Of a stretch of DNA of 64,000 nucleotides, positions 1-64,000 are shown in pieces. The notes under the pieces are model-generated. The model ran no database searches. It was not told the origin of the DNA and saw only the letters and a list, made by a program, of their open reading frames with translations. This DNA comes from a virus. How positions within the stretch are numbered: position 1 is the stretch's first letter; each line of letters opens with the position of its first letter. The stretch spans positions 116,404-180,403 of the IMG/VR virus record IMGVR_UViG_3300032782_000001; one strand, 5' to 3'. A program made the position numbers and the translations under genes.

Positions 1-4
1 CAGT

Positions 5-382
5 ATGTATGAAACTGTTGCCGTTTCGGTCATAAATCCGAGTGCTGTGTCCAAAGTCCAAATCGCTAAACCACCTCCCTCCCTAATTTGGTCCTTTCCT
101 GATCGTGACATTGAAATCCATGCCATTCAAATTGGATTTTGGTTAGATTTTGAAATCCATACAATAAGCTCAGGGGCAAATAAGTCCATGTTTTGCCGAT
201 ATGGGTCTTCACACGACGAGCCGTCTAATCGACGATTCGAATCGTTTCAAGGTTCTTGGCAAAGAATCGATGACTCTCGGGCACCGGTAGCTGTTGATCG
301 CCTAATAGCCGATGAAGAGTGGATTCCCATTCGTGATGAAATATGTAGACTTTACGAAGTGGTCCTCGTCATGAATTCATAA
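5..382 (+). CDS. hypothetical protein; C-terminus ends ...VVLVMNS (VM-tail family)
   Basis: ATG-initiated 125-aa ORF; C-terminal tail resembles the recurrent V-M-E/D/N-S terminus seen on at least 13 proteins in this window. Confidence 0.4.
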   Translation: MYETVAVSVINPSAVSKVQIAKPPPSLIWSFPDRDIEIHAIQIGFWLDFEIHTISSGANKSMFCRYGSSHDEPSNRRFESFQGSWQRIDDSRAPVAVDRLIADEEWIPIRDEICRLYEVVLVMNS

Positions 383-385
383 AAC

Positions 386-414
386 TTGTGCTTGAGACTG
401 ACTTAGTGTAGAAT
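386..414 (+). promoter_or_regulatory. putative sigma70-type promoter (TTGTGC-17nt-TAGAAT)
   Basis: -35-like TTGTGC at 386-391 and -10-like TAGAAT at 409-414 with 17-nt spacer, upstream of the 486 gene. Confidence 0.25.
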
Positions 415-438
415 TTCCTCATGCTCGGCAACCGCATT

Positions 439-475
439 CCTCACGGAAAGGAGTTCATGTCATGACCCCGTGAGG
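439..475 (+). promoter_or_regulatory. 8-bp inverted repeat (CCTCACGG/CCGTGAGG) enclosing SD + ATG-TCA-TGA mini-ORF in 5' leader of gene 486
   Basis: Perfect 8-bp arms at 439-446 and 468-475; loop contains AAAGGAG then ATGTCATGA (2-codon ORF); directly upstream of RBS GAGGGAGG and GTG start of 486. Confidence 0.25.
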
Positions 476-485
476 GAGGTGTCCC

Positions 486-899
486 GTGCCGACGCGGAAG
501 AAAGCACGCCTAACTAAGCGTCTTCAGTCTCAGTACAATCAGATTCTTCAAGGTAACATCCCGGGCCATTACGAATATGGTTATGGGTTCGGATGGCCGA
601 TTGGCGGTGCCGGTTCTGGTGCCATTGGATGGGTCGCGTATTTGTTCGCCAAGGAATGGTCAGGTCGTGAAGGCGTCGATCTGAAAAAGCTTCAGGGAAT
701 CGTTCTGCGTTCAGGTGACGCAGAGTGTGCCTGGCGATTTGCCAGAGACATTCCGGCGGCCAATAAGCGTCGATTACAAACTCTCGTCATGCAGACGGGA
801 GGTGCCAATCAGATGCGAAAGTTCGCAGCTCATGTTCCCGGAGCTGATAAGCAAACTCTTGAAAATCTCGCTATCGTATCTGAGATCATGAATATGTAG
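486..899 (+). CDS. hypothetical protein (Gly-rich segment GWPIGGAGSGAIGW)
   Basis: 137-aa ORF with GTG start preceded by GAGGGAGG SD; no recognisable domain. Confidence 0.5.
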   Translation: MPTRKKARLTKRLQSQYNQILQGNIPGHYEYGYGFGWPIGGAGSGAIGWVAYLFAKEWSGREGVDLKKLQGIVLRSGDAECAWRFARDIPAANKRRLQTLVMQTGGANQMRKFAAHVPGADKQTLENLAIVSEIMNM

Positions 900-913
900 G
901 CGTATTTTCAGAA

Positions 914-1300
914 GTGTATGTCCTCGGCTGCGGGAGTCGTGACTGGTCGGATTTCTTAATTGTCCGAGAGGCACTTTCATTTATTCCCGAAGGATCTATT
1001 GTTGTTCACGGCAACCAGCGCGGGGCAGATACATATATTGACATTGAAGCTCGGAATCGTGGATTAAAAGTCATACCAGTTCCGGCTGCATGGGAAACGC
1101 TGGGAGTTGCAGCAGGCCCTCTTAGGAATAACAGAATGCTTGAAATAATGAAAGAAGCTAGACGGAAAGGTCATGCCACATTAGTTATGGCTTTCCACGA
1201 TGATCTCAATCTTGGTGTAGGGACACGCGATATGGTGAAAAAAGCGTTGTCCGCAAAAATGGAAGTAATAATTTTCCTCCGCGTACCATTTTGGGAGTAA
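914..1300 (+). CDS. SLOG/DUF2493-like Rossmann-fold protein (putative)
   Basis: VLGCGSRDW...VVHGNQRGADTYIDIEA pattern resembling YspA/DUF2493 SLOG domains; 128 aa. Confidence 0.45.
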   Translation: MYVLGCGSRDWSDFLIVREALSFIPEGSIVVHGNQRGADTYIDIEARNRGLKVIPVPAAWETLGVAAGPLRNNRMLEIMKEARRKGHATLVMAFHDDLNLGVGTRDMVKKALSAKMEVIIFLRVPFWE

Positions 1301-1364
1301 CGTCGTCTGTGGACTTATATGGACCTACTGTTCCAACCGGATGGGGGTCTTCCCTGATTCAAAT

Positions 1365-1793
1365 TCACATTACTGTTACATCCAGTAATATATCCAACCC
1401 TTTCGTCATAATTTCCAGTACGTCACCTAGTTCTTCCACATATAACGGCCCACAGAGAACATCTGACGGAATCAGAACCAGGAGGCTCATAGACAGATTT
1501 AAAAAGTCTGCTCTTAAAAATGCAGTATTCCATGAATCCAGAATGCTAGGATTGGACAACCGTCCTAGTGTGGAACCTAAGCCGAAATCTCTGGCTCTCT
1601 CCACCAGTTTAGACAGGAACTGGATAGTCCATCGCCAACGGAATTTCTCTCGGAGATCGCCTGGCCGGAAAAGGATCGGGTGATGGGAATCCCTCAGTTC
1701 CACATCCAAAATAATGTTTTTCTCACCCCCGCTCAGTTGGATTTTTCCAGATTGGAAACCTATGTCGGGCCAGTTCGTATCGTAAAGATTCAT
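1365..1793 (-). CDS. hypothetical protein (uncertain)
   Basis: 142-aa minus ORF in a region where plus-strand ORF 1291..1683 is S/T-rich low complexity; overlaps start of 1680..1970. Confidence 0.25.
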   Translation of the reverse strand: MNLYDTNWPDIGFQSGKIQLSGGEKNIILDVELRDSHHPILFRPGDLREKFRWRWTIQFLSKLVERARDFGLGSTLGRLSNPSILDSWNTAFLRADFLNLSMSLLVLIPSDVLCGPLYVEELGDVLEIMTKGLDILLDVTVM

Positions 1794-1970
1794 AACGAAA
1801 TCTTCCGTTTTCTTTTTTCAGCGGAAGAAATGGCTGCGGCAGTAGAAGAAATCAGCGATCTTACAGAAATCCGCATAGGGGTGTGCATTTTCTGCGGGGG
1901 GTTGGCGGCATATGAACCAGATGGAATACCGAGGTGTCGCAACCCGATCCGATGTGTCATGAATTTTTAG
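1680..1970 (+). CDS. small Cys-rich protein of the VM-tail family (ends ...RCVMNF)
   Basis: C-terminal CxFCGG...RCRNPIRC-VMNF resembles zinc-ribbon + VM tail of paralogs; true start may be internal ATG (MAAAVEE). Confidence 0.45.
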   Translation: MMGIPQFHIQNNVFLTPAQLDFSRLETYVGPVRIVKIHNEIFRFLFSAEEMAAAVEEISDLTEIRIGVCIFCGGLAAYEPDGIPRCRNPIRCVMNF

Positions 1971-2368
1971 GACATCATCACATCCAACACAATTGCGTTG
2001 CGGATTATTGTGTCGCTAATATTACGAGCTTCCTCAATTAAGTCTTGAGGACGCCATGGGAGGACCATTCTGCCAATTCTCAATCCTAGTTCTCGGATGG
2101 ACGATCGATACTGACGTAGTTTCGGAGACTCTCGGGAATCTTGAACTCGGATTCTCCTAGCGGGCCAGTCATTCCATTCAACATATGTTTTCCCACGATT
2201 TGTTGTTTGGAACACTCCGATATTCCAGGAATTACGTCTGTCTTCGACAAGAAAATCAGTCCCGACAACTTGGGATTCAACATATACCCAATATTCAGAA
2301 GTGCTTCTCTGTTCCAGTCTAACATTCAGTTTAAGCTGACCTATCGATTTGAAAGGTTCCAGCGGCAT
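1967..2368 (-). CDS. hypothetical protein
   Basis: 133-aa minus ORF, divergent from 2412 gene; no plus ORF of comparable quality. Confidence 0.4.
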   Translation of the reverse strand: MPLEPFKSIGQLKLNVRLEQRSTSEYWVYVESQVVGTDFLVEDRRNSWNIGVFQTTNRGKTYVEWNDWPARRIRVQDSRESPKLRQYRSSIRELGLRIGRMVLPWRPQDLIEEARNISDTIIRNAIVLDVMMS

Positions 2369-2411
2369 GTTGACTCCTTCATCCTACCGCTAAGTTGTAG
2401 GGTCCAATCCC

Positions 2412-2714
2412 ATGTCTAAGAAAACTCTTGAAGAAGCATTAGAACAAGAACTGCTACGGAAGCATCTTGTTTCCAGTCGCGATGCCATCAATAAGATGCT
2501 GGACGTGAGTGTCCCTGTCATAATTCAAGCACAGCGGATTCACGCCATATGGGCTGAACATGCCGCAAGAGCGGGATGGGAATACGGGTTGTTCAAAGAT
2601 CCTGATAATCGCCGGGATCCAAGATTGTTACCCTTCAATCAGTTATCTGAAGAGTTCAAAACTGAATTCTACGACATAGCATCTGGGACTCGAGATACTG
2701 ACTCCATGAATTAG
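2412..2714 (+). CDS. hypothetical protein
   Basis: 100-aa ORF, ATG start. Confidence 0.5.
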   Translation: MSKKTLEEALEQELLRKHLVSSRDAINKMLDVSVPVIIQAQRIHAIWAEHAARAGWEYGLFKDPDNRRDPRLLPFNQLSEEFKTEFYDIASGTRDTDSMN

Positions 2715-2948
2715 TTATTTCCGGTCCATGATCGTTCGGAAGAGAGTAAATAACTCGTCAGTAGCTTTCTTCTTTTCTTCAACAGAAGTATCTGGAGTCC
2801 AGCTTCTCGCCGTTTCCCTCACGGCAATAGCTCGTTTCCGTAAATCCTCAGCTTCGTCAGTGGATTCATCACCAAGCTTCAAAAGCATGGCTTCCACGCC
2901 TTTTTCAAAATAAGACATGGTGCCGGATTCTTTTGTCTTGCCGGCCAT
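2715..2948 (-). CDS. hypothetical protein
   Basis: 77-aa minus ORF with charged helical composition. Confidence 0.4.
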   Translation of the reverse strand: MAGKTKESGTMSYFEKGVEAMLLKLGDESTDEAEDLRKRAIAVRETARSWTPDTSVEEKKKATDELFTLFRTIMDRK

Positions 2949-2981
2949 AATATGACCCCGTAATGGAAGTTGAGCGTTGTG

Positions 2982-3179
2982 TTAGCTCAACATCACGACT
3001 TTTACGATGTGATACTCGCAATTCTCGATTGATACCGATCCGTCAGGGTCTTCTCCTGGGGATCTCGCAGTAACCTGTCCACAACGTCTACATTGGTACA
3101 CATTCATCTCTTTACCGCAAGCTTTGTCCATTATTTTGTTTATTTCAGGATGTTGTAATACCTCCCAAACATGAGCCAC
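2982..3179 (-). CDS. small zinc-ribbon protein of the VM-tail family (ends ...KVVMLS)
   Basis: CGKE...CRRCGQ...NCEYH then VVMLS-stop; minus-strand member of the family. Confidence 0.45.
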   Translation of the reverse strand: MAHVWEVLQHPEINKIMDKACGKEMNVYQCRRCGQVTARSPGEDPDGSVSIENCEYHIVKVVMLS

Positions 3180-3202
3180 CTTTAACAGTACGTCGAATGT
3201 AA

Positions 3203-3862
3203 ATGCATGTCATGGATCCATATGGTATTGAACCTAAAAAGAGGAACCAGGTTCGTCACACTCCGCCATCTCGATCGAATTTTTTGAATCGATTCCGAGA
3301 TAGGATCGTAAAGTGTGATGATGATTGGATTATCGTAAGGAATTGGGCCTCTGAGCTCAGCATGCCAATACTGATAGTAGCATCGTTGTTCAATTCGCTT
3401 GTAGCTGAAGGGATTTTGGAAGGACCTCTTCCCGTTCCTGTCGAAGAAGAACATCTCAAGTACGGCGGCCGAGGCATTTGTTTCTTAAATGGGAAATGGT
3501 ATTACAGAGATTTCGAATTTGAGAGATTTTACAAATGGGGATCTCGCGGTTGTCAGAAAGTCAAGAAATGTGGTAAATCCGAACTGCCAATAGGCAGGCA
3601 ACCTTCTAAAAGGACTATTTCCAAAAAGGCACAGGAAAGGCCTTTGAAACTGTGTGAATGGAACGGGAAAGGATACCGTATTAATCGAGACGCACCAACA
3701 TTCAAGGAAGCCGCGAGAACACAGGTGCAGGTTACTACGGGTTCTATTTGTAATCGATGCGGCATTCAGTTGGATTTCAATGGGAAACATTCTAGAAGAA
3801 GCAGAGGACATACTCGAATTAAATGTAACAAATTTATCGTAAAAACTGTCATGGAAAGCTGA
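3203..3862 (+). CDS. zinc-ribbon-containing protein, C-terminal ...KTVMES
   Basis: 219-aa ORF; CNRCGIQ...KCNKFIVKTVMES tail matches family consensus. Confidence 0.5.
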   Translation: MHVMDPYGIEPKKRNQVRHTPPSRSNFLNRFRDRIVKCDDDWIIVRNWASELSMPILIVASLFNSLVAEGILEGPLPVPVEEEHLKYGGRGICFLNGKWYYRDFEFERFYKWGSRGCQKVKKCGKSELPIGRQPSKRTISKKAQERPLKLCEWNGKGYRINRDAPTFKEAARTQVQVTTGSICNRCGIQLDFNGKHSRRSRGHTRIKCNKFIVKTVMES

Positions 3863-3883
3863 CCTGGGATTGTATTGTCGACC

Positions 3884-4720
3884 ATGGCGAAGACTCCTCC
3901 TTATCCTTTCCTCAAATGGGCTGGCGGGAAAGGCCGAGTCGCGTCACGAATTTTGGCGCGACTCCCTGAATCGATCAATACTTATTACGAACCATTTCTT
4001 GGTGGAGGAGCTATTTTCTTTGAATTGGCAAAAGAAAAGCGGTTCAAGCGTGCCGTCTTATCTGATATGAATCCGGCACTCATCAACTGTTGGCAAGTCA
4101 TTCAAGCCAATGTTGAATCTCTGATCCGTGAGCTCCAAAAGTCCCAGTATAAGTATGAAAAGAAGACGTATTTGAAAATCCGAGCAGCTGATATTTCGAC
4201 ATTTTCAGACGTCCAAAAGGCTGCCAGGACTATTTACCTCAATAAGACTTGTTTCAATGGTCTTTATCGAGTAAATAGTCAAGGCAATTTCAACGTACCT
4301 TTTGGCAAATACTCCAACCCAACGATTTGTGATGAATCTAATCTCACGGCCGTAAGTCAAGCTCTAAAAGGCGTTGAGATCAAAATTTGCGAGTTCAATG
4401 TCGCGGAGAAAGCCAAGATTGGAGATGCGGTGTATTTCGATCCTCCGTATCTACCAATTTCGGCTACTTCGAAATTCACGGCATATACTGAATTAGGATT
4501 CGGGTTGGAAGATCACGAAAAACTTGCTGGACTTTTCCAACATATCGGTAAGAAAGGTGTTAGATGTGTCCTTTCCAATTCAGCGGCGAAGAAAGCTATT
4601 GAGTTATACTCGGATTTCGACATGGATAAATTCATTGGAACTAGGTCAGTCGGTGGTCCAGTAGATTTCCGGAAACCCGCTGGCGAAATCATTGTGTTCA
4701 ATGGACCGAAAACAAAGTAA
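3884..4720 (+). CDS. dam: DNA adenine methyltransferase (Dam-like, alpha-group N6-adenine MTase)
   Basis: Motif I FLKWAGGKG near N-terminus and motif IV DPPY (VYFDPPYLP); length ~279 aa typical of Dam; ATG at 3884 (track ORF 3875 starts at TTG). Confidence 0.9.
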   Translation: MAKTPPYPFLKWAGGKGRVASRILARLPESINTYYEPFLGGGAIFFELAKEKRFKRAVLSDMNPALINCWQVIQANVESLIRELQKSQYKYEKKTYLKIRAADISTFSDVQKAARTIYLNKTCFNGLYRVNSQGNFNVPFGKYSNPTICDESNLTAVSQALKGVEIKICEFNVAEKAKIGDAVYFDPPYLPISATSKFTAYTELGFGLEDHEKLAGLFQHIGKKGVRCVLSNSAAKKAIELYSDFDMDKFIGTRSVGGPVDFRKPAGEIIVFNGPKTK

Positions 4721-4729
4721 AGGTTCCTA

Positions 4730-4975
4730 ATGATTGACATCATTGAAACACAATCTTTCCGTGTGGATGGATTAGTTCTAATTGAAGAATCCGGAGCTGT
4801 CTGGCGAACTTTCAGTAGGCCATGGTGGGATATTTCTTCCTGGTTTTGGTGGTGGCTTTGTCCTGGTAGAAAGAAGATGATCATCACCAAGCATAACGAC
4901 GGCCGTCGGACGCGAGTCCGTGCGGTAAGAATAGCGAAATCGTACCTACATATTGGGTCTAAATCGCGAACGTAA
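4730..4975 (+). CDS. hypothetical small protein (Trp-rich hydrophobic segment)
   Basis: 81-aa ORF; WWDISSWFWWWLCPG. Confidence 0.3.
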   Translation: MIDIIETQSFRVDGLVLIEESGAVWRTFSRPWWDISSWFWWWLCPGRKKMIITKHNDGRRTRVRAVRIAKSYLHIGSKSRT

Positions 4976-5004
4976 ATTCCAATTATTGCGATGTAATTAC
5001 GTTC

Positions 5005-6384
5005 GTGAACCATGATACGAAGATCGCCATGATTCTTCATGCGGCGAGGTCTTTAGTATCGAGGAAGCAACCCGCTTCCGTTATTGAAATTTTTGCTGGC
5101 TTCGTTAATCCTACCAGCAACAAGCCGATTAGCTCAAGCAGAAAACACGCATTATTGGACCATTGGGTGTCCAATGGATGGGTTTCGCGAAGGCGTGTGA
5201 AAGGGATCGATCATTATTCGGCGCTCTCCGTTTCAGACTTGGAGGCGGTTGTAGAAGTACACGAGGAAGAAGAAGCAGACATGAAAAGAAAGCGCTACAG
5301 TCGTCTGTCCGAAGAGCTACACGGTAAAGGGCTAGTAGCCGTACGCGCTTTGAAGAAACTTCTATCCGACGAAACTCCTCAACCACGCACTAGTCTATTC
5401 ACCGTCTATCGAGGAGATAAGTTCCAAGAACGAGCAGCTCTGAGTCCTCCATGGCAAATGGAACTTCTCCAAGTTCTTACAGGGAATGGAGTCGTTGTGA
5501 AAATCGACGGCAATCCCACTCTTTACAAGATTGGAGACCATGAAGCGGCCCAAAATCTTGTAGAAGGGATTGAGCATCCATGCATCATTTCTCTCATTGA
5601 TCCTAACACTCCATGTGGGTTGGATCATGAGTCTATGAGACAGAGGAAACTGAACAAAGAACGTACTCTGAATGTGAAGGTTCCCACTCATGAGTCTATC
5701 CCCGAAGAGGAGCTTCCTACAGAATCTATCGTGACTACGTCCGAATCGGTCATTGATCAAGCTCCCGCGTTTCCAGCCGCTGTTCCAGCCGAATCGATCG
5801 AAGAAGAACCCAAGGATAAACTTCAAGAGAAAGAGGACGGTCTCCTTGAGACTATCCTTGAGCAAGTCTTAGATTCGATGAAAGCGCAAAATGCACTCAG
5901 TGAGCGCATTGCGAATCATGTGAAAGATCTCGGTGGGTACATGAAATCTACGAATGACTTCATGCATACGACCAAGGAGTCACTGAAGCATATTGATCAG
6001 AGAATCGTCAGATTGGAAGAATTAATTCGTTCGTCTAATTCTGATTCTAAGCAGAAGGCCGTTTCGAAATTAGAAGAGAAAATGATTCATGACGTCATTT
6101 CCAAATGTGACGAATCGGTCCGATTGGCGACGCAGTCTACTATAACGAGCTTGAAGATTGAAATCGGCTCGATGAAATCTGGATTCCAATCAATGGAATC
6201 GGCCATTGCAGAAGTGGCTGCGTCCATGGCATCCATTTCAGCACACATTCAAAAACCTCGCTCGAAAATGTCCAGGAAGGCCCGATGGGGTCACATCCTC
6301 GGGCGTCTCGATGTAGTTGTGAACGATCTTGACACCTTGAAGGAGTTGGCATTGGAAACTGTTCCGGGTTCCAATTCTTCATAA
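5005..6384 (+). CDS. hypothetical protein with acidic and coiled-coil regions
   Basis: 459-aa ORF; EEEEAD acidic patch and long helical C-terminal half. Confidence 0.55.
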   Translation: MNHDTKIAMILHAARSLVSRKQPASVIEIFAGFVNPTSNKPISSSRKHALLDHWVSNGWVSRRRVKGIDHYSALSVSDLEAVVEVHEEEEADMKRKRYSRLSEELHGKGLVAVRALKKLLSDETPQPRTSLFTVYRGDKFQERAALSPPWQMELLQVLTGNGVVVKIDGNPTLYKIGDHEAAQNLVEGIEHPCIISLIDPNTPCGLDHESMRQRKLNKERTLNVKVPTHESIPEEELPTESIVTTSESVIDQAPAFPAAVPAESIEEEPKDKLQEKEDGLLETILEQVLDSMKAQNALSERIANHVKDLGGYMKSTNDFMHTTKESLKHIDQRIVRLEELIRSSNSDSKQKAVSKLEEKMIHDVISKCDESVRLATQSTITSLKIEIGSMKSGFQSMESAIAEVAASMASISAHIQKPRSKMSRKARWGHILGRLDVVVNDLDTLKELALETVPGSNSS

Positions 6385-6424
6385 ATTACTGAGCTTTCAG
6401 CGTAAACTTGCATGGAGGTAAACC

Positions 6425-6844
6425 ATGAGTTTGCGCAATGCAATCCAAAGCATCGTTCGTGAAATGTTGGGATCCGATATCCGACGGCTCGTGAAGGAGA
6501 TCCTTCTCGAAGAGCTCGAGGAACCGAATGAAACCCCACCCGCACCTGCATTGAACCCGAGGTCGGAAGCTGCGAAAAGGGCCGCAGCCGCTCGCGTTTC
6601 TAACCAGAAAAAGAAGAATCCACTGAAATTGCCGAAGGAGGCATTGAACCTCGGTCTGGAAGTTGGTCAATCTTGGACGGGAAAGCCGTACATGAAGGGC
6701 CTCGTGGGTCGCGTGATCGAGATCACGTCCATTGATGCCACCGGTTGCGGGACCGTGGTGAAGAAGAGCAATTCCAAGCATCCGCAAGCCAAGCACGTTT
6801 CTTTCGAGCGGCTCCGGAAGAGCTACGTTCGTGTAACTCCATGA
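6425..6844 (+). CDS. hypothetical protein (N-terminus MSLRNAIQSIVREML shared with next gene)
   Basis: 139-aa ORF; stop overlaps next start (ATGA). Confidence 0.55.
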   Translation: MSLRNAIQSIVREMLGSDIRRLVKEILLEELEEPNETPPAPALNPRSEAAKRAAAARVSNQKKKNPLKLPKEALNLGLEVGQSWTGKPYMKGLVGRVIEITSIDATGCGTVVKKSNSKHPQAKHVSFERLRKSYVRVTP

Positions 6845-7722
6845 GTCTACGAGACGTTATAAGACGAATCGTACTCCAAGAGATTCGTGAATTGGTGGTG
6901 GAAGCCGTCCAGGTTTCCACCACTGATCCGAGACCTGACATAATTCCGGCCCGGAAACGGTCTGTCCTTTACAAAGGTGATAGCTGGGCGAAGAAATCAG
7001 TTCGCCTTCGAGTCTGGGAAGCGGTTTTGTTGAGTCTTGGGCGACAAAGATTCCAAGCTGGCCCCCATCTCTTCTTAGCATCTCGAGAAGGCGGAGATGC
7101 ATCGGTGCTCCGTGCACTAGGGGCTCCAGATAGATCCATGATCGCTGTGGATTGGGATGAGGAGGCCATCTCAGAATTTAAAAAGATCTACCCAGGAATC
7201 CGGACTGCATCCGATGACGTAGCTAATGTTTTGGTATCGGAAGATTCCTTTGCTTCTGTTCATTTGGATCTCACGTCTCAAATTACAGAATCTTATCTCG
7301 CAAGAATAATTTTAGCCTCAAAGAAGATCATGCCAGGCGGCGTTATTGCTTGCGCGTTCACAGTTGGACGCGAGAAAAGCTTCCAGAAAAGCATCAACGG
7401 TTGCGCATATGACGCGCGCCTGGGGACTGTGTTGGACAGTATCCGGTCTTCCATTGGGTATAAACCAAGGGTCCTTCTTCAATTCAAGTATAGAAGCGAT
7501 TCTATTCACGGAATTGGCACCAATATGTGCGTTCTTGTCGTTCAAATGGTTCCCTTTATCGAGCCGGCTCCGAAGCTCCAATCCATTTCTGTGTATGATT
7601 TCTATCGAGATATCGAACGTCATGTTAATTCCCGTTCGTTGAATCTCTTCATTAACTGTAGTCAGTCCAAGACTGAAGAGCTTCGAGCACGAGTGATGAT
7701 GTATCCTCCTCCTCGAGCATAA
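6841..7722 (+). CDS. hypothetical protein, possible Rossmann/SAM-MTase-like fold
   Basis: Starts MSLRDVIRRIVLQEI (paralogous N-terminus to 6425 gene); GDASVLRALGA...IAVDWDE resembles MTase motifs I/II weakly. Confidence 0.45.
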   Translation: MSLRDVIRRIVLQEIRELVVEAVQVSTTDPRPDIIPARKRSVLYKGDSWAKKSVRLRVWEAVLLSLGRQRFQAGPHLFLASREGGDASVLRALGAPDRSMIAVDWDEEAISEFKKIYPGIRTASDDVANVLVSEDSFASVHLDLTSQITESYLARIILASKKIMPGGVIACAFTVGREKSFQKSINGCAYDARLGTVLDSIRSSIGYKPRVLLQFKYRSDSIHGIGTNMCVLVVQMVPFIEPAPKLQSISVYDFYRDIERHVNSRSLNLFINCSQSKTEELRARVMMYPPPRA

Positions 7723-7746
7723 ATCGACCTGAAGGTCGAGTATGTA

Positions 7747-9039
7747 TTGGGACTCATGGGAATGTACGAAGAAGCTTCCAAGCGGAAGGCGCTCGCTGTC
7801 AGGGCTCTTCGTTCTCTTCTTGTAAGTCAGAAACCCCTTGAAATGGATGCTATTTTCATGCTTCCAGGGGAAGCTTATGAACGTCGAGATTCTCCCAATC
7901 GGGCCTGGCAGAACGAATTCATGGCTTCTTTGATCGGAAGCGGGATTGTTCAAGAGCACTCGAAAAATAAGGGACGATCCATGTTTGTCTTAAAGAACCC
8001 GGATCGTGTTATCCAGCTCTTGAAAGACGAAAACGCGGGTGGTGATGAGTTAGCAGAACTCGTCACCGAGACGTCTGAAAATGCTCAGTGGTCTAAGACC
8101 GGACAGTCTAACGTCACTCGGACAGCTAAGGGGATCCCTCTTACCAGCAAACCATTTCATAATCTTCCCAGTCTTCTCAAGACGCCAGAATCCACTAAGA
8201 CTAATGTAAACGTCACTGTATTCGGCCTCAACGATGATATGAATGTGGAAACTGAAGACGGAGGGAAATTCGAGACTGAGGAAGAGACTGAGGAGACTGA
8301 AGAATCAGATGACGAATCTGAGACTTCAGGAAATGAAGTTCCGCCAACTTATCAGTGGCCTACTGTCATTCTTGATTATGTTGAAGCCACTAATAAGCAA
8401 TATGTTTCCACTTCAGAGATCGCAGTTCACGCTCTCAAGTTTTCGCCTTCCAACGTCAACGTTTCTGTCCTGAGAGCCATTGGCGGAGTGCTTCGCAATA
8501 ATGGTTGGCGAAATGGGAAATCTAAACCTAATGATGGTTCTAGGCCTATAAGGATTTGGATCCGAAAGGGTTCGCCGGATCCTCAAAACTATGACCTTCC
8601 CGGTTCTTCCCATTCAGAGTATGAGACCGAATCTAACTCACGTGATTCCATTGTTCCGACAGCGATTCCTGGTGTTCAAACCATCACTCAGACCAGTCTT
8701 GATTCTATTCAGAATACTCTTTCTGAACTTCAAGATCTGCAGGCTAGGGTATGTGAGAATCTAATCTACGTCAGGGATAGTGTAAACACTCTTCACGATA
8801 GAATGGAAAGTCTGGAAACTAAACTGGACAGATTGGAAGCCGATAGAAGCACGGATCTAGACTCTGCTCTTGTAAATTCCATGCGTAAAGAAGTAAGGGC
8901 AGCAATGGAAGAGGCAGTAAGTCAGATTGAGACCGGGCGTTCGGCACGCGCCATGGCTGCTGCAGGGAAACTGTCCAGCGAAATCGCAAGTCTCCGCGAT
9001 CTCATTCAAAACGCGATGGACGGAGACGAAGATGAATGA
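7747..9039 (+). CDS. hypothetical protein with poly-acidic tract and C-terminal coiled coil
   Basis: 430-aa ORF; ETEEETEETEESDDESETS tract. Confidence 0.55.
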   Translation: MGLMGMYEEASKRKALAVRALRSLLVSQKPLEMDAIFMLPGEAYERRDSPNRAWQNEFMASLIGSGIVQEHSKNKGRSMFVLKNPDRVIQLLKDENAGGDELAELVTETSENAQWSKTGQSNVTRTAKGIPLTSKPFHNLPSLLKTPESTKTNVNVTVFGLNDDMNVETEDGGKFETEEETEETEESDDESETSGNEVPPTYQWPTVILDYVEATNKQYVSTSEIAVHALKFSPSNVNVSVLRAIGGVLRNNGWRNGKSKPNDGSRPIRIWIRKGSPDPQNYDLPGSSHSEYETESNSRDSIVPTAIPGVQTITQTSLDSIQNTLSELQDLQARVCENLIYVRDSVNTLHDRMESLETKLDRLEADRSTDLDSALVNSMRKEVRAAMEEAVSQIETGRSARAMAAAGKLSSEIASLRDLIQNAMDGDEDE

Positions 9040-9982
9040 TTTGACCAAAATGATTTCCTCTTACAAGGGGAACTCCAAATCAATGACGGAAAGACAGAAA
9101 GCAGAGCTGGAGAGTCAACTCTGGGCGAGTTATACCGCCTCTTCCGGTAAATCTTCAAATGGTTCCAGTCGAGAATGGTTGGTGACTGTTCTTGGTGGGA
9201 AGAGTAGGGATTATGAACTTCGTTTCACCTTGTGGAACGCTGGTGAATGGGTACAGCCACTATGGGATTTACTTGAAAACGGAATGCCGAGAACCACTGC
9301 CGTTCGACTCATGCGAGAGGCGCGCAGTAATGCATCTCTGAATCGGGTATCTCTCGCCGTATCTTTGCAGGCTGTGCTCGCCGCGTACAATGAATCAGGG
9401 TACGAAGCACGAACCCCGGAGGGGAAGACTTACAGGCGGACATCTCCTGGTCAGAAGTCTCAACAAGAAACGGAGTCGGAATCAAATCCTATCTTTGATT
9501 CCGATCAGTTCCAGATCACCAGGTCCAAAAAGTTCCGAGATAAGCTCGTGGCTCTGACGAGCGAATATGTTAGGACTAGTCTTACTGATTATCCCAACAT
9601 CGATGTCATCGAGGCTCGTAGGGCCGTAGACGATTTCACAAGCTTTGTTCGCGAAGCTTGTGAAGATTTGCGCCGGAAGATCTCAGTAATGAGGTCTGAA
9701 GGTCGCAAGGATAGTAAACGTCAAAAGGTGACTAGAGACCAGCTTCGCCATGCGTGTGAAGTCCTAGGCATTTCTGTAATTTACGGACACGTGCCAGACC
9801 TTAGAGTGGCTAAAAGGGCCATGCTTAAACGAGCTCGCGAACTCCATCCCGACAGGCACGGAGGTTCGGAAAAAACTCGTGCAGAGTACCAGGCCGTCAT
9901 TGAATCTTATGGAGTGATCGAAACTTACGAGAAAGGACTGACCGTTCATGCGAATGGAGATCGTAGCAATGAAGTCCGCTAA
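9032..9982 (+). CDS. J-domain (DnaJ-like) protein
   Basis: C-terminal AMLKRARELHPDRHGGSE...YQAVIESYGVI with HPD tripeptide; ATG at 9032 overlapping upstream stop. Confidence 0.6.
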   Translation: MNDLTKMISSYKGNSKSMTERQKAELESQLWASYTASSGKSSNGSSREWLVTVLGGKSRDYELRFTLWNAGEWVQPLWDLLENGMPRTTAVRLMREARSNASLNRVSLAVSLQAVLAAYNESGYEARTPEGKTYRRTSPGQKSQQETESESNPIFDSDQFQITRSKKFRDKLVALTSEYVRTSLTDYPNIDVIEARRAVDDFTSFVREACEDLRRKISVMRSEGRKDSKRQKVTRDQLRHACEVLGISVIYGHVPDLRVAKRAMLKRARELHPDRHGGSEKTRAEYQAVIESYGVIETYEKGLTVHANGDRSNEVR

Positions 9983-10544
9983 CCGCAACCCGCCTCCTGC
10001 GCCGCCCCCGGCTCACAGGAAGTCTGTCAACTTCGAAGATTTCATCCCCGATCGGAATCTGAGTGAAGTCCAAAGGGCTGCCCAGTTCCTTTTTTGGGCA
10101 GCGGAGAATATGCCGAAGCGTTTCGTCCCATTCGTATGGATCGCGAAATACGCCTACATCAAACCTAAGTTGCCTCGTTCCGATTCGGCAGAGGTAACTT
10201 TGATCCGTCAAAAGAAGATGGACCAGATCAAGCGTGTTCTGTGGACCGAGTATAAGCGGCGCACGGTATCCGCTCCTCGGAATTCTGAGCCAGGAGTCCG
10301 AGCGACTTACGATCACGACGACATGGCCAATACCGACCTTGTGCGTCGGAGGCGTCATGTGGCCAGCAGCATCAAGCAGATGGCTGACACTCACGCGGCT
10401 ATCGATCCGGAACAGATGAATGACGCGTTGGCTAAGGCCATGGTCTTGGATATGAAACCGATCGTCAAGAAACTCAACACTCCCGATCTTATTCGGAGGT
10501 TGGAACTTCCTCCCCACAAGAAAAAGAAGGAAGATGATAAATGA
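9948..10544 (+). CDS. hypothetical protein
   Basis: 198-aa ORF; ATGA overlap with next gene. Confidence 0.5.
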   Translation: MRMEIVAMKSANRNPPPAPPPAHRKSVNFEDFIPDRNLSEVQRAAQFLFWAAENMPKRFVPFVWIAKYAYIKPKLPRSDSAEVTLIRQKKMDQIKRVLWTEYKRRTVSAPRNSEPGVRATYDHDDMANTDLVRRRRHVASSIKQMADTHAAIDPEQMNDALAKAMVLDMKPIVKKLNTPDLIRRLELPPHKKKKEDDK

Positions 10545-10900
10545 AAAAACTCTTCATCGTGGATGACGATGCGAATGTCCTCCGTGTCCATGTCAGAGCG
10601 CTTTCCAAACACCATCAGGTCACGGCTTCTTTGGATGCCGAAGATCTGATGGCTTCGCTACGGGCCGGTCATTCTTATGACGTCGTGGTTTCCGACGTTG
10701 AAATGCCAGGCATGTCGGGGAAGCAGCTTCTGGATGCTTTGCGCTCGGAATTCCCCAGCTATGAATCGAAATTGATTTTTGTAACTGGGGGAGCCGACTC
10801 CAAAATCTTGGAGTCGCTCGGCACTAAGGCCATCATACTCTGGAAACCGGTCCCAGTGACTGAATTGTTGGAAGCAGTCCAAAACGTGAACGGATCTTGA
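10541..10900 (+). CDS. stand-alone response-regulator receiver (CheY-like REC) domain protein
   Basis: IVDDD acidic pocket, phospho-acceptor-like D in VVVSDVEMPGMSG, LIFVTG and KP motifs in canonical order; 119 aa. Confidence 0.8.
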   Translation: MKKLFIVDDDANVLRVHVRALSKHHQVTASLDAEDLMASLRAGHSYDVVVSDVEMPGMSGKQLLDALRSEFPSYESKLIFVTGGADSKILESLGTKAIILWKPVPVTELLEAVQNVNGS

Positions 10901-11313
10901 AACCGATTCCGACAGTCGTCATTATCCAAGGGAAGGCTGTCAATCAGCATCATTTGGAATGCCCGGAGTGTGGATCCACAATGGAGCTCCGTGGAATAAA
11001 TGAGAAGCTCTATTATGTTTGTATTTCAGTAGGATGTAAAGGTATTCACGGGTCTCATCCGGATGGCAAACCTTTAGGCATTCCTGCTAAAGCTAACATC
11101 AGGAAGGCCAGATCTGCAGCCCATATTGCCTTCGATAGGATTTGGGAGCACAAGAAAATGACGCGCACTGAAGCGTATGCTTGGCTTTCCAAAATCATGG
11201 GTGTTCAAGAGGCTCACATTGGTAACTTCGATGCCGAGCAATGCAGGAAAATTGTCACGACAGTCAAAACAGAATTCCCTGAGCTCTTCCCATTCAGCGA
11301 CGACATCCCATGA
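10897..11313 (+). CDS. protein with topoisomerase-type C4 zinc finger
   Basis: CPECGSTMELRGINEKLYYVC..GCKG resembles zf-C4_Topoisom. Confidence 0.5.
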   Translation: MKPIPTVVIIQGKAVNQHHLECPECGSTMELRGINEKLYYVCISVGCKGIHGSHPDGKPLGIPAKANIRKARSAAHIAFDRIWEHKKMTRTEAYAWLSKIMGVQEAHIGNFDAEQCRKIVTTVKTEFPELFPFSDDIP

Positions 11314-12136
11314 ACCCTGGTGGGTTTATATGGTTCGATGTTCAGATAACACATTTTATACAGGCATCACGAACAACATTCCAAAGCGAATTGAGAAACA
11401 TGACGACGGGAAAGGTGCCAAATACACACGCGGGCGTGGGCCCGTGACCTTGGTTTGGGCTCGAAAATTCCAAAGCAAGTCTGAAGCTTTAACTGAAGAA
11501 GCGCGCGTCAAGAAACTCTCAAGATTTACAAAAGAATCCATGGCTCCTTGGTGGTGCCATACTCCCAGTCTTCGAAAGAAGAATATTCTCTTTCAAGCAT
11601 TCATTGAAGTGAATGCTAAATATGAGCAAAAAACGAAAGGGAAACTTATTGGATCCCCTTCTATCAGGAAGGAATTATTCAATACATATTCCAGGGCGGT
11701 GCCAACTGAAGAGGCACTCCGTGCTATTGTGAGACTCTCTCCCCTTGTGGAAATGGGTGCCGGCACTGGATACTGGGCTTCTCTCTTGAATCATTTAGGA
11801 GCGGATATCATTGCATATGACAGAATTGATTCAGTTAACCTTTGGCACACCGGACCGACTCGATTCTTTGATGTCAAAAACGGTTCTCCCGAATCTTTGT
11901 TGAATCATTCGGATCGTTCTCTTTTCCTTTGCTGGCCTCCTGCCGACAGCAAGATGGCTGTGGAATGTCTTCGGAATTGGAAAGGACGGGAATTAGCTTA
12001 CGTGGGAGATTTCAATGGATTAACTGGAGATCAGGAATTCTATGACGTTTTGCGTCGAGATTTCGTTCTCACACAGACCATTGAAATCCCGCAGTGGGCG
12101 GGGGCAGAAGATTACTTAACTATCTGGCAAAAATGA
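11177..12136 (+). CDS. GIY-YIG nuclease domain (YhbQ-like) fused to a Rossmann SAM-MTase-like domain; start uncertain (ATG 11177, 11231 or 11330)
   Basis: PWWVYMVRCSDNTFYTGITNNIPKRIEKH..GKGAKYTRGRGP matches GIY-YIG/YhbQ; downstream VEMGAGTGYWASLLNHLGADIIAYD resembles MTase motif I; no stop between. Confidence 0.65.
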   Translation: MLGFPKSWVFKRLTLVTSMPSNAGKLSRQSKQNSLSSSHSATTSHEPWWVYMVRCSDNTFYTGITNNIPKRIEKHDDGKGAKYTRGRGPVTLVWARKFQSKSEALTEEARVKKLSRFTKESMAPWWCHTPSLRKKNILFQAFIEVNAKYEQKTKGKLIGSPSIRKELFNTYSRAVPTEEALRAIVRLSPLVEMGAGTGYWASLLNHLGADIIAYDRIDSVNLWHTGPTRFFDVKNGSPESLLNHSDRSLFLCWPPADSKMAVECLRNWKGRELAYVGDFNGLTGDQEFYDVLRRDFVLTQTIEIPQWAGAEDYLTIWQK

Positions 12137-12161
12137 TTCATCCTCCAGCGTAATGTGACTC

Positions 12162-12494
12162 ATGAAGCCTGATCAGATCATTTCGCTCACCGAGAAATAC
12201 GAAGAAGCTTTCCGGCGCGTCGGTACCAGGCCTAAGGAGATCGACAGGAGCATTACGCCTCCTGGTATGCAGAAGGCATGCGAACACGCAATGTGGATGC
12301 TCCCTAAGATCCGGGAGATCCTCCAGGAGGGAAAGCATGCGAAAGCTGAAAGGTGGTTTTGTTTCGTACAGAGCGTTATGTGGCAGGCAGGATTCTTCAG
12401 CATCAATGATATGCGTGATCACAACCGGACCCCCGAAGAGGAAAAACCTGTTAGCCCGAATCCGGATGCCTGTTCTAATATCCTTGAAGATTAG
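12162..12494 (+). CDS. hypothetical protein
   Basis: 110-aa ORF. Confidence 0.5.
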   Translation: MKPDQIISLTEKYEEAFRRVGTRPKEIDRSITPPGMQKACEHAMWMLPKIREILQEGKHAKAERWFCFVQSVMWQAGFFSINDMRDHNRTPEEEKPVSPNPDACSNILED

Positions 12495-13021
12495 CTGTCC
12501 ATTACCTCCGTCGCAATCTTGGACATGTCAGCGTTAGCCTCAAGCAGGACCCACAAGACGCGGGCATCTGCCGCTACCATAAATTTCTCGTGTCGCCAAT
12601 CCTGGCAGTACCAGTCATAACCTTCGTAAGTTTTCTTTCGTTCTCCTTGATGGAGACGGGTCCTACAAGGACGTACTTGCAGCATTACATGTCCGTTACT
12701 AAGTTCAGGGAGAACTTCGAAATGGAGCATGGCGATAGTCGTGGAAGTCGGGTTTGAAGAATAATCTTTGTGCTCGGATGTTGACCATTTCACCCAAAAA
12801 CGGTTACCACCACTGCAATGAATATGGATATGGTAGGAACAAAATTCAACGGATGCTTTTAGCCTGTCAAATTCTTGGATCAGGTGAGAAATTACTGAGT
12901 CATGTAGCTCACTGAACATCATTCCAGATAATACGTTCAGACTTTGCTGTAAAATGAATCCGGAGGTTTCCATGTCAGTTATTGTAGAGATCAGGGCCGC
13001 CGAAGGCGGAGATGACGCCAA
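12491..13021 (-). CDS. hypothetical protein (ends ...ATEVMDS)
   Basis: 176-aa minus ORF; no competing plus ORF; C-terminal VM-tail. Confidence 0.45.
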   Translation of the reverse strand: MASSPPSAALISTITDMETSGFILQQSLNVLSGMMFSELHDSVISHLIQEFDRLKASVEFCSYHIHIHCSGGNRFWVKWSTSEHKDYSSNPTSTTIAMLHFEVLPELSNGHVMLQVRPCRTRLHQGERKKTYEGYDWYCQDWRHEKFMVAADARVLWVLLEANADMSKIATEVMDS

Positions 13022-13638
13022 ACTCCTCGTTGAGGATCAACTCCGAGTCTATGCGCGCCGCGCGGTTCGGAGGGGTCTTTGACCTTGAAGTAACCGAACG
13101 CCTTCCGGGCCTCGTCGTCTTCCGGTTAACCGGTAAAGGTGCAGACGAAGCTTGGAAGGATGAAGCCGGTGGACACCGCTGGCAAAGGATTCCCCCAACC
13201 GAAAAAAGGGGTCGAGTCCAAACGAGCACTGTGACAGTGGCAGTTTTGCCAGAGCCCACAGAAGCTCAGATCCGGATCGATCCGAGGGACATAGAAGCGT
13301 CCACTACTCGTGGATCTGGTCCTGGTGGTCAAAATCGAAATAAAGTGGAAACGTGTGTCATTTTGAAGCACATCCCTACGGGGCTAACTGTTCGTTGTGA
13401 ATCTGAGAGATCACAACATCAGAATCGAGCTATTGCCCTGGCACTCCTCCGGGCCAGATTATGGGACGCTGCACAGAAGCAGGCCATTGGAGCTCGTGAT
13501 GATAACCGGAAACGTCAAATTGGATCCGGAATGCGTGGAGACAAGAGAAGAACAATTCGATGCCAGGATGGGATAGTCAACGATCACTTGACTGGAAGAC
13601 ACTGGAACTTCAAAGAATATGAGCGCGGTGACTGGTAA
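12972..13638 (+). CDS. PrfH-like class-I peptide chain release factor (lacks domain 1; GGQ motif); expression requires programmed +1 frameshift at CTT-TGA-C (13077-13083)
   Basis: Frame 0 (12972..13082) gives MSVIVEIRAAEGGDDAKLLVEDQLRVYARRAVRRGL-stop. The +1 frame from 13081 continues DLEVTE...GGHRWQRIPPTEKRGRVQTSTVTVAVLPE...SGPGGQNRNKVETCVILKHIPTG...RSQHQNR. The two frames together align with RF1/RF2 domains 2-4. The shift site is GGAGGGG-T-CTT-TGA-C, the canonical prfB cassette. Confidence 0.8.
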
Positions 13639-14001
13639 CTAGCGCTTCATCAAGAAACTCAAAGCCTTATTGTGGAAAGTGACGAGACCTTTACCGGCCT
13701 CGTCTCTCTCTGCAGTTCCGTGGTCGGAAACCAGCCATTTACAGAGGACTTCTCGAGCTTCCACAGCCATGGCCTTTGCTTCATCATCTTCTATTTTATC
13801 CAGAATATCAATGGTCTCCTCGATCATACCCTGGAAAATAGAATAGGTTCCAGAGATCTTACTCATTCGCTGGCGAAAACTTCGCCAGTTCACTTGCTGG
13901 GTAGAATCTTGGAAACCCTCGGTGCACCAATGACATATGGCGTCGGATTCACCTCCGCAGGCCTCGCAAACCCTAGGTGTATCTGCCGGATCGTCCATCA
14001 C
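13639..14001 (-). CDS. hypothetical protein with N-terminal Cys cluster
   Basis: 120-aa minus ORF; CEACGG...CHWC. Confidence 0.45.
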   Translation of the reverse strand: MMDDPADTPRVCEACGGESDAICHWCTEGFQDSTQQVNWRSFRQRMSKISGTYSIFQGMIEETIDILDKIEDDEAKAMAVEAREVLCKWLVSDHGTAERDEAGKGLVTFHNKALSFLMKR

Positions 14002-14038
14002 AAACTACAGAAGACAAAAGGTCGTTCAAGTGGACGAT

Positions 14039-14539
14039 TTATTTCTTGGCTTTGTCTTCGACTGCCTTGAAATCCGGGGGTATGACAACCGCTGTCTGCG
14101 GATTCATAGAAGGAAGGGGAGGCGGAACAGGAGCAGTAATAACTGGCTTCGGTTTCGGCTTGAGTTTATTCCCTACCGCAGGCGGTGCTGGATGGGGCGT
14201 TCCTGCAGGTGGTTCAGTGGTGGGTTCCGCGGATGCTGCAGCCATGGCTTCTTTGCGAACTTCCCGATCCTTTTTTAGGTATTCGTGAAGCGCTTTAATG
14301 TCTTCGTTCGTCTTCAAATTTGCTTCAGACAAGTTGGAAATGGACTTCGAGAGCTCTTCATAACTTGCCTTCTGAAGAGAGGTATCCATGGTTTTTACGA
14401 GCGCAGTGACGGCAGTAATGAGAGCCGTCAGAGCAGTAATCACAACTGCTACTGCTTTGGCCCTAGCGTAGAAATTTTTAGCCTCCGGAGGAATGCTTTC
14501 CTTGGCAGAATCGGGGCCTGAAATTTCTATCTGATTCAT
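14039..14539 (-). CDS. membrane/Pro-rich protein
   Basis: 166-aa minus ORF with hydrophobic helix VAVVITALTALITAVTALV and PKPKPVITAPVPPPLP. Confidence 0.5.
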   Translation of the reverse strand: MNQIEISGPDSAKESIPPEAKNFYARAKAVAVVITALTALITAVTALVKTMDTSLQKASYEELSKSISNLSEANLKTNEDIKALHEYLKKDREVRKEAMAAASAEPTTEPPAGTPHPAPPAVGNKLKPKPKPVITAPVPPPLPSMNPQTAVVIPPDFKAVEDKAKK

Positions 14540-14570
14540 ATTAGACCCCGCCCATTAGACGTCTCTAATA

Positions 14571-14610
14571 CCTACGACCGCGGAAATTGTGAAATTTCCG
14601 CGGTCGTAGG
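14571..14610. terminator. perfect 18-bp stem hairpin (CCTACGACCGCGGAAATT-GTGA-AATTTCCGCGGTCGTAGG)
   Basis: Perfect inverted repeat with 4-nt loop, lying between minus-strand genes; no strong U-tract. Confidence 0.5.
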
Positions 14611-14622
14611 AGCCACCTAGCT

Positions 14623-14727
14623 TTACTTCTTGGCTGCCTTCTTGGCTGCCTTCTTCGCGGGCTTTTTGGCTGCCTTCTTCGCGGGCTTCTTTGCGGCCTT
14701 CTTGGCTGCCTTCTTTGCGGTTGCCAT
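14623..14727 (-). CDS. 34-aa lysine/alanine-repeat basic peptide (MATAKKAAKKAAKKPAKKAAKKPAKKAAKKAAKK)
   Basis: Minus ORF with SD GAGGAAA 5 nt upstream of ATG, followed by strong hairpin; the track ORF 14555..14767 is the wrong frame of the same repeat. Confidence 0.4.
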   Translation of the reverse strand: MATAKKAAKKAAKKPAKKAAKKPAKKAAKKAAKK

Positions 14728-14796
14728 GATTTCCTCTGGGTTTGATGGAGTGATGTCTGAAGGCCAATGCATTCAGACAGAGAATCTAGTTGATAG

Positions 14797-15258
14797 CTAG
14801 ATCCCTACAGGAGTGTCCGAAGGTTCAATGAGCCGACGGAATTCCTCCCGGAGTTCTTTGTACATTACGAGTGTGCCTGTATAAACACGACACAACCCTA
14901 GAGAATCAGCTTGACAATAACATAAGAACCCGACTTGCCTATCGACGGGGTTCGCGAATTTCCTGAACCCTGGATGGCTACCGTGCTCCATTAGGGCAGT
15001 TTCCATCGCTTCTGCACTGATAGAATAGTCTACTTTAGGAGTCATTTTCTTCCCGAAAGGATAGAATGTGACTCGAATACCATCTTCATCCGCTTCAGTC
15101 CAATTCCCGGCAAAATTATCCGGCTTTGGATGGAAAGCTACGAAAGCGACACGCCCGAATTCCGGCCTATCATAAGGAATTATCGTCCTTCCACTAATCC
15201 GAAGCTGCTCGGATCTTGAATTAAGATCAGCCAGACTAATAACTAATTCAGTCTTCAT
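14797..15258 (-). CDS. hypothetical protein
   Basis: 153-aa minus ORF. Confidence 0.5.
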   Translation of the reverse strand: MKTELVISLADLNSRSEQLRISGRTIIPYDRPEFGRVAFVAFHPKPDNFAGNWTEADEDGIRVTFYPFGKKMTPKVDYSISAEAMETALMEHGSHPGFRKFANPVDRQVGFLCYCQADSLGLCRVYTGTLVMYKELREEFRRLIEPSDTPVGI

Positions 15259-15347
15259 AATTCACGCTACCAATTTTAGGCCTTTCTTGTTCTATTGGAA
15301 AGAAGCTCGTCCTGTGCGGCACCGGAGCCGCAGAAGGACGGAATCTC

Positions 15348-15629
15348 ATGGATAGGAAACTGGAGATCGGATCTGCCGTGGTATTCATCACGGCAGAGCG
15401 TGTGAAGGTTAACGCTCTCATCGAATACGTCCACCATAGTGGTAGCGTAGACGCTGAAGAGCACAGGCAGAAGTATGGAAACTGGCCGTGCGTGAATTTG
15501 ATGTTCCTGTCGCCGGATCCCAACAAGGTGGATCAGCATGGCAGGCAGAAGGAACGCGCCTCGTCAGTTTCTCACGGCAGTGTCCAGGGGACTCCTCAGG
15601 GTTACTGTTGGCTTTGGCCTGACGAGTAA
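15348..15629 (+). CDS. hypothetical protein (uncertain; competing minus ORFs)
   Basis: 93-aa ORF in gap between two minus genes. Confidence 0.2.
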   Translation: MDRKLEIGSAVVFITAERVKVNALIEYVHHSGSVDAEEHRQKYGNWPCVNLMFLSPDPNKVDQHGRQKERASSVSHGSVQGTPQGYCWLWPDE

Positions 15630-15699
15630 TCTTCCCGCCTTCGGTCGGTACCCAAAAGGCGCCGATGACCGGAGGTTCCGACGCCGCGCAGGGCGAGCT

Positions 15700-16431
15700 T
15701 CAAATGCCGGTGAGTTCGCACCACCGGTCTATCACCATTTGAGCGTATGCAATGGATGGCATTCCGTAGGCACCCAGAGAAAAGGCATCGTTTACTTCAA
15801 CAACAAGTGTCTTTCCTTCCGACGTGACTCCGAGGTCCAGAGAATAAGCCACAGGCGCGCTTTTAAACGCCAGTACACATTTTTGCGCAATTTCAAAATC
15901 CGGATATTTCGTGAAGTCACCTCGATAATGACGACAGTTCACAATCAGTCCTCGATGAATGAACAGTCTATATTCAGCCACGAAGTCCACCACATCAGAG
16001 GCTAAGATTTCGAATTCATCCGGGAATGAAGCCGTCTTGATAAGATCCCGGATTGCGCCACTCGTTACAAACCCTGTGAACGCTTTACCACTTTTGAGTG
16101 GCTTGATGAACATGTGATGATTATTTTCGAGACGCTCCCTAACATATTTCATGTTGGTTTCCCACATATGTCGACCATAAAATTCGCGAATTTCTTCGAC
16201 AGGTCCGTGATCTAATGTAGGTTGCACAATTCCAAGTCTATCCAGAGCTCGACGCACAGGGCCGATCCATCCATGAACTAACGTCTCTTTGCGGAGTTCT
16301 AGTGAATCGATTTCCTCGGCCGTGAAAGGAATTGTTTCTATACCAAGCATATAACATCCATACCACAGGGAAAAAGCGGTCTCATTAATGAACTCACCGT
16401 TTTTCTTCTGGATGTATGCGAGATCAATCAT
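15700..16431 (-). CDS. ATP-grasp fold protein (putative)
   Basis: FIKPLKSGKAFTG, EYRLFIHRG and DLGV..GKTLVVEVND resemble ATP-grasp lysine, central and C-terminal motifs. Confidence 0.5.
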   Translation of the reverse strand: MIDLAYIQKKNGEFINETAFSLWYGCYMLGIETIPFTAEEIDSLELRKETLVHGWIGPVRRALDRLGIVQPTLDHGPVEEIREFYGRHMWETNMKYVRERLENNHHMFIKPLKSGKAFTGFVTSGAIRDLIKTASFPDEFEILASDVVDFVAEYRLFIHRGLIVNCRHYRGDFTKYPDFEIAQKCVLAFKSAPVAYSLDLGVTSEGKTLVVEVNDAFSLGAYGMPSIAYAQMVIDRWCELTGI

Positions 16432-16458
16432 TAGACATGTTACAGCGTAAGATCTCGC

Positions 16459-17409
16459 ATGCGACTCCGAGGAACAGAATTTGGCAGAGTTTGGTGCTCT
16501 TCAGGATCATTGGGATTCTTCGGTGACGGATATTGGTATCATCGGTTGATGAAACCGTTCGGTCTGGACTACGAAGATACTACCTTCGTGGCTAAGACGA
16601 CGACTCTCTTCCCAAGGAAAGGGAACATGCCTTTGAAGGAAGATAAGGTGACGCCGAAAAATTTACTTCCTTCTTGCATTAAGATCAACTTTCGGAAAGG
16701 GGCAGTTCTGAATTCCGTCGGACTCAGCGGACCAGGTTTTTTCGATCTGATTGGAACAGGGAAATGGCAAAGGAGAACCGAACCTTTCCTCATTTCCTTC
16801 ATGTCAGTATCTTCAACGCCTGAGGGAAGGCTCTCGGAGCTTCGAGGCTTCGTTAGTTTTCTTAAGCCGAAAATCCAAGAATTTCAGGCGCCTTTCGGTG
16901 TGGAAATGAACTTCTCATGCCCAAATGTTGGGCTCCATTCCGGAGAGTTATCCTCTGAAGTCATGACGGCTTTGGAAACAGCTGCTCCGCTTCAAGTCCC
17001 TCTTATTCCGAATTTCGGACCCGACGTCTCCACAAAGATCATTTGGGACACCATGCTTCATCCTTCTTGTGATGCAGTGTCTATTTCCAACACTTTGAAG
17101 TGGGGAATGATGCCTGATCGCGTGGATTGGGAATCCATTTGGGGGTCTAAATCCTCTCCACTAGTCCAATTTGGAGGTGGAGGAATGTCCGGGTCTCCTA
17201 TTTTCCCGATAGTGTTGGAACTCGTCCAAGAAGTTTGCAAAGACTCTATTCCGAAACCCCTGATTGCGGGCGGCGGAATCATGAACGAGGCTAACGCTGT
17301 AGCACTCATTAAGTCTGGAGCTTCTGCCATCAAGCTGGGAACAGTTGCGATGCTCAGGCCGTGGCGTGTACGTGGGATTGTAAAGAAAGTTCGGGAGATG
17401 ATGCTTTGA
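16459..17409 (+). CDS. pyrD: dihydroorotate dehydrogenase (class 1-like)
   Basis: NFSCPNVG active-site motif and C-terminal LIAGGGIMNEANAVALIKSGASAIKLGT FMN-binding motif. Confidence 0.8.
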   Translation: MRLRGTEFGRVWCSSGSLGFFGDGYWYHRLMKPFGLDYEDTTFVAKTTTLFPRKGNMPLKEDKVTPKNLLPSCIKINFRKGAVLNSVGLSGPGFFDLIGTGKWQRRTEPFLISFMSVSSTPEGRLSELRGFVSFLKPKIQEFQAPFGVEMNFSCPNVGLHSGELSSEVMTALETAAPLQVPLIPNFGPDVSTKIIWDTMLHPSCDAVSISNTLKWGMMPDRVDWESIWGSKSSPLVQFGGGGMSGSPIFPIVLELVQEVCKDSIPKPLIAGGGIMNEANAVALIKSGASAIKLGTVAMLRPWRVRGIVKKVREMML

Positions 17410-18410
17410 AAATTTCCATTCGAAGGCCAGATGATTTCCATGTTCATTTAAGAGATGGTGACATTCCATCTCTCGTAGGTCCATATACGTCTGATTCCTT
17501 CTCAAGGGCTTTGGTGATGCCCAACACTTCTTCTCCCATTCTCTCAGCGATGGATGCTGAAACCTACAGGAAGAAGCTTCGAGAAGATGTCCCCCTTCTT
17601 GAGCCCCTCATGACTATTCAGCTCACAAGTTCTACTTCACCAGAAATGATCTTGGAAGCCCAAAAAGTGGGGGTTATGGCTGCCAAGTTTTACCCCTTGG
17701 GGGTCACAACCAATTCAGGGAACGGATCTCTTCAGATCACTGATTTGAGATCTCAGCTCTCCATGATGGAAGAAATTGGAATGATCTTATGCCTCCATGG
17801 AGAAACTCCAAACGTTTTTTGTATGGACAGGGAACGCGATTTCTTGCAACGTTCCCTCATGCCGCTGTCGAAGGGGTTTCCTAAACTCAAGATTGTTCTG
17901 GAACATCTATCCACGGCTGATGCTGTTGGCTACGTAGAAAATCTCCCCGACAATGTTGCAGCCACCATCACAGCTCATCATCTAGTCTTGACTCTGGATG
18001 ATGTTTTGGGAGATAAACTGAAGACGCATCATTTCTGTAAGCCCATAGCCAAGCACCCGAGAGACAGAGAAGAACTCCGAAGGGCGGCCACTTCCGGGAA
18101 TCCAAAATTCTTCCTCGGAACTGATTCAGCACCTCATCCAATCAATGGTAAAGAATGTGCTGAAGGATGTGCCGGAGTTTTCACTGCACCAGTTGCCATG
18201 GAAATCTTGGCAGAAGAATTTGAGAAAGCAGATGCTCTCCAAAAATTGGAAGCGTTCACCAGCGAATTTGGAGCACGATTCTACGGACTTCCATTGAATA
18301 AAGAAAAACTCGTTTTAGAGAAGAAATTGCGACGAGTTCCTGGTATGGTACAGAGAAATTTTGTACCATTTATGAGCGGTAAGGAACTATTATGGTCTCG
18401 AAGCTCTTGA
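17406..18410 (+). CDS. pyrC: dihydroorotase (class II, PyrC-like)
   Basis: LKISIRRPDDFHVHLRDGD...MPNTSSPI and LGTDSAPHP...CAGVFTAP...FYGLPLN collinear with E. coli PyrC; TTG at 17406 with GGGAG SD preferred over GTG 17361. Confidence 0.9.
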   Translation: MKISIRRPDDFHVHLRDGDIPSLVGPYTSDSFSRALVMPNTSSPILSAMDAETYRKKLREDVPLLEPLMTIQLTSSTSPEMILEAQKVGVMAAKFYPLGVTTNSGNGSLQITDLRSQLSMMEEIGMILCLHGETPNVFCMDRERDFLQRSLMPLSKGFPKLKIVLEHLSTADAVGYVENLPDNVAATITAHHLVLTLDDVLGDKLKTHHFCKPIAKHPRDREELRRAATSGNPKFFLGTDSAPHPINGKECAEGCAGVFTAPVAMEILAEEFEKADALQKLEAFTSEFGARFYGLPLNKEKLVLEKKLRRVPGMVQRNFVPFMSGKELLWSRSS

Positions 18411-18459
18411 AACTGACCGGCTACTGGCAGAGTATATGAGGCGATCTCGCCTCAAATAC

Positions 18460-18533
18460 CCGCCAGTAGCTCAGTTGGTAAGAGCACGAGCCTTATAAGC
18501 ACGGAGTCGGTGGTTCGATCCCACCCTGGCGGA
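18460..18533 (+). tRNA. tRNA with anticodon TAT (Ile, AUA-reading)
   Basis: Cloverleaf: acceptor CCGCCAG/CTGGCGG, D-arm GCTC-AGTTGGTAA-GAGC, anticodon loop CTTATAA, T-arm GGTGG-TTCGATC-CCACC; no CCA encoded. Confidence 0.6.
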
Positions 18534-18534
18534 C

Positions 18535-19548
18535 TTAATCGTCGTCACTAAAAGACGAGCTAGACCCTCCGTCGTCATTGTCATCATTACCGAAGGAAGA
18601 TGCGGATCCGCCGGAATCGTCATCATCTGATACGCTGGATGATGACCCGAAAGATGAGCTAGCACCGCCAGTGTCATCATCGTCGTCATACCTGCGGCGA
18701 GACCGGACCTCCCGTTCCACGTAGACGTCCCTCTCGTATACCCTGTCTCGACGCGCGCTCAAGCTGCCGAGTGCATAACCAGTAAGAAGATCCCCATTTC
18801 CTCCAGAAGAGGAAGTCTGATTCACTACTACTGTAGTAGGAGCCGCAGGAGCTGCAACATAGACCGGGCGCATAGCCGGAGCTGGAGGGGGCATAGCCGG
18901 AGGCGGCGGATCCGGAATCTGATTAGAACGACGCGGCTTGGAAGAGACTTCTCTGGCCTTATCACGGAATTTATCAGCCCATGCCTCTTCTTCCATATTG
19001 CGAACACGTTTCTCTGCAATTTCTTCGTCCAGCTCTTCGATCTTCCTCTCGTGCTCTTCTTCCCGCCGTTTGTTCTTCCACCAGAAGAAACCACCGATCG
19101 CCACTACGAGGACCACGGTGCCAAAGATCCACCATCCAGTGTTACTATTCGTGGCAGGGCCAGGAATTTGAGCAGGTGTAGATTGAGTGGTCGAAGTCTG
19201 GGTCCTGAGACCAATGGTCTTCTCAGCAATTTTCACAACGCCGTCTGCCCAACGGGCCTCTTTGAAAGCAGAATTGCCGGCAGACGAAATAGATGACCAC
19301 TGTGATGGGGTAACTCCGACGCCCTTACCGAAATGGACCACAACGTTTTTGTGGGTCGGATCCAATCCGATGGCAACCACACCAGGTTCATCTACAGCCT
19401 TGTGTACTCGCGACTCGAGTGCCGATTTGCTCAAGGAGCTTGATGTGATCACTTGAACGTCGAATGGCCACTGGGCCGCCGCGGTTTGTAGTGCGGTTAC
19501 GTCCGCAGGGCTGAAAGTCCCAGCATCATCATGAATGTTGATCGTCAT
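18535..19548 (-). CDS. TPM-domain protein with TM helix and Gly/Ser/Asp-rich C-terminal tail
   Basis: N-terminal TPM-like domain, TM segment WWIFGTVVLVVAIGGFFWW, then low-complexity tail; stop abuts tRNA. Confidence 0.65.
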   Translation of the reverse strand: MTINIHDDAGTFSPADVTALQTAAAQWPFDVQVITSSSLSKSALESRVHKAVDEPGVVAIGLDPTHKNVVVHFGKGVGVTPSQWSSISSAGNSAFKEARWADGVVKIAEKTIGLRTQTSTTQSTPAQIPGPATNSNTGWWIFGTVVLVVAIGGFFWWKNKRREEEHERKIEELDEEIAEKRVRNMEEEAWADKFRDKAREVSSKPRRSNQIPDPPPPAMPPPAPAMRPVYVAAPAAPTTVVVNQTSSSGGNGDLLTGYALGSLSARRDRVYERDVYVEREVRSRRRYDDDDDTGGASSSFGSSSSVSDDDDSGGSASSFGNDDNDDGGSSSSFSDDD

Positions 19549-19635
19549 GTCTGTGTATCCTCTCTCTACAGTTACGCTTGAAGCCGTTTCCGTGATGAGA
19601 TCATACCGGTCAAAAACTGGAATCTACGAACAATC

Positions 19636-19664
19636 TTGACACAAAGCTCGCGAACGGTTATCAT
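19636..19664 (+). promoter_or_regulatory. near-consensus sigma70 promoter TTGACA-17-TATCAT
   Basis: -35 TTGACA 19636-19641, 17-nt spacer, -10 TATCAT 19659-19664; upstream of gene 19769 with SD CAGGAGG. Confidence 0.4.
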
Positions 19665-19768
19665 GACTCAGCCATGAAGCACCACCTCTGAATTCACACC
19701 TGTCGTGGCCCTCCTGGGCACCGTCGCGTTCTCAACGTCCGACGAGTCCAGAATCCAGGAGGTAGACC

Positions 19769-20185
19769 ATGTATCAGATGAGTGAAGAAGAGCGCGCGGA
19801 GCGCTCCAAGGTGAAGGCTCTCCACGCGGCTATTCGCGGATGCGGCCCGGTTGGTGACCGGTATCGCAATCTCGCGTGGGGTTTCGTGCGCGGTTTCCCA
19901 TACCGACGCATTGAGCGGAACCATCATGTTCAAATGTTGGACAACGCCAACTATGAACAGATGGCGAAGCTCGACAACCATTATCGTCAACTTGACGGTC
20001 AGTGGTTTTATGAACACAATATGCCCTCGGAGACTTGGCTCTTCGACACCTTGAAGAAGTTCCTCCCGGAACTTAAGAAGGAACAGATTGTCACGTGGAT
20101 GCGTGACATGTCCGGTGCAATTCCTCCGCCGCCACCTCGGCCAAAGCGGACGCGTGAAGAAGCGATGGCTCACGCGGGGGTGTAG
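19769..20185 (+). CDS. hypothetical protein
   Basis: 138-aa ORF with good SD; Pro-rich C-terminus. Confidence 0.6.
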   Translation: MYQMSEEERAERSKVKALHAAIRGCGPVGDRYRNLAWGFVRGFPYRRIERNHHVQMLDNANYEQMAKLDNHYRQLDGQWFYEHNMPSETWLFDTLKKFLPELKKEQIVTWMRDMSGAIPPPPPRPKRTREEAMAHAGV

Positions 20186-20523
20186 TGGACAAGCTATACG
20201 TCATCGTCCGGGGGGATCTTCCCCCCGGAGACCAGGCCGTCCAATCCATGCATGCGGCGTTGAAATACGCCAAAGAGCATTCGGATTGGACGGCCTGGTA
20301 CGAGGCTTCCAATTACATTGCGCTCCTAAGCGTGCCTAATGAGCGAGAGCTCATGAAATTGCTGATGAAAGCGCGAGATCGAGATCTCAAATTCGCAGCT
20401 TTCTGCGAGCCGGATCTAGATGATTCTATGACTGCTATTGCACTTGAACCCGGGTTCCGATCCAGGCGCTTGTGCAATGGGCTCCCGCTTGCGCTTTCGG
20501 AAAACCAAAATATTCCGGCGTAA
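20185..20523 (+). CDS. peptidyl-tRNA hydrolase, PTH2 family
   Basis: KLYVIVRGDLPPGDQAVQSMHAAL matches PTH2 core (VxVVRxDLxMGxGKxAAQCxHAA). Confidence 0.7.
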   Translation: MDKLYVIVRGDLPPGDQAVQSMHAALKYAKEHSDWTAWYEASNYIALLSVPNERELMKLLMKARDRDLKFAAFCEPDLDDSMTAIALEPGFRSRRLCNGLPLALSENQNIPA

Positions 20524-20531
20524 GCTAGTTC

Positions 20532-20786
20532 ATGAACGACACCATTAGGACCGTGCGGGCGCTTCTTCAGAACACGGCATCACCGGCTGGTGATCACACT
20601 AAGGTTATCTTGGAAGTTAAGCAGCATTCTGGAGAAATCATCTGGCCGGACTTCATTACTCACGACGACAAAGTCTACAGGAACACTCTCACTACCCTCT
20701 GGGGTGCTCGCGTTTATTCGCAAGTCCCGGCATGTCCAGCGAGAATTTCTGAAGATAAGTGGGACGAACTGGCTAAAGGGTCCTGA
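20532..20786 (+). CDS. hypothetical protein
   Basis: 84-aa ORF; stop followed directly by next start. Confidence 0.5.
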   Translation: MNDTIRTVRALLQNTASPAGDHTKVILEVKQHSGEIIWPDFITHDDKVYRNTLTTLWGARVYSQVPACPARISEDKWDELAKGS

Positions 20787-20787
20787 G

Positions 20788-21192
20788 ATGATGGGCTACA
20801 GCGCTACCGACGTCTTCACGAAGAAGGAACAAGTGCTCTTGAGCATGGCCAAAGTTCTGGTTGAATGCTTACCAGAAATTCCAGGTCTCCGATGTCACGA
20901 AGTAGCAAGAGCCGTAGGTACCGTCTTGGGTTTGGAAACCCAAGATGGTCATTATGGACCGGTAGAACACTCCTGGCTCGTCGTTCCTCCTCGAAGCATG
21001 GGACGGGGGCCGGGAGTGCTTGACGTATACTCTGTTGGAAGTCTTCCCACAGTCCGTTTATGTGACGGGTTCCTTCTGCTCCCTTATGCCAAAGAATTCC
21101 AACCGGGGATCCCTAGGCAGGATATTGATGAAGGTTTGGTGATGGATCTTATAGACTGCATGCACGCGAGGCTTCTGGGAGCTCCGCTGTAA
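20788..21192 (+). CDS. hypothetical protein
   Basis: Begins MMGYSATD immediately after upstream TGA; upstream part of track ORF 20590 is low-complexity. Confidence 0.5.
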   Translation: MMGYSATDVFTKKEQVLLSMAKVLVECLPEIPGLRCHEVARAVGTVLGLETQDGHYGPVEHSWLVVPPRSMGRGPGVLDVYSVGSLPTVRLCDGFLLLPYAKEFQPGIPRQDIDEGLVMDLIDCMHARLLGAPL

Positions 21193-21202
21193 CGTTCAGC
21201 CC

Positions 21203-21781
21203 ATGGAAGATAACGAGATTCTCGGGAATCCGCGCGATGGCATCATTGAGCTATTGAAGGCTCGAAGTGTCAAATTTGGGAATTTCACTCTAGCGTCAGG
21301 GAAGAAGAGCGATTTCTTCGTGGATTGCAAACAATCCATTCTCACTGGTATCGGACATGTCTGGGCTGGGCAACTGATGTTGGAAGCTGTCGCCCTTCAC
21401 TTCAAGGAAGCTAGGGCTGTAGCAGGGGTGGAACTCGGTGGGTGCCCCCTGGCGAGTTCAGTGGCGCTCCTCAGTGCTGTCGCTCCTGAAATTCATAGTC
21501 TGGATGCTCTATACGTTCGTAAGACTAAGAAAGATCACGGAACTGGGAATCTTGTAGAAGGTAAAGGTGACATGGAATCCGGAACCCCGGTCGTCTTGCT
21601 TGAGGACGTCGCGACGACTGGAGGATCTTCCATGAGAGCTATCAAAGCACTTCAAGATGAAGGATTCCGGGTCCTCGGGGTTATTACCCTCCTGGATAGG
21701 AATGAAGGCGCTTCTGACGCGTTCCGTGAAGCCGACATCCCGTTTGTCGCCATCTTGGACCGATGCGACCTCGAGGACTGA
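21203..21781 (+). CDS. pyrE: orotate phosphoribosyltransferase
   Basis: VKFGNFTLASGKKSDFFVDC and PRPP motif VVLLEDVATTGGS. Confidence 0.85.
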   Translation: MEDNEILGNPRDGIIELLKARSVKFGNFTLASGKKSDFFVDCKQSILTGIGHVWAGQLMLEAVALHFKEARAVAGVELGGCPLASSVALLSAVAPEIHSLDALYVRKTKKDHGTGNLVEGKGDMESGTPVVLLEDVATTGGSSMRAIKALQDEGFRVLGVITLLDRNEGASDAFREADIPFVAILDRCDLED

Positions 21782-22713
21782 TCAGCGTCTTCCTGGTTCT
21801 GTCTTGTTCCAAGCAGCCAGTTCAGACGAACACCGAAGGCATCCCTGACGCCGGACAACCGGTCGTCGTCGAAGCCGTCCCGCTTGAGCCGGAAAACCAC
21901 CTTCCTGTCGTTACTCTCGGTGAATATTCCACCGAGTATTCATGCGAAGGGAAGGATGAAGCTCGAGCCAAGAATATCGAGCTTGCAGCTTCTCGTCTCC
22001 AAGCGTGGAACGAGAATTGGAACCCTGGCGAGGAATTCAGTTTTAACGATGCAGTCGGACCACGGACTTCAGAAGCTGGGTTCTTAAACGCTCCCGTCAT
22101 CTTCATGGGTGAGACCACAGCAGGGATAGGTGGAGGAGTCTGCCAAGTTAGTTCCACGCTCCACGCGGCCGCTCTCATGAGTGGATTGGAAGTTATTACC
22201 CGTCGCCCCCATACGCGCTTCTCCAAGTATATTCCTCACGGCTTAGATGCGACGGTGGCTTATCCGCCTGAATGCAATGGGAATCACCGGGAGAATATCG
22301 CGAATGGAAAAAATCCGAAGTGTGATTCGGTGGATTTGATTCTCCGAAACCCATTCGGATTTGAGATCAGTATTAAGACATTTACTGAAGAATCAGGTTT
22401 AGGGAAGAAGCGACTGAGAATCTGGATCGAAGGAGCCAAGAATCCGATCGAGAAAGCTTCCTACCGCATCATGCAGTCCGGTGGCGTGGATTTTAAAAGG
22501 ACCTTCCATAAAATTAGTCGAATCCGGACTGCTACTTACAAGAAGCTAGTTCAATCCGGTCAACAAGGGGCTCATGTTACTTCATTCATATCATATTTGA
22601 TGAAGGACGGGACGAAGAAAGAAATCAGCTACAGGAGTGAGTACCCTCCGGTGAACGAAACCTGGGAGGTTGGACTTCTGTACGATATGTCAGGTCCGCC
22701 GCCTTGGGAATAG
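21763..22713 (+). CDS. VanW-domain protein, probable lipoprotein
   Basis: GGGVCQVSSTLHAAALMSGLEVITRRPH matches VanW core; N-terminal LVLSCS lipobox-like. Confidence 0.6.
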   Translation: MRPRGLISVFLVLSCSKQPVQTNTEGIPDAGQPVVVEAVPLEPENHLPVVTLGEYSTEYSCEGKDEARAKNIELAASRLQAWNENWNPGEEFSFNDAVGPRTSEAGFLNAPVIFMGETTAGIGGGVCQVSSTLHAAALMSGLEVITRRPHTRFSKYIPHGLDATVAYPPECNGNHRENIANGKNPKCDSVDLILRNPFGFEISIKTFTEESGLGKKRLRIWIEGAKNPIEKASYRIMQSGGVDFKRTFHKISRIRTATYKKLVQSGQQGAHVTSFISYLMKDGTKKEISYRSEYPPVNETWEVGLLYDMSGPPPWE

Positions 22714-22718
22714 ATTAT

Positions 22719-22795
22719 GGGTCCGTAGCTCAACTGGCTAGAGCTGTCGTTTTCAACTCGAATGGTTGCGGGTTCAAATCCCGTCGGGCCCTCCA
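22719..22795 (+). tRNA. tRNA-like gene; anticodon positions 34-36 read TCA (UGA-reading) but anticodon stem weak (3 WC pairs)
   Basis: Acceptor GGGTCCG/CGGGCCC, D-arm GCTC-AACTGGCTA-GAGC, T-arm GCGGG-TTCAAAT-CCCGT, encoded CCA; loop TTTCAAC. Confidence 0.4.
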
Positions 22796-22819
22796 CTTTC
22801 AATGAAAAGCAAGCGTCAA

Positions 22820-22892
22820 GCTTCCGTAGCCAAGTTGGTCAGGCAGCGGCTTTCAATTCCGCCACACGTGGGTTCGAGTCCCACCGGAAGCG
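22820..22892 (+). tRNA. tRNA with anticodon TCA (opal-suppressor type)
   Basis: Acceptor GCTTCCG/CGGAAGC, anticodon stem GCGGC/TCCGC (4 bp + C-T), loop TTTCAAT, T-arm GTGGG-TTCGAGT-CCCAC. Confidence 0.55.
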
Positions 22893-22913
22893 CTCGCTAG
22901 GTACTGTGGTACC

Positions 22914-23531
22914 ATGGCGCCTGTAGATATCCCGGATGGCGGTCTCGACTTGTCTTCGGCTACTGAAGACGTTGTGCGAGAATATGCCATGGACCTCATC
23001 AACGAGTACGTCCCGAGCACGACAGGAGACGACAAGTTTGCTGAAATCGCCAAAGATTATGGCGGTTCAGGGACGACCTGCGGTTATTTATGCCATTGGC
23101 TCATGTGGCGAATGGGATGCCGCGATCCGAAAATGGTGAACCGAGATGAGCCGTCAGACGGGCTTCATTATGTTCCCGGCGCGAACATTTCACGGATCTT
23201 CGCTAATCCTCATTTCGTCCATTACAAACCCGGTTTGGGAATGACGCCTGATAATGGGGACATTGTCTTCCTCAGCGACGGGCCCCCCGACACTGAGCAT
23301 GTGTACGTCTCGACTGGAGTGGATGACACGAAAGATCCCCCCATTTGGAGTGGGGCTAACGCGGGTCAGAGAGATAAAACCACTGGCAAACAGTGTTCTA
23401 TCTTCATAGACAGAACATTCTCCCATGATTCTCTCTTATACTCTGGCGGATCCAAGAAGATCGTGGGATGGGTAGATATCAGCCAGCTTCCATTCACTGC
23501 CATGGCGGATCTACACGAACCTGGTGAATGA
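22914..23531 (+). CDS. putative papain-fold cysteine peptidase (transglutaminase/CHAP-like)
   Basis: GTTCGYLCHWLMWRMGCRD candidate catalytic Cys region and downstream His/Asp; weak. Confidence 0.35.
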   Translation: MAPVDIPDGGLDLSSATEDVVREYAMDLINEYVPSTTGDDKFAEIAKDYGGSGTTCGYLCHWLMWRMGCRDPKMVNRDEPSDGLHYVPGANISRIFANPHFVHYKPGLGMTPDNGDIVFLSDGPPDTEHVYVSTGVDDTKDPPIWSGANAGQRDKTTGKQCSIFIDRTFSHDSLLYSGGSKKIVGWVDISQLPFTAMADLHEPGE

Positions 23532-24352
23532 TGCAAGGCATTAAACTCATCTTTAGGTCCAAGGAAAATCGAGTTCTCGCCTTCAAGAACGCAGATGACT
23601 GGGACCTTCCTTCTTGTTCCGTAGAACATGTGGACGAACTCCGAAACTCTACGAGGAATCTTTTCAAGAAGGTAACGGGTGCATTTCCGGATAAAGATCC
23701 CATCCCTGTGTATCGCGGATACGACGATGAATATGGGGTTTCTTCGTCGTATATTTCGGATTGGACAGGGATCCCGAAAACTAAGAAAGGTCAGAAAGCA
23801 GACTGGGTTGATGTTATCGATATATTATCCAGTAAATGGGGACTTTTTGCCCGGGATGCTTTCCACCGGCTCAAATTGATTAACCGTCCTAAGCTGGACT
23901 TGGAAGATCTCTACACAATCAGCAAGAAAGCTTTAAAAGACGGATCTCGTCATGCAAGCGAAGGCGTCGACAAAGTCATTGACGAAATTGTTTTCCTCAT
24001 GGAGATCAATAAATCTGAGGCAGTAGACAACCTGCTTCAGCATATGGATGTAACCAAACTCCATGCTGATATCTTGTCAGCTGCACTGGCGGTACTAGAA
24101 AATTACGATTTACCTTCAAAAGCAAGATTCGTCGAAGATGCCAACATCATCATTCAGGAAATCGATGCCTTACGTCCAAAAATGAAACTTAAAGATGAAT
24201 ATGGGAGAATTTTATCTCATGATGTCCGGGGGGATGCCTTGAAATATTATCGCAAGAAAGCTGTTGAATTCGGAAATCTTCTGCGAGAAGGAAAACTCGG
24301 ACCAGGCCTCCATCGAGGCGGAGCTCCCATCCCCCGCAGGAAAGCAAATTGA
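23528..24352 (+). CDS. hypothetical protein
   Basis: 274-aa ORF. Confidence 0.55.
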   Translation: MMQGIKLIFRSKENRVLAFKNADDWDLPSCSVEHVDELRNSTRNLFKKVTGAFPDKDPIPVYRGYDDEYGVSSSYISDWTGIPKTKKGQKADWVDVIDILSSKWGLFARDAFHRLKLINRPKLDLEDLYTISKKALKDGSRHASEGVDKVIDEIVFLMEINKSEAVDNLLQHMDVTKLHADILSAALAVLENYDLPSKARFVEDANIIIQEIDALRPKMKLKDEYGRILSHDVRGDALKYYRKKAVEFGNLLREGKLGPGLHRGGAPIPRRKAN

Positions 24353-24633
24353 ACTATCAGGAAAAGCAAAGACTCATTCAACAGGCATTGAAAGATATGT
24401 CTGACGGAAAGAGGAATCTTCTCAGTAATCCTTTCGCCGGTCTCATGCCTCCGAGATTGGATCCTTCAGAAGTCGCCAGAAAAATGTTTCCTATTGAGCC
24501 CCTTCCACAAGGAGCGGTGCCAGTATACTTTCTGCCTCAATGCATAAGATGTGATGGTCATTACGAAGATTTGAAAAATCATTCAATCGAAGAATGTAAT
24601 CTTTGCATCGTTGTTGATGTGATGGAGTCATGA
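24349..24633 (+). CDS. small zinc-ribbon protein, C-terminal ...VVDVMES
   Basis: CIRC...ECNLC then VMES-stop; ATGA overlap with next paralog. Confidence 0.55.
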   Translation: MNYQEKQRLIQQALKDMSDGKRNLLSNPFAGLMPPRLDPSEVARKMFPIEPLPQGAVPVYFLPQCIRCDGHYEDLKNHSIEECNLCIVVDVMES

Positions 24634-24881
24634 ACGGTCCGAAACGACTCCACTACAGTGATTCTAACAAGTTGACTGCATCCGTCAATAAAATTAGCCA
24701 TCTCATGACCAACCACGATTGGGAAGATAAGTCCGAACCAGAGAAGAAAGCGGGCGGACTTATCATTTCTAAAATCGAATTGGAATGTCGTAAATGCGGA
24801 TTGGTGGCCGGGTTGCTTCCTCTTGAGGAGTTGGATCGCGATTGCGACATTGTTTTAGTGCGCTCCGTGATGGAGTCATAA
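24630..24881 (+). CDS. small zinc-ribbon protein, C-terminal ...VRSVMES
   Basis: CRKC...DCD then VMES-stop. Confidence 0.55.
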   Translation: MNGPKRLHYSDSNKLTASVNKISHLMTNHDWEDKSEPEKKAGGLIISKIELECRKCGLVAGLLPLEELDRDCDIVLVRSVMES

Positions 24882-24920
24882 ATTTCTGTTGTAATGTTGT
24901 ATCACTAGATAACCCAATCA

Positions 24921-24936
24921 GGAGGAAGTCATGTAG
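24921..24936 (+). promoter_or_regulatory. start-stop mini-ORF: SD GGAGGA then ATG-TAG
   Basis: GGAGGAAGTCATGTAG; strong SD 4 nt before ATG followed directly by TAG. Confidence 0.2.
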
Positions 24937-24944
24937 ACTTAGAA

Positions 24945-25010
24945 ATTCGGGCGGCAGGGGTGAAGGCCCCGCACCGGTAGGTTAATGGGTTCAAGTCCCA
25001 ACCCCGACCC
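24945..25010 (+). other. tRNA-like fragment with T-arm (TGGG-TTCAAGT-CCCA) but no complete cloverleaf found
   Basis: GGGTTCAAGTCCCAACCCCGACC resembles T-arm plus acceptor 3' strand; no complementary 5' acceptor located. Confidence 0.2.
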
Positions 25011-25029
25011 GTCTTACCTTTTCCAATTC

Positions 25030-25406
25030 GGGCCTGATCGGCTTCGACTGGGGAAGAAAGAACGATCTGCGTGCAGGCGGCGCTCGATCCGCCATAACCA
25101 ATCGAGCCGACACAGCTGCCAACGACAACGGCGCCCTCCGCATCGCGGCCTAAAAAACCGCGCGGATGTCTTCCCGGCGAAACTGCTTCCAGTAACCGGA
25201 TGAAGGCACGAACCCAAGAGGAAGCTGGCCGTGGGAGTAACCCTCCTTTTATCCCGACGCCTCAGCCGGGAAGGCGAGATCAAGTCTAGGCTGACAGTGC
25301 GGAAAGACGCGCAAACTCAGTCGCAGGGGATACGGCGACTACGCACGTGAACGAGGGTTGTTTGGACAACTTCAGGACGCGGGTTCGATTCCCGCCAGGT
25401 CCACAA
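25030..25406 (+). ncRNA. ssrA: tmRNA (ssrA); predicted tag ANDNGALRIAA
   Basis: 5' GGGCCTGATCGGCTTCGACTGGGG is like E. coli GGGGCUGAUUCUGGAUUCGACGGG. 3' GGACGCGGGTTCGATTCCCGCCAGGTCCACA is nearly identical to the E. coli tmRNA 3' end. Acceptor pairs 25030-25036 with 25396-25402. Internal ORF GCC AAC GAC AAC GGC GCC CTC CGC ATC GCG GCC TAA. Confidence 0.8.
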
Positions 25407-25417
25407 GGTGTTTGGAA

Positions 25418-25606
25418 ATGCATCAATGGGAAGGTTGGGTATTTCCCAATCCAAAAGACGGTAAAGTCTTAGCTTGGGTCATTTGTGGTAGATGCAGTTA
25501 TTGTGTCCATTATGTAAATCATCAGCCCGGGTTCACACCCCCGATTCCACCGGACAATCCTCCTGATTGCAATGAACGATTGGTGAAATGGGTAATGGAA
25601 CAATGA
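25418..25606 (+). CDS. small Cys-rich protein, C-terminal ...VKWVMEQ
   Basis: CGRCSYC...DCNERLVKWVMEQ; ATG at 25418 just beyond tmRNA. Confidence 0.5.
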   Translation: MHQWEGWVFPNPKDGKVLAWVICGRCSYCVHYVNHQPGFTPPIPPDNPPDCNERLVKWVMEQ

Positions 25607-25812
25607 CTCGTATTGAACTTTTGAAGGAAATTCAAGAACATCCGGAGAGACACCGGCATGACTTTGACGCGCTCCAAGATTGTTGCTTTATTGATGGTGC
25701 TATTGATCTCGGAGTCATGCAAGCTCACGAGAACGTCAACCTCGGGATGAATGGTGGGATTCGCTGCGACGTGACTTCAGGGCCTTGCGCTTGTGGAGCT
25801 TGGCATCGATGA
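25588..25812 (+). CDS. hypothetical Cys-containing small protein
   Basis: 74-aa ORF in an overlapping gene chain. Confidence 0.4.
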   Translation: MGNGTMTRIELLKEIQEHPERHRHDFDALQDCCFIDGAIDLGVMQAHENVNLGMNGGIRCDVTSGPCACGAWHR

Positions 25813-26026
25813 GTGGATTCCATTTCACTGCCACGCCGGTTGCGCCGGCAGTGAAATGGAATCCAAATGCACCACAAGCGTCGTCGTCCCAAGAACCGTC
25901 GTGCCGGATGCTTGCTTTGTAAACCGTGGAAGAGTAACGGAGTTAATCAGGAGAAGCCTTCGATTCGGAGGAAACTCCAAGAGAAGTTGGAAGTTTTGGT
26001 TTGCTCCGTGTAACCTGCTTCCATGA
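25793..26026 (+). CDS. hypothetical small protein (uncertain)
   Basis: 77-aa ORF, ATGA-coupled to HNH gene; competing minus ORF 25825..26160. Confidence 0.3.
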   Translation: MELGIDEWIPFHCHAGCAGSEMESKCTTSVVVPRTVVPDACFVNRGRVTELIRRSLRFGGNSKRSWKFWFAPCNLLP

Positions 26027-26679
26027 AGCTCAAAGACATCAATCTTCTCGACGTCGGTAACACGATCCAGATCGTCGGTGCTGTTTATGCCGACGACAAG
26101 AAAGTCCTGATCTGTCTCTTTCCGGAGGATCGCGGAGAGATCCAGACTGAGCAGGACCACTCATATGGCGACTGCATGGGGACTGCCACTTCCCAGCTCG
26201 TCACCAAGGACAAGAAGTACCTGGATATTGATGTTCTCGACATGGATGCCGAGGACTGGTTGAAGTTCCTGAAGCAAACCGACGTCATGGAGACCGAGAT
26301 TCTGACGAAGGCATCTGATGGGACGCTGGCGAAGGCCATCTACCGGAAGAGCCAACGTCAAATCGACCAGGTCGTGAGTTGGCAAGTCTTCAAGCGCGAT
26401 AGCTACACTTGCCGTTACTGCGGCAACGACGCCGTTCCTCTGACGGTGGATCATCTCGTTCGATGGGAAGAGGGCGGTCCAACGATCGCGGATAACCTCG
26501 TTGCTTCTTGTAAGAAATGCAACAAGACCCGCGGGAATCTCTCCTACGAGGAGTGGCTCCGACATCCACGATACCTGGAGGTCTCCAAGAGCCTCACCGT
26601 GGAAGTGAGGGCTTTGAACGAAGATCTCGTCGGCAAAATCCGATTCATCAAGAGGAACGTTCACGTTCGGACTCGGTGA
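26023..26679 (+). CDS. HNH homing-type endonuclease
   Basis: CRYCGNDAVPLTVDHLVRWEEGGPTIADNLVASCKKCN HNH core. Confidence 0.8.
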   Translation: MKLKDINLLDVGNTIQIVGAVYADDKKVLICLFPEDRGEIQTEQDHSYGDCMGTATSQLVTKDKKYLDIDVLDMDAEDWLKFLKQTDVMETEILTKASDGTLAKAIYRKSQRQIDQVVSWQVFKRDSYTCRYCGNDAVPLTVDHLVRWEEGGPTIADNLVASCKKCNKTRGNLSYEEWLRHPRYLEVSKSLTVEVRALNEDLVGKIRFIKRNVHVRTR

Positions 26680-26858
26680 AACGACTTAGCTATTCTGACC
26701 TGAGGGAAGCCAAGACGGCGGCCCTGGAAAGGCTGGCGAAGGCCATTGCTGTTCGGATTCCCTCAGGTCAAATATCGGAAAAAGAGTATCGTAGTCGTCT
26801 CATCTACGCCATAATGAGGAAAGAAAAAGAAATCTCCCGTGCACCCCGTAATAGATAA
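26676..26858 (+). CDS. hypothetical small basic protein (GTG start overlapping HNH stop)
   Basis: GGTGA overlap; 60 aa. Confidence 0.3.
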   Translation: MKRLSYSDLREAKTAALERLAKAIAVRIPSGQISEKEYRSRLIYAIMRKEKEISRAPRNR

Positions 26859-26873
26859 TGATGAGGTCGGACC

Positions 26874-27146
26874 GTGGTCCGTCGAAATCCGAAACACCTC
26901 CCAAAATCCTTCAATCTCCAGGGTCCAATCCACATCCCTGAGGCTTCGAACCTTGGAGATTCAGTTGCGGCAGCGAGTGTGGAAATGGCTGCGTTCAACT
27001 CGCCCCCTCAAGGGGAACTCATCTACCAAAAATTCCACGCGTTGACTCGCTGTCCACAATGCGATTCCATCATCGATCCCAGTAAAAGTGATCACGGTTC
27101 AGAAGAATGTAACCGTCGAATTGTGCTTCAGGTTATGGAGTCCTGA
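26874..27146 (+). CDS. small zinc-ribbon protein, C-terminal ...VLQVMES
   Basis: CPQC...ECNRRIVLQVMES. Confidence 0.5.
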   Translation: MVRRNPKHLPKSFNLQGPIHIPEASNLGDSVAAASVEMAAFNSPPQGELIYQKFHALTRCPQCDSIIDPSKSDHGSEECNRRIVLQVMES

Positions 27147-27163
27147 AAATGTAACGTAATACC

Positions 27164-27361
27164 ATGACCATGCCCTCCGATCGGAAGGATTGGGAAGGAC
27201 TCTCAGCTCTTCAGCTCCTTGAAAGGGTCCTAGTTGAGAATCGACAGCTCAACGAAAATATGACTTCCGTGCAAAACCGTAGTAGTGAACTTCTCGAGAA
27301 AGCTCGAGCATGGCGGAAAAGGCTTATTGAACTCGGGGAACCAGACCCCGGTCCTCCCTGA
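27164..27361 (+). CDS. hypothetical small helical protein
   Basis: 65-aa ORF. Confidence 0.45.
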   Translation: MTMPSDRKDWEGLSALQLLERVLVENRQLNENMTSVQNRSSELLEKARAWRKRLIELGEPDPGPP

Positions 27362-27382
27362 CTGTTAATTGGCTCGAGAAGT

Positions 27383-27946
27383 GTGAGCCACCAAAGGCGA
27401 TCCAGTATTAAACAGAATGAACGTGAAATTGGGAAACTCCGAGGCCCTCGCGGATATAGACTGTGTCGCTTTTGTCGCAAAGAAGTAATGCCTCCACGGC
27501 AGACTTTCTGTAGCGATTATTGTGTTCATGAATGGAGAATCCGTTCAGATCCTCAGTATTTGAGGAAGTTCGTCTATGAACGAGATCTTGGCATTTGTGC
27601 CATATGCCATGTAGATACTCGGTATATCCGCATAGCTCTAGAGAATGCCGCGCGAGATTCCATGATCGCCAGTGGTGTGTGGTATTGGAAAGACCATCCA
27701 ATATTTCTTGCTGAATGCAAGAAATATGGACTCACGGTCAAAGAGTCTGCGAAATCTCTTTGGCAAGCCGATCATATTATTGAAGTAGTTGATGGTGGGG
27801 GCGAGACAGATCTATCCAATATCCGCACTCTTTGCATACCGTGTCATAAACAAAAAACCCGGTCTGCTAACGCAGTGCGGAAACAAATGGCTTACGTGGA
27901 CAAGGACTTAGCACCACTTCCCGACGTCAAACGTCTCATCGACTAG
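27383..27946 (+). CDS. HNH endonuclease
   Basis: N-terminal CRFC...C..C zinc finger and HIIEVVDGGGETDLSNIRTLCIPCH HNH motif. Confidence 0.75.
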   Translation: MSHQRRSSIKQNEREIGKLRGPRGYRLCRFCRKEVMPPRQTFCSDYCVHEWRIRSDPQYLRKFVYERDLGICAICHVDTRYIRIALENAARDSMIASGVWYWKDHPIFLAECKKYGLTVKESAKSLWQADHIIEVVDGGGETDLSNIRTLCIPCHKQKTRSANAVRKQMAYVDKDLAPLPDVKRLID

Positions 27947-28659
27947 GCTGCACGACGCCTGCGCCTGGCAGGCTCCACGGCCGGGTCGACCACGGGGGCT
28001 TGAGGGGCTTGAGGGGCTTCCAATTGAAGGCGGTTAATTCCCGCCAGGTTGGCAAATCCATCTCCGGCTGGGACTACAAATGCATCTCCCATGGTCTCGG
28101 GATGATAATTCTTGTTCGCGATCTTGAAAAACTGATCCGGATGGGATTGGAGCATGAATTTCTGAATCAGCATTTGATCAGGAATAGGAATGTTGAATAC
28201 TTTGAATATGACACAAAATTTTGCTGTGACTTCCCCATCTTCTACCCTGGAAACATTCCAGCAGGAAGAATTTTCGATCCGATAAAGGAATCCGTCTGAA
28301 GACCGAACGTGGAAATGTTTGAAACGTCTAAATTCAGACTTCTGATCTTTATCTAAATGTCGACGTAGAAGTTTGGCCGCCTTTTTGGTGGCGACGACCA
28401 TCTCCTTCGCTTCGATTTGCGTTTGGGTGCCGCGCCTGTCGAAATATGCCGCGCGAACTTCCGGGACTAGACTGATCTCAGATAAAGACCAAGACCAAAC
28501 GTGCTCTTCGTTACAACAAGAGCAACTGAATCCGATTCGCCTTTCGAAAGGCCAGCCTTCAGCGCGGAATTGGGAATGATCTCGATGCTCAGTCCAAGAT
28601 CGTCGACGATGGTCCGGATCACGATCTCCAACAGCTCTTACAACCTCTTCTACCTGCAT
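27943..28659 (-). CDS. member of paralogous family (with 29651 and 30333 genes); APQAPQAP repeat
   Basis: Shares LLRRHL..DQ...F..FHV..SDGFLYRI...KFCVIFK...PDQMLIQKFMLQSHPDQFFKIAN block with two plus-strand paralogs. Confidence 0.55.
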   Translation of the reverse strand: MQVEEVVRAVGDRDPDHRRRSWTEHRDHSQFRAEGWPFERRIGFSCSCCNEEHVWSWSLSEISLVPEVRAAYFDRRGTQTQIEAKEMVVATKKAAKLLRRHLDKDQKSEFRRFKHFHVRSSDGFLYRIENSSCWNVSRVEDGEVTAKFCVIFKVFNIPIPDQMLIQKFMLQSHPDQFFKIANKNYHPETMGDAFVVPAGDGFANLAGINRLQLEAPQAPQAPVVDPAVEPARRRRRAA

Positions 28660-28759
28660 TCTTCATTAATACACCCAAAAAGCTCGAGCGGCTTCCGATA
28701 GAGTATCGTTAGGTAGAGCATGGCTCTGCGTGCTGGTAGTCTTAGAACAGATCCGAGCC

Positions 28760-29221
28760 ATGGCAAAGAATAAAAAACCCCCGGTCAGACTGATTCTCTC
28801 TCTTCCGGAAGAAATAGCGTCGGGACTGGATAAAGAAATCAGGAAGCTCCGGAAGCGCCATCCGGGTGTCCATCCGACAAGAGCTAGTATTACTCTCGCT
28901 CTAATCAAGAGCGGGTTGCTTAGGCGTGTAGACACGAAGGAAGAGCGCAATGAGTCTTATAAACTCATAGTGCGGGAAGCCAATATTTTCAAGAATCGCG
29001 GTAAAGAAGCTATGAAAGCGGGTGATGATGTCGGGGCTCGAGCTCTATATCTGAAAGCAGCAGCAGCAGAACTCGATGCCCTTTCCGTTTTAGGTACGAA
29101 TGACGAAGTCGCTACCAAAACGGTGGTCATTGAAATGTTACTTCTTTTGAAAGCAGCTACAGGTTATAAGCATCTACCAGAAGTACCGCTTAGCATGGAT
29201 GCTCCATTACATAATTCTTGA
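28760..29221 (+). CDS. putative ribbon-helix-helix (CopG/Arc-like) DNA-binding protein
   Basis: MAKNKKPPVRLILSLPEEIASGLDKEIRKL resembles RHH N-terminal strand-helix. Confidence 0.45.
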   Translation: MAKNKKPPVRLILSLPEEIASGLDKEIRKLRKRHPGVHPTRASITLALIKSGLLRRVDTKEERNESYKLIVREANIFKNRGKEAMKAGDDVGARALYLKAAAAELDALSVLGTNDEVATKTVVIEMLLLLKAATGYKHLPEVPLSMDAPLHNS

Positions 29222-29266
29222 ACATGGTTCCATTGTATTGTGACTGAAGCCCGCTAGGAGGATCAA

Positions 29267-29563
29267 ATGGACACTCAGATTCAGACTCAGACTGCCGACG
29301 AATTCTCCGCCAAGAACTCTCTCCAGGGCACCGGATTTGGAGAGCTTGCCATCATGGGCAAGGAAGGCGATACCAAGATCATGTGGGACAAGTCCAAGCC
29401 CGTCGAAGTGGACACTGCTCGGGATACTTTCAAGCGCCTTCGCAAGGAAGGATACCTCATCTATCGCGTCGTTGGTGAGAAGGGCGACAAGGGCGAGCAG
29501 ATGAATGAATTCGACCCCGATGCTGGCCGACTCATTGCAGCTCCTGCGATGACGGGTGGATAG
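29267..29563 (+). CDS. hypothetical small protein with strong RBS
   Basis: SD TAGGAGGA 6 nt before ATG; 98 aa; hairpins downstream. Confidence 0.6.
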   Translation: MDTQIQTQTADEFSAKNSLQGTGFGELAIMGKEGDTKIMWDKSKPVEVDTARDTFKRLRKEGYLIYRVVGEKGDKGEQMNEFDPDAGRLIAAPAMTGG

Positions 29564-29650
29564 CGATCATACTGTCGTTCAAGTGGCTCCATAGCCGCAT
29601 TCATGGAATAGCCACAAACAACGGCATTTGTTTGCATGTAAACTCGGCTG

Positions 29651-30343
29651 ATGCCGATCTATGGTAGAGACAAGGGGCTTTCAAAAGAGGTGCTTGAAGC
29701 CCGGGCCAGAGCGGAGCGGCTCCTTCGTAGCCATCTGAGTCCGGATCAGGTCCGTGATTTGGACCAGCACAACTGGTTCGAAGTCCACGTGGCAGACCGA
29801 GTCTATCGGCTGCTCCGCGGTCGGATGGGGAATGTCCGTCTCATGTGCGACGGGAAAGCCGTCGCACAGTTCTGCATCCATCCCAAGACGGATGTTCCCG
29901 ATGCCGACACGATGCTTGCTCAAAAGCTCATGCTTGAAAGTGACGAGGAGTCGTTCCTGCGCATCGCTAACCGATCAGAACTAATGGGTCGGTATGATGG
30001 CCTTTACGAGGGCAGTCGAGTCCGTCGAGGAACCGGTCCTGTTGAAGTACGGCCTCTCGATCCAGTGGCACGAGAAGAAATCATTACGCGTAGTCTCTTA
30101 ACTGCTGAAGGACGAGAGAGACTAGCATCGGCTGTTTGGACCGCCGCTCGATATCATCGGATTGCCAATCCTAATGCGAGCTCTGAAACTACCTCTGCTG
30201 AACCCCCGGCTCGTGTTGGACAACTTGAAATCGCAGCTAGATTAGCTGCTGCATATCAGCCCGGTGATCACAGGATCGTTAGGGCTATGAAGAAATGGGC
30301 AGCGTTTTCCAGACATTTGACGGAGATCTCCAATGCCGCTTGA
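29651..30343 (+). CDS. paralogous-family protein (LLRSHLSPDQ...FCIHPKTDVPDADTMLAQKLMLESDEESFLRIAN)
   Basis: Conserved ~90-aa block shared with 30333 and 27943(-). Confidence 0.6.
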   Translation: MPIYGRDKGLSKEVLEARARAERLLRSHLSPDQVRDLDQHNWFEVHVADRVYRLLRGRMGNVRLMCDGKAVAQFCIHPKTDVPDADTMLAQKLMLESDEESFLRIANRSELMGRYDGLYEGSRVRRGTGPVEVRPLDPVAREEIITRSLLTAEGRERLASAVWTAARYHRIANPNASSETTSAEPPARVGQLEIAARLAAAYQPGDHRIVRAMKKWAAFSRHLTEISNAA

Positions 30344-31196
30344 TTCACTTGTTCGAGCAGTAAATGAAATTCAAACCACGAATTCAGGGCCGATTTTGAC
30401 TGCGGCCACGGGAGCTGGAACCGTGAACTGCGTATGGGGACCTTGGAACGTCCAGTTTATTCAGACTGGGACTTCTACCACTACGTATACGGCCACTAAT
30501 GCTACCAATGATTCTTGGGTTGTCTGGAATCAACAGATGGCCCATGAGCTCCAACGAGCTGTTAACGCTGCTAGTGCAGCTATGACGTCAGTTGGATATG
30601 CTGTCACCAACACCATCACCGACGCGACGTCCGCTCTTTCCAACTCCAGTATTTGGACCATTTGGAATCAAACCATTTCCACAATCTCCACTACCAATAC
30701 TTGGACCGTTTGGAACGAGCAGCTTCGAAACGCCAATCCACAACAAGTTCGCCAAGCCGTCGAAAGGCGACGTCCTTCGGAAGAGGAAGTTAGGGCGAAC
30801 TTGGAGCGCGAGAAAACCTGGCGCGAAGCAGAAGAAAAACGGAAGAGGGAAGAGGAAGAAGCCAAGGCGAAGGCCGAAATTCTTCTTCGTCGTCATCTTT
30901 CACCTGAACAACAAGAAGACCTGGATAAGAAGAATTGTTTCTTCCTTCATATTGGGGAAGAAAGATATCAAATTGTCCGAGGACAACATGGAAACGTCAA
31001 GCTTTTGGATGAAGATGGGAAGATTAAGAGGTCTTTCTGCATTCATCCGAAGGTGAAAGTCCCGGATGCAGATGCAATGCTCGCTCAGAAGTTTCTTCTA
31101 GAAACGGACAAGGATGCATTCTACAAGATTGCCAATATCACCGAATATGGTGGTCGGGGCGGTGCGCTTCCGCCTGCGGCCAACGCCAATCGATAG
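30333..31196 (+). CDS. paralogous-family protein with N-terminal W-x-x-WN repeats and charged coiled coil
   Basis: LLRRHLSPEQ...FCIHPKVKVPDADAMLAQKFLLETDKDAFYKIAN; repeats WTIWNQ/WTVWNE/VVWNQ. Confidence 0.6.
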   Translation: MPLDSLVRAVNEIQTTNSGPILTAATGAGTVNCVWGPWNVQFIQTGTSTTTYTATNATNDSWVVWNQQMAHELQRAVNAASAAMTSVGYAVTNTITDATSALSNSSIWTIWNQTISTISTTNTWTVWNEQLRNANPQQVRQAVERRRPSEEEVRANLEREKTWREAEEKRKREEEEAKAKAEILLRRHLSPEQQEDLDKKNCFFLHIGEERYQIVRGQHGNVKLLDEDGKIKRSFCIHPKVKVPDADAMLAQKFLLETDKDAFYKIANITEYGGRGGALPPAANANR

Positions 31197-31205
31197 GGTG
31201 GCTCC

Positions 31206-31381
31206 ATGGACGAGGCAAGTCGGGTAGCCCAACAAATCCATAATCAATGGCCTTTCATACCCGAAGAGGATGCTAAGGCTTTCTATCTTTCTCTCGGAAT
31301 GATTACTGTGGGTGAAGGGACTGTTCGTGTTAGTCTTTGGGTTTTGGCTCGAGTAATTGAGCACAAAATGGGCAAAAACTA
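31206..31381 (+). CDS. hypothetical 58-aa protein (below ORF-track cutoff)
   Basis: ATG 31206, TAA overlapping next gene ATG (TAATG); preferable to minus ORF 31098..31364. Confidence 0.35.
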
Positions 31382-31843
31382 ATGCAACCCACTTATCTTA
31401 TCGGAGATGCTACTCGTCCCGTAGCGGATGGACCAAAAGTAATTATACATATCGTGAACACCGCAGGTCGGTGGGGTGCCGGCTTTGTGAAAGCAATTTC
31501 ACGGAGATGGTCAGATCCTGAGAAACGCTACAGGAAGTGGGCTAAAGAAGAAAGCTTCAAACTAGGGGAGGTCCAGTTCGTCCAAGTTGATCATGATATT
31601 TGGATTGCCAATATGGTAGCTCAGCTCGGAATTGGAGAGCTGAACGGCCCTCCCATAAGATACGAAGCCTTAGAACAATGTCTTCAAAAAGTGGCGATTT
31701 TCGCACTTGAGAAAGGAGCCACTGTCCACGCACCGAGGATTGGATGCGGTCTTGCTGGAGGAAAATGGTCCAAGGTGGGACTTCTCGTGGAATACGAGCT
31801 TTGTAACGCCGGAGTAGGTGTTTTCATTTACGATCTCAGCTAA
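31382..31843 (+). CDS. macro domain protein (ADP-ribose binding/hydrolase)
   Basis: LIGDATRP...VIIHIVNTAGRWGAGFVKAI and HAPRIGCGLAGG match macro-domain fingerprints. Confidence 0.7.
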   Translation: MQPTYLIGDATRPVADGPKVIIHIVNTAGRWGAGFVKAISRRWSDPEKRYRKWAKEESFKLGEVQFVQVDHDIWIANMVAQLGIGELNGPPIRYEALEQCLQKVAIFALEKGATVHAPRIGCGLAGGKWSKVGLLVEYELCNAGVGVFIYDLS

Positions 31844-31876
31844 TCAAATTCGTAGACTCATGACGTAGAGGCAGTC

Positions 31877-34090
31877 GTGAGCGACGAAATTCAGAAGATT
31901 CCGAAAATTCCGAATCCTTCCGGTAAGTCCGCCGTTGACGGAGAGCCCGAAGACCTAATTCAAATCGGCCAGTGGTACTGGGTCAAAAATCAAAAGGATA
32001 AAGACCCTTGGTTTGGGTGCGTCGTCCACGTTGGGACGAACTACGCAGAAGTCCAAGCTCCTCGGTATGGCTCCAGCAGGATTCATTTCGATAATTTCTT
32101 TTCCATTTGCTCTTTGGAGCCTAATCCGGATGCGGTAATCGATAAGGAGATTTCCGAGCATCAAACGGAAGTCAATCGGCTCCTTGGACGCGTGAAAGAA
32201 GTCACCGCCCAGCTCTCTATTGTCCCGAATCCTCTTCTCCAGTCTGGCAACGAAACACGAGCACTCGCGCTCCGTGGTCCAGGCCAGGATATGGGCGAAT
32301 ATGGGAAGGCGCTAGAGAAAGCCAAGAAGGAGATTCTTCCTGACTTATTCCGTCGGATTCAAAGCACCAACGAATCTCTGGCAGCATGGATGACCGCTAA
32401 GATCGTCCCGTTGAAAGCTCAAGCTAAAGGTCTTGATTCCATCATTGGAGCCATCAACGAACGCATCTTCTCGGTGGAGCTTTACGCCGGGCTGACCGAG
32501 AACGTTGAGAAAATTCGCGATGGAGAACCTGCACCACTTTCCACAAAAGTTCATCTCTTTCAGCGTCGCTGTTACATGGACGAAGAGTGTCTTGCCCATT
32601 ATGAAACGGGCGGCATATCATTCCGCAACATTCACGAATTCGATAACTGGATCGCACGAGAAGACAATCTGAATAGATTGTTTCCATTCCCTCGATCCAT
32701 CGTTGCCTTTCGTGTCCGTCGTTCGGAAAAACATCGAGAGATCATCAATTTCTCAGATTTTATCTCTCTTGAAGGAGAACTCAACGCAGATAAATGGACT
32801 TTCCTCTACATCCGGAATGGAGCTCAACTCTTTCGGATGGATACGAAAATCGAATTCGGTCATAAATTATTCCCGGATCTCGGTCATAATTCCCTCGTGG
32901 GAAAACTGTGGGCGGAAATGTTCGCCGGCAACGTCAAAAGACTCATCACAGACAACGAACACACTGGCATTATCGAGGATTTAGAGCGAGAACGAAAAGA
33001 ATGGAGGAAAAAGGATAAAGCTTTCCAGCAAGCCAAGAAGGCTGGAAAGAAAACTTCTGACGACGCAGAAGTTAACTGGCCAGGATTCGAACCAAGGCTC
33101 TTCCATGATTACGAGCCTTACGATCGTTCGAGCGTATACAAGGATGATATTGCGGAGAAAATTCAAGACGAAATCCGTGAACACAATCGAATCGGACTTG
33201 TCATTCAAGGACTCCTCGATAGATCTCCCGTTCTTCATCCGCACCCGCCTTGGCAGATTTGGACCCCAGATGGGTTCAATATGGCCTTGGAGCTTGTCTA
33301 TGATGAGAGCAGGACTCTGACCACGGGTGAGGCTCCCGACTTCGAAGCGTATCGCGCGCGATTGAACCAGTCTCTCAAGACGGGTTCAGTCACTGTTGGT
33401 CAGCAAGAAGCTTGGCTTAGATATGAGGCCAAGAAGGAATCCGATCGCCGAGATCGTGATTATCGTTATGCCAGGGAGCATTACCGACCTTCCCATTTCC
33501 AACCCCACGGGAATCCGGGGCCTGGAATTCTCGCGAAGGTTATGAATTTCAACAAGAACACCAAAGAGTGTTCGTACTCTTGGAATCGGGAACGTCAAAC
33601 TCACCCTAATTACGGAAGTCCAATTCGCACGACGTTTTCCTGTGTCTCCGGAATCGTGTTGAACGTGGATGCATACACCCCTGGAGATTTCAAAATTTTC
33701 TTCAATGATCCGAGAACCCGTGCCGATTACCTCCAGTGGGCTCCTTTGCTCTTGGAAGCAGAAGAATATCACGCCGGAAACCGGAAAGTAGTAGAACCGG
33801 CGCCTCCTGGTCCAAAAATCGAAAGTAGTTGGGAAGGTCAAAAAAGGTACGAAAATCGCAAAATCCGAAAGCAGCTTATGGGTAAAGCTGTTAGATTGGT
33901 TCGTGATGTCAAAATGATGGACGGGACCGTCTACAAGTCCGGATCACTTTGGCGAGTAATTGGAGGTTCTGGACGAGATTTTGAAATTGAAGGAATCGAG
34001 ACTGACGGGACCCCTTCCAAGAAGTCCCGAGGCATCCGGAAGATGCGTGCGCACGACTTCGAAGTAGATCCGGACATTCCGGAAAAGTAG
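31877..34090 (+). CDS. large hypothetical protein (737 aa)
   Basis: Long uninterrupted ORF, GTG start; no recognisable motif. Confidence 0.65.
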   Translation: MSDEIQKIPKIPNPSGKSAVDGEPEDLIQIGQWYWVKNQKDKDPWFGCVVHVGTNYAEVQAPRYGSSRIHFDNFFSICSLEPNPDAVIDKEISEHQTEVNRLLGRVKEVTAQLSIVPNPLLQSGNETRALALRGPGQDMGEYGKALEKAKKEILPDLFRRIQSTNESLAAWMTAKIVPLKAQAKGLDSIIGAINERIFSVELYAGLTENVEKIRDGEPAPLSTKVHLFQRRCYMDEECLAHYETGGISFRNIHEFDNWIAREDNLNRLFPFPRSIVAFRVRRSEKHREIINFSDFISLEGELNADKWTFLYIRNGAQLFRMDTKIEFGHKLFPDLGHNSLVGKLWAEMFAGNVKRLITDNEHTGIIEDLERERKEWRKKDKAFQQAKKAGKKTSDDAEVNWPGFEPRLFHDYEPYDRSSVYKDDIAEKIQDEIREHNRIGLVIQGLLDRSPVLHPHPPWQIWTPDGFNMALELVYDESRTLTTGEAPDFEAYRARLNQSLKTGSVTVGQQEAWLRYEAKKESDRRDRDYRYAREHYRPSHFQPHGNPGPGILAKVMNFNKNTKECSYSWNRERQTHPNYGSPIRTTFSCVSGIVLNVDAYTPGDFKIFFNDPRTRADYLQWAPLLLEAEEYHAGNRKVVEPAPPGPKIESSWEGQKRYENRKIRKQLMGKAVRLVRDVKMMDGTVYKSGSLWRVIGGSGRDFEIEGIETDGTPSKKSRGIRKMRAHDFEVDPDIPEK

Positions 34091-34091
34091 A

Positions 34092-34424
34092 TCAGCAGTT
34101 CCTCAGGAAAAGAGTGAGGAATGCAAGCGCTAGTGCCGTTCCCACGGCAAAAGCTATAATGACCTTTTTACTAACTCCGGAAGGAGGCTTAGCAAGCCCG
34201 GAGAAAGACGGTTGAGTGATTCGAATAGCGACGAACTTACCTGTATCACCCGCTTTCTTAGCCCAGGAGACATCGAACTGAGTCCTTTGGTAGCCACAAT
34301 TGCCACATTGAGATTGGGAAGCGTTTACACGCATACCACAAATCCGACAGTTCCACAACAAATCCATGTCCCCTCCTTCTATCATATTAGTTTCAATGAA
34401 CGGGCCATGAACTTGTTGTAACAT
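34092..34424 (-). CDS. zinc-ribbon membrane protein
   Basis: CRIC...CGNC followed by C-terminal TM helix. Confidence 0.5.
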   Translation of the reverse strand: MLQQVHGPFIETNMIEGGDMDLLWNCRICGMRVNASQSQCGNCGYQRTQFDVSWAKKAGDTGKFVAIRITQPSFSGLAKPPSGVSKKVIIAFAVGTALALAFLTLFLRNC

Positions 34425-34432
34425 GTTTTACT

Positions 34433-34954
34433 GTGCCGAATGGGTTGAAAGTCAATAGTATTTCCATTCAATCTGAACCTGTTTCTCGTGTCATGGGAGA
34501 TCTTTGGATGGGTGGATTACCCCCTATTGGCACTCCCGTATCCGAGCATTTCGATTGTCTTGTGCTCGCGGCAATGGAATACCAATGTGATTGGGACTAT
34601 CCAGGAGTGGAAGTAGTCTTAGCACCATTAAATGATGATGGTAATCCTATGACGCGAGACGAAATGTCTCACGCTGTCCGAGCAGCCGGACGTGTTTCCA
34701 GATGGTTGATGGAAAGGAAGTCCGTACTGGTAACCTGTCGTATGGGTAAGAATAGGTCTGGTCTCATATGTGCATTGACCTTATGCTGTGGACCTACTGG
34801 TCTAACTCCAGAACAGGCTGTTTCCAAAATTCGAGCAGCCCGAGGTCAAAATGCTTTAGGAAACCGTCAGTTTTTGAAATTCATCAAGGAATTTTACGAA
34901 CTAAGAGCCGACTCTCTAAAAGGAGTTGATAGGCTTCGTTCGGAGATACCTTAG
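34433..34954 (+). CDS. dual-specificity protein phosphatase (CX5R)
   Basis: VLVTCRMGKNRSG = HCxxGxxRS P-loop signature. Confidence 0.75.
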   Translation: MPNGLKVNSISIQSEPVSRVMGDLWMGGLPPIGTPVSEHFDCLVLAAMEYQCDWDYPGVEVVLAPLNDDGNPMTRDEMSHAVRAAGRVSRWLMERKSVLVTCRMGKNRSGLICALTLCCGPTGLTPEQAVSKIRAARGQNALGNRQFLKFIKEFYELRADSLKGVDRLRSEIP

Positions 34955-35441
34955 GACTGGCATTGAAATGAATGTGTCCCGCCATGGGACCATCCCATTT
35001 CCAAGCCCAATCACCATTCAAATAATTATTACGTCCGCACCATTCCACCAAGGCGAACCGACACATTCGTTCCATAGCCTGGACGAGGAGAATGTCATTA
35101 GGTGGAGTTTGACTATTTTGCGATTTAATCTTTTTGGAAATTTCTTCTAATTTAGAGGCCACTTGAACAACTAGGTCGTCGGACCATCGTGATAAAATCT
35201 CGTGTGGGTTTTCCAAGCCGGTCGGTTCCAGACACATTGATATCAACTGGAAGAAGGCTTCTACTCCATCGTTATTATTTGGAATCATGTCCTTGACATG
35301 TTCTTGTAGTAAAACAGAAACAGACTCTTTCAAAAAGAGTCGTTTGGTTTGGTTTTTTCCGTCTTCTTGTTGAGACAAGGTTCCCTCCGAATCATTATGG
35401 TACACCTGAATTCGTAAGAAAAGTACCGTCCAGTATGACAC
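34884..35441 (-). CDS. hypothetical protein
   Basis: 185-aa minus ORF; 3' overlap with phosphatase gene; true start possibly internal. Confidence 0.4.
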   Translation of the reverse strand: MSYWTVLFLRIQVYHNDSEGTLSQQEDGKNQTKRLFLKESVSVLLQEHVKDMIPNNNDGVEAFFQLISMCLEPTGLENPHEILSRWSDDLVVQVASKLEEISKKIKSQNSQTPPNDILLVQAMERMCRFALVEWCGRNNYLNGDWAWKWDGPMAGHIHFNASPKVSPNEAYQLLLESRLLVRKIP

Positions 35442-35791
35442 TGGCGGCTCGAGAGATCAAGAAGCAGTTATTGATTAAATCTGTGGGATATGGAGTGATG
35501 ATGGCTGAAGTGGTTCCCACTCCGGAACGGACGCTTCCAGCCAATGGTCATTTAGGAGAGCATTCCAAGGAACTCGACAAATTTGTTCGCATGTCAGGAA
35601 TGGAAGTACAAGAAGTTTTAGCGGATCCAGAAGACCCTTCCAAAGCTGTCATTCTTTTACCTGAAGGTCTGCCTCCTTGCATTCACGAGAAGAATCAAAC
35701 CGGGGATGAAGATTGGGCCCGTTTACAACGGATTCTGGAGGTTACGGGGAACCAGCGCCTAGCATCAAGGTTGGAATTGCTGAAGACATGA
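35435..35791 (+). CDS. hypothetical protein
   Basis: 118-aa ORF. Confidence 0.45.
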   Translation: MTLAAREIKKQLLIKSVGYGVMMAEVVPTPERTLPANGHLGEHSKELDKFVRMSGMEVQEVLADPEDPSKAVILLPEGLPPCIHEKNQTGDEDWARLQRILEVTGNQRLASRLELLKT

Positions 35792-35817
35792 GTTCTGGTG
35801 TACTTATCAGGTGAATT

Positions 35818-36165
35818 TTGACCAAAGAAGAAGACGAGAGGACGGCATTCGAAATATGGTGCTGTTTTTATTTCGCGCGGGCCGTCTTCGGAAAACTCGT
35901 ACAAGAGTATCCATCACCAGGTCTACTTGGAGGAGCCAAGGACAAACTCCGAGTCTTAGAAAACGACGCAGCATTGGCCAAGAATGCAAAGCGGGCTATT
36001 TCTATTCGACGGATCCCATTCATCTCGTTGGAAATAGGCCGGAGAGAAGCTGCGGTGTTGTCCGACAAAAGTTATCAAGAACTCCGCGAAACGGCGCTCC
36101 GGAGTCCATGCCTGGACGAAATGGCAACCTGGGAAGTAATTGTAGCTCTAGTCATGGACTCGTAA
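35818..36165 (+). CDS. hypothetical protein, C-terminal ...IVALVMDS
   Basis: Preferred over overlapping frame 35811..36341 (Arg/Ser-rich, non-protein-like). Confidence 0.45.
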   Translation: MTKEEDERTAFEIWCCFYFARAVFGKLVQEYPSPGLLGGAKDKLRVLENDAALAKNAKRAISIRRIPFISLEIGRREAAVLSDKSYQELRETALRSPCLDEMATWEVIVALVMDS

Positions 36166-36347
36166 AACTCCCTTCATACATACCTTCGGTATTGAATCCG
36201 AAAGATGTAAAAAGGGCTTTGGAAGAAGCCAATTTAGTATTGGTTCATGGACATGTAAGAAACCGTCAGTTTACTGATTCCGCATTCATTCTAGCCTTTC
36301 TCTTCCTCATTATCGCAACAATGTTAGTAACTTCGTGTTAAACAGCA

Positions 36348-37550
36348 GTGGAACTACGAACGAAAAATACTCCCGTCCACGGGTTGGACTTAGTTGGTAG
36401 GTATTCCAAAGAAGTTCGTGCGATCCCTCTTTTATCCAGGGACGACGAAGAGAACTATTTCAGAAGAATCGATAGCGCTGAATCTGAATATGTCAAACAC
36501 ATTTTGAGTCATCCGGACGCTAAAAGCCTACTCCGAAATTTAGTAAGGCAATCTTTTTCCAGGGAAGATTCCACGATCATCCCTCTTTTGGAATCTGTCA
36601 TTTCTTCAATGCATCGCAAGAATGCAGTAGAAATGACTGCGATCCTTGTTCCACAATCTCGATTTTCTGATGGCATGAGGAAGTGGCTCGATGACCTACC
36701 TTGCGAAATGAAATCCACTAAATCTGTTCGGACTTCCACAATCTGGATGAAGAAACTATCAAAATTGTGGATGAACCGAATTGATATCAAATCACAATTT
36801 GTCCAAGCAAATCTTCGCCTAGTGATGATGATCGCTCACAAATATGCGAGGACAGCCAATTCACTGAGTTTCCTTGATTTAGTTCAAGATGGTAATATTG
36901 GCCTAATGAGGGCCGTCGACAAATTCGACTTGGTCCGAGGGAACCGATTTTCTACTTATGCAGTTTGGTGGATCCGCCACAGTATTAAACGATCTTTGCA
37001 AGATTGCGACAAAACTGTTCGAATTCCCGTTCATATTTCAGATAGAATGTCTCAAATGGCGAAAGTAGAACAATCATTTTATACTCAGTTCGGTAGCAGA
37101 CCGGACAATAGAATTATCGCCCATGAATTAACTGTTCCTGTCGGCAAAATCAAGGCGATGGAATCCGTCCGTCGTATTTCAGTTACTTCTATTGACGCAC
37201 CCGTGAATTTCATGGAAGATGGGTACGTTCTTTCGGAGGTCATCCAAGACAAGGAAACACCTTCACCACTGGAAGAACTCACGAAGGTGCGCATGTCTGG
37301 TGATGTAGATCAGGCGCTAAAAAGGTTGACCGAGCGGGAAGCTCTCGTTTTAAGGATGAGGTTCGGGTTCGGATTCCAGGAGCATACTCTCCAAGAAATC
37401 GCCACCAAGTGGGGGCTCTCTAGAGAGAGAATTCGACAAATTGAAGCTGAAGCACTTTCCCATTTGCGTGGGAATCAGCTATTGAAAGATTATACTGAAG
37501 GAACGCCCAAACGGTTCAAAAAGCGCTCCATTGTATCGTGTCGTCCGTGA
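36348..37550 (+). CDS. RNA polymerase sigma factor, sigma-70 (RpoD-like) family
   Basis: Region 2 DLVQDGNIGLMRAVDKFD...YAVWWIRHSI, region 3, and region 4 LTEREALVLRMRFGF...TLQEIATKWGLSRERIRQIEAEAL. Confidence 0.85.
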   Translation: MELRTKNTPVHGLDLVGRYSKEVRAIPLLSRDDEENYFRRIDSAESEYVKHILSHPDAKSLLRNLVRQSFSREDSTIIPLLESVISSMHRKNAVEMTAILVPQSRFSDGMRKWLDDLPCEMKSTKSVRTSTIWMKKLSKLWMNRIDIKSQFVQANLRLVMMIAHKYARTANSLSFLDLVQDGNIGLMRAVDKFDLVRGNRFSTYAVWWIRHSIKRSLQDCDKTVRIPVHISDRMSQMAKVEQSFYTQFGSRPDNRIIAHELTVPVGKIKAMESVRRISVTSIDAPVNFMEDGYVLSEVIQDKETPSPLEELTKVRMSGDVDQALKRLTEREALVLRMRFGFGFQEHTLQEIATKWGLSRERIRQIEAEALSHLRGNQLLKDYTEGTPKRFKKRSIVSCRP

Positions 37551-38116
37551 AGGATGTAAGAGTATATTTTGTAGGAGCCCATGCCACTGGGAAAACTACT
37601 TTAGCTCGATATGTCTCTCGAAGATTTGGACTCCCATTGTTGACGGAAGTAGCAAGATCGGTTCTTGCTGAACGAGAACTGACGATTCAGTCACTCAGGT
37701 CAGATCTTGAAGTGGTTGATGCTTACCAGTCCGCAGTATTCCAACGGCAAGTCGCTGAGGAATCAAAACATCAGACATTCGTTTCGGACAGGAGCTTTGA
37801 TAATTTAGCCTATGCTGCACAACACGCGAGGATTCTGCATGGACTGATCGATTCGGCAGGCTTGGAATGCTACGTCCAATCTCTCCAAAAAGAAGAGACC
37901 ATTATCTTCTTTGTTCGGCCGTCTCAAATTACTCTCAAAGATGATGGTGTCAGAGAATCAGTAGCCTGGGACGATGTTATTGCCATCGATGCATGTGTAA
38001 AATTCATGCTTGAAATGTGGGGGCTTCGTTATTTCACGCTTTCCATGTCGTCTTTGCAAGAAAGAGCTCGATTGGTGGATGCTGTCTTAGGGATGACTGG
38101 GCTTTCTCCACTGTAA
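37538..38116 (+). CDS. P-loop NTPase, NadR-type ribosylnicotinamide kinase-like (AAA_28)
   Basis: Walker A GAHATGKTTLARYV and overall similarity to NadR kinase domain. Confidence 0.55.
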   Translation: MSSVKDVRVYFVGAHATGKTTLARYVSRRFGLPLLTEVARSVLAERELTIQSLRSDLEVVDAYQSAVFQRQVAEESKHQTFVSDRSFDNLAYAAQHARILHGLIDSAGLECYVQSLQKEETIIFFVRPSQITLKDDGVRESVAWDDVIAIDACVKFMLEMWGLRYFTLSMSSLQERARLVDAVLGMTGLSPL

Positions 38117-38135
38117 TTCTTCTCTGGAGGCTCAC

Positions 38136-39428
38136 ATGTCCAACGAAAGTCAAAATCGGGTAGTTCATATCATTGGAGGCGGTACGACCGCTCATGTGAG
38201 GCCTCATTTAGGAATTTCAGCTAATGCATATGGAGGAACGGCGCGCAGATTGGCTTCAATGTGTAAGGAACGATGGGGGAATGGAATTGACATCCAACTT
38301 CATCTGACGAAGATGGCATCTGCTGGAGCGAGTTCACTCGAAACGAATCACGACGTTCACAATCTCCTCAAAAATCTAGTATCAGACCCGACCACTAAAG
38401 TCATTTTCATGCCAGTGGCCCTGTGTGATTACACAGGGAGCGTGATGAGCAACGGTATTGCGACCAATAGTGGTACGACACAACCGCGTCTGAAGAGTCG
38501 AGATGGACAACAGCTCATGCTGCTCGTACCTGCTGATAAGCTCATCGGAGGAATCCGTAAATATCGGAAGGATATTTTCCTCGTTGGATTCAAAACGACG
38601 ACTTCAGCATCAGAAGATGAGCAATACTTCGCAGGTCTAGACCTGGTTAAAAGGTCCTCATGCAATTTGGTCCTGGCCAATGATCTACACACAGGACTGA
38701 ATATGACGGTCACCCCCGAACAGTCTCGATATCATGTGACCAAGGATCGGAATGAAGCGCTCCGAGGCCTCGTTGATATGGCTTATCTCCGATCCAAACT
38801 TCATTTCACAAGGTCCACCGTAGTGAACGGAGAACTTGTGAAATGGGACTCTCCCGAGATCCCTAATTCCCTAAAGATTGTTGTTGAACACTGTATCAGC
38901 AGGGGTGCTTACAAACCGTTCCTTGGTTCCACCAACGGACATTTTGCGGCAAAATTATCAGATGGAATGATTGCCACTAGTGTCCGGAAAACTGATTTCA
39001 ACAATATTCGAACTGCAGGCTTGGTGAGAGTAGAACCTGTTGGAGAAGATAAGATCATAGCATATGGTGGGAAACCGTCAGTAGGCGGACAAAGTCAGAG
39101 ATACGTTTTTGCTCAGGTGCCAGAAGCCGATTGCATTGTTCATTTCCACTGCCCAGTCAAGACTGGGTCACGTGTTCCAATTCGGTCCCAGAGGGAGTTT
39201 GAATGTGGCTCCCATGAATGTGGGCAAAACACGAGTTCTGGACTCCAAAAGTTTGGAAACCTTTGGGCTGTCATGTTAGATCAACATGGACCCAATTTGG
39301 CTTTCCACAGCTCAATTGACCCTCAAGAAGTAATCCAATTCATTGAAGCGAATTTTGATTTGCTCGGTAGAACTGATGGGGTGATTGCCGAAGTGAACAT
39401 TCCGGAAATGGAGTATCCGATGATGTAA
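38136..39428 (+). CDS. hypothetical protein with N-terminal DFP/CoaB-like Rossmann motif
   Basis: VVHIIGGGTTAHVRPHLGISANAYGGTARRLA resembles CoaB core; 430 aa. Confidence 0.5.
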   Translation: MSNESQNRVVHIIGGGTTAHVRPHLGISANAYGGTARRLASMCKERWGNGIDIQLHLTKMASAGASSLETNHDVHNLLKNLVSDPTTKVIFMPVALCDYTGSVMSNGIATNSGTTQPRLKSRDGQQLMLLVPADKLIGGIRKYRKDIFLVGFKTTTSASEDEQYFAGLDLVKRSSCNLVLANDLHTGLNMTVTPEQSRYHVTKDRNEALRGLVDMAYLRSKLHFTRSTVVNGELVKWDSPEIPNSLKIVVEHCISRGAYKPFLGSTNGHFAAKLSDGMIATSVRKTDFNNIRTAGLVRVEPVGEDKIIAYGGKPSVGGQSQRYVFAQVPEADCIVHFHCPVKTGSRVPIRSQREFECGSHECGQNTSSGLQKFGNLWAVMLDQHGPNLAFHSSIDPQEVIQFIEANFDLLGRTDGVIAEVNIPEMEYPMM

Positions 39429-39461
39429 AACACTGGGCCCTTTCTAGGACGGCATACTAAA

Positions 39462-39797
39462 GTGTCTGATCAAAACGAAAAGAAACCCGGTCGGGATTAC
39501 GTCATACTCGGACCCAAAGACGAAAACGGAAATCCCGTTTGTATTCGTCATAAACCGGATCATACTATCCAAGTGGGAACCATCATCCCCACTCGTGATG
39601 GTGTTCCGATTCATCCAGGATCCGAAATTGTAAAGCTGACATCCGATGGTGGGCCTTGCATGGATGTCGAAGTCCTGTACGACGGAAGTTCAGAGTCCAC
39701 CGGGACAACCAAAGGACCGGCAAAGGTTACGACGCAAGCTTATAGAGAGTCATGGGACAGGATTTTTGGTTCAAAACCTGTGATTGGTAGTGCCTGA
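39462..39797 (+). CDS. hypothetical protein
   Basis: 111-aa ORF, GTG start. Confidence 0.45.
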   Translation: MSDQNEKKPGRDYVILGPKDENGNPVCIRHKPDHTIQVGTIIPTRDGVPIHPGSEIVKLTSDGGPCMDVEVLYDGSSESTGTTKGPAKVTTQAYRESWDRIFGSKPVIGSA

Positions 39798-39817
39798 GGT
39801 GTAGAGTTTCCATCGCC

Positions 39818-40144
39818 ATGGTGGAAGACTCCAAATTAGAATGTCGGGACCTCAAGTTGGACTGCCAAGAAGAACTGGAAGAGATTTCCAAGAAATATCC
39901 GCGGGGGATCTACGTTCATCACAAAGGCGGATTGTACTGCCTTTATTCGATGACAGTTCACGAATCTCTTTTATTGCCATTATTCCATTATTATAGTCTT
40001 CAAAAGAAAGTCCGCTGGACTCGAGATTTTGTTGCTTGGACTTCCATAGTCCAACGTGACGATCAAGAAATCCCGAGATTTAAGTTCTTGCGCGACGCGA
40101 CACGCCAAGAACTGCTGGAAGCTTGTGGACTGGAATTGCCATGA
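39818..40144 (+). CDS. hypothetical protein
   Basis: 108-aa ORF. Confidence 0.5.
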   Translation: MVEDSKLECRDLKLDCQEELEEISKKYPRGIYVHHKGGLYCLYSMTVHESLLLPLFHYYSLQKKVRWTRDFVAWTSIVQRDDQEIPRFKFLRDATRQELLEACGLELP

Positions 40145-40707
40145 AAAATTCTGCAGAACAAATTTCTCTATTTCCGAAACGTCCATACAATCAACCGGGA
40201 GATCCGGCGTCATATTCAGAAAAGCCCGTGCCTTTGTCTGAAGCAGATGTCTTTTGGATGAAAGACATGAACAAACGGATTTGGAAGCCATGCGCTCCAG
40301 ATAGATTTGGTCATGTCATATATACCGATGACGGTAGTATTTCTGTGGAAGAACAAGATAAGATATTCCGACTTATCCGAGAATGCAAATTGATGACCAC
40401 AATGGGTTGTGGTATGTTTGGACTTTCGGGATATTCCATGGGGGTGTGGAACCATCCTGAATTCCCTGGTTTAGGACCAGAACACCTCATGACCTTAACA
40501 GATGGTCATCTTCCGGCGCCGTCTAAAGAAGTAATGTCCCGGTTCAATAAGGGAGAGGAACGCCAGGCGGTATGCGAAAATGCCTGGATCCTATTTTCTC
40601 AGTTCACCCATTCTCCAACTAATTTAAAACTAATTGAGCTCTACAAGAGCGAATCGCGCGGAAGTAAAATTGAACCTCCACAAGCCCGTTCTTATTACGA
40701 TTATTAG
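40123..40707 (+). CDS. hypothetical protein
   Basis: 194-aa ORF. Confidence 0.55.
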   Translation: MWTGIAMKNSAEQISLFPKRPYNQPGDPASYSEKPVPLSEADVFWMKDMNKRIWKPCAPDRFGHVIYTDDGSISVEEQDKIFRLIRECKLMTTMGCGMFGLSGYSMGVWNHPEFPGLGPEHLMTLTDGHLPAPSKEVMSRFNKGEERQAVCENAWILFSQFTHSPTNLKLIELYKSESRGSKIEPPQARSYYDY

Positions 40708-40710
40708 TTG

Positions 40711-40884
40711 ATGCTAAAAATGGCTGTGGCATTTCTGATTGGAACGTTTACAGGAGCTTTCATTTGGGAACATGCCCGAAGAATGTTCCAGTTCCCACAG
40801 ACCCCTCCGAAACCGAATGGGAAACTGGATTCCGAGTGGAGGAGTGATCATCCGAAGCCCAAAAACTGGCGCGATGTGAACTAA
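40711..40884 (+). CDS. 57-aa small membrane protein (below track cutoff)
   Basis: MLKMAVAFLIGTFTGAFIW TM helix. Confidence 0.3.
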   Translation: MLKMAVAFLIGTFTGAFIWEHARRMFQFPQTPPKPNGKLDSEWRSDHPKPKNWRDVN

Positions 40885-40914
40885 ATTGACATAAATCCAA
40901 TGTATTCATGAACG

Positions 40915-41235
40915 ATGGACAAAGACCAATCTTCAGGCATCCCCGATGTAGTCGTTACTGTTGACGGATTTACCGTATCCTACTCCTTCGACGTTTATCA
41001 AGGAGGATTGAAATCATCTAATTTCGTGTCAATGAATTTCAAAACTTCTCGACCTGTTACTCCGGAAGAAGCTGTTATTTTGGAAGTAACTCACAGTTCC
41101 ATTGTCACAGATGCAGCAGTTTATGACGCACTGGCGCGAGGTGCCATTGACACAGAGACGGCGAATGACCTGATTCGGCAGTCTCGAGAACGCCATACCA
41201 AAATCGCTCAAAAGCTTACCGATAAGCTTAAGTGA
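40915..41235 (+). CDS. hypothetical protein
   Basis: 106-aa ORF. Confidence 0.5.
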   Translation: MDKDQSSGIPDVVVTVDGFTVSYSFDVYQGGLKSSNFVSMNFKTSRPVTPEEAVILEVTHSSIVTDAAVYDALARGAIDTETANDLIRQSRERHTKIAQKLTDKLK

Positions 41236-41257
41236 CTGGTTGCTGTACGGTCGCTGA

Positions 41258-42055
41258 ATGCAGCAAGAGGCGCCTCTCACCAAAGAGAAACTCGATGCGA
41301 TCTTAGACGAAATCGCAGAGTTCCGCGTCGACTTAGCTGAAGATCCGACACTTCCAGAACTCGGTACAAAGTACCTCCAGAGCAGCTTGGCTAAATGTCG
41401 AGCGTTCTTGAACAGGACTCATTATTATCTTCAATTAACCAAGAGATACGAAAAGGATCTCAAATCCAACCTCAAACTCTTGGAACTCAATGTAGATCTC
41501 AAATTTAATGGTCTTTTAGCTGACGATGCCACTGTTCGTCAACAACCTTCCATTGATGACAGGAAAGCTCTTGCTATTTCAATGATGAACAGTGAATATG
41601 AAGAAATTGCCAAGCTCCGCGCATCTCTAATGGATGCGGAAGAGACCGTGAAACTCGTAAAGGCTAAATACGATGATCTAAACAGGACTAATTCTGATAT
41701 CAAGCTTCAACGTCATCTTGTGAAAGATGATAAGATGGATCAAATGACGGGAGGGGAGGGATACGAAAAGCCTCAAGCCCGTCAAGATAGAGTGGTAACG
41801 GGCGGCCTAGCTCCGCCGGTGAAAGCAGAGCCAATTGACCCGAAAGACCTTCTGGACCCTAATCGGCGGCCAGAAGATATGCCAGAACCAGTTGACATGG
41901 CTCATGCACAGCAAATTGCTGATTTCTTTTCGGGTCGATCTACCGGGAACGGAATTCAGGTTCACCAAGGTCCAGAATCACCCAAGTCAACTGAAGAGGA
42001 ATCCGTCGATGAAGCGCCTCTTCAAGCTATATCCTACGATGACCTCCTCAGTTGA
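41258..42055 (+). CDS. coiled-coil protein (possible scaffold-like)
   Basis: 265 aa, long helical heptad-like region, acidic C-terminus. Confidence 0.5.
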   Translation: MQQEAPLTKEKLDAILDEIAEFRVDLAEDPTLPELGTKYLQSSLAKCRAFLNRTHYYLQLTKRYEKDLKSNLKLLELNVDLKFNGLLADDATVRQQPSIDDRKALAISMMNSEYEEIAKLRASLMDAEETVKLVKAKYDDLNRTNSDIKLQRHLVKDDKMDQMTGGEGYEKPQARQDRVVTGGLAPPVKAEPIDPKDLLDPNRRPEDMPEPVDMAHAQQIADFFSGRSTGNGIQVHQGPESPKSTEEESVDEAPLQAISYDDLLS

Positions 42056-42151
42056 GGATTGAACTTTCAATGTAGGATCCTATTGCTAGACCGGGTGAGC
42101 CCCGGTCACCTTCAAGCGTATTCGCGTTCAAAGGAAGAGGAGAGGAGAGAC

Positions 42152-43027
42152 ATGAGCATCATGGAATTCGGGTTCGACGACTCCAAGGTTGTCAAGGCCC
42201 AAGGGATGGAGCAGTTCAAGCTGAGCAAGCCTGGTGAGAAGGCTCGCATCACGATCATCAGCTTCAAGCGCTTCCACGACGTGATCCTCGCCAACAAGGC
42301 GAAGGAGAAGGGTTCGGCCCTCACGGATGATGAGAAGGCCGATATCATCAAGCGCGTCGATTTGAAGCTATCGGAGAAGCTCAAGAAGAAGCCCGAAGAG
42401 ATGACCGAGGTCGATCGTCTCGATATCTGCAATCCCAAGTTCTCTGTAGCATTTACTCACTACGGAGATGGCATCGGAACCATTCGTTGCCTCAGCAAGT
42501 ACGAAGGCTCGACTTGCGTGAAGCCCGAACTTTGCTGTGACAAGCTCGGTGAGGCCGACCAAACGGTCGCCACGATTGTCATGCAATACCCGGTCGATGA
42601 CAATCTCGTCATCGACGGTGCGCTCCTCAAGGAGCGCAAGTATACCCATTTCTGGGTTTACAAGATGTCGGCCAAGAACTTCAAGAAGGTCGAGAGCGCG
42701 TACATCGATGCTCGCAGCGATGGCCGCCAGGTCGTCGACATGAAGGTCACCCTCGACGGCGATCCCAAGTTCAAGAAGCACCAGATCGACGCTGGCACGA
42801 ACGCATACTGGGCTCGTGAAGGATTCGACCCGGAGACCCGGGCTTGGATTCTGGATCAGGGTCTCCGTGCATGGAAGCATGTCGAGAACAACCTTGGTTT
42901 CGTGATGAAGCGTGAGACCTTGGTCGAGCGTCTTGGAGGCCAGGAGCAATCGGAGAAGGCACTTTCTGGCGGAGAGGCGTCCGCAGACGCTCCGAAGCTC
43001 GTGTCCTCTTACGAATCGCTCATCTGA
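42152..43027 (+). CDS. hypothetical protein with very strong RBS (possibly abundant/structural)
   Basis: AAGGAAGAGGAGAGGAGAGAC-ATG; track ORF from 42059 includes implausible leader. Confidence 0.55.
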   Translation: MSIMEFGFDDSKVVKAQGMEQFKLSKPGEKARITIISFKRFHDVILANKAKEKGSALTDDEKADIIKRVDLKLSEKLKKKPEEMTEVDRLDICNPKFSVAFTHYGDGIGTIRCLSKYEGSTCVKPELCCDKLGEADQTVATIVMQYPVDDNLVIDGALLKERKYTHFWVYKMSAKNFKKVESAYIDARSDGRQVVDMKVTLDGDPKFKKHQIDAGTNAYWAREGFDPETRAWILDQGLRAWKHVENNLGFVMKRETLVERLGGQEQSEKALSGGEASADAPKLVSSYESLI

Positions 43028-43080
43028 CGTATCTCGTCAGGAGGCGGGACGAGGGAATTACTCCTCGTCCCGCTCAGTTT

Positions 43081-43806
43081 ATGAAAACACTCGGCCTCGA
43101 CCCGAGCTTGCGAGCTTATGGCTGGGCTATATACGACAGTGAAGCCCAGCCACGTAACAGGAGAGTAGCTTCTGGTCATGAGGGGACATTGCCACTTACG
43201 ATCCCCGTCGCCAGATTCATGCACTTCCGATCGATGGTATCAGATTTACTTGAAAAGTATTCTGTGGATGCCGTTGGTTTGGAAAGTCCGGCTTATGGTG
43301 GAGGGCCTTTCGCTGAAAATCACTTCGGTTTAATGATGTTTTCACTCGAATCTATTTTTGAAAAACGGAAAGATTGTGTGCTTTTCGATCCGACTACTTT
43401 GAAATATCTTGTCGGGAAATCCAATGCCGGGAAGATGGACATCCAGAGATTTGTCCAATTGGATACAATGGACCCGGATGTCATCAACAATAATGAAGCG
43501 GATGCTTATTGTGTTGCCAGGGAAGCTGCTCGTTTCATGTTGGTGAAAGACACCAAAATCGATTTATCCCAACTTTCTGATCATGAAAGAATGGTATTCA
43601 TAGAACGCAAACGTAAGGTAAAAAACTCCACCGGAATGCTAAGACTGAAACGAACTGCTCATGCATTCCGTGAGAATAGTAGGTTTTTCAATTTCAGCAA
43701 AGTCCCGGCAGGAGATGTCAAGCTCCCGCAACGTTCAATGGTAAATAAGTCCCTATTACAGTGGCTCACGGACATGGACACTGTAAAAGAAGTGATGGAA
43801 TCATAG
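43081..43806 (+). CDS. RNase H-fold RuvC/YqgF-like putative Holliday-junction resolvase, C-terminal ...KEVMES
   Basis: MKTLGLDPSLRAYGWAIYD N-terminal strand like RuvC ILGIDPGxxxxGyav; acidic residues downstream. Confidence 0.45.
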   Translation: MKTLGLDPSLRAYGWAIYDSEAQPRNRRVASGHEGTLPLTIPVARFMHFRSMVSDLLEKYSVDAVGLESPAYGGGPFAENHFGLMMFSLESIFEKRKDCVLFDPTTLKYLVGKSNAGKMDIQRFVQLDTMDPDVINNNEADAYCVAREAARFMLVKDTKIDLSQLSDHERMVFIERKRKVKNSTGMLRLKRTAHAFRENSRFFNFSKVPAGDVKLPQRSMVNKSLLQWLTDMDTVKEVMES

Positions 43807-43823
43807 AACTGGTTGGAGGAGCG

Positions 43824-45152
43824 ATGGCGAAGGCAGAAGTTGGGAAGTGGCACCCGAAACTGGCGAGATTCCGAACGAATATCGAGAAGAGGACCAACAT
43901 TCGAGACGTATATTCGACGCCTTCCTTCGAAATCCCGTATATCAATTCGGGAAGCACTGTTTTAAACATGCTCATTGGTGGGTCGCGACTTGCGAACACT
44001 GGTAAATTCGTTTGCCCTGGTTGGCCACGGGGAAAAATCGTAGAAATTTTCGGGCGTGAAAGCTCCGGGAAATCAACCATCGCGATGACTGCGATGGCTC
44101 ATGCTATTGCATCCAATGAGGGAACCGGGACCGGTGTTTATATCGATCTCGAATGTGCAGTCCAAGACACGTACGCCGTCAAACTTGGCGTGGATTTCCG
44201 GGACCCATCTCAAGGTGGGTCTGGTCAGGCCATCCGACTCCAGCCTCAAAATGCTGAGGATACAGAAACCATTGTTGGGGCTGCGGTCCATCAGGGTGTA
44301 GACCTGATCGTCATCGATTCTGTGGCTGCACTTATTCCCAGGAGGGAACAGAAGCGCGATGCCTCGAACGAAGAAGAGAAAAAGGGAGTAGCAGAAGTCC
44401 CGAGGTTCATGAGCGCTTGGCTTCCTAAGCTGACTGCCATGATCGCCAAGACCAAGACATGCGTCATCTTTCTCAACCAAACGCGGGATAAGATCGGAGC
44501 CAAAGGCTTCTCGGAAGAAGCTCTCAAAAGCACTACGGGTGGAAATGCACTGAAATTCTACTCGTCTGTTCGCATGCTTTTGAAGCCTCGAATGTCTACG
44601 AAGGCCAAGGTATGGAACCCGATCATTAAAAAATTTGAAGATGTCCAAATTTCTGAGGACATCGAAGTAAAAATGATTAAAGATAAGCTGGATGCTAAGA
44701 AAGGCCACTCAGGTCTCATTACCATTCGGTACGGCGTCGGTATCGATGAACTCCGCACCATGCTGAATGTGGCGGAAGCATATGATATTGTCACCAAGAA
44801 GAAAAACGCAAAGAAGCAAGACGTGTTTAGCTTCAAATCTCCGAGTACCGGTCACATTGTGGAAGCAACGGGACTGGAAAAGTTTCGTCTTGCCATCAGC
44901 CGCCAAGAAGGTGGAGTTCTTCTGCAAGAGATGCTGAGTCTCGCGACAGACCGCATCATGCAAGGGTTCAAGATGTTGGACGACGAAGAATTGGCTGCGC
45001 TGGCAGATGATGCAGTCACGAAGCGTGAAGATGACGATGATGACTATGAAGCCGGTGAACCGCCGGAGATGGTCTACGAAGACGGCACCGACGAAGAAGA
45101 TTCTTCGGGAGACGAATCCGAACCATCAGCCGTCACTACCATTGACGTCTGA
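43824..45152 (+). CDS. RecA/UvsX-like recombinase
   Basis: Walker A GKIVEIFGRESSGKSTIAMTA, RecA-like core, acidic C-terminal tail; SD GGAGGAG before ATG 43824. Confidence 0.85.
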   Translation: MAKAEVGKWHPKLARFRTNIEKRTNIRDVYSTPSFEIPYINSGSTVLNMLIGGSRLANTGKFVCPGWPRGKIVEIFGRESSGKSTIAMTAMAHAIASNEGTGTGVYIDLECAVQDTYAVKLGVDFRDPSQGGSGQAIRLQPQNAEDTETIVGAAVHQGVDLIVIDSVAALIPRREQKRDASNEEEKKGVAEVPRFMSAWLPKLTAMIAKTKTCVIFLNQTRDKIGAKGFSEEALKSTTGGNALKFYSSVRMLLKPRMSTKAKVWNPIIKKFEDVQISEDIEVKMIKDKLDAKKGHSGLITIRYGVGIDELRTMLNVAEAYDIVTKKKNAKKQDVFSFKSPSTGHIVEATGLEKFRLAISRQEGGVLLQEMLSLATDRIMQGFKMLDDEELAALADDAVTKREDDDDDYEAGEPPEMVYEDGTDEEDSSGDESEPSAVTTIDV

Positions 45153-45190
45153 CCGATATTAGTCGAATACGACTGGTGTAGTCTTCCACA

Positions 45191-46516
45191 ATGCGCAAAG
45201 ACGGATCCGATTCTTTGAGTCCCGTTGTTGTACGGATTAGCTCATTCCAATCCGTCGAGGACGTTGAACTCGAAATTCGCGGATTTACCTGTATCACAGG
45301 TAAATCCAACATTGGGAAAAGTGCTATTGTTCGGGCCATCGCAGGAGCATTGCAAAATGCTCCTGTGGTTGGTGATGTCCGCAAAGGCGCCAAATTTTGT
45401 TCTGTCACGATTAAATCTGAAAACTGGGGTTTCAGATGGGAGAAAGGTGAAAAAGGCGGCGGAACTTATTATTTCGATGGGAATAATAAAATCTTCGACA
45501 AGATTGGCCAGGGACAAATTGAAGAAATCGTAAAGCTCGGGTTCGGAACAGTCAAAGTCGGAGATGATACCATCGAACCTTGGCTTGCCCCGCAATGGGA
45601 ACCCATCTTTTTATTGAATCGGTCTGGTCCGGCGGTTACTGATTTCATTTCCGGAGTATCTAGACTTCATGTCTTGCAAGATGCAATCGTATTGAGTTTA
45701 CGTGGGAAGAAAAAATTTCTAGACGAGGTCAAGACTCGAACAGAAGTCACAGAGAAACTACGAGTCAAAGAAGCCGCTGTTGCCGGATTGGATGCGATGA
45801 TCCGCGTCGCTCGAGAATTGGAAGGACAGGCCCAATCTATTGATGAGTATGAAGCTAGGAAAAATCTAGCTGAAAATTTATTTCGGAAGATGAACCAAGC
45901 TCGAGCGGGGATTTCTCTCTTATCTCCTATTGAAGACGCTATTATTCCTGAACCGCCGGCTGCTCAGGTTATGAAACGTCTTAAATCGTGTTATTCTCAT
46001 TGGAAAAAATGTGACGGAGCTGCCAAGTCCATTCTTCAAATTCGAGCAATCTCCGGAGTGCAAATCCCGGAGGCTCCTCATGCAGAAATGGCGAGACTTA
46101 AATCGGCAGTAAAACACACAGTCATTTTTAAACTGAAACAAACTGTGGAAACCATTCAAGACATCGGGAATGTGAATATCCCCCATTCTGATGTGAACGT
46201 AGATATTGATCGGATGAAGAAAGCCTCTTCACATTTGAAGAAAATTCATACTGCAGCAATGGAAGTACAGAGACTTTCGGCAGTTATCCCAAACGTCCAA
46301 CCGCCACCTGATTTGAAAAAACTGGTGGCGGCTAAAAGACATTGGTTGTCCATTTCTGCTATCTCTCAAGAGATAGCAGAAATGGAAAAGAATTTAATCG
46401 GAGTGTCTACTGAACTTGCAAAAGTTCAGGATGAACTTTCATCCATCCCGAGTTGTTCTGCATGTGGTCGTCCGATTGCCAACCGCCATTCACACGAAAA
46501 CATCAAGACGGCGTAG
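45191..46516 (+). CDS. Rad50/SbcC/SMC-like ATPase head fragment with coiled coil and CxxC zinc hook
   Basis: ISSFQSVEDVELEIRGFTCITGKSNIGKSAIVRAI N-terminal P-loop; coiled coil; C-terminal SCSACGRP. Confidence 0.55.
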   Translation: MRKDGSDSLSPVVVRISSFQSVEDVELEIRGFTCITGKSNIGKSAIVRAIAGALQNAPVVGDVRKGAKFCSVTIKSENWGFRWEKGEKGGGTYYFDGNNKIFDKIGQGQIEEIVKLGFGTVKVGDDTIEPWLAPQWEPIFLLNRSGPAVTDFISGVSRLHVLQDAIVLSLRGKKKFLDEVKTRTEVTEKLRVKEAAVAGLDAMIRVARELEGQAQSIDEYEARKNLAENLFRKMNQARAGISLLSPIEDAIIPEPPAAQVMKRLKSCYSHWKKCDGAAKSILQIRAISGVQIPEAPHAEMARLKSAVKHTVIFKLKQTVETIQDIGNVNIPHSDVNVDIDRMKKASSHLKKIHTAAMEVQRLSAVIPNVQPPPDLKKLVAAKRHWLSISAISQEIAEMEKNLIGVSTELAKVQDELSSIPSCSACGRPIANRHSHENIKTA

Positions 46517-46874
46517 TAGGCGGATTCGCAGCCTGAGTGGAGTCAGCAGGGGGAACAGGGGGAGGGTTGGAACCAGCTTCCTTCTTTGCTTTCATAGCGT
46601 CTGAAGGCTGCCGGTATGTCTGATGGAGTCCAACCGTTCCAGCACCCGAGAGTAGACCCATGAGCGCCGTCATGGCTGCATCCTGCCAAGTCCCACCGTT
46701 GATGACTGCCATTGCGATGCCGCTGACCAATCCCGTAAGTGTCAACACTGGCGGAATGATCCAATTGGGGATCTTGGAAGTATTGCTGATGATCTTGCCG
46801 ATCACGTAGCAAACACCCATGACTACGAATGGGAAAAACTTATGGAAATCTTCAGGAGTCATATTACCTCTCAA
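46503..46874 (-). CDS. holin-like small membrane protein
   Basis: Two or three TM helices, charged Pro-rich C-terminus. Confidence 0.45.
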   Translation of the reverse strand: MRGNMTPEDFHKFFPFVVMGVCYVIGKIISNTSKIPNWIIPPVLTLTGLVSGIAMAVINGGTWQDAAMTALMGLLSGAGTVGLHQTYRQPSDAMKAKKEAGSNPPPVPPADSTQAANPPTTPS

Positions 46875-47476
46875 GTTGACTGAAACTGGACTTGCATGCG
46901 ACGGATATCATCTAAGTGTTGGGTGTCAACCAACACGAAATTTTCCGCCATAACTTGCAAAGAAGTATTTTCTCCGGCCATTTTTATGGCCGCTCGACCG
47001 GCTTCAATAGCCTCAAGTTCCATCGATGCAAGCGTTTTGAAAAAACCTTGGAGGTTCGCCGTGCACGTAGGTACTTGAATAAACGTTTGCATGGGATCCC
47101 CGCCCATACCAACGATCCGCATCGCAAGGTCGTATGCGTGTTGTCGCTCTTCTTTGGAATGGTCATACCAATGGTCAACGAGTGAGTCCCGCCAAGGACC
47201 TTTTACTCGATCCGCGAAACTACGGTAAGCGGCGTCAATAGCATACTTGGCCGTCAGCCACTTTTGGAGATGTGCAATTACCTGACCCGTAGGAACGACA
47301 AAATCACCTTCCGGGTTGCTTGGGACTGTCAGAGTTGGTGAATCTTCCAGAGCCAAAAGAACTCTTCCAATATCCTGAGATATTGCAGAGCGACTAGGAT
47401 TGCGATTGGAATCTAAGCCGCTGGCAATCCGATTTAATGCACCACGAATATGGCTCGGCCTGACGTTCCTGTCCAT
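46871..47476 (-). CDS. ferritin-like four-helix-bundle protein (putative)
   Basis: HWYDHSKEERQHAYDL and ELEAIEAG E-x-x-H-like pairs; weak. Confidence 0.4.
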   Translation of the reverse strand: MDRNVRPSHIRGALNRIASGLDSNRNPSRSAISQDIGRVLLALEDSPTLTVPSNPEGDFVVPTGQVIAHLQKWLTAKYAIDAAYRSFADRVKGPWRDSLVDHWYDHSKEERQHAYDLAMRIVGMGGDPMQTFIQVPTCTANLQGFFKTLASMELEAIEAGRAAIKMAGENTSLQVMAENFVLVDTQHLDDIRRMQVQFQST

Positions 47477-47521
47477 TTCGAAATAACGGAAATAAAGGTC
47501 CTAGTCTGTATGATCTGTTAG

Positions 47522-47839
47522 ATGAGAGATTTCGATTGGAAATATGTTCCCCAAACGGGTCTCGTGTTATTGACGGTCCCGGAAATATCTAAAGATGTTC
47601 AAGTACAAATTGCGGATTTCCGCGACACGCATGCTCTAGCCTATGCTCCGTCAGGGGGATTTATTGGGTATTCCCATAAAGGGTCAGAGCTGGGCGTCCC
47701 TGGAAGTATGAGACTAGGGAAAACTCCACTCCATCTGGTAGATGGAATCTGGTTCATGTTTGAGGACGAAAAAGGTCAACAAGCTCATCAACATGTTCTT
47801 CTTAAGCTAGAATTATTGATTTTGAAGCCTCTTCCGTAA
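47522..47839 (+). CDS. hypothetical protein
   Basis: 105-aa ORF. Confidence 0.45.
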   Translation: MRDFDWKYVPQTGLVLLTVPEISKDVQVQIADFRDTHALAYAPSGGFIGYSHKGSELGVPGSMRLGKTPLHLVDGIWFMFEDEKGQQAHQHVLLKLELLILKPLP

Positions 47840-47868
47840 ATCTCGAGGTATCTCGCGTATCCGAGGTC

Positions 47869-48504
47869 ATGAACGCGAGCATCCTCGACAAGAATCATCC
47901 CTCCTTCGGTTGCAAAAATGCGTGGTTCCTCTTTGGGATCCGGGCGTCCGGAAATACCGTCTCGAAGATGATTCTCGTCGAGGCAAAGGGGCCTTGGGCA
48001 GTCCAGACGATGGAAAGGCTTCTCCAGAAGGATGGGGCCGTGAGTGATACCTGTTTCTCTCTCCTGGTCCATAGGGAGTGTCCATCTATCGGGATTCGGG
48101 CAGAGATCGTGGAAGAAGTGTCTTACGTAGACTTCATGCTCGATGTGGTGGAGCCGGGACGTCTTCTCGAAGACTCTATTGTCTCGGTGTCCCTTCGGAA
48201 TTCACTCACGGCGGAAGAGAGGGCACATGCATCGCGAAAGCTCGAGAATCCCGCGCCCGTCCCCGCCCGCGTCCAGAACCCGGTCCCTGTGCCTGCTCAG
48301 GCTCCCGTCTTGCGAGTGGTGAAGAACTCCATGTCTCCTCCGATGGAGGAGACCCCCACTTACGCGAAGCTTACTGGCGGACTGATTCACCTCGGTTTTA
48401 AGAAGGCCGACGTGAAGAAATTCATTGACAGCCTCGGTCCTCGACTCCATTCCGAAAAGATCGAAGACCTCATCCGCCTTGGCATCAAGGAATTGGCGGC
48501 ATAA
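47869..48504 (+). CDS. hypothetical protein with PAPVPA linker
   Basis: 211-aa ORF. Confidence 0.5.
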   Translation: MNASILDKNHPSFGCKNAWFLFGIRASGNTVSKMILVEAKGPWAVQTMERLLQKDGAVSDTCFSLLVHRECPSIGIRAEIVEEVSYVDFMLDVVEPGRLLEDSIVSVSLRNSLTAEERAHASRKLENPAPVPARVQNPVPVPAQAPVLRVVKNSMSPPMEETPTYAKLTGGLIHLGFKKADVKKFIDSLGPRLHSEKIEDLIRLGIKELAA

Positions 48505-48533
48505 ATTCTGGAGAAACGGTAGTACATAACAGC

Positions 48534-48836
48534 GTGAAGACCGACATCCGTAGTTCAGAGGCGTTCCGCCAGCTCTTCTTGGTACCTCCTGACGAATCCC
48601 CGGAGGTACTGGGGACCGCGGATTCTGAACAGGAACAGGACGAGTCTCAACACCTCAAGACGCTGGAAAAGTGGTATCCGGATACCAGCCAGCCGGCAGT
48701 GACTCAACCAAGCGCTGCTATGAAGGTCTTCCTGGTATCCTGCACGGCTCTTGTCTGGGTCGCCATCATCACAACCACTCTCGTGGTGTTATTCTTCGTC
48801 GGGATTGTCACTACAGCCATTGCACACGGGCTGTAA
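48534..48836 (+). CDS. hypothetical protein with C-terminal TM helix
   Basis: 100-aa ORF. Confidence 0.4.
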   Translation: MKTDIRSSEAFRQLFLVPPDESPEVLGTADSEQEQDESQHLKTLEKWYPDTSQPAVTQPSAAMKVFLVSCTALVWVAIITTTLVVLFFVGIVTTAIAHGL

Positions 48837-48844
48837 TATACGGA

Positions 48845-49297
48845 ATGATCGAGGTAATAGCCTTCGGTCCCCCTGCTGCCACCAATCCTCACGTTCCAGA
48901 CTATATCGTGGTTCGGGACGGACCTGTCCTCCTCCGGGCAGGACAAGGTAACAAGCCAGATTCCGAGGTTATTCTGGGTCCGCTCCTTAAGAGCGGTCAT
49001 GCAATCCGACTCGAACCACCCATTGAATGGCAACCAGACTCTTGGCTCGTAATCGATAATAAACCCGCCTGGATTCTGAGCGGGAAGATGGATGACTGGC
49101 GATCTCTTCGTTCCAAAGAAATCCTGACTGAAGCTTCCATGATGAATGATCCGGAAGCTAAGTTGGCCCGATTGAAAACGGCGGGACGCATTGCTGGTGT
49201 CCCAGTGGAAACTCTGGTAGGAAGACTCGAATCTGCAAGGACATCCCCCGATGAACGGTTGGAAGACGTCTATCGGCGCCTCAGGTCACAAAAATAA
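48845..49297 (+). CDS. hypothetical protein
   Basis: ATG 48845 (MIEVIAF); upstream part of track ORF 48671 overlaps previous gene. Confidence 0.4.
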   Translation: MIEVIAFGPPAATNPHVPDYIVVRDGPVLLRAGQGNKPDSEVILGPLLKSGHAIRLEPPIEWQPDSWLVIDNKPAWILSGKMDDWRSLRSKEILTEASMMNDPEAKLARLKTAGRIAGVPVETLVGRLESARTSPDERLEDVYRRLRSQK

Positions 49298-49553
49298 CAA
49301 TGAAATAAGCTACTGTAGCTGTCAACACCAAGGCTTGGAATACCCTACGACCTTTAGAAGGTATTCCAGATTCGATCGATCCAGCTTCCAATAATCCAGA
49401 AATAATGCAGTTTAGCTCGACTGCAAAAAATGCGAAGATTTCCGGTTGAGAATGTTTAGTGTTGGAATGAATCGTTGCTACAAGCATGGAAAACCATGCT
49501 ACCATAAACAATGAAGCTAAACTGCCTCGCATCCTTCGGGCAACCCAAACCAC
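49281..49553 (-). CDS. small membrane protein
   Basis: 90-aa minus ORF, three hydrophobic segments. Confidence 0.35.
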   Translation of the reverse strand: MVWVARRMRGSLASLFMVAWFSMLVATIHSNTKHSQPEIFAFFAVELNCIISGLLEAGSIESGIPSKGRRVFQALVLTATVAYFIVIFVT

Positions 49554-49753
49554 TGTACGAAGATGCTCTTCACGTCTGGATTACTTAGCATCTCGTAACA
49601 CACGAGAGCAAAAACAGGATCCACACGGATTCGGGCGAAGATCGGGCCGCAACGCGACCCAAACCTCGCCCGACAATCTGCGCAAGCGCTGTCATGAAGG
49701 CGAGCAGCCTTCTGGCATCCTGCACACTTTCCAATCTGAGGGATATCAGTCAT
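49517..49753 (-). CDS. small Cys-rich protein
   Basis: CAGC...CADC...C pattern. Confidence 0.35.
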   Translation of the reverse strand: MTDIPQIGKCAGCQKAARLHDSACADCRARFGSRCGPIFARIRVDPVFALVCYEMLSNPDVKSIFVQWFGLPEGCEAV

Positions 49754-49839
49754 ATAGACCTGTACGGTCTATAGACGCTGATTTCTAGAGGACTCAACGT
49801 CCTCTGAACACGCTCTGTCGGACCGGTATTCGACAGTCG

Positions 49840-50829
49840 TTAAATGGGGGCGCTTTGGATGACCCAAAAGTCCGAACACAAGCTTGTATTCTGGACATAC
49901 GCGTAACTCATCCAGAAGTATCCTGAGAGACCCCAACCAGTGCCCCAAGAATTACGGACGAGGAAAGCACCCTTGGAAGTGGAACCATCGGCCGTAAAGG
50001 ACTTATTGTCATCGTAGCCAACGAGGCAAACCGCATGTCCACCCTGGAGCTGCTCACTCTTCTGAGGCACAGGTAGACAACCTTGATTCGCCATCGTAGA
50101 GCTCATCATATAATCATAAACCTGGAAGCCGAATCCGATGAGGAATCCGCTTGCAAGCGTAGATTTCATGGTTTCGATATCACCATCAGTAATAGCGTGA
50201 TAGCTCGTGACTTTGTGAGTCGCAGCAGCAGTCCAAATGGACTGCGGCGGATTGACCGTGAACTTTGAAATGTCGTATGGCCAAGCCGCTTCGTCTGCTA
50301 CTCCATATGATGCTCCACATTTGATAGCATCACGAATAGTAGCACCTGAGTCTTCACTTACCGTCCCCTCGATTTTTCGAGTTCCGTAATATTCAAAAAG
50401 CCGACTCGCTCGCTCAAGAGCTGCGGGCGTGGGGGCGGGCGTGGGGGCGGGCGCCGTACCAGGGGTCACGGTCGTCGTAAACGACATGACACCCTTAGGG
50501 TCTACAGACACCGGCGAAGTGGTAACAGTAGGAACGGTTCCCGTGGGGGAAACCACTACACCCAGACCGGAATGAAGTCCTGCAAGCCTCTTGATCTCGT
50601 TGAATTCGACGAGTCCCGAGAACATGTTAGCAGTGCAGCTTCCGAGTTCACCTTGATCGACGACAGGACTGCACATCGATTGGTTGTTGAACGAAGCCGG
50701 GATGGCAAGAAGGCTTCCGTGAAGCTTGATCTTGAAAGCTTCATCCCTCGGATCAAAGTGTTGTTTCTTCCAGCCTCCGAGGTGGATCCTTCGCGTAGAA
50801 CCGTCCGGATGATGCAGCGTCTTGAGCAT
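49840..50829 (-). CDS. papain-like cysteine peptidase (C1 family)
   Basis: QGELGSCTANMF (Q..GSCWAF-like Cys site), GGHAVCLVGYDD (His), VRNSWGTGWGLSGYFWMSY (Asn/Trp); Pro/Thr linker PAPTPAPTPA. Confidence 0.8.
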   Translation of the reverse strand: MLKTLHHPDGSTRRIHLGGWKKQHFDPRDEAFKIKLHGSLLAIPASFNNQSMCSPVVDQGELGSCTANMFSGLVEFNEIKRLAGLHSGLGVVVSPTGTVPTVTTSPVSVDPKGVMSFTTTVTPGTAPAPTPAPTPAALERASRLFEYYGTRKIEGTVSEDSGATIRDAIKCGASYGVADEAAWPYDISKFTVNPPQSIWTAAATHKVTSYHAITDGDIETMKSTLASGFLIGFGFQVYDYMMSSTMANQGCLPVPQKSEQLQGGHAVCLVGYDDNKSFTADGSTSKGAFLVRNSWGTGWGLSGYFWMSYAYVQNTSLCSDFWVIQSAPI

Positions 50830-50841
50830 TGTTCTCTCCTA

Positions 50842-51189
50842 TTACTCCGCAGGTTGCCACCAATCGGAGCAGTATTCATCTGCTGGAGCAGGGAGTTCGT
50901 CTCCTCCGTTCCAGGCTACAAAATTCGGTTCAACACAACGGGAGGTATCGTCCTCCCCAGTTGAACCAAACTTGCAGTTTGCGCAACAAGACCCGCCTTT
51001 CGGCACACGCATTCCTGCGACATGCTCGTCAGGAAGGAAGAAAGGCCCGACGCCTCCGAAGGCTTTTTCTACTCCTTCTTCGTCGTCTTGCTGATTTTGG
51101 TCCTGAACCTGGTCCTGTTGTAATTGCTCTTGATCTTGAGCAGCCAAGATATGTAGATATCTCGCTGCGACCCGCTTAGCCAGGCTCAT
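50842..51189 (-). CDS. hypothetical Gln/acidic-rich protein with CCANC motif
   Basis: 115-aa minus ORF in minus-strand cluster. Confidence 0.45.
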   Translation of the reverse strand: MSLAKRVAARYLHILAAQDQEQLQQDQVQDQNQQDDEEGVEKAFGGVGPFFLPDEHVAGMRVPKGGSCCANCKFGSTGEDDTSRCVEPNFVAWNGGDELPAPADEYCSDWWQPAE

Positions 51190-51198
51190 ATCGTCCTT

Positions 51199-51555
51199 TC
51201 AGACGTTCAATTTTCCGATGTTCTTATAGCCAGCGGCCAGATCGCTTTTGAGTTGAAGCAAATGTGAAGCTTCTTGCTCCAACTCAGACCGACTCGGGTC
51301 CTGCGGATTCAGCGTTTTGGCGGCTTTCATGATTTTGTCGAAAAGAGCTTGTAGCCCACCGACAGCCGCTTCGTATTCCTGTTTAGTAAATTTGTCGACA
51401 TGGGCAGCTTGACGAGGTGCCACAATCGCGTCCCTGATGCGTCGCAGTTCAGAAGCCACCTTGCGCTTATCAGGACGCATAGTCCCCATATATTCGCACA
51501 GGTCTCGAAGAGCTTTGGCAGCTTCTTGGGGCGTCACGCCGGTACGAACCATCAA
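51199..51555 (-). CDS. hypothetical helical protein
   Basis: 118-aa minus ORF. Confidence 0.5.
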   Translation of the reverse strand: MMVRTGVTPQEAAKALRDLCEYMGTMRPDKRKVASELRRIRDAIVAPRQAAHVDKFTKQEYEAAVGGLQALFDKIMKAAKTLNPQDPSRSELEQEASHLLQLKSDLAAGYKNIGKLNV

Positions 51556-51579
51556 ACTCCTATGAATGGGGAATAAAGG

Positions 51580-52230
51580 ATGCGAGTCTTAGTTAGCGGA
51601 TTCGAACCCATTTGGGGTATTAAGAGGACTCCCAGTGGAGACCTTGCAAAATTATGGCAATCTGGAGAAATGCCGGTACCTGTAGGTGTTGAAGTGAAGG
51701 CGCTTCTGCTCCCTCAGGTGTTCGGAATGTGTACTAATGCCGTCTGCGATGCTATTTCGGAATTCCAACCGGATGCCGTAGTGATGTTCGGAGCTACGAC
51801 AAAAAATGATCCGGTCAGACTTGAGAGATTCGCAATTAACTGCGAACGATCCCCTATGGGGGATAATTCAAAAATTCCCGTCCGAGATAGGCCGGTCGTA
51901 GCCGGGGGGCCATCAGCCTACGAATCGACTTTGCCTGTGTATCATCTCGTAGATAGGCTTGAAGCCCAAGGAATCGCGGCAAAGCCTAGTTATTTCGCCG
52001 GAACGCACGTATGCAATTCCATACTGTATGGAGTTTCACACTGGCTGGCTTCCCGTCCCATCTCGAAGAAGCCAATTATTGGGTTTGTCCATGTAGCATT
52101 CCCGAACGAATTCGGTGTAGTTGAAGATGATCTTTGGGACACTGAAACTTGGCCAAAGCTCATGAGAGCTTCCGTTGTTTTGGTGGAAGAGATTGCAGCA
52201 TGGCTGTCTTCCAGGCCTGGTGCTACATGA
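51580..52230 (+). CDS. pcp: pyroglutamyl-peptidase I (C15)
   Basis: MRVLVSGFEPIWG start, GPSAYESTLPV, AGTHVCNSILYG catalytic Cys context match Pcp. Confidence 0.8.
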   Translation: MRVLVSGFEPIWGIKRTPSGDLAKLWQSGEMPVPVGVEVKALLLPQVFGMCTNAVCDAISEFQPDAVVMFGATTKNDPVRLERFAINCERSPMGDNSKIPVRDRPVVAGGPSAYESTLPVYHLVDRLEAQGIAAKPSYFAGTHVCNSILYGVSHWLASRPISKKPIIGFVHVAFPNEFGVVEDDLWDTETWPKLMRASVVLVEEIAAWLSSRPGAT

Positions 52231-52418
52231 CTGACACTCGGAAGTTTTGGTCCATCGAGTATATTGACGAAGATGGCGATCTCATTACCACAAACATACT
52301 TGCCACAACGGAAGAGATGAAAAAATTGATGGATGAGTTCGCACGGCGAGGGATGAAGGCAGAGACACACGACCTTTCGCCGCCGGCTGTAAACTCTTCA
52401 AATGCATTGCTCTCCTGA
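52227..52418 (+). CDS. hypothetical small protein
   Basis: ATGA overlap with pcp stop; 63 aa. Confidence 0.4.
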   Translation: MTDTRKFWSIEYIDEDGDLITTNILATTEEMKKLMDEFARRGMKAETHDLSPPAVNSSNALLS

Positions 52419-53058
52419 ATGGAACGACCTTGTCCAGTCTTCATCCGGTGATGTGAGGCGGCTCGCCTCAGTTTGGCGTTTCAGTTCAATCCCCATTGCG
52501 GTAGACGAGAACACCGCAGAGCACTCGTATTGGGTGGCTCTCTACGCCGCCATGATTCACAGGACTGCGGCTCCTGATGGACTTTTCCAGGGGATTCTCG
52601 GTCCCATTCTCTTGAAAGCTCTGGTGCACGATCTTGCAGAATGCGTAACAGGGGACGTGGTTCGAGTATTCAAATATTCAACCCCCGAGCTCAAGCAAGA
52701 AGTGGACAGGGCAGAAAATATTCTGATGAAAAAACTGCCAAACCTCGTTCAAGACCTCGTGGGAGAAGCGGAACAGCCTCAAGGAAATGACAAGGCATAT
52801 ATTTCTGCGGTGGTAAAGTGCGCTGATTTTTTGAGTCTGTTCCAGTTTATGAGGCGTGAAGCCATGCGAGGTAATTCCGAAATTGCCCCATTTTATGGTC
52901 GAATGATCACGGACTTGGAGACTATGGCTTCCGACGAGCGGGAATTAGTAGTAGGGAAAGATTTGAAGTTCCGACCTTCAGAGCTTTACACGGCTATGTT
53001 CACGGAAGCTCGCGCTATTTACAGATTCAAATGGAATATCGGGTCTAATAATGGCTGA
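52402..53058 (+). CDS. HD-domain phosphohydrolase (YfbR-like 5'-deoxynucleotidase)
   Basis: H...HSYWVA...ALVHDLAECVTGDV HD motif arrangement. Confidence 0.65.
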   Translation: MHCSPEWNDLVQSSSGDVRRLASVWRFSSIPIAVDENTAEHSYWVALYAAMIHRTAAPDGLFQGILGPILLKALVHDLAECVTGDVVRVFKYSTPELKQEVDRAENILMKKLPNLVQDLVGEAEQPQGNDKAYISAVVKCADFLSLFQFMRREAMRGNSEIAPFYGRMITDLETMASDERELVVGKDLKFRPSELYTAMFTEARAIYRFKWNIGSNNG

Positions 53059-53554
53059 AACCAAAAGTGAAATTCGGGCCAGAATCGATGAACTCGATAA
53101 AGTCCTCGACAGTCTCGAAGCTGGTTTTGTAGAAGATATATCGCCTTACAAATTCATCGAGGCGCGGAAGAACGCACTGGAAGAGGAACTAGCTCGCGCT
53201 GAGGAAGATCTTTTCGCTTCGGTCCTTCAATCTCATAAAACCATCTGTGCAGTGAAACAGATGGAAGAAGATGCAGCCTATGGCCAAGACCCAGCCCTGT
53301 ATTACACATTAGCTATTTGTGGAGAATCTGGGGAGATGGCGAATAAAATCGTCAAGGCTCTCCGGAATGGAAATGACCCCAACGCGTGCAAAAACGCTGT
53401 CATTTCGGAACTCCCGGATGTTATCATTTATAGCGCCGTCCTAGCATACGTGCTTCAGATCGATTTGACGAGGTTGGTCAACGACAAAGTAAAAATTGTC
53501 ATTGAACGTGCCGAATCTGGTTATTATGGCGGGCCGCTCAGCAAGATCACATAA
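53051..53554 (+). CDS. MazG-like nucleoside triphosphate pyrophosphohydrolase
   Basis: LAICGESGEMANKI E-x-x-GE-x-x-E core. Confidence 0.6.
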   Translation: MAETKSEIRARIDELDKVLDSLEAGFVEDISPYKFIEARKNALEEELARAEEDLFASVLQSHKTICAVKQMEEDAAYGQDPALYYTLAICGESGEMANKIVKALRNGNDPNACKNAVISELPDVIIYSAVLAYVLQIDLTRLVNDKVKIVIERAESGYYGGPLSKIT

Positions 53555-53925
53555 TGAAGTCCAGAGAGTTATGTCGATGGGCGTGTAGTTGGCTCCGCGG
53601 GAAAGGTCATGAATTCCGACCAGGGAATCTTGGAGTTCCTTGTGTAGTATGTATTAAATGTAATCTGCTTCTTACTTCCAGAGGTCGAATACAGACCCCT
53701 TCACACATGTGGTTGGCTGAATCAGCACAGAAACCAAGAATCGGACGTGTAACTTATTGCGGGAGACGAAGTGGCAAGGCAATCACGCCAAAAATGACAA
53801 TCGGATCCATACGCATAACCCACCATCGAAGACAAAACGATAGTTCTTCAAGTTTGCGAAAGATGGCAATGAAAATTTCGCATTCCTGCAAAGAACTTCG
53901 TATACTAGAAGTGATGGAATCATGA
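53554..53925 (+). CDS. hypothetical basic protein, C-terminal ...RILEVMES
   Basis: 123 aa; ATGA overlap with next gene. Confidence 0.5.
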   Translation: MKSRELCRWACSWLRGKGHEFRPGNLGVPCVVCIKCNLLLTSRGRIQTPSHMWLAESAQKPRIGRVTYCGRRSGKAITPKMTIGSIRITHHRRQNDSSSSLRKMAMKISHSCKELRILEVMES

Positions 53926-54275
53926 AGATCACCGGTGCAGATAAGTTACTGTTATTGAATGGACATCCTTGCTGTGTGCTTTGGAAGGCAGTAGACCTTG
54001 AAGGGGCTTATATATGGCCAACGACCGGAGTTCATGGGTTCATCCCATCGAAAGCCTTCGAGATCAGTCGGAATACCGCTACAGGGAAAATTCATCAAGA
54101 CGAAGTCGGAACAATTGAAGTGACGACTTCAATTGTTCCCATTCGAAACGGTCTTTCGGTCCATCCTGGACCAGAGGGATTTCGACTGGAGACCTTAATT
54201 GTAGTAAATCCGAACGGAACGTGGAGTCCGGCGCCTGTTTGGATCGGCGAGAAGCTCGAACTCCAAAAAACCTAA
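53922..54275 (+). CDS. hypothetical protein
   Basis: 117-aa ORF. Confidence 0.45.
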   Translation: MKITGADKLLLLNGHPCCVLWKAVDLEGAYIWPTTGVHGFIPSKAFEISRNTATGKIHQDEVGTIEVTTSIVPIRNGLSVHPGPEGFRLETLIVVNPNGTWSPAPVWIGEKLELQKT

Positions 54276-54519
54276 ATTTTTTAGCGTTATACTTCGCCGA
54301 GCGAATTGACTGGCAAATTCGACAGAATCGCCTCTTGCCGACCACATAAGCGTCTTTGAGAGAATGTCCATGCTTGCAATGTGTGGGCTTGGGTTTGGCC
54401 AAAAGAGCAGCACGGACGCGTTCGGTATGCTCCGCCGAATGCTTTTTTCCGATCTGTGCGGCAGTAAACCGTCCAGAGGAGCCCCATGAGGACACCCTAC
54501 CGGACCAGTAGCATTCGCT

Positions 54520-54924
54520 CTACATCGGAGTACCATCGATATTTCCCCGGAAAATCGTATAGAACGGCAACGTATTATCTTTATTGATACGATCTGCTGC
54601 CGCTTTATCGTCTTCGAGTTCGTCCGACTCGAGACGAGTTTCTCTAGCAAGCTGAAGAAGAATGGGGTCAGATGTGATCCGCATGAGATCTGCCTTGGCT
54701 TGAGGAATTTTCCTCAAAGTTAGATAGAGTTCCTCCCAGCTGATTTCATCAAGTTTGCATTTTCCATTTTGGAAATAGATGTTATTGGATTTATCCCCCT
54801 GGCAGAGAGTGCAACAATTCCAATTCTTGTTGATCCGGTCTTCCGGTTCCCTCTCACAATCAGGCATTGGAGGGCAAGGTCCGAATTGCCCATTTTGACA
54901 CGGTCCACAAGGTTTGTTATCCAT
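54520..54924 (-). CDS. Cys-rich hypothetical protein
   Basis: CGPCQNGQFGPCPPMPDC...CCTLC. Confidence 0.45.
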   Translation of the reverse strand: MDNKPCGPCQNGQFGPCPPMPDCEREPEDRINKNWNCCTLCQGDKSNNIYFQNGKCKLDEISWEELYLTLRKIPQAKADLMRITSDPILLQLARETRLESDELEDDKAAADRINKDNTLPFYTIFRGNIDGTPM

Positions 54925-54975
54925 ATTGAACGCTACTCATCGAAAATTCACTCATCTCCAACGTATTTTACATAT

Positions 54976-55800
54976 ATGTCAAAACGCACTATTTTTGTAG
55001 GAGACGTTCACGGGTGTCTCGAAGAATTGGATGAGCTTCTCCGAATCATTCGGTGCCAATCCGGAGACCGGCTAATTTTCCTTGGAGATCTCATCGATCG
55101 AGGCCCGGACCCTGTCGGATGTGTTAGGCGCGTCCGTGAACTCCAGTGTGAGTCAGTCCTCGGGAATCATGAGGAGAAAGCTCTGAGATGGCTTCGTTAT
55201 GAAGCTGCCCGCGCAGTTTCCGGGACGCCCAACCCCATGAAGGCCCCATGGCCGGACAGGCAGAAGGAATGGGAATCCCTGTCGAGAGACGATGTTGACT
55301 GGCTGTCTTCCCTTCCCATCCTCATCGAGGTCAATCCGAAATTGGTGGCCGTCCACGCAGGATTAGAACCAGCGTTCCCTTTGGACCGACAAAGGATGAA
55401 TAAGGTCATTCGCGTCCGATATGTGGACTCCAAGGGGAAGATGGTTTCGCTCGGAGAGGATTCAGTTATTCAACCCGCGGGAACCACTTATTGGTCCAAA
55501 TCTTGGAAGGGGCCGCAAAGCGTCATCTATGGCCATGCCGTCCATTCTCTTAACTTACCCGTCATGGATACTCCGGGTGGGAGGTGGCCATTCGGTTTGG
55601 AGCCTTCTCTGGAAATGGCGAAGGAAATTTATCAAGAACCGGTTTGCGTCGGGATTGATACTGGATGTGTCTTCGGCGGGTATTTGAGTGCCGTTTATGT
55701 CGAAGATAGTTCTCCCATCCCCACTACTTTGGCTCGCGTCAAAGCAAAAAGGCAGTATCGGAGTTTACCTCCGGGACTAGAAGTCCCACACTTCGTCTAA
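54976..55800 (+). CDS. Ser/Thr protein phosphatase, PPP family (lambda-PPase/ApaH-like)
   Basis: GDVHGC, GDLIDRG, GNHE metallophosphoesterase motifs in order. Confidence 0.8.
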   Translation: MSKRTIFVGDVHGCLEELDELLRIIRCQSGDRLIFLGDLIDRGPDPVGCVRRVRELQCESVLGNHEEKALRWLRYEAARAVSGTPNPMKAPWPDRQKEWESLSRDDVDWLSSLPILIEVNPKLVAVHAGLEPAFPLDRQRMNKVIRVRYVDSKGKMVSLGEDSVIQPAGTTYWSKSWKGPQSVIYGHAVHSLNLPVMDTPGGRWPFGLEPSLEMAKEIYQEPVCVGIDTGCVFGGYLSAVYVEDSSPIPTTLARVKAKRQYRSLPPGLEVPHFV

Positions 55801-56585
55801 AGCGCGACCGATACTACGCAATCTGCATTGAATTTCAAGCCATTCGTATGAACCGTCCAATCCGGTTCAACGATGGCTGATCCTCCATGACCAAAATCTT
55901 GAGAAAACGTTCCATTTTCTTCTTCTCCCCACCTATTGGCAATGACAGCAGTACATCGATTGTCTGCCACAAATTCCATCCAGGAAGTAGACGGGAAGCC
56001 GCCTTTACCCCAGTTCACACACATCGCCACTAAATCGACTCGTTTCCCTTCAAAAAGAGGAGGTCCTTTAGTAGCAATCCGAGGAATGTTGTCAGGAATT
56101 TTGTCTCTGACATCTCGACACACGACAACAGAAACTAAACCTAAATCAGTCTGAACTACGGCAGGAGGTTCTAACCCCGGTTTAGACCAAAGGAAATCAT
56201 TACCCCATAGGTTAATTTTTCGGCAAGTTAGGATCAAACTTCCGTCTGGGGCTGCTATTGACGCAGAATTATGCAGTTTTCCATCTAATAATTCTACGAA
56301 TCCCCAAGATATGTAAGCGTGTAGTTCTACAGCAGCTCGGCGCATATACCTGGCTGTAGGACCTTCTCCGGCTGGTTCTGCTACCCGGATAGCTTCATCG
56401 GGTCCCATGAAGCTATATCCTGTCATACACAGCTCTGGGAACACGATGAGCTGAGACCCCACCAATCCAGCCGAGTGTAGAAGGTCTTCGCTCCGCCGGA
56501 TATTGTCGGCTACATCAGCTTTGCAAAAAGCCATTCGAGGCCGGTATTGAATGGCACTCAAAATGGTCATACTATTTCCGTTCAA
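55797..56585 (-). CDS. carbon-nitrogen hydrolase (nitrilase superfamily)
   Basis: Catalytic E in LIVFPELCMTGY, K in CRKINLW, C in VSVVVCRD. Confidence 0.7.
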   Translation of the reverse strand: MNGNSMTILSAIQYRPRMAFCKADVADNIRRSEDLLHSAGLVGSQLIVFPELCMTGYSFMGPDEAIRVAEPAGEGPTARYMRRAAVELHAYISWGFVELLDGKLHNSASIAAPDGSLILTCRKINLWGNDFLWSKPGLEPPAVVQTDLGLVSVVVCRDVRDKIPDNIPRIATKGPPLFEGKRVDLVAMCVNWGKGGFPSTSWMEFVADNRCTAVIANRWGEEENGTFSQDFGHGGSAIVEPDWTVHTNGLKFNADCVVSVAL

Positions 56586-56895
56586 TAAAACCGTCGCGGC
56601 CTTCTGCTATCTTCCGGTCTAACTCTGCGTTCTTTTCTCGGAGAACGGCAGTGTGATGGATAATGGACTGCAGAGCTTCTTGGACTTCTCGGAATTTAGC
56701 ACTGGCGCCAGGATCACCCGGATGCTTATCCGGATGGTTTCTACTGGAGACCTCTTTAGCTAGTTTCTTAGCTCTATCCAAAGCCTTCTCTGCTGCTTCT
56801 AATCGTTCGCGACGAGTAGGAAGCTTAGCCATAGACTCGATGAGAGCCTTGGGATCCTGACCCAAAGTCCACCAAGCTCTGGCAAGGTCCATCAT
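56572..56895 (-). CDS. J-domain protein
   Basis: LAKEVSSRNHPDKHPGDPGASAKFREVQEAL with HPD. Confidence 0.65.
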   Translation of the reverse strand: MMDLARAWWTLGQDPKALIESMAKLPTRRERLEAAEKALDRAKKLAKEVSSRNHPDKHPGDPGASAKFREVQEALQSIIHHTAVLREKNAELDRKIAEGRDGFIERK

Positions 56896-57092
56896 AGAGA
56901 AAAACCCTTCAAAGATTTGAGCGCTCGGGTCTTCTTTTTCGATACCTTCCGCCTGATCAGGTAGTTTTCGAGTTCTTCGACAGTGTGCAACTCTCGACCA
57001 TGAGCCTTGAGATAGTCCGATTTAATTTCTCGGAGTTTGTCCGAAAACTCATCAAAAGTCACTGGAATACCATACAAATTTGACTCTTCCAT
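56892..57092 (-). CDS. hypothetical small protein
   Basis: 66-aa minus ORF coupled to upstream gene. Confidence 0.35.
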   Translation of the reverse strand: MEESNLYGIPVTFDEFSDKLREIKSDYLKAHGRELHTVEELENYLIRRKVSKKKTRALKSLKGFSL

Positions 57093-57105
57093 TGTAACGT
57101 ATGTT

Positions 57106-57339
57106 ATGGGATTGCAGCGAGGTAGGGGTCGTCAAGTCAGAGGCGGGTACGGGACAGATTGGCCCCGACTTTTCCGACGGCTGAACGACGTATATACCGC
57201 GACTGGTCAAGAACGACCCAAGGCAGTCTTGAACAACCATTCTGACAGGAAAGAGTTCATCTGTCGGAAGTTGGGGGTGGTTTGTGATGCCGATGTAGAT
57301 CGCATTGCAAACCAGCTCGGACTGGGACGCAAGTCCTAA
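57106..57339 (+). CDS. hypothetical Arg/Gly-rich small protein (uncertain)
   Basis: MGLQRGRGRQVRGG; shorter than track ORF 57037. Confidence 0.25.
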   Translation: MGLQRGRGRQVRGGYGTDWPRLFRRLNDVYTATGQERPKAVLNNHSDRKEFICRKLGVVCDADVDRIANQLGLGRKS

Positions 57340-57408
57340 CTTGATCTCAAAAAATTGACGCGTTAAAGTAGCGCTTGTCAGAGCGGAAGACGCGCTAAGG
57401 AGAAACGA

Positions 57409-58065
57409 ATGAAGACGGATACGAAGAAGGCCCCCTCCCCCAAGCAGACTCAGGCGAAGATCGCCTCCCTTCTCAAGGGGATCGACAACTCTGTGGAGAC
57501 GATCAATCGTCATCAGAGTACCATCCAGCAGAATGCCAAGGAGGTCAGGAAGCTGGCTGCGGGCCTCTCGGATCAGGCACCGAAGCCCGCAAAGGCGGCG
57601 AAGCCCGCCAAGGCTGCCGCCAAGACTGCCGCCAAGACTGCCGCAAAGGCGGCGAAGCCCGCCAAGCCCGCAAAGGCAGCCGCAAAGGCTGCAGACAAGC
57701 CCGCCAAGGCACCGAAGCCCGCCAAGACTGCCGCAAAGGCACCGAAGCCCGCAAAGGCGGCGTCCAAGGACGACGAGCGCAAGGATCCGGTGGAAGGACG
57801 GCCCCATCTCAAGGAGGTCCTGAAGGATCTCATCGCCCAGGCGGGTGGAAAGCCTGTGTCTCCGGCGGAATTGTGGCATGCAGCCACCAAGAAGTGGGGG
57901 TACTGGTCCCGTCAGTCTTGCTACAATGCCCTGAAGGATACGAAGGCCTTCACTCTGAAGGGTGATGGGTACGTGAACGTCAAGGGCAATTCGAAGGTCA
58001 CCGACAGTGAAGCTGAAGCCTTCGTCCAGAAGGCCTCACAGCCGGAGACGGAAGCCGTTTCCTGA
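57409..58065 (+). CDS. histone H1-like lysine/alanine/proline repeat protein with folded C-terminal domain
   Basis: SD AAGGAG; AKPAKAAAKTAAK repeats; minus ORF 57052..57879 is an artefact of the repeat. Confidence 0.65.
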   Translation: MKTDTKKAPSPKQTQAKIASLLKGIDNSVETINRHQSTIQQNAKEVRKLAAGLSDQAPKPAKAAKPAKAAAKTAAKTAAKAAKPAKPAKAAAKAADKPAKAPKPAKTAAKAPKPAKAASKDDERKDPVEGRPHLKEVLKDLIAQAGGKPVSPAELWHAATKKWGYWSRQSCYNALKDTKAFTLKGDGYVNVKGNSKVTDSEAEAFVQKASQPETEAVS

Positions 58066-58076
58066 ACGGAAGGTAC

Positions 58077-58114
58077 CTTCGGGCCCGGTGTTTCCAGAAA
58101 TGCCGGGCCCGAAG
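58077..58114. terminator. 12-bp perfect GC-rich hairpin (CTTCGGGCCCGG / CCGGGCCCGAAG)
   Basis: Directly downstream of stop of 57409 gene; 14-nt loop. Confidence 0.45.
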
Positions 58115-58127
58115 CGTATTGTAAACC

Positions 58128-58481
58128 ATGACCTGTGCAATGGTTGACGATAAGACCGCGGAAATGATGGCGCTGGAAAGAGCCATCCGAACTTATGCTA
58201 TCCGGATTGCTCGGAAATGCTTCCTCGAATGCCAATGCGAGGAAGACCATCCTGTTCTTATTAATGAACGCCATCTAGTGGAAATGGCAAAGTCCAAACT
58301 CCAGGAAAGACTCCTTGCTAATCGGATGGACCCTTCCAAAATGGCATCTCAGCTTGAAGCCAAGATCCGATATATCGCAAAACTGAGGATTTCTGTCTTG
58401 GCAGATGCGGAAGATATTCGTGATGCCGGGACCTTAGTGCTCGAACGAGAGCACATTGAAGTGTTTCCTCCCATCCATTAA
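58128..58481 (+). CDS. hypothetical protein
   Basis: 117-aa ORF. Confidence 0.5.
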   Translation: MTCAMVDDKTAEMMALERAIRTYAIRIARKCFLECQCEEDHPVLINERHLVEMAKSKLQERLLANRMDPSKMASQLEAKIRYIAKLRISVLADAEDIRDAGTLVLEREHIEVFPPIH

Positions 58482-59089
58482 TGGACATAAAAATTGCTCA
58501 GGCATTAGGTCCCATCAAACTCAGTTTGATGGACACGGCAGTTGTAGCATCTTCTCGCCGCTTGAAAATTTATGGTAATGATGTCCCATGCAAACCTGGC
58601 TGTGCAGGTTGTTGTAGTAGGCTCATTCGTATAACTATGGCAGAAGCCACCATTCTATATGAACACTTAGTCCAGAATGGTGAGTGGACTGAGGTAAGGA
58701 AAGAAGCAAGAGATCAATTTTCATTGGTTAAAGAAGTTGATCCCGTAGCTTGGTTCAAGATGAACCGGTCTTGCCCAGTTTTGAATCCTAAGACACGTAA
58801 CTGCCGAGGGTATGCCGTTAGACCGGCTTTTTGTTCTACACATTTTGTCACGTCATCGCCGGACCTATGTGATCCGTGGAATGCTGCTGATGGCATATAT
58901 CAACCAGTAGACATGGATGATCTCATGGAAATTTTCTCCAAGAGAGTTTCCGAGAATGTCGCCGGATACGGTATCTTTGGGCTAGAATTGGCGCTGCCGG
59001 TGGCATTATTACTAGCAGAAAGAATTTCCGTCCAGTCTGGATTGGAATTGGATCAGGCAGTCAAACTCCTATTTCGTGAATTCGCATGA
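58481..59089 (+). CDS. YkgJ-family zinc/iron-chelating (CxxCxxCC) protein
   Basis: CKPGCAGCC signature and downstream Cys. Confidence 0.6.
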   Translation: MDIKIAQALGPIKLSLMDTAVVASSRRLKIYGNDVPCKPGCAGCCSRLIRITMAEATILYEHLVQNGEWTEVRKEARDQFSLVKEVDPVAWFKMNRSCPVLNPKTRNCRGYAVRPAFCSTHFVTSSPDLCDPWNAADGIYQPVDMDDLMEIFSKRVSENVAGYGIFGLELALPVALLLAERISVQSGLELDQAVKLLFREFA

Positions 59090-59334
59090 ACCAGGGTTTA
59101 TGCGAATATTGTACTCGCAACGGACCTGAAAGGGTCCCTGTTAGCCATGAAGTCTCCAAACCCATTTATGTCTGTGAGACGTGTTGGAAAATGCTCAAGG
59201 AGCAGAAGACAGCCTTACCCCTAATCCGTGGAAATCTCTCTTTGAGACTCCGGGGCAAGATTTCCAAAGAAGCTTTCAAAGAAATGGCAGATAGATTCTT
59301 CCAGGAAATCAGTACCTGGAAACCCCGAAACTAG
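59086..59334 (+). CDS. small zinc-ribbon protein
   Basis: CEYC...CETC. Confidence 0.5.
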   Translation: MNQGLCEYCTRNGPERVPVSHEVSKPIYVCETCWKMLKEQKTALPLIRGNLSLRLRGKISKEAFKEMADRFFQEISTWKPRN

Positions 59335-59996
59335 CGGGCTACCGCCATCCCAGCAAGCCAGTTTTTGATCTGGTTGCGCATATCCCTGACAGTCTTGGTT
59401 GAAACCTTGTGGTTATCCCAGGTGAGGGCCTCACGGATAACATCTGGACTCGCACCGCTCCTAGCGGCCCTCACATACCTCGCAAGGTCCCACATCCCAT
59501 TTTGACGCATCACGCCTTCGATGTCTTCCAAATGATCATCGAAGAAATCGTCAGTAATTTCTGGGGCAGCGGCTTCCGCAATTTCCAAAATAGAATGGCC
59601 ATCTTCGGTATTACAGGGAGAGTCTAAGGAATTCCTCTCTTTGTCATACCGCCGCTTCCGATGGACTAAATTTATGCAGACATTATTTGCCACCATATAG
59701 ATGTAGTGGCCGAAACTGGACTTGCGGGGATCGTGAGCGGATTTCGTGAAATTCTTGTGGATGACCGCCAAGAATACTTCTTGAAGAAGTTCGTCCATTG
59801 GGACTTCAGGGACTCTGAAATACTTATGGACAATCTTAATGATGTCCGGACGTTTGAATTTAACGTCCACCCCTAAGGGAGTTGATGGGTCATCTGCAGC
59901 GTTCCTGGGCCACGGGAGTCTTTCTGGCGGCCTACGAATAGGATCCGAGTCCAGGTTGACAATCCTTGAACGCCGAATCCCAGAAATAGCAGCCAT
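59331..59996 (-). CDS. sigma-70 family (ECF-like) sigma factor
   Basis: LLQEVFLAVIHKNFTKSAHDPRKSSFGHYIYMVANNVCINLVHRKRR matches region 2; C-terminal HTH-like. Confidence 0.55.
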   Translation of the reverse strand: MAAISGIRRSRIVNLDSDPIRRPPERLPWPRNAADDPSTPLGVDVKFKRPDIIKIVHKYFRVPEVPMDELLQEVFLAVIHKNFTKSAHDPRKSSFGHYIYMVANNVCINLVHRKRRYDKERNSLDSPCNTEDGHSILEIAEAAAPEITDDFFDDHLEDIEGVMRQNGMWDLARYVRAARSGASPDVIREALTWDNHKVSTKTVRDMRNQIKNWLAGMAVAR

Positions 59997-60042
59997 TCAG
60001 GCACCCTCCAGAATCGTGAAGTCTCATCTCTACCAATTTCCA

Positions 60043-60324
60043 ATGCGGTCGGGATGGAAATTGGTAGAGATCGTGGGATTATATCACGAAGAAACGCATT
60101 TAACAAGGGCCGTCGGAGCGTATTGTCGTATGATGAGCACCCAAGAAGAGCATATCAGGCGAGTGTTGGAAGCAGTTTCGGCCGGAGTGGATAGGCCATC
60201 CCTCATCGAAAAAAAGACGTGCCTGGCAGCTCCCCAAGTCGCAGATGCACTTCGTGCATTGCGTAAGAGGAAGCTTGTTGTTTCTGACGCAGGGCGGTAT
60301 AAGAGAGCCGCCCATGAAAGCTGA
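60043..60324 (+). CDS. putative winged-helix DNA-binding protein (divergent from ECF-like sigma)
   Basis: LTRAVGAYCRMMSTQEEHIRRVLEAV...LRALRKRKLVVSD. Confidence 0.4.
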   Translation: MRSGWKLVEIVGLYHEETHLTRAVGAYCRMMSTQEEHIRRVLEAVSAGVDRPSLIEKKTCLAAPQVADALRALRKRKLVVSDAGRYKRAAHES

Positions 60325-60820
60325 TTTTCTCCGAGAATGTATGGCCCCATTCGGGCCAGTTCCTATTGATGATTTCAATAGGGCATTCTGCGTTGTGTGC
60401 GCCAATAGGGAATGTGGTCGGAGTCGATCCAATGCCATGCAGTTTGACCGACGAGCAGTGGAATGGAAGGACCGACTTTTCACCTCAGTCCCTCGTGCTG
60501 CAGACAACGACCCAAGGTATGACACCATTCGAGCCAAAAAGTTCCTTCCAGTGTTGGAGTCATCTACCATCAATACTCCTCCCAGTCCTCCCCGATTTGA
60601 AGTCATATCCCCAAGCCCTCAAGAACCCACTGTCCCACAAATTCAACAGCAGGTAACTGAGGTAAAAATTACCGCTCCTGTTACTTCTGAATCAACTGAA
60701 ATCGGAGTCCGGCCAGCTCTCGATAACACTCCCTTCAAACAGGGAACTATGTTGGGCCCGTCCAAAGAAGAAAAGATAATGCAGCCTGGTGGCTCGTTTA
60801 CTTTTGACTCAGATGAGTAA
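60314..60820 (+). CDS. hypothetical Pro/Ser/Thr-rich protein with N-terminal Cys cluster
   Basis: ATGA-coupled; CVVCANRECG. Confidence 0.5.
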   Translation: MKADFLRECMAPFGPVPIDDFNRAFCVVCANRECGRSRSNAMQFDRRAVEWKDRLFTSVPRAADNDPRYDTIRAKKFLPVLESSTINTPPSPPRFEVISPSPQEPTVPQIQQQVTEVKITAPVTSESTEIGVRPALDNTPFKQGTMLGPSKEEKIMQPGGSFTFDSDE

Positions 60821-61703
60821 CAAACTTTCCCTTCGATCCATTCCTGCGTGGGGTGAAGATCTGTCTGCTTTCCTGAAGGTTTGTAGGAAAGAAGGGGATT
60901 CCGAATTAGTTCAACAGGTAGAAGAAAAACTCTTGGCGGGATACCTGATGGGTATCCGTACCTTGTTAACAACAGATCACGTCGCTAATAAAGTAGCGGC
61001 AGAATCTTATCCTGCAACATCGGCCGCTCCGGGGCTAATAGATCGATTCTGGCATCTAGCAAAACCCGGTTCTGAAGACATCTTCCAAAAAGCTGTCGAG
61101 ATAATTCTGGAAGAATTGGATGCAGCGCGTCTAAAAGAACCGAGTCTGTATTTAGTGAATGTCCAAACTGGAAGGGCAGTTCTACCTTTCAATAAAGATA
61201 CTGTTTTTCAACCTCCGGATTATATTGGAGAGGATGGCCTTGTTCATAAAGCAAGGCCCATTGTTCATCCAGCTTTGACTTCCGCCATGGCATTGGCACA
61301 GCAAGAAGCCGCGCGCCGGGAAATTGTTCTTAAAAAATCAAAGGATCCTAAATTCAAAAGCGCAGTAGAACATCTCTTGGATCCTGAAGGGATGATCACT
61401 TCCGCCAAAGAAAGACTTCAAGCTGTCGGGGTCGTTATTGACGACATTCCATCAGATTCAGAACCGCAAGAAGTGGAGTTTGGTAGAGAAGCAATAGACG
61501 GCATAAACCAAGCTCCGAATTACCAGTTCCATCGCAAGAGTACCTTCAGTGCAATTTTAGCTCAAAAGATTCTGCGTTTATGTGGACCTGGAGGACACTG
61601 TCATATTGGTCCAATCCGAGAAAGGAAAGGATCTAAACAAAGGTGGTATGCCGTGTCTGTTACTGTTCGAGCTGCTCCGTTGAGCCTTCCTGCGTCAAAA
61701 TAA
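60813..61703 (+). CDS. hypothetical protein
   Basis: ~296 aa; ATG overlapping upstream stop. Confidence 0.55.
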   Translation: MSNKLSLRSIPAWGEDLSAFLKVCRKEGDSELVQQVEEKLLAGYLMGIRTLLTTDHVANKVAAESYPATSAAPGLIDRFWHLAKPGSEDIFQKAVEIILEELDAARLKEPSLYLVNVQTGRAVLPFNKDTVFQPPDYIGEDGLVHKARPIVHPALTSAMALAQQEAARREIVLKKSKDPKFKSAVEHLLDPEGMITSAKERLQAVGVVIDDIPSDSEPQEVEFGREAIDGINQAPNYQFHRKSTFSAILAQKILRLCGPGGHCHIGPIRERKGSKQRWYAVSVTVRAAPLSLPASK

Positions 61704-62322
61704 ACGCTAGCACCGTTGCGAGTGCAAATCGGAATTCCGCTACTCCAGCAACGTGTATTGATTCTAGATGATCTAGAACTTTCACCATGGCGTCCACTCG
61801 ACATCTATACTGGAATGTTATATAGGTACCTAAAGGTAGAATTGGAATTACGTCTGACGGATCTTTTAGAATCGGAAAGAATTGTGTAAACAATTCTAGT
61901 ACAGATTTCATGGTCTTAGCCAATTGGTTAGTTGCTATTGAAGGAATACCGGAAGAAATTTGAATGACCTCAGGTTTAAACCGGTCTTCTGTTAATTCTG
62001 GAATCCATGCAGCGAACGGAGCCATGACTTCATATTTGTCTATGAGCCCGGCACCCAACAATGCAGGCGTTACAGTTTGCATAAGACAACATGGCATTTG
62101 AACACGGAGAGATGCCATCCTCTGATGAGGATCATGAGATTGAATTGAGACTTCTCCATATTCGAAAAATCGGGCGTATGGCTCACCGTTGGGGAGAATC
62201 ATGGTTTTTGGAACATTTTCCAGGCCATTGATTCCACTGGGCCAGCCTGAACCCCTCGGTAATTGCCTTTGTTTTGATAAGTCACGACATCCCCGACAAG
62301 GGTGTGAAACCGAATCTGACAA
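61660..62322 (-). CDS. hypothetical protein
   Basis: 220-aa minus ORF. Confidence 0.45.
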   Translation of the reverse strand: MSDSVSHPCRGCRDLSKQRQLPRGSGWPSGINGLENVPKTMILPNGEPYARFFEYGEVSIQSHDPHQRMASLRVQMPCCLMQTVTPALLGAGLIDKYEVMAPFAAWIPELTEDRFKPEVIQISSGIPSIATNQLAKTMKSVLELFTQFFPILKDPSDVIPILPLGTYITFQYRCRVDAMVKVLDHLESIHVAGVAEFRFALATVLAFILTQEGSTEQLEQ

Positions 62323-62894
62323 ATTCTCATCCCTGGATAAATGATCGTTGGATGGATCACAACGATTTCTAATGTGTACTGACCATCGAATCCCGGGTCA
62401 CCATATCCAGCAGTGACATGAACGAAGATAAAAAGACGGCCAATAGATGACTTGCCGTCCACAATGGGCACAAATTTGTTTGTTTGGATACGTTCTGCTG
62501 TGTGTGCAAGATAACCAATACCGGGCTTTAAAAGGAGCGGTTGCCCGGACTCCAATTCACACTTGATGATTTTATTTGATTTGGACGCGTCCAGTTTGTT
62601 TTCGTAGGCTCGCTCTGAATACGTGGGATCGTAACGGGGCCTTAGGAGATCACCAGCATATCCGTGACATCCTGGTTCAAAACTGCCTGAGACTACATTT
62701 TCATATACAGCAAATTGATTCCCAAGAGTTAAATCATATGAAGCCGGATTCAGCTTATCTTCATAACTAATCTGTGTAGGATTCCACGGGTCGACAATAA
62801 TATCACCGGCTTCAACAGATTTCTTAATCTCCAATCCAGAGAGGATGCCGCCTTGATACATGGAATCTTGACCTATTCTTTCAACCGAGCCCAA
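62199..62894 (-). CDS. dcd: dCTP deaminase/dUTPase-family enzyme
   Basis: GDIIVDPWNPTQ...NPASYDLTLGNQFAVYEN matches Dcd N-terminal core. Confidence 0.8.
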   Translation of the reverse strand: MGSVERIGQDSMYQGGILSGLEIKKSVEAGDIIVDPWNPTQISYEDKLNPASYDLTLGNQFAVYENVVSGSFEPGCHGYAGDLLRPRYDPTYSERAYENKLDASKSNKIIKCELESGQPLLLKPGIGYLAHTAERIQTNKFVPIVDGKSSIGRLFIFVHVTAGYGDPGFDGQYTLEIVVIHPTIIYPGMRICQIRFHTLVGDVVTYQNKGNYRGVQAGPVESMAWKMFQKP

Positions 62895-64000
62895 AAAGTT
62901 CCGTCAGAAATTGGAATTGTTCGGGCTTCACCCGAATTCCTTCAGATTCGCTGACGAGAATTTCGCCTTTCGTATTTACAATTCGAAGCGGCACATCACC
63001 TTCTGCAAGAATGTAAATAGCATGCATTTTCCGTTGAGAATTCTCAGTGGGCACAGCTCTGAGAGTCCAACGGAAAATTTTCTCCCCTTCAATCAGTGGT
63101 AACGCAGTCACATTAGTATTGGACGTCTTTTCTTTTACCGGTTCTCGTACCGGAATCGTAATCTCATCATAGTTGATATTCAGACTGGACCCCCCAATTT
63201 CTAATTCTCCGATATCTCCTTGGAAAACCACAGACGATCCCCCCTTTCCCACAGGGTCAAGCTCCGCTTCCTTCACGACAGGAACGGTAGCAGGAATGGT
63301 AGCAGGAGAAGGGATGGTAGCAGAAACAGGGAGTGCAGGAGGAGTAGGAGATGCAGTCATGACAGGTGGGGAAACTGGAGCTTCCAGTTGTCCTCCAGGA
63401 GGAATGCGGTGAATCCAGTTTTCCAAAAAATCAGGGACTTTTTGATAGATCCTGCCATCAGAGAAAAATTCATCTTTCTTTAGTTTGGCATCGTAAGTCC
63501 CATCCTTGAGCCTTTTCCCACGATAGGTTCCATCTTCATTCAATGATTCCTTCGGGACGGGAATCCCGTCAACCATTTTGAAATAATCGAATCGAGCCTT
63601 CCAATTAATATCAATGCCAGGCTCCGTCAAAAGCGGGACGACCCATTCCTTCCCATGAGCCTTCGGCAGCTTCCATGGATAAGTCATCCACTCGTCCAAT
63701 TTCCGAACGATTTCCATTAAGTATTCAGGTTTAATTTCGTACACAACCTCATCGTGAACGGTGAGAACGTACCTAACCCTGTCTTCCCATCCAAGAGTCC
63801 GAATTTGTTTATCAACTAGACACAGCGCGAATTTTAGAATATCTGCTGAAGTGGACTGGATGGTGTAATTGATTGCACATCTCTCTGCTTTACTTCGGAG
63901 TGCTCGGATGGGTGAATCAATAGTCGGAATAGGCAGTTTCCGACCGAATGCTGTGTAAACGAATTTATGTTTCCGTGCGAATTTCTTCTGATGATCAACA
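62881..64000 (-). CDS. family-A DNA polymerase, C-terminal part (5' end beyond window), with ~270-aa extension after motif C
   Basis: Minus frame open to window edge. It reads KHKFVYTAFGRKLPIP...RCAINYTIQSTSADILKFAL...LTVHDEVVYE, i.e. Pol A motifs B and C. It then continues in frame through a PTPPALPVSATIPSP linker to 62881. Confidence 0.8.
   Translation of the reverse strand, partial: VDHQKKFARKHKFVYTAFGRKLPIPTIDSPIRALRSKAERCAINYTIQSTSADILKFALCLVDKQIRTLGWEDRVRYVLTVHDEVVYEIKPEYLMEIVRKLDEWMTYPWKLPKAHGKEWVVPLLTEPGIDINWKARFDYFKMVDGIPVPKESLNEDGTYRGKRLKDGTYDAKLKKDEFFSDGRIYQKVPDFLENWIHRIPPGGQLEAPVSPPVMTASPTPPALPVSATIPSPATIPATVPVVKEAELDPVGKGGSSVVFQGDIGELEIGGSSLNINYDEITIPVREPVKEKTSNTNVTALPLIEGEKIFRWTLRAVPTENSQRKMHAIYILAEGDVPLRIVNTKGEILVSESEGIRVKPEQFQFLTELFGLG

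Follow-up and report, generated by a model that had tools for sequence, protein, structure and literature searches.

Does this phage stretch encode a pyrimidine biosynthesis module and, if so, how much of the pathway does it cover? The initial annotation of the window (the whole 64-kb stretch of DNA analysed here) described a de novo pyrimidine module made of an ATP-grasp enzyme, PyrD, PyrC and PyrE. All four genes are present where it had placed them, and the block reads as follows.

15700..16431, minus strand: R2K-clade ATP-grasp protein, 243 aa (Pfam R2K_2 E=1.7e-38, R2K_3 E=4.6e-24)
16459..17409, plus strand: pyrD-like gene, 316 aa, DHODH-fold flavoenzyme of a CPR/huge-phage clade (Pfam DHO_dh)
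17393..17397, plus strand: GGGAG Shine-Dalgarno sequence for pyrC, inside the pyrD end, read from the sequence
17406..18410, plus strand: pyrC, homodimeric (E. coli-type) dihydroorotase, 334 aa, TTG start (TIGR00856)
18460..18534, plus strand: tRNA-Ile (anticodon TAT), directly 3' of pyrC (ARAGORN; Rfam tRNA 63.6 bits)
21203..21781, plus strand: pyrE, orotate phosphoribosyltransferase (OPRT), 192 aa (TIGR00336)

PyrC scores 373.9 bits against TIGR00856 (cut-off 292.95) and, as previously claimed, contains HVHLRDG and aligns end to end with the Vibrio and E. coli dihydroorotases (5vgm, 8e-84; 1j79), with the HxH, AAKFYP lysine, LHGE, LEH and GTDSAPH elements all aligned. Its 334 residues are 100% identical to public gene call P0121 on a 436,316-bp contig. 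The pyrD stop codon TGA (17407-17409) overlaps the TTG start at 17406 in a 4-nt TTGA visible in the sequence, and the annotations of SR-VP_PHAGE_64_16 and L011 likewise show the two genes overlapping by 4 nt. This overlap, with the GGGAG element 8 nt upstream of the TTG, bears out the proposed translational coupling, and pyrD and pyrC form one coupled unit. PyrE carries the reported sequence, VVLLEDVATTGGS, and passes TIGR00336 with 135.3 bits (cut-off 106.8); it matches the M. tuberculosis OPRT 5hkf at 4e-25, and its R106-K107-x-x-K110-x-H112-G113 loop, E134-D135 PRPP motif and D165-R166 pair align with those of E. coli PyrE. In both PyrC and PyrE every catalytic residue examined is retained and the genes are intact.

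The pyrE gene starts 2.8 kb after the end of pyrC, close to the 3 kb first given, and has neighbours of its own.

19636..19664, plus strand: sigma-70-like promoter candidate, TTGACA-17-TATCAT, 11/12 consensus matches, upstream of the string running from the first hypothetical gene through PTH2 and pyrE to VanW
19769..20185, plus strand: conserved hypothetical protein, 138 aa, travelling with pyrD, PTH2 and pyrE in related phages; no Pfam match
20185..20523, plus strand: PTH2-type peptidyl-tRNA hydrolase (Pfam PTH2 E=1.5e-8)
20788..21192, plus strand: conserved hypothetical protein, 134 aa, immediately 5' of pyrE; a public gene call in L001
21763..22713, plus strand: VanW-domain protein, overlapping the pyrE end (Pfam VanW E=3.3e-34)

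The promoter is the single site found by a sigma-70 consensus scan that was not enriched over shuffles, and it is therefore listed as a candidate only. By tblastn, L002, L003 and L012 encode relatives of the 138-aa protein (42-51% identity) with gene order unchanged, the PTH2 gene is conserved in L002, L012 and L006, and the 134-aa protein is 49% identical to its counterparts in L002 and L003. VanW is a conserved downstream neighbour, found after the PRTase gene of both L012 and L098. The pyrE gene belongs to a separate conserved string with PTH2 and VanW, in which PTH2 is a neighbour and not a pyrimidine enzyme.

With PyrC, the PyrD-like protein and PyrE, the window covers steps 3-5 of the six steps of UMP synthesis. 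Neither pyrB, pyrI and pyrF (tblastn, Pfam) nor carAB was found in the window and ~14 kb of flanks, together ~78 kb of a genome of ~340-436 kb. The description as a de novo module does not extend to the full pathway. Two of the three wider nucleotide genes also named in the initial annotation were confirmed.

52402-53058: YfbR-like HD nucleotidase
62199-62894, minus strand: dCTP deaminase

The third, MazG, gave no Pfam detection in any ORF tested.

The PyrD label needs correction. The protein belongs to the DHO_dh family (58 bits, cut-off 27) and has the NFSCPNV motif at residues 151-157, as first noted, but it reaches none of the NCBIfam PyrD equivalog cut-offs (best 86.8 vs 269 bits) and also matches PreA and DPD weakly. 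Among PDB sequences it matches L. lactis PyrDB (1ep1) best. Among GTDB species genomes there is a sharp identity gap, from at least 43% for CPR proteins to at most 30% for canonical class 1B enzymes. The protein is non-canonical, a member of a discrete DHODH-fold clade common to CPR/Patescibacteria and huge phages. Conservation of its N-terminus begins at residue 1, which makes the public 260-aa gene call too short. Across 58 homologues K46, N85, N151, C154, N156 and N211 are invariant, while position 185 is Lys in 44 and Asn in 14. In the alignment, Asn185 is fixed in the phage subclade that includes the window, and Lys stands there in L. lactis PyrDB, CPR clade members and SR-VP_PHAGE_64_16; we take this lysine to contact FMN and to be conserved across DHODHs. 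The protein keeps the class-1-type Cys base (NFSCPN) and the orotate and FMN residues, with this Lys-to-Asn exchange as the one exception. Neither a PyrK-like partner nor another electron-transfer subunit turned up.

These departures could mean that the protein is a different FMN enzyme, such as an enoate reductase of the dihydrouracil/dihydropyrimidine type or of another kind; the phage block would then serve another task such as pyrimidine-ring salvage or modification. The low equivalog score, the PreA and DPD matches and the Asn fixed at an FMN-contacting position would fit such an enzyme, as would TM-scores to solved DHODHs of only ~0.67-0.71 for the confident AF2 model (pLDDT 91.8), and stand-alone occurrence of the gene in CPR genomes (L004, L015, L018, L019) and in phages that have no pyrC (L002, L098, L099). 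We nevertheless consider this reading unlikely: the Cys base and every orotate-binding Asn are invariant, and the top 50 of 50 Foldseek matches of the model in the PDB are DHODHs, with 0 other TIM-barrel flavoenzymes. Gene context points the same way, with the tight 4-nt coupling to pyrC in the window, SR-VP_PHAGE_64_16 and L011, an OPRT-type PRTase gene accompanying pyrD in 7/9 phage-like contigs (window counted), and, in the CPR-like contig L010, a clade member embedded in an operon of PRTase, pyrD, pyrC and a PRT-OMP decarboxylase fusion. Since the clade sits in pyrD-pyrC-pyrE/F operons in CPR-like contigs, its predicted function as a DHODH is likely.

The nearest cellular homologues of PyrD and PyrC being from CPR bacteria, we also considered whether the sequence is non-viral, a small CPR-like cellular genome or megaplasmid whose pyr genes are ordinary housekeeping genes. 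No capsid, portal or terminase genes were seen within the 64-kb window, so that the case for a phage is built on context and relatedness, and the window encodes a tmRNA, tRNAs, an RF-like gene, RecA and sigma factors. One exact 48-mer taken from the window does not occur in IMG/VR. However, most ORFs lack a Pfam match, and ~78 kb (window and flanks) contains neither ribosomal-protein nor core metabolic genes, whereas L004 and L011, both CPR loci, are rich in housekeeping genes. The replicon also encodes a phage holin family protein and three homing-type nucleases (HNH, GIY-YIG), and has its own PolA, DnaB and primase in the flanks. The curated SR-VP_PHAGE_64_16 genome and the IMG/VR contig L007 have gene order and lineage-specific proteins in common with it; one such protein, the 737-aa product of ORF 31877-34090, is 49% identical to one in SR-VP_PHAGE_64_16 and in an IMG/VR contig. 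A cellular origin is in our view quite improbable, and the replicon, 337 kb and 436 kb long in public assemblies, is phage-like and appears to derive from a very large (huge) phage.

That the ATP-grasp protein belongs to the module, modifying or regulating a pyrimidine enzyme or making an upstream intermediate, is highly improbable. The two genes do diverge, as first reported, their start codons only 27 bp apart, and the closest relative, L012, has the same arrangement at 57% identity. No other relative shows it, R2K proteins being absent beside pyrD in L002, L098, L099, L006, L007 and SR-VP_PHAGE_64_16; only R2K_2 and R2K_3 and no CPSase-type domain were matched in Pfam; and for R2K.2-type enzymes the prediction is peptide ligation with proteins as substrates (PMC4431377; PMC7824862), the peptides being joined to host proteins (PMC4431377). 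The protein falls in phrog_7313, a PHROG of unknown function; it is a predicted peptide ligase with a separate, protein-modifying function and no pyrimidine-pathway enzyme.

Dihydroorotase and DHODH are indeed unusual viral cargo, with 4 and 17 mostly dubious cases, respectively, in 50,697 GenBank phage records. Eight phage-like relatives carry pyrD plus pyrC and/or a PRTase gene; pyrD is always kept, the PRTase gene usually, and pyrC is variable. The clade pyrD lies immediately upstream of pyrC in L006, L007, L010, L011, L012, L016, L017 and L020. Identities of 40-67%, with the active sites preserved, point to purifying selection. According to Al-Shayeb et al. (2020, Nature 578:425; PMC7162821), genes for making purines and pyrimidines de novo are present in many huge phages and are similar to genes of small-celled symbionts. 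The gene set, with the same block in published huge-phage genomes and IMG/VR contigs, is real but not new.

Taken together, a huge phage with three consecutive UMP-synthesis enzymes probably uses them to increase mid-pathway flux in infection. Dihydroorotase would convert carbamoyl-aspartate to dihydroorotate (step 3), the soluble Cys-based DHODH of the CPR/huge-phage clade would yield orotate (step 4), and OPRT would yield OMP (step 5), while the host would have to provide carbamoyl-aspartate (CPSase, ATCase) and OMP decarboxylase. The phage enzymes may raise dihydroorotate-to-OMP flux during infection and free the redox step (dihydroorotate to orotate) and the PRPP-consuming step from host regulation and from a respiration-linked host DHODH. 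A published rationale for such a role is the early down-regulation of UMP biosynthesis by a host in phage infection (PMC10986495). Gene identities, retained catalytic residues, the coupling and the block's conservation in related phages are observed, whereas the enzymatic activity, electron acceptor and physiological role are what we infer from the genes. The proposal that the phage rebuilds the pyrimidine pool holds as far as three intact UMP-synthesis genes go, but is narrowed by their restriction to steps 3-5 and by the undetected MazG.

With class 1 DHODHs (L. lactis PyrDB 1ep1; class 1A of L. lactis and trypanosomatids), the PyrD-like protein has in common a TIM-barrel FMN fold, an NxSCPN loop whose Cys is the catalytic base, the Asn residues that bind orotate, an N-terminal Lys, and GGxSG and GG motifs, but Foldseek structural alignments give only 16-22% identity. 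Unlike them, it carries additional insertions at the N-terminus (GFFGDGYWYH) and at 213-238, has no PyrK partner nearby, and shows Asn for the second FMN Lys in its phage subclade. The pyrE genes of Prochlorococcus phages P-SSM2, P-SSM5 and P-SSM7 encode OPRTs of 34-39% identity, annotated as such in GenBank; in the same phage collection these cyanophages are not among the matches for relatives of the window pyrC and pyrD. The pyrD-pyrC(-pyrE/F) operons of CPR/Patescibacteria (e.g. L010, L011, L016, L017) have the same PyrD clade (47-50% identity), a homodimeric-type PyrC (50-55%) and pyrD followed by pyrC across short or overlapping junctions. They differ in their cellular context with housekeeping genes, their Lys-type PyrD and, in L010, the OMP decarboxylase fused to a PRTase domain, and the window PyrE is closest instead to OPRTs of Polyangiaceae and Planctomycetota. 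SR-VP_PHAGE_64_16 (PMC7162821 supplementary GenBank file) differs from the window in GC content (64%, from its name, vs ~48%), in having no R2K ATP-grasp beside the block, in a PyrD-like protein that keeps the Lys and is annotated 'uncharacterized protein', and in the setting of pyrE, whose PTH2/VanW string is a feature of the window. Like the window, it has pyrE, pyrD-like and pyrC genes, the 4-nt pyrD-like/pyrC overlap and pyrE within ~3 kb; its PyrC is 53% identical to that of the window, and the large protein encoded between its pyrE and pyrD is the relative of ORF 31877-34090.

The ORF listing and family searches placed all four genes of the proposed pyrimidine module where the initial annotation had put them, namely an R2K ATP-grasp, a PyrD-like protein, PyrC, and PyrE, and the motifs it had quoted (NFSCPNV, HVHLRDG, and VVLLEDVATTGGS) were all found in window proteins. 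The block and its neighbors are laid out as follows.

Gene layout of the pyr block (ATP-grasp, pyrD-like, pyrC, and pyrE from the ORF listing and family searches)
15700-16431, minus strand: R2K ATP-grasp
16459-17409, plus strand: pyrD-like gene, DHO_dh family
17406 (TTG start) to 18410, plus strand: pyrC, dihydroorotase
18460-18534: tRNA-Ile(TAT), between pyrC and pyrE
Minus strand, between pyrC and pyrE: TPM-like membrane protein
19636-19664: candidate sigma-70-like promoter, upstream of the gene string holding pyrE (single site, weak evidence)
19769-20185: conserved hypothetical protein, between pyrC and pyrE
20185-20523: PTH2 peptidyl-tRNA hydrolase, between pyrC and pyrE
20788-21192: second conserved hypothetical protein, between pyrC and pyrE
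21203-21781, plus strand: pyrE, orotate phosphoribosyltransferase
Overlapping the end of pyrE: VanW-domain gene

The translational coupling of pyrD and pyrC also holds, the pyrD stop codon TGA (17407-17409) overlapping the TTG at 17406 with a GGGAG 8 nt upstream. Started at this TTG, PyrC has 334 aa and is identical to the public gene call P0121 on a 436,316-bp contig, and the overlap of 4 nt is likewise annotated in the published huge phage SR-VP_PHAGE_64_16 (Al-Shayeb et al. 2020) and in the CPR-type locus L011. A GTG at 17361, which would give a 49-nt overlap, was rejected as the pyrC start because TTG 17406 is favored by its Shine-Dalgarno spacing, by where alignments with homologues start, and by the 334 aa of the public call. 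The R2K ATP-grasp gene and pyrD are arranged head to head with only 27 bp (16432-16458) between their start codons, thus leaving no space for two conventional promoters and their leaders. Public gene callers shorten the R2K ATP-grasp to 216 aa and the 316-aa PyrD-like protein to 260 aa (public calls of the latter begin at Met57), although homologues conserve both N-termini.

By sequence, both PyrC and PyrE are canonical and intact. PyrC scores 373.9 bits against TIGR00856 pyrC_dimer (curated equivalog cut-off 292.95) over profile positions 1-339 of 341, and is collinear along its whole length with solved homodimeric dihydroorotases, for instance 5vgm at 8e-84. In a check for missing catalytic residues, the HVHLRD, AAKFYP, LHGE, LEH, and GTDSAPH segments were all identical in the alignment to 5vgm, with every binuclear-zinc ligand kept (the HxH, the Lys of AAKFYP, the His of LHGE and of LEH, and the Asp of GTDSAPH). 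In E. coli dihydroorotase, we take the zinc ligands to be numbered H16, H18, K102, H139, H177, and D250, with the Lys carboxylated. PyrE scores 135.3 bits against TIGR00336 pyrE (curated cut-off 106.8) and matches 19 PDB OPRTs at E<=1.6e-6. Both its acidic PRPP motif VVLLEDVATTGGS and the flexible catalytic loop R-K-x-x-K-x-H-G are present, and the same check found R106, K107, K110, H112, G113, D135, D165, and R166 invariant when the protein was aligned to E. coli PyrE and phage homologues.

The PyrD-like protein matches Pfam DHO_dh with 58 bits (gathering score 27) over residues 79-315, the region also covered by its top PDB sequence match, the L. lactis class 1B PyrD subunit (1ep1). It falls short of all the NCBIfam equivalog cut-offs for PyrD (class 1B, archaeal, class 1A oxidase, and class 2), the best score being 86.8 bits against PRK07259 (cut-off 269) and the rest lower. 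A search of a 5.8-billion-protein collection returned 643 relatives, and among those listed identity ranges from 45 to 62% and many are named Parcubacteria, Minisyncoccia, or Doudnabacteria. When each GTDB species was represented by a single genome, 43-47% identity was reached at six loci only (two from Saccharibacteria and one each from Uhrbacteria, Parcubacteria, Wolfebacteria, and a Gammaproteobacteria-binned contig), and the next-best matches, at <=30%, belong to ordinary class 1B PyrD from groups such as Firmicutes and Bacteroidales. From this drop in identity, the PyrD-like protein is a member of a discrete clade. A profile scan of IMG/VR recovered no more than 4 loci, of which two are distant (25% identity).

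Across 58 clade members, K46, N85, N151, C154, N156, and N211 are invariant and align to 1ep1, and the N151-x-S-C154-P-N156 loop together with the GGGG-x-SG and GG motifs is invariant or nearly so. We match the conserved residues with those that bind FMN and orotate in class 1 DHODHs and with the Cys that serves there as the base, the reference residues presumably being Asn67, Asn127, Asn132, Asn193, Lys43, and the NxSCPN Cys in L. lactis DHODA numbering. The AF2 model, built on the clade alignment, has a mean pLDDT of 91.8, and its 50 top Foldseek PDB matches are without exception DHODHs (classes 1B, 1A, and 2), with TM-scores of 0.65-0.71, identities of 16-22%, and E-values down to 3e-15.

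Genomic context likewise supports DHODH function. pyrC lies directly 3' of the DHO_dh-like gene in the window and at 8 other loci (L010, L011, L016, L017, L020, L006, L007, and L012). In the CPR-like locus L010, the gene order is PRTase, DHO_dh-like, PyrC, and, downstream at 7018-8331, a 437-aa PRTase-OMP decarboxylase fusion whose C-terminal half resembles E. coli PyrF (37% identity, 2e-27) and whose N-terminal part resembles a PRTase. Several clade members stand alone (CPR loci L004, L015, L018, and L019), as might be expected of an enzyme other than a DHODH; set beside the pyrC linkage, the residues, and the fold, we consider such an enzyme improbable. Decay of pyrD, pyrC, and pyrE was rejected because the three proteins are full length, have intact catalytic residues, and are conserved at 40-67% identity across relatives; judged from the encoded proteins, the pyr genes look functional.

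With the PyrD-like protein read as a DHODH, the window is predicted to encode three intact, conserved enzymes leading from carbamoyl-aspartate through dihydroorotate and orotate to OMP. The pyrimidine module thus stands for steps 3-5 (pyrC, pyrD-like, and pyrE) as a partial pathway. A search for pyrB and pyrF found neither: E. coli PyrB, PyrI, and PyrF and the L010 OMP decarboxylase had no tblastn match in the window, Pfam detected no ATCase, OMP decarboxylase, CPSase, or PyrK in essentially all window ORFs of at least 70 aa, and the annotation already computed for some 14 kb of flanking sequence contains none of these either, the OTCace and OMPdecase families included. Within the ~78 kb inspected, the block therefore comprises steps 3-5 only, with no pyrB, pyrF, or CPSase gene.

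The ATP-grasp enzyme (243 aa) had been counted as part of the module. It scores 132.2 bits against Pfam R2K_2 (cut-off 26.2) and, at E<=0.01, matches R2K_2 and R2K_3 only, with no CPSase large-subunit ATP-binding domain. Since it adjoins pyrD only in the window and in L012, the closest relative, it is better regarded as a neighbor than as a pathway member. R2K.2 enzymes are predicted peptide ligases whose phage copies may modify specific host proteins (Burroughs et al. 2015, PMC4431377), and Iyer et al. 2021 (PMC7824862) predict similarly for jumbo phages. Elsewhere in the window, the dCTP deaminase (62199-62894, minus strand) and the YfbR-like HD nucleotidase (52402-53058) were recovered as proposed, and MazG is unconfirmed, with no Pfam match in any window ORF tested (1-64000).

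The same pyr block is already present in published huge-phage genomes. In SR-VP_PHAGE_64_16, pyrE (149471-150064, minus strand) is separated by a plus-strand gene for a 626-aa hypothetical protein from a minus-strand gene at 146563-147534, annotated 'uncharacterized protein' and clearly of the window's DHO_dh-like family; this in turn overlaps by 4 nt a 'dihydroorotase, homodimeric type' (145529-146566, minus strand) that is 53% identical to window PyrC. The IMG/VR contig L007 is laid out likewise, with pyrE, the large protein, and pyrD-pyrC. Over 618 residues, the 626-aa protein shares 49% identity with a 737-aa window ORF (31877-34090, plus strand) that has no Pfam or PHROG match, and the L007 homologue of this ORF (8041-9942, minus strand), also at 49% identity, likewise sits between pyrE and pyrD-pyrC; its homologues adjoin the pyr block in both genomes, and the window copy lies 10 kb off.

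The entire window arrangement, including the divergent R2K, PTH2, PRTase, and VanW genes, recurs in L012 (6.8 kb) at 47-70% identity. Three other related phage-like contigs (L002, L098, and L099) keep pyrD and a PRTase gene and have no pyrC, with a NUDIX-PRTase fusion in place of plain pyrE in L002 (11868-12941), and L006 carries both pyrD and pyrC, a PRTase gene being absent within 10 kb. In the relatives, therefore, pyrD is constant and usually accompanied by pyrE, and pyrC is variable. Because all the related phage contigs examined carry pyrD and most carry a PRTase gene, with dihydroorotase optional, the pattern points to the dihydroorotate-to-OMP segment as the bottleneck in infection. 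Among named cellular proteins, those closest to PyrD and PyrC come from CPR/Patescibacteria (47-57% identity), whereas PyrE is closest to OPRTs of Polyangiaceae and Planctomycetota (51-57% identity), and these different affinities suggest a mosaic assembly of the block.

The source replicon is very probably a huge phage, owing to its holin, nucleases, flanking replication genes, and lineage-specific proteins common with related phages. The window holds a Phage_holin_5_2 holin (46503-46874, minus strand, 50.2 bits), two HNH nucleases, one GIY-YIG nuclease, one Dam-type methylase, two sigma factors, and RecA. The large majority of its ORFs have no family match; no capsid or terminase gene was found in the window, and none of the large hypothetical ORFs received a structural-protein assignment from PHROGs. 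Further genes come from the flanks in the 337-kb ENA assembly: past the window end, L097 1-7116 (ENA ERZ27256589 k141_1250017) encodes DNA polymerase A (960 aa), DnaB, a primase (DnaG-type) zinc-ribbon protein, and a full DnaJ, and L096, upstream of the window start, carries a HisRS-like fragment and an Rv2179c-like exonuclease.

Several further features of the window were observed. The holin lies directly downstream of a same-strand ferritin-like protein (46871-47476, minus strand). Regulatory and enzymatic cargo at 914-1300, 2412-2714, 10541-10900, 36348-37550, 59331-59996 (minus strand), 49840-50829 (minus strand), 51580-52230, and 55797-56585 (minus strand) includes a YAcAr SLOG domain, a RyR domain, a stand-alone response-regulator receiver, two sigma-70-type factors, a papain-like peptidase, a pyroglutamyl peptidase, and a carbon-nitrogen hydrolase. 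Two plus-strand tRNAs with anticodon TCA, which would read UGA (22719-22795 and 22820-22893), are labeled 'SeC' by ARAGORN and match the general Rfam tRNA model with 56.7 and 55.1 bits. A 208-aa release-factor-like protein (13012-13638, plus strand) has PCRF and RF-1 domains, 'IPPTEKRGR' (a PxT/RF1-type motif), and GGQ, and a tmRNA (111.9 bits) lies at 25030-25406 on the plus strand. Together with PTH2, these look like a termination and ribosome-rescue toolkit, possibly linked to UGA recoding. Even so, TGA is the commonest stop among window ORFs (42 of 95, pyrD included).

PyrC-like sequences occur in only 4 of 50,697 GenBank phage records, mostly as short host-like fragments, and DHO_dh-like sequences in 17, all at <=31% identity and mostly fragments; dihydroorotase and DHODH are therefore rare in these records, in line with their initial description as unusual viral cargo. 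PyrE occurs in 34 of them, including annotated cyanophage genes of P-SSM2, P-SSM5, and P-SSM7. At the DNA level, a search of the whole region against GenBank phages gave tRNA-sized matches only, and an exact 48-mer of pyrC was not found in IMG/VR. That huge phages carry CPR-resembling nucleotide-biosynthesis genes has been in print as a general phenomenon since 2020, and a literature search found nothing specific on a CPR or phage DHODH class or on phage pyrC/pyrD auxiliary genes. The modestly new element is the DHODH clade common to CPR bacteria and phages, with its Lys-to-Asn phage branch. Standard annotation models miss this clade, as seen from NCBIfam scores far below cut-off and from the 'uncharacterized' published phage copy. 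Many CPR bacteria appear to use this clade as their PyrD, which bears on metabolic reconstructions that score CPR as having no DHODH step.

The block reveals which steps of pyrimidine synthesis a huge phage owns. During infection, the phage would boost flux through the segment from carbamoyl-aspartate to OMP, the host supplying carbamoyl-aspartate and OMP decarboxylation, and a soluble phage DHODH could operate independently of both the respiratory chain and the pyr regulation of the host. According to a ribosome-profiling study (PMC10986495), a Lactococcus host turns down its UMP biosynthesis early in infection by a phage, which would offer one plausible selective reason for phage pyr genes.

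More speculatively, the PyrD-like protein may represent an uncharacterized DHODH class, soluble, Cys-based, and without PyrK, confined to CPR/Patescibacteria and huge phages, in which the phage Lys-to-Asn change could alter the flavin environment or the electron acceptor. If true, phages would carry a respiration-independent DHODH, uncoupling pyrimidine synthesis from the host redox state. Where L. lactis PyrDB has a second FMN-contacting Lys in 'VKLSPN', the window protein has Asn185 (IPNFGPD), and this column holds Lys in 44 of 58 sequences and Asn in 14. Because the Asn-type sequences form a near-monophyletic, phage-associated group including the window in a neighbor-joining tree, and every Asn-type locus inspected has a phage-like context, Asn185 is a fixed clade feature rather than decay in the window genome. 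Class 1B DHODH is a PyrD/PyrK heterotetramer, whereas the window gene has no adjacent PyrK, and this FAD and 2Fe-2S subunit was found neither in the tested window ORFs by Pfam nor among the annotated neighbors of relatives. Nor were features of class 2 seen: enzymes of that class, whose NCBIfam models give the window protein <=30 bits, have a Ser base and an N-terminal membrane-association domain, whereas the base of the PyrD-like protein is Cys154.

Follow-up and report, generated by a model that had tools for sequence, protein, structure and literature searches.

We report two predicted opal (UGA) suppressor tRNAs, of independent origins, that lie in tandem in a conserved slot of a huge-phage lineage. 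The window in which they are found, by which we mean the whole stretch of 64,000 nucleotides that was analysed, is contained in a huge-phage contig of 337,333 bp (ENA ERZ27256589 k141_1250017). Our preferred reading, to which we assign about even odds, is that both are functional opal suppressors which bring about partial and possibly late read-through in a huge phage of standard genetic code, and that their activity is coupled to the synthesis of an RF1-type release factor whose gene is gated by a UGA codon.

The phage genome and the surroundings of the tRNA pair

The sequence that we sampled amounts to 79 kb of the 337 kb (about a fifth), and the window together with its upstream flank accounts for 73 kb. 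Around the tRNA pair, a region of 20.6 kb is identical between two independent assemblies, ENA ERZ27256589 and Logan SRR8881007. The phage has a GC content of ~48% and a phage-like gene organisation, and comparison of the region with GenBank phages by megablast gave no match and revealed no close relative. Huge phages that carry tRNA arrays, tmRNAs and release factors are a known class (Al-Shayeb et al. 2020, PMC7162821).

An array of 23 further tRNAs is located just upstream of the window and extends to the contig end, so that the sampled part holds 26 tRNAs in all; the share of the window is a tRNA-Ile(UAU) and the two UCA tRNAs. The tRNA-Ile(UAU) gene (18460..18534, + strand; called by ARAGORN and Rfam) is kept upstream of the slot in two related phages, L067 and L076. 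The same strand carries a gene for a PTH2-type peptidyl-tRNA hydrolase (20185..20523; Pfam PTH2 1.5e-8), which is conserved in L067, and a tmRNA of the phage type with the tag ANDNGALRIAA (25030..25406; ARAGORN, Rfam 111.9 bits); L076 likewise has a tmRNA beside its slot.

Those genes of the window and its flank that could be recognised are early or middle genes, including RecA/UvsX, an SbcC-like protein, two sigma factors and Dam. A pyrimidine-synthesis set (OPRT, DHODH), PTH2, VanW, HNH and an R2K ATP-grasp protein were also recognised and, past the 3' end of the window, DnaB, DnaG, DnaJ and an intact PolA of 960 aa. No structural genes were recognised in the window and its flanks (79 kb). 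Two paralog families, 'VMES' and HNH, were too divergent to serve as probes for late genes. A scan for sigma-70 promoters and terminators round both UCA tRNAs gave no signal over background.

Structure of the two UCA tRNAs

The first gene of the pair, tRNA-1 (22719..22795, + strand), was called by ARAGORN as tRNA(tca) and scored 56.7 bits with the Rfam tRNA model RF00005; the second, tRNA-2 (22820..22892, + strand), was also called by ARAGORN, with its end at 22893, and scored 55.1 bits. Both values are far above the gathering score of that model, which is 29. The earlier note on this DNA, written from the sequence alone, had read TCA at positions 34-36 in loops TTTCAAC and TTTCAAT, and had proposed a covariance check that might instead place the anticodon as TTC (Glu) or score the genes as pseudogenes. 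ARAGORN and the covariance model agree on UCA for both tRNAs, and Rfam aligns it to positions 34-36 in each case (22753-22755 in tRNA-1 and 22853-22855 in tRNA-2). The anticodon loops, UUUCAAC in tRNA-1 and UUUCAAU in tRNA-2, keep the 7-nt register with U33 and A37.

By the Rfam model, the acceptor, D and T arms are intact in both tRNAs, with a 7-bp acceptor stem, a 5-bp T stem, a 5-nt variable loop and a D stem of 3-4 bp (3 bp in tRNA-2). tRNA-1 has the discriminator U73 and an encoded CCA, and tRNA-2 has G73 and no encoded CCA. Both predicted genes combine a stop-complementary anticodon with an otherwise intact tRNA, which is the definition of a phage suppressor tRNA.

The anticodon stems are as the earlier note had described them. 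In tRNA-1, Watson-Crick pairing is confined to 28-42, 29-41 and 30-40, between G27.A43 and U31.U39, and in tRNA-2 there are 4 pairs and a C31.U39 mismatch; the canonical 5-bp anticodon stem is absent from both. tRNA-2 takes the cloverleaf form in its MFE fold, where the anticodon stem has 4 bp and the loop 9 nt; in the MFE structures of tRNA-1 and of the slot tRNAs of L067 and L072 the anticodon stem does not form. A38 is absent from both members of the pair, and U38 is rare in the lineage (1 of 116 sense tRNAs with A36). For substrates of MiaA, a missing A38 may preclude i6A37 and weaken the reading of UGA.

Ancestry and isotype

Outside the anticodon, tRNA-1 and tRNA-2 are 55-57% identical. 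Compared in the same way, tRNA-2 is 77% identical to the slot tRNA of L076, with UCA kept in both, and 71-72% identical to a tRNA(CUA) of L055; the L067 tRNA(UCA) and the L072 tRNA(UUA) are 74% identical. We conclude from these pairwise identities that tRNA-1 and tRNA-2 are not duplicates of each other and that tRNA-2 and the L076 tRNA are orthologs. A tandem duplication is ruled out by the 55% identity of the pair, and the suggestion in the earlier note that tRNA-1 is a degenerate copy must be abandoned with it: this tRNA also outscores tRNA-2 on the tRNA model, has its CCA encoded and has a body like that of tRNA-Gly(UCC). No ortholog of tRNA-1 was found among the relatives. The stop-reading tRNAs have at least three body types. 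Exact and degenerate DNA pattern scans of viral and metagenome contigs for homologs of the tRNAs returned no match.

The best BLAST matches of tRNA-1 among GenBank phages are tRNA-Gly(UCC) genes of Pseudomonas phages, with 82% identity over 91% of the query and no indels, and a single change at position 36 leads from UCC to UCA. The bacterial GlyRS identity set, by which a tRNA-Gly(UCA) like that of code-25 bacteria or a glyT-type opal suppressor would be known, comprises U73, G1-C72, C2-G71, G3-C70 and C35; tRNA-1 has U73, G1-C72, G3-C70 and C35, but G2-C71 instead of C2-G71. Among the Gly tRNAs of the lineage, 37 of 45 begin with GCG and have U73. Position-based random-forest and logistic classifiers, with a cross-validation accuracy of 0.78-0.79, assigned no confident class to any stop-anticodon tRNA. 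With these, Gly came second for tRNA-1, at 0.16, and the logistic classifier leaned to Thr, at no confident isotype, for tRNA-2 and the L067 and L072 tRNAs; by BLAST against GenBank phages, the L067 tRNA is closest to tRNA-Thr. Assignment by the nearest neighbour among 728 tRNAs of the lineage proved unreliable, since it took the control tRNA-Ile(UAU) for a Lys tRNA.

G73 is the bacterial Trp discriminator, which together with a Trp body marks the tRNA-Trp(UCA) of code-4 organisms, and it is present in 10 of the 11 Trp tRNAs of the lineage. Between the orthologs, however, the discriminators differ (G73 in tRNA-2 and A73 in the L076 tRNA), and the statistics of N73 in the lineage are ambiguous with regard to isotype. 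Any tRNA(UCA) with U34 can, by the wobble rules, read UGG also, and for that reason only charging with Trp would be free of error; yet the bodies of tRNA-1 and tRNA-2 are not Trp-like.

A conserved slot for stop-reading tRNAs

The pair is flanked upstream by a VanW-domain gene (21763..22713, + strand; Pfam VanW 3.3e-34), which ends in TAG, and downstream by a gene for a CHAP-like putative cell-wall hydrolase (22914..23531, + strand), which ends in TGA within an ATGA overlap. The homologs of the CHAP-like gene product are 197-205 aa in length; one has a weak CHAP match and another a PG_binding_1 domain. We observed a stop-anticodon tRNA in the slot between the VanW and hydrolase genes of four related phages, with the anticodon UCA or, in one of them, UUA, and VanW orthologs are located directly 5' of this tRNA in L067, L072 and L076. 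In L067, where the neighbouring protein is 70% identical, synteny is complete from the R2K gene to the hydrolase gene and the slot holds one tRNA(UCA). In L076/L077 (VanW 56% identical), a tRNA(UCA), at 3967-4041 of L076, follows 7 nt after VanW, and an amidase-like gene and the tmRNA come next. In L072 (hydrolase 64% identical), the upstream ORF is the C-terminus of VanW and the slot is occupied by a tRNA(UUA). In the more distant L078 (VanW 44% identical), the occupant is a sense tRNA-Val(UAC).

In the release-factor neighbourhoods of related phages (64 loci), the ~650 other tRNAs included none with UCA and a single one with CUA. In the stop-anticodon tRNAs, 12 of 21 stem pairs show changes on both sides (compensatory changes), and this covariation argues for selection on the tRNA fold. 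The stop anticodon is kept in the four phages although the tRNA bodies diverge by 23-50%.

Pairing at the bottom of the anticodon stem is unusual in these tRNAs. Positions 31:39 are non-Watson-Crick in 5 of the 6 stop-anticodon tRNAs (U.U, C.U, C.U, C.U and C.A), and 27:43 is also unpaired in two, tRNA-1 and the L067 tRNA. The frequency of a 31:39 mismatch in the same phages is 5.3% for all sense tRNAs (35/656), 12.9% for sense tRNAs with A36 (15/116) and 45% for tRNA-Trp(CCA) (5/11); a 3-pair anticodon stem was seen in only 4 of the 656 sense tRNAs of the lineage. Against the A36 baseline, the enrichment has a p of ~2e-4 when individual tRNAs are counted (5/6) and of ~8e-3 when lineages are counted (3/4). 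A universal mismatch in stop-readers had held for 5 of 5 tRNAs and was broken by the L076 tRNA, whose anticodon stem is fully paired; the 31:39 mismatch is common, not obligatory, among the stop-reading tRNAs of the lineage. Anticodon stems of 4 bp occur in 5.6% of bacterial tRNAs, and tRNA-Trp(CCA) becomes able to read UGA once the top pair is opened; the same study mentions stems that are unpaired at the bottom but sets them aside (Fakih et al. 2026, NAR, PMC13092985).

An RF1-type release-factor gene with a UGA frameshift site

A CTT-TGA-C shift site in a release-factor gene upstream of the tRNAs had been pointed out in the earlier note. The site is real and is located at 13077-13083, in a gene 9.6 kb upstream of the tRNA pair. 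This gene (12972..13638, + strand) encodes a short RF1-type release factor of 221 aa in two ORFs: ORF1 (12972-13079) begins with the ATG at 12972 and contributes 35 codons of release-factor domain-2 sequence, and the protein carries on in the +1 frame in ORF2 (13081-13638). The frameshift cassette, GGAGGggtCTT TGA C (13065..13083, + strand), combines an SD-like element with CUU UGA C (GGAGGggtCTTTGAC) and leads into the +1 ORF. In the 0 frame, a second TGA lies two codons past the shift site and is followed by a TAA.

The joined product scores 211 bits with prfA against 135 with prfB (ORF2 alone, 183 bits with prfA), and it aligns unbroken over the junction with solved RF1, at 168 bits versus 97 for RF2. 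Its motifs include PPT, which is of the PxT form, and GGQ; domain 1 is absent. Relatives of this factor on IMG/VR huge-phage contigs have the sequence R-[IV]-P-P-T-E in ~40 of 64 cases, and at least 33 of the 64 related phage release-factor genes have the cassette in this position. Judged by its sequence, CTT-TGA-C is a genuine +1 shift site. Its logic is not that of RF2 autoregulation, because the gene is of the RF1 type and UGA is not its own cognate stop; a factor of the UAA/UAG type is predicted to be made under a gate that opens when the decoding of UGA is slow. According to Prince et al. 2025 (PMC12421855) and Atkins et al. 2016 (PMC5009743), prfB is subject to programmed frameshifting and no such case is known in prfA, and a short RF1-type factor that requires a CTT-TGA-C +1 frameshift is apparently undescribed.

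Stop-codon use in the sampled genome

The earlier note had regarded TGA as a real stop, with ATGA overlaps, and had argued against wholesale recoding, and our data bear out both statements. Tiling of ORFs under four codes favours code 11, which covers 89% of the window with TGA as the end of 42 of 95 ORFs. Over 73 kb, TGA is the commonest terminator (49 of 111 genes, or 44%), and 18 of these stops are in ATGA overlaps. Genes anchored by homology that end in TGA include those for RecA, a sigma factor, OPRT, DHODH, the R2K ATP-grasp protein and the CHAP-like protein. No gene within the sampled 79 kb has an in-frame TGA. A search for long ORFs interrupted by one TGA gave two same-frame pairs, and in both the TGA proved to be an ordinary stop, followed by a gene with its own ATG; wholesale recoding of TGA is ruled out for the sampled 79 kb. 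The PolA gene and others past the window are intact under code 11, and the hydrolase gene directly 3' of the tRNAs is free of in-frame TGA and has TGA as its own stop.

We detected no enrichment of back-up TAA or TAG codons after TGA in the 73 kb (6% of the TGA stops have one within ten codons, and the median distance to the next is 44 codons), and no special +4 context after TGA stops. The relatives use the cognate stop of their suppressor in the genes adjoining it; L072 carries a UUA suppressor, yet its flanking genes end in TAA. The sampled 79 kb has the standard code and is dependent on UGA termination. Since 49 of 111 proteins would gain a median of 44 codons if suppression were efficient, any activity of the tRNAs must be weak or timed. 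A target gene with functional read-through was not found in the sampled 79 kb.

Proposed mode of action

The earlier note had suggested that UGA-decoding tRNAs would give low-level read-through and would also compete at the shift site of the release-factor gene, and the mode of action that we propose is of this kind. The tRNA pair would be co-transcribed with the flanking genes of the same strand and processed by host enzymes, and charging would be carried out by host synthetases, in the case of tRNA-1 possibly by GlyRS. The charged tRNAs would then compete with host RF2 for UGA in the A site, and the outcome of this competition would be a partial, probably stage-dependent read-through and not a wholesale change of code. 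The weak anticodon stems, of 3 and 4 pairs, may serve to tune the efficiency of decoding. In work on RF2 by Curran and Yarus, the decoding of UGA reportedly competes with frameshifting. If the same applies here, quicker decoding of UGA would mean less +1 frameshifting at the RF1-type gene, and the two elements would be functionally coupled: a suppressor acting at the gate would cause the 0 frame to be read into the second TGA and then the TAA, giving a dead-end peptide and lowering the yield of frameshifting.

A more far-reaching version of this proposal, which we put forward only tentatively, is that the phages maintain a dedicated slot beside hydrolase genes in which unrelated tRNA bodies have repeatedly been made into stop-readers, usually with a deliberately weakened stem. 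UGA would thereby be leaky and UAA/UAG termination reinforced through the UGA-gated RF1-type factor, in a stable arrangement that is distinct from recoding.

Alternative explanations

The most serious alternative, which we consider possible but clearly less probable than partial suppression under the standard code, is a partial recoding in which late structural and lysis genes beyond the sampled 79 kb use in-frame TGA as an amino acid codon (as in codes 4 and 25) while early and middle genes remain standard. It would fit the recognisable genes of the window and flank, which are all early or middle with no structural gene identified among them, as well as the presence of a phage RF1-type factor and the location of the tRNAs next to cell-wall hydrolase genes. 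The same layout, with a TGA suppressor tRNA and RF1 upstream of a lysis cassette and with standard-code replication genes, has been described by Borges et al. (10.1101/2021.08.26.457843). However, TGA terminates more genes than any other stop in the sampled region (44%) and is not depleted as in the described recoding pathway, the adjoining hydrolase gene has no in-frame TGA and is itself terminated by TGA, no TrpRS was seen in the 79 kb, and the L072 genes that flank a UUA suppressor end in TAA. Differing tRNAs with differing discriminators also suggest ambiguous insertion, which would be awkward for sense coding. Less likely again is that the genes do not decode at all, being either tRNA genes in decay whose anticodon has changed to UCA by drift, or tRNA-like sequences that are never charged and serve, for example, in processing or recombination. 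The weakness of the anticodon stems, that of tRNA-1 being missing from its MFE fold, the absence of an ortholog of tRNA-1, the failure of the classifier to give a confident isotype, the unusual position 38 (U38 in 1 of 116 A36 sense tRNAs) and the sense tRNA-Val in the slot of the more distant L078 could all be read in this way. Decay is difficult to reconcile with the high model scores and intact acceptor, D and T arms, and with a stop anticodon retained in four phages at 23-50% divergence of the bodies with compensated stems; nor would drift repeatedly arrive at stop anticodons, when none of ~650 other tRNAs has UCA and one has CUA.

We regard it as rather improbable that the two tRNAs are sense decoders, charged with Trp and reading mainly UGG through U34 wobble in a phage set without tRNA-Trp, with the reading of UGA incidental. 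The tRNA-Trp(UCA) of Mycoplasma serves UGG in this manner, there is no tRNA-Trp among the 26 tRNAs of the sampled part, tRNA-2 shares G73 with 10 of 11 lineage Trp tRNAs, and tRNA-Trp(CCA) of the lineage often has a 31:39 mismatch too (5/11). Yet the bodies are not Trp-like, tRNA-1 has U73, the L076 ortholog of tRNA-2 has A73, and the UUA anticodon of the L072 slot tRNA reads no Trp codon; the contig end, moreover, cuts the tRNA array, and a tRNA-Trp may exist elsewhere. Selenocysteine tRNAs, finally, are suggested by the UCA anticodon and by the ARAGORN label 'tRNA-SeC', which is that program's name for a UCA anticodon, and are effectively refuted by architecture. Bacterial tRNA-Sec has an 8+5 (or 9+4) acceptor/T helix, a 6-bp D stem and a long variable arm, and with a 7-bp acceptor and 5-bp T stem (7+5), a D stem of 3-4 bp and a 5-nt variable loop, neither tRNA is a tRNA-Sec; in the Rfam clan competition the generic RF00005 wins over the tRNA-Sec family for both.

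Until now, the suppressor tRNAs of phages have been regarded chiefly as instruments or precursors of stop-codon recoding. The suppressors described here are conserved in phages that rely heavily on the very stop that is read, which suggests that controlled read-through may itself be useful. The lineage also provides natural material for tests of the effect of 31:39 pairing on stop-codon decoding, and of the signal to which an RF1-type factor responds when its synthesis depends on a frameshift at UGA.

Comparison with known systems

The classical opal suppressors of bacteria are tRNA-Gly(UCC) or tRNA-Trp(CCA) with a change in the anticodon. tRNA-1 resembles them in that one step separates its anticodon UCA from that of tRNA-Gly(UCC). 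The classical suppressors, however, arose in host genes, spontaneously or in the laboratory, whereas those described here are phage-borne and conserved and have a modified anticodon stem.

The release-factor gene is like bacterial prfB (PMC5009743, PMC12421855) in that an SD-like GGAGG precedes CUU UGA C by three bases, the +1 shift leads onto UUU, and the functional protein is encoded in the +1 frame. It differs from prfB in being of the RF1 type (prfA-like, with PxT in place of the SPF motif) and in the position of the shift: codon 36 belongs to domain 2, and domain 1 is missing from the protein.

With the tRNAs of Fakih et al. 2026 (PMC13092985), those of the present phages share a shortened or weakened anticodon stem in association with UGA decoding and, in tRNA-1 and the L067 tRNA, an unpaired top pair 27:43. 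In that study the anticodon (CCA) is near-cognate and the stem is open at the top; our tRNAs are fully cognate (UCA), and their recurrent mismatch is at the bottom, at 31:39. The Blastocrithidia type of UGA reader, with a 4-bp stem, the anticodon CCA, 27:43 unpaired and a 7-nt loop, is not matched either, and of the pair tRNA-1 alone is without 27:43.

The closest parallel is with the TGA-recoded Jade phages, in which a TGA suppressor tRNA, TrpRS and RF1 lie upstream of a lysis cassette (Borges et al., 10.1101/2021.08.26.457843). As in the Jade module, a phage UCA tRNA and an RF1-type factor occur here together with standard-code genes and beside genes of the cell-wall or lysis type, and the host presumably has the standard code. 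Unlike in the Jade module, TGA is the commonest terminator with no in-frame TGA in 79 kb, the two tRNA bodies are unrelated, the release factor is without domain 1 and depends on a frameshift at UGA, and no TrpRS is present among the called genes of L065, L073 and L075 (79 kb), in which we found a 201-aa HisRS-like fragment only. The phage, too, is an environmental huge phage of 337 kb and not a member of a gut phage clade. By analogy, the tRNAs and the release factor may work like a suppressor module; the features that define a recoding module (in-frame TGA, depletion of TGA and a TrpRS) were not seen in the 79 kb.

Standard-code relatives of the recoded phages can also carry TGA suppressor tRNAs (Borges et al., 10.1101/2021.08.26.457843), and the present phage is like these in combining the standard code with a tRNA that is predicted to suppress UGA. 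The pathway proposed for such phages starts from stop-codon depletion in genomes of low GC, whereas the phage described here has ~48% GC and makes heavy use of TGA, and its slot, kept in at least four diverged phages and with UUA in one of them, looks stable and not transient as in that pathway. Phages are known to interfere with translation termination, and the tRNA pair is a variant of this habit that stops short of a complete change of genetic code.

Stop-reading tRNAs and anticodon-stem pairing in related phages

In one related phage (locus L072, Logan SRR22808015), the orthologous VanW-adjacent slot is occupied by a tRNA(UUA), an ochre-type suppressor (138-215), which shares 74% identity with the UCA tRNA carried by another relative, L067, and is flanked on both sides by ORFs that terminate in TAA. 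An amber-type tRNA(CUA) with C31.A39, at the bottom pair of the anticodon stem, was found near the short release-factor gene of a more distantly related huge phage (L055, IMGVR_UViG_3300040801_006072, 3811-3886); within the data set of related short release-factor loci, it is the nearest relative (71%) of tRNA-2, the UCA-anticodon tRNA at window positions 22820-22892. Position 31:39 was also non-Watson-Crick in 5 of the 11 tRNA-Trp(CCA) of the lineage (loci L013, L014, L026, L040 and L053), as compared with 5% of all sense tRNAs. Because this mismatch is frequent in tRNA-Trp(CCA), the observation hints that weakened anticodon stems are a general trait of UGG/UGA-box decoders in these phages.

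Neighbouring tRNAs and genes

A tRNA-Ile(UAU), an AUA reader, is conserved in three phages (window 18460-18534; L067 3015-3089; L076 945-1017), in each case a few kb upstream of the slot. Just upstream of the window start, on the same contig (L073 583-7560), is an array of 23 tRNAs of the Glu, Arg, Met, Pro, Val, Ile, Leu, Ser, Thr and Gln isotypes, within which a 201-aa HisRS-like fragment is encoded (5752-6357). The array extends to the contig end, and none of the tRNAs in the visible part of it is for Trp, Gly or Cys. A pyrimidine-synthesis set (DHODH-like, dihydroorotase-like and OPRT-like) and an R2K-clade ATP-grasp protein are encoded at window positions 15700-18410 and 21203-21781, and L067 is syntenic with the window for the pyrimidine-synthesis set.

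Seven otherwise unrelated window ORFs (3203-3862, 24349-24633, 24630-24881, 25418-25606, 26985-27146, 43081-43806 and 53554-53925) end in a common V-M-E-S/Q tail, followed by TGA in five of the seven. The set includes several small Cys-rich proteins and one protein with a putative RuvC-like N-terminal sequence, and the tail may be a shared C-terminal signal. At window positions 3860-3874, the TGA of the 219-aa member is followed in frame, with no intervening stop, by the Dam methylase gene. Read-through of this UGA, if it occurs, would join the two proteins; the arrangement may also be due to chance.

Termination and ribosome-rescue functions

In both the window phage (25030-25406, tag ANDNGALRIAA) and the L076 phage (5618-5968, tag ANDNAARLAA), the suppressor slot is followed 2 kb downstream by a tmRNA. 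Together with a PTH2 gene (window 20185-20523) and the release-factor gene, it forms one neighbourhood for termination and ribosome-rescue functions. The release factor (window 12972-13638) is a short RF1-type protein of 221 aa that lacks domain 1, and its synthesis requires a prfB-style +1 frameshift at codon 36, within the cassette GGAGGggtCTT TGA C (shift site 13077-13083). According to two papers (Prince et al. 2025, PMC12421855; Atkins et al. 2016, PMC5009743), the prfB +1 frameshift has no known RF1 counterpart. Of 64 relatives from huge phages, at least 33 retain the cassette.

Follow-up and report, generated by a model that had tools for sequence, protein, structure and literature searches.

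A predicted one-piece tmRNA inherited among large phages and encoded near suppressor-type tRNAs and an RF1-type release factor

The stretch of viral DNA analysed here (64,000 nucleotides, referred to as the window, and part of a phage-like 337-kb metagenome contig with 48% GC) very probably encodes a functional one-piece tmRNA, passed down by inheritance in a group of large and huge phages, judging from its sequence and those of its relatives. ARAGORN reports a one-piece tmRNA at 25030-25404 on the plus strand with the tag ANDNGALRIAA*, the tag-coding part corresponding to positions 89-124 of the gene, and the Rfam model RF00023 matches 25030-25406 (+) with 111.9 bits in the window search (gathering score, 47 bits; E = 6.8e-43; model positions 1-374 of 374, not truncated) and with an E value of 1.1e-43 in a 10-kb sub-search. 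The same model outscored the permuted, alpha, beta, and cyanobacterial tmRNA models of its clan at this locus, and the mean posterior of the Rfam alignment is 0.74. The original prediction of a tmRNA with the tag ANDNGALRIAA at 25030-25406, for which a covariance-model or ARAGORN search had been proposed as a check, is thus borne out by a significant and full-length match. The Rfam score is typical of the large-contig viral tmRNAs that we sampled, three others of which score 110-129 bits and one relative (L154) 95 bits. With a generic one-piece tmRNA pattern there is a single match in the window and none in 100 dinucleotide-preserving shuffles. The tmRNA is also not an assembly artefact, as the locus is identical at 549/549 positions in a second, independent assembly (Logan, run SRR8881007; L152).

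The tRNA-like part of the RNA contains the 7 bp acceptor stem that had been predicted, formed between GGGCCUG (25030-25036, +) and CAGGUCC (25396-25402), and the pair G25032·U25400 corresponds to G3·U70, with A25403 as the discriminator. A G3·U70 wobble together with a discriminator A specifies alanine identity. Comparison of the window sequence with those of L154 and L157 shows both-sided changes at acceptor pairs 5, 6, and 7, with G3·U invariant, and in the alignment of 15 clade members the columns T371, C372, C373, and A374 (the U of the G·U pair, two C residues, and the discriminator) are invariant in 15/15. The T-arm (GCGGG-UUCGAUU-CCCGC, 25379-25395), which is followed directly by the 3' acceptor strand to complete the 25379-25402 (+) segment, is identified by Rfam and by compensatory changes, and its stem pairs have both-sided changes in 3, 8, 2, and 1 of the 15 aligned sequences, with none broken. 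Helix 2 is identified by Rfam and the alignments, with its 5' strand at 25048-25075 (+; H2a at 25048-25053 and H2b/c at 25060-25074) and its 3' partner at 25343-25375, which holds the clade-invariant block CUACGCACGUGAA.

Between helix 2 and the resume codon lies PK1 (25076-25107, +), for which folding and covariation agree; its stem 1 is GGCGG/CCGCC (25076-25080/25089-25093) and its stem 2 is GCUCGAU/AUCGAGC (25082-25088/25101-25107), the latter recovered by RNAalifold with compensatory changes, and 7/11 PK1 pairs are changed on both sides among three sequences. The tag frame (25118-25153, +), located by ARAGORN and by comparison, is as originally claimed, GCC AAC GAC AAC GGC GCC CUC CGC AUC GCG GCC UAA, with a GCC resume codon, 11 codons, and a UAA stop at 25151-25153; it has no start codon, opens with an alanine codon downstream of PK1, ends in two alanines, and its resume codon is preceded by an A at position -4. 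The stop falls within the loop of the helix 5 hairpin (CGCGG/CCGCG, 25144-25162, +), predicted by both Rfam and folding. PK2 (25167-25225, +) is predicted by folding and is composed of stem 1 (25167-25177/25196-25208) and stem 2 (GCUUCC/GGAAGC, 25185-25190/25220-25225), the second of which is recovered by RNAalifold, with 4/6 pairs changed on both sides among three sequences. The PK3/PK4 region (25226-25342, +) is the most divergent part of the RNA, with ambiguous pairings, low posteriors in the Rfam alignment, and poor alignability among relatives. Folding had been named as a further check on the prediction, and it gives a clear result for PK1, PK2, and the tag frame, whereas PK3 and PK4 are represented by alternative short stems of low alignment confidence.

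The gene does not encode a 3' CCA, and the genome reads A-CAA where relatives read ACCC, ACCG, or ACCA; the encoded part of the mature RNA probably ends with the discriminator A (25403), and CCA is then added post-transcriptionally. An encoded CCA is a matter of processing and is not a requirement for membership of the tmRNA family. No sigma-70 promoter or intrinsic terminator adjoining the tmRNA was found in a scan, with promoter-like sites being fewer than in shuffles, and no riboswitch was matched by Rfam with the window tmRNA. A T-arm-like sequence, GGGTTCAAGTCCC, is present in the 100 nt upstream, and was set aside as it gives no tRNA call, has a folding z of 0.17 relative to shuffles, and is not conserved in relatives. 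The two open reading frames overlapping the tmRNA, which had been dismissed as artefacts, have no Pfam match and are not called by the gene caller of the contig, and the minus-strand frame has no similarity to the frame at the same place in L154. We concur with that dismissal, since substitutions between relatives track the RNA stems and the tag frame instead.

The architecture is that of E. coli ssrA, including the 7 bp acceptor stem with G3·U and a discriminator A, the T-arm, the long helix 2, PK1 before the resume codon, PK2 after the helix 5 stop, and a short open reading frame with an alanine start and an Ala-Ala end, in which ANDN resembles the E. coli tag ANDENYALAA. Nonetheless, the two are only 46% identical over the whole alignment, and blastn aligns just the last 30 nt (E = 5). 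Both ends had been described as near-identical to those of E. coli, and although the sequences quoted are present and the 3' 32 nt are identical at 28 positions, the 5' end is identical in only 18 of 27 columns and has a 2-nt deletion, such that the description was overstated. Other differences from the E. coli gene are a D-loop analogue that is 2 nt shorter, a C-G rather than a G-C acceptor pair 4, the absence of an encoded CCA, a tag ending in RIAA and not the canonical LAA, and a location in a phage-like 48% GC genome with no SmpB gene in the ~84 kb examined (the 64-kb window and two 10-kb flanks).

We recovered 14 homologous tmRNAs on phage-like contigs of 3-513 kb, most of them with tags of the form ANDN...; a clade-specific pattern yielded 12 further tmRNAs on IMG/VR viral contigs of 24-513 kb, and one more homologue is on a 65% GC contig in which the tested open reading frames have no Pfam match except for SSB. 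The neighbourhood is in part conserved. The window has a 205-aa gene (22914-23531, +), which marks the conserved neighbourhood, and a 274-aa gene (23528-24352, +) between it and the tmRNA; in L154 the tmRNA begins 60 nt after the end of a homologue of the 205-aa gene (64% identical), and in L161 a homologue of the 274-aa gene (38% identical) adjoins the tmRNA, ~500 nt upstream of it. A peptide-pattern method found no IMG/VR relative of the 274-aa protein. In the 15-sequence alignment 29/42 RNAalifold pairs have compensatory changes, and among three sequences 21/43 helix pairs have changed on both sides and still pair, with H2c being invariant. The ANDN codons vary synonymously in the relatives (GCC/GCA/GCG, GAC/GAU, and AAC/AAU). 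Together, the compensatory pairs and the synonymous ANDN changes argue that the gene is under selection as a working tmRNA, and these comparisons indicate that it is kept by structure-level and peptide-level selection across many large phages.

Neither the 24 kb around the gene (megablast) nor the tmRNA alone (blastn) has a match among the 50,697 phage records of INPHARED, and the exact tag, searched as a degenerate DNA pattern, has no matches in viral contigs or in metagenome contigs. A relaxed tag pattern applied to 185,579 reference genomes matched only four permuted alphaproteobacterial tmRNAs (of Micavibrio and others; for example ANDNGALAVAA), and because these are two-piece RNAs the likeness is one of tag similarity and not of homology. 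A pattern built from the 5' tRNA-like half matched 12 viral loci, with no close relative among them, and the generic one-piece pattern matched at least 120 viral contigs with a tmRNA, the best among the matches listed being 66% identical to the window tmRNA. No tmRNA is present within 10 kb in the relatives found through a lineage-specific 737-aa protein (L006-L015), or in those found through more distant homologues of the 205-aa protein (L153 and L156).

Several observations place the tmRNA in a phage genome, as the original prediction had supposed. The contig carries phage-type genes (a holin family member, two HNH endonucleases, a GIY-YIG endonuclease, a UvsX-like recombinase identified with PHROG, and an R2K ATP-grasp) and encodes its own DNA polymerase A, DnaB, and primase. 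IMG/VR viral contigs of 157-529 kb encode homologues, at 43-50% identity, of the lineage-specific 737-aa protein, which is an ORFan. The contig is 337,333 bp long (ENA ERZ27256589, k141_1250017), and a JGI contig of 436,316 bp encodes identical proteins. The tmRNA is in the contig interior, with phage-like genes extending more than 25 kb to either side. Most open reading frames in the ~84 kb examined have no Pfam match, and no capsid, portal, or terminase gene was found there, so the designation as a phage rests on gene content and on the IMG/VR relatives. No SmpB was found in the window open reading frames or flanks (PF01668/SmpB) or by tblastn with E. coli SmpB, and the window and flanks likewise gave no match to an AlaRS or a CCA-adding enzyme; with none of these found in the ~84 kb, the RNA must use host partners, and we assume that host SmpB is used. 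PyrC does not point to a single host group, as the best non-self matches are 55-66% identical and the few named ones are of mixed taxa (Parcubacteria, Binatia, Melainabacteria, and Actinobacteria).

Following the established tmRNA pathway, the RNA would be transcribed within a plus-strand polycistronic unit, cut by RNase P at G25030, trimmed at its 3' end, and completed with CCA by a nucleotidyltransferase, an enzymatic addition being needed because the gene reads ACAA and not ACCA. Host AlaRS would presumably charge it with alanine via the G3·U pair and the discriminator A, and with host SmpB and EF-Tu it would enter ribosomes stalled at the 3' ends of stop-less mRNAs. Translation would then resume at GCC, add (A)ANDNGALRIAA, and stop at UAA, freeing the ribosome and marking the peptide for host proteases, with tagged products that would end in AANDNGALRIAA. 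The benefit to the phage is the least certain step, and we infer only that it may lie in extra rescue capacity as infection raises the load of stalled ribosomes, with host mRNA breakdown, defence RNases, and UGA read-through by the phage's own two tRNA(UCA) as possible sources of that load.

The gene could in principle be a passenger or decaying host ssrA, for example one acquired by imprecise excision of an ssrA-integrating prophage and without function for the phage, since prophages commonly integrate at ssrA and fragments of it are found in phages (PMC9004378). We regard this as highly improbable. The Rfam score of 111.9 bits and the mean posterior are modest and PK3/PK4 are weak, but the tmRNA is full-length with every core element intact, it is interior to the 337-kb contig and flanked on either side by phage-like genes, the scanned open reading frames contain no integrase domain, and its homologues in distant relatives show the compensatory and synonymous changes described above. 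The lack of an INPHARED match, and the 66% identity of the best other IMG/VR tmRNA among the matches listed, also speak against such an origin, with bacterial genomes having been scanned by tag pattern only. It is similarly very unlikely that the contig derives from a small cellular genome or megaplasmid, with the tmRNA as its resident ssrA. There are reports of large plasmids whose translation gene sets are similar (PMC7162821), and the contig has the biosynthetic genes pyrC, pyrD, and pyrE, together with sigma factors, RecA, and DnaJ, and no virion gene in the ~84 kb; nevertheless, no rRNA genes were found in the window with Rfam, no ribosomal-protein, SmpB, or other core translation domains were found among the scanned or pre-annotated open reading frames of the 84 kb, most open reading frames have no Pfam match, and the phage-type genes are present. 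In addition, homologues of the 737-aa ORFan and of the tmRNA clade are on IMG/VR viral contigs, several of them beside arrays of 20-plus tRNA genes. Such arrays are typical of large phages. Somewhat less remote, yet still unlikely, is that the tmRNA acts mainly through its peptide, with a non-canonical C-terminus (RIAA here, and KAA, AVA, or IAA in relatives) altering the fate of tagged proteins, for example by allowing rescue without ClpXP degradation or by routing host proteins to another protease for amino-acid recycling. The C-termini of the clade are unusually varied (RIAA, LAVA, AKAA, DKAA, QKAA, GIAA, AIAA, and PVAA) whereas the N-terminal ANDN is conserved as an amino-acid sequence, and phage Melnitz has been proposed to tag host proteins selectively (PMC9004378); on the other hand, the terminal Ala-Ala is retained in most clade members and similar tag diversity is seen among other viral and bacterial tmRNAs.

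A further possibility, which we consider doubtful though the most probable of these alternatives, is that the tmRNA is an arm of a stop-codon module, in which the phage expresses suppressor tRNAs (for UGA here and for UAA in a relative) and an RF1-type factor, and the tmRNA is retained specifically to clear ribosomes that have read through stops and reached mRNA 3' ends, its own stop being chosen so as to be left unread by the phage suppressor. Two tRNA genes of normal length with the anticodon UCA, which reads UGA, are located at 22719-22893 (+), 2.1 kb upstream of the tmRNA, so that both tRNA(UCA) genes, the 205-aa gene, and the tmRNA all fall within 2.7 kb. The tRNA(UCA) is conserved in L150 and L152, and L154 and L155, which are of the same relative phage (identical over a 777-nt overlap), have a tRNA(UUA), two genes, and the tmRNA within ~1 kb; the suppressor tRNAs are apparently homologous, with the anticodon switched to UUA in L155. 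In L159, a 427-kb contig, a tRNA(UCA) is 4.4 kb from the tmRNA, and among 120 other viral tmRNA loci examined only one has a suppressor-like tRNA nearby. The tmRNA stop is UAA in the window and in L159, which have UGA suppressors, and UGA in L154, which has a UAA suppressor; in the alignment UGA is the tmRNA stop of most of the 15 clade members. Nonsense suppression by tRNAs is known to supply trans-translation with substrates (Ueda 2002, as cited in PMC3985003), and a code-change module of RF1 and a suppressor tRNA is known in TGA-recoded phages (10.1101/2021.08.26.457843). Against this, the scoring covers only three phages, which are related to one another, such that this may be one inherited arrangement, most clade members are seen only as short loci in which absence of a suppressor is uninformative, and the avoidance of the suppressed stop could be due to chance (with rough odds of 0.03-0.4, depending on counting). 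Moreover, TGA is the commonest stop in the window, ending 37/82 open reading frames of at least 100 aa, and the visible window genes give no sign of in-frame TGA recoding.

The phage tmRNA was originally taken, together with the release factor and PTH2, to indicate takeover of ribosome rescue, a reading that holds only in part. The phage-borne tmRNA stands, but the release factor belongs to the RF1-type termination factors (with a PPT motif and GGQ, and no domain 1; 12 kb from the tmRNA) and is not a rescue factor such as ArfB, PTH2 is in a conserved pyrimidine-gene cluster 5 kb from the tmRNA, and SmpB was not found in the ~84 kb. The release factor gene has a prfB-like CUU UGA C +1 frameshift site, with the predicted site sequence GGAGGGGUCUUUGAC (13068-13083). 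In its gene context the tmRNA bears more resemblance to part of a stop-codon code-change module than to part of a rescue module, and we infer a possible functional link of the tRNA(UCA) pair to the tmRNA. A tentative extension, and a less probable one, is that this huge-phage lineage has linked termination tools, namely the UCA and UUA suppressor tRNAs, the RF1-type factor, PTH2, and a stop-avoiding tmRNA, with the tmRNA acting as the clean-up arm of a phage-driven change in stop-codon usage and not as a general rescue booster; synthesis of the RF1-type factor would then depend on a +1 frameshift at an in-frame UGA and so sense the efficiency of UGA termination. The window resembles the module of Borges et al. 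(bioRxiv 10.1101/2021.08.26.457843; a suppressor tRNA and RF1, with or without an aaRS) in having two tRNA(UCA) and an RF1-type factor, and in that its visible early-type genes follow the standard code; it differs in that TGA is the commonest stop in the window genes, and Borges et al. make no mention of tmRNA or frameshifting.

Huge phages have been reported to carry genes for tmRNA, SmpB, and RF1/RF2 (Al-Shayeb et al. 2020, PMC7162821), and 402 of 18,146 phage genomes contain a tmRNA (Buchholz et al. 2022, PMC9004378), so that the window tmRNA adds to a known type. Like those in both studies, it is a complete gene accompanied by tRNAs, a release factor, and other translation genes, with ARAGORN-level detection and function deduced in the same manner, and we found no experimental test of a phage tmRNA in that phage-tmRNA literature (PMC7162821, PMC9004378). 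It differs from the huge-phage sets in that SmpB is absent from the ~84 kb examined, and from the Melnitz tmRNA (PMC9004378), which is a permuted, two-piece RNA behind a glutamine riboswitch, in being one-piece and without a riboswitch match. What is new here is the definition of a clade of 15 homologous phage tmRNAs that is supported by covariation, for which we found no counterpart in PMC7162821 or PMC9004378, and the 15-member alignment is a basis for a dedicated covariance model. The inheritance of one tmRNA family and the selection upon it argue for a real function over accidental capture, and the position of the tmRNA beside suppressor tRNAs and an unusual RF1 under frameshift control suggests that ribosome rescue may be tied to the manipulation of stop codons by these phages, an idea that can be tested.

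The sequence at 25030-25406 agrees with the original prediction of a virus-encoded tmRNA with the tag ANDNGALRIAA, and both search methods bear this out. ARAGORN calls a non-permuted tmRNA at 25030-25404 with the tag ANDNGALRIAA*, and the Rfam model RF00023 matches end-to-end at 25030-25406 (111.9 bits, E 6.8e-43, model positions 1-374 of 374), well over its gathering score of 47. A generic two-anchor tmRNA pattern has one match in the window and none in 100 shuffles, and the G+C content of the gene is 60%, against about 48% for the window. The acceptor stem (GGGCCUG/CAGGUCC) contains G3·U, and the discriminator A at 25403 is followed directly by CAA, so that CCA is not encoded in the gene. 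The T-arm is GCGGG-UUCGAUU-CCCGC, helix 2 has three parts, and PK1, with interleaved stems GGCGG/CCGCC and GCUCGAU/AUCGAGC, lies directly 5' of the resume codon GCC, which has an A at -4. The tag frame has eleven codons and then a UAA stop in the loop of the helix 5 hairpin (CGCGG/CCGCG), and stem 2 of PK2 is GCUUCC/GGAAGC. Only short alternative stems are found in the PK3/PK4 region, where confidence in the Rfam alignment is low as well. Apart from an encoded CCA, and with PK3/PK4 ambiguous, the sequence-level features of a tmRNA are present; this phage tmRNA is real and almost certainly functional.

The gene does resemble E. coli ssrA, as proposed, but in the tRNA-like domain only, where 28/32 positions at the 3' end and 18/27 alignment columns at the 5' end are identical; the entire alignment is 46% identical, and blastn against E. 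coli ssrA recovers only the last 30 nt. Two mechanically called ORFs over the gene had been dismissed as artefacts, and correctly: neither has a Pfam match or is present in the contig's gene calls, and the minus-strand ORF does not resemble the one that occupies this position in a relative.

The tmRNA locus is identical at 549/549 positions in L152, an independent assembly of another sequencing run, and therefore is not a chimera. A more distant locus (L154) was found via homologues of the 205-aa protein encoded upstream (22914-23531, +), its own copy being 64% identical in amino acids; the L154 tmRNA begins 60 nt after this homologue, has the tag ANDNAMLAVA*, and scores 94.9 bits with Rfam. 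The L154 and window tmRNAs have long blocks in common outside the tRNA-like domain, and a pattern built from these retrieved a third tmRNA (L157, tag ANDNAIPFSEDRIAA*), on a contig of 65% G+C with a 136-aa ORF encoding SSB and nine other tested ORFs without a Pfam match. With a looser pattern, CTACGCACGTGAA ... GGTTCGATTC, 14 IMG/VR contigs were matched, and 12 of them, 24-513 kb in length, have a tmRNA call. The tag is of the ANDN(A/S)... type in almost every one of these tmRNAs, and several adjoin arrays of at least 20 tRNAs. One locus (L161) retains a homologue of the 274-aa gene (23528-24352, +) beside the tmRNA, and two (L159 and L164) have other genes in common with the window. Three further viral tmRNAs sampled from large contigs score 110-129 bits with Rfam, and the window tmRNA is typical of them.

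Comparison of the window, L154 and L157 tmRNAs reveals both-sided changes with pairing kept at 21/43 helix positions, without any change in G3·U or the H2c stem. RNAalifold, applied to a 15-sequence alignment, recovers the acceptor stem, helix 2, PK1 stem 2, PK2 stem 2 and the T-arm, with compensatory changes in 29/42 pairs. The ANDN codons vary synonymously, so the tag peptide is under selection too. An ANDN(A/S/G) start is kept in the clade (L158-L171, L154 and L157), whereas the C-termini (RIAA, LAVA, AIAA, GIAA, AKAA, DKAA, QKAA, PVAA and GLAA) are unusually varied compared with the canonical ALAA. The ARAGORN tag for L170 (VADLPRDSLGSG) looks mis-called, and the alignment suggests ANDNAYAAVA.

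Exact matches to its proteins locate the window on a 337,333 bp ENA metagenome contig (ERZ27256589:k141_1250017), and PyrC and the 205-aa protein are identical on a JGI contig of 436,316 bp. Gene content was surveyed over about 84 kb, comprising the window and its two flanks, which encodes a phage holin family, two HNH and one GIY-YIG endonuclease, a UvsX/RecA-like recombinase, SbcC- and Mre11-like proteins, DNA methyltransferase, sigma factors, DNA polymerase A, DnaB, primase, dCTP deaminase, R2K ATP-grasp, macro domain, PTH2, PyrC, PyrD and PyrE, together with many ORFs without any family match. No rRNA genes were found in the window by Rfam scan, and those ORFs of the ~84 kb that were scanned or had a prior annotation showed no ribosomal-protein or SmpB domains. 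A 737-aa ORFan (31877-34090) has homologues 43-50% identical on ten IMG/VR viral contigs, eight of which are 157-529 kb. We conclude that the tmRNA derives from a huge-phage genome, with no virion gene in the ~84 kb examined.

The gene order of the 15700-22713 cluster (R2K ATP-grasp, PyrD, PyrC, tRNA-Ile(UAU), PTH2, PyrE, VanW) is kept in a relative (L150, 1-6022) at 66-70% amino-acid identity; three pyrimidine-biosynthesis enzymes in one phage are notable. In the upstream flank (L028, 5752-6357), class-II aminoacyl-tRNA synthetase (His-type) domains occur in a protein of 201 aa, too short for a complete synthetase; its gene adjoins an HNH endonuclease and an Rv2179c-like exonuclease.

The tmRNA neighbourhood seems to be an insertion hot spot. 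Three extra genes (274, 94 and 83 aa; 23528-24881) lie between the 205-aa gene and the tmRNA, an interval that in L154 is a mere 60 nt (679-738), and two HNH endonuclease genes (26023-26679 and 27383-27946) are located 3' of the tmRNA. Seven window proteins have V-M-E-S directly before the stop, VMEQ in one (3203-3862, 24349-24633, 24630-24881, 25418-25606, 26874-27146, 43081-43806 and 53554-53925, all +), where chance expectation is far below one, and similar C-termini occur in L028 (7864-8253) and L154 (1701-1925). The VMES codons vary, so this is a protein-level motif. Five of the proteins are small and form a paralogous family (CxxC...[EDK]C[ND]xx[IL]Vxx-VMES) with no Pfam match, and three of its members flank the tmRNA. 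Upstream of the tmRNA, a strong SD precedes a start-stop pair (AGGAGG-AAGTC-ATG-TAG, 24920-24936), and a T-arm-like GGGTTCAAGTCCC is present at 24987-24999. No tRNA is called here, the folding is on a par with that of shuffles (z = 0.17), and neither L154 nor L157 conserves this feature, which is probably nothing.

From established tmRNA biology, the 5' end would be made by RNase P, the 3' end would be trimmed and CCA added, and alanylation would occur via G3·U. With SmpB and EF-Tu the tmRNA would then enter ribosomes stalled on stop-less mRNA, where translation would restart at GCC, append (A)ANDNGALRIAA and stop at UAA. Neither a sigma-70 promoter nor a terminator was found flanking the gene, and the next ORF begins 12 nt 3' of it, so the tmRNA is probably cut from a longer transcript. 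The window contains at least two sigma-70-family genes, one encoding a 400-aa protein with regions 2 and 4 (36348-37550), and one a 221-aa protein with a weak region-2 match (59331-59996, -; 12866-13531 in the flank L029), known from the contig's pre-computed annotation only; these may explain the missing standard promoter. The ~84 kb examined yielded no SmpB, AlaRS or CCA-adding enzyme, so host factors are assumed. The uncertain step is the phage's reason for keeping a tmRNA.

The original prediction held that the tmRNA, together with the release factor and PTH2, indicates takeover of ribosome rescue. The tmRNA identification is right, but the functional story is supported in part only, as the release factor is a termination factor and not a rescue factor. 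Expression of its gene (12972-13638) apparently requires a +1 frameshift. The start of RF domain 2 (MSVIVEIRAAEGGDDAKLLVEDQLRVYARRAVRRGL) is encoded by an upstream ORF (12972-13082, +) with a good SD, which terminates at CTT TGA C with GGAGG 3 nt before it, and a +1 shift puts it in frame with the 13012-13638 ORF. The fused 221-aa protein is collinear with RF1 model positions 113-325, scores 211 bits compared with 183 bits for the 208-aa ORF, and is RF1-like, with PPT and GGQ motifs and without domain 1. Although CTT TGA C with an upstream GGAGG is the classical prfB frameshift signal, the protein here is RF1-like instead, and an RF1-type factor behind an RF2-type UGA frameshift sensor is unusual.

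Two tRNA genes with anticodon UCA, which reads UGA, are located 2.1 kb upstream of the tmRNA (22719-22795 and 22820-22893, both +); ARAGORN labels them SeC, yet they are of normal length, about 75 nt. The homologous tRNA has UCA in L150 (6038-6113) and UUA, reading UAA, in L155 (138-215), which is from the same phage as L154; a switch of the anticodon from one stop codon to another thus seems to have taken place in this lineage. The tmRNA stop is UAA in the window and L159, both with UCA suppressors, and UGA in L154, with its UUA suppressor. Of 120 viral tmRNA loci unrelated to this one, just one lies close to a suppressor-like tRNA. Among window ORFs of at least 100 aa, TGA is the commonest stop (37 TGA, 27 TAA, 18 TAG). 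Suppressor tRNAs generate tmRNA substrates (Ueda 2002, as cited in PMC3985003), and in TGA-recoded phages RF1 and a suppressor tRNA constitute a code-change module, in a paper from which tmRNA is absent (Borges et al., bioRxiv 10.1101/2021.08.26.457843). It is therefore plausible that stop-codon manipulation and the tmRNA are linked, a view drawn from only three related phages; that the tmRNA is part of a stop-codon manipulation module we consider rather doubtful.

Huge phages have been reported to carry tmRNA with SmpB and RF1/RF2 (Al-Shayeb et al. 2020, PMC7162821), tmRNAs have been reported in 402 of 18,146 phage genomes and their possible roles discussed (Buchholz et al. 2022, PMC9004378), and at least 120 IMG/VR contigs with a tmRNA were matched by our generic pattern; phage tmRNA as such is therefore already known. 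What this analysis adds is a defined, covarying clade of phage tmRNAs, and a setting in which the tmRNA occurs with suppressor tRNAs and an RF1 controlled by frameshifting.
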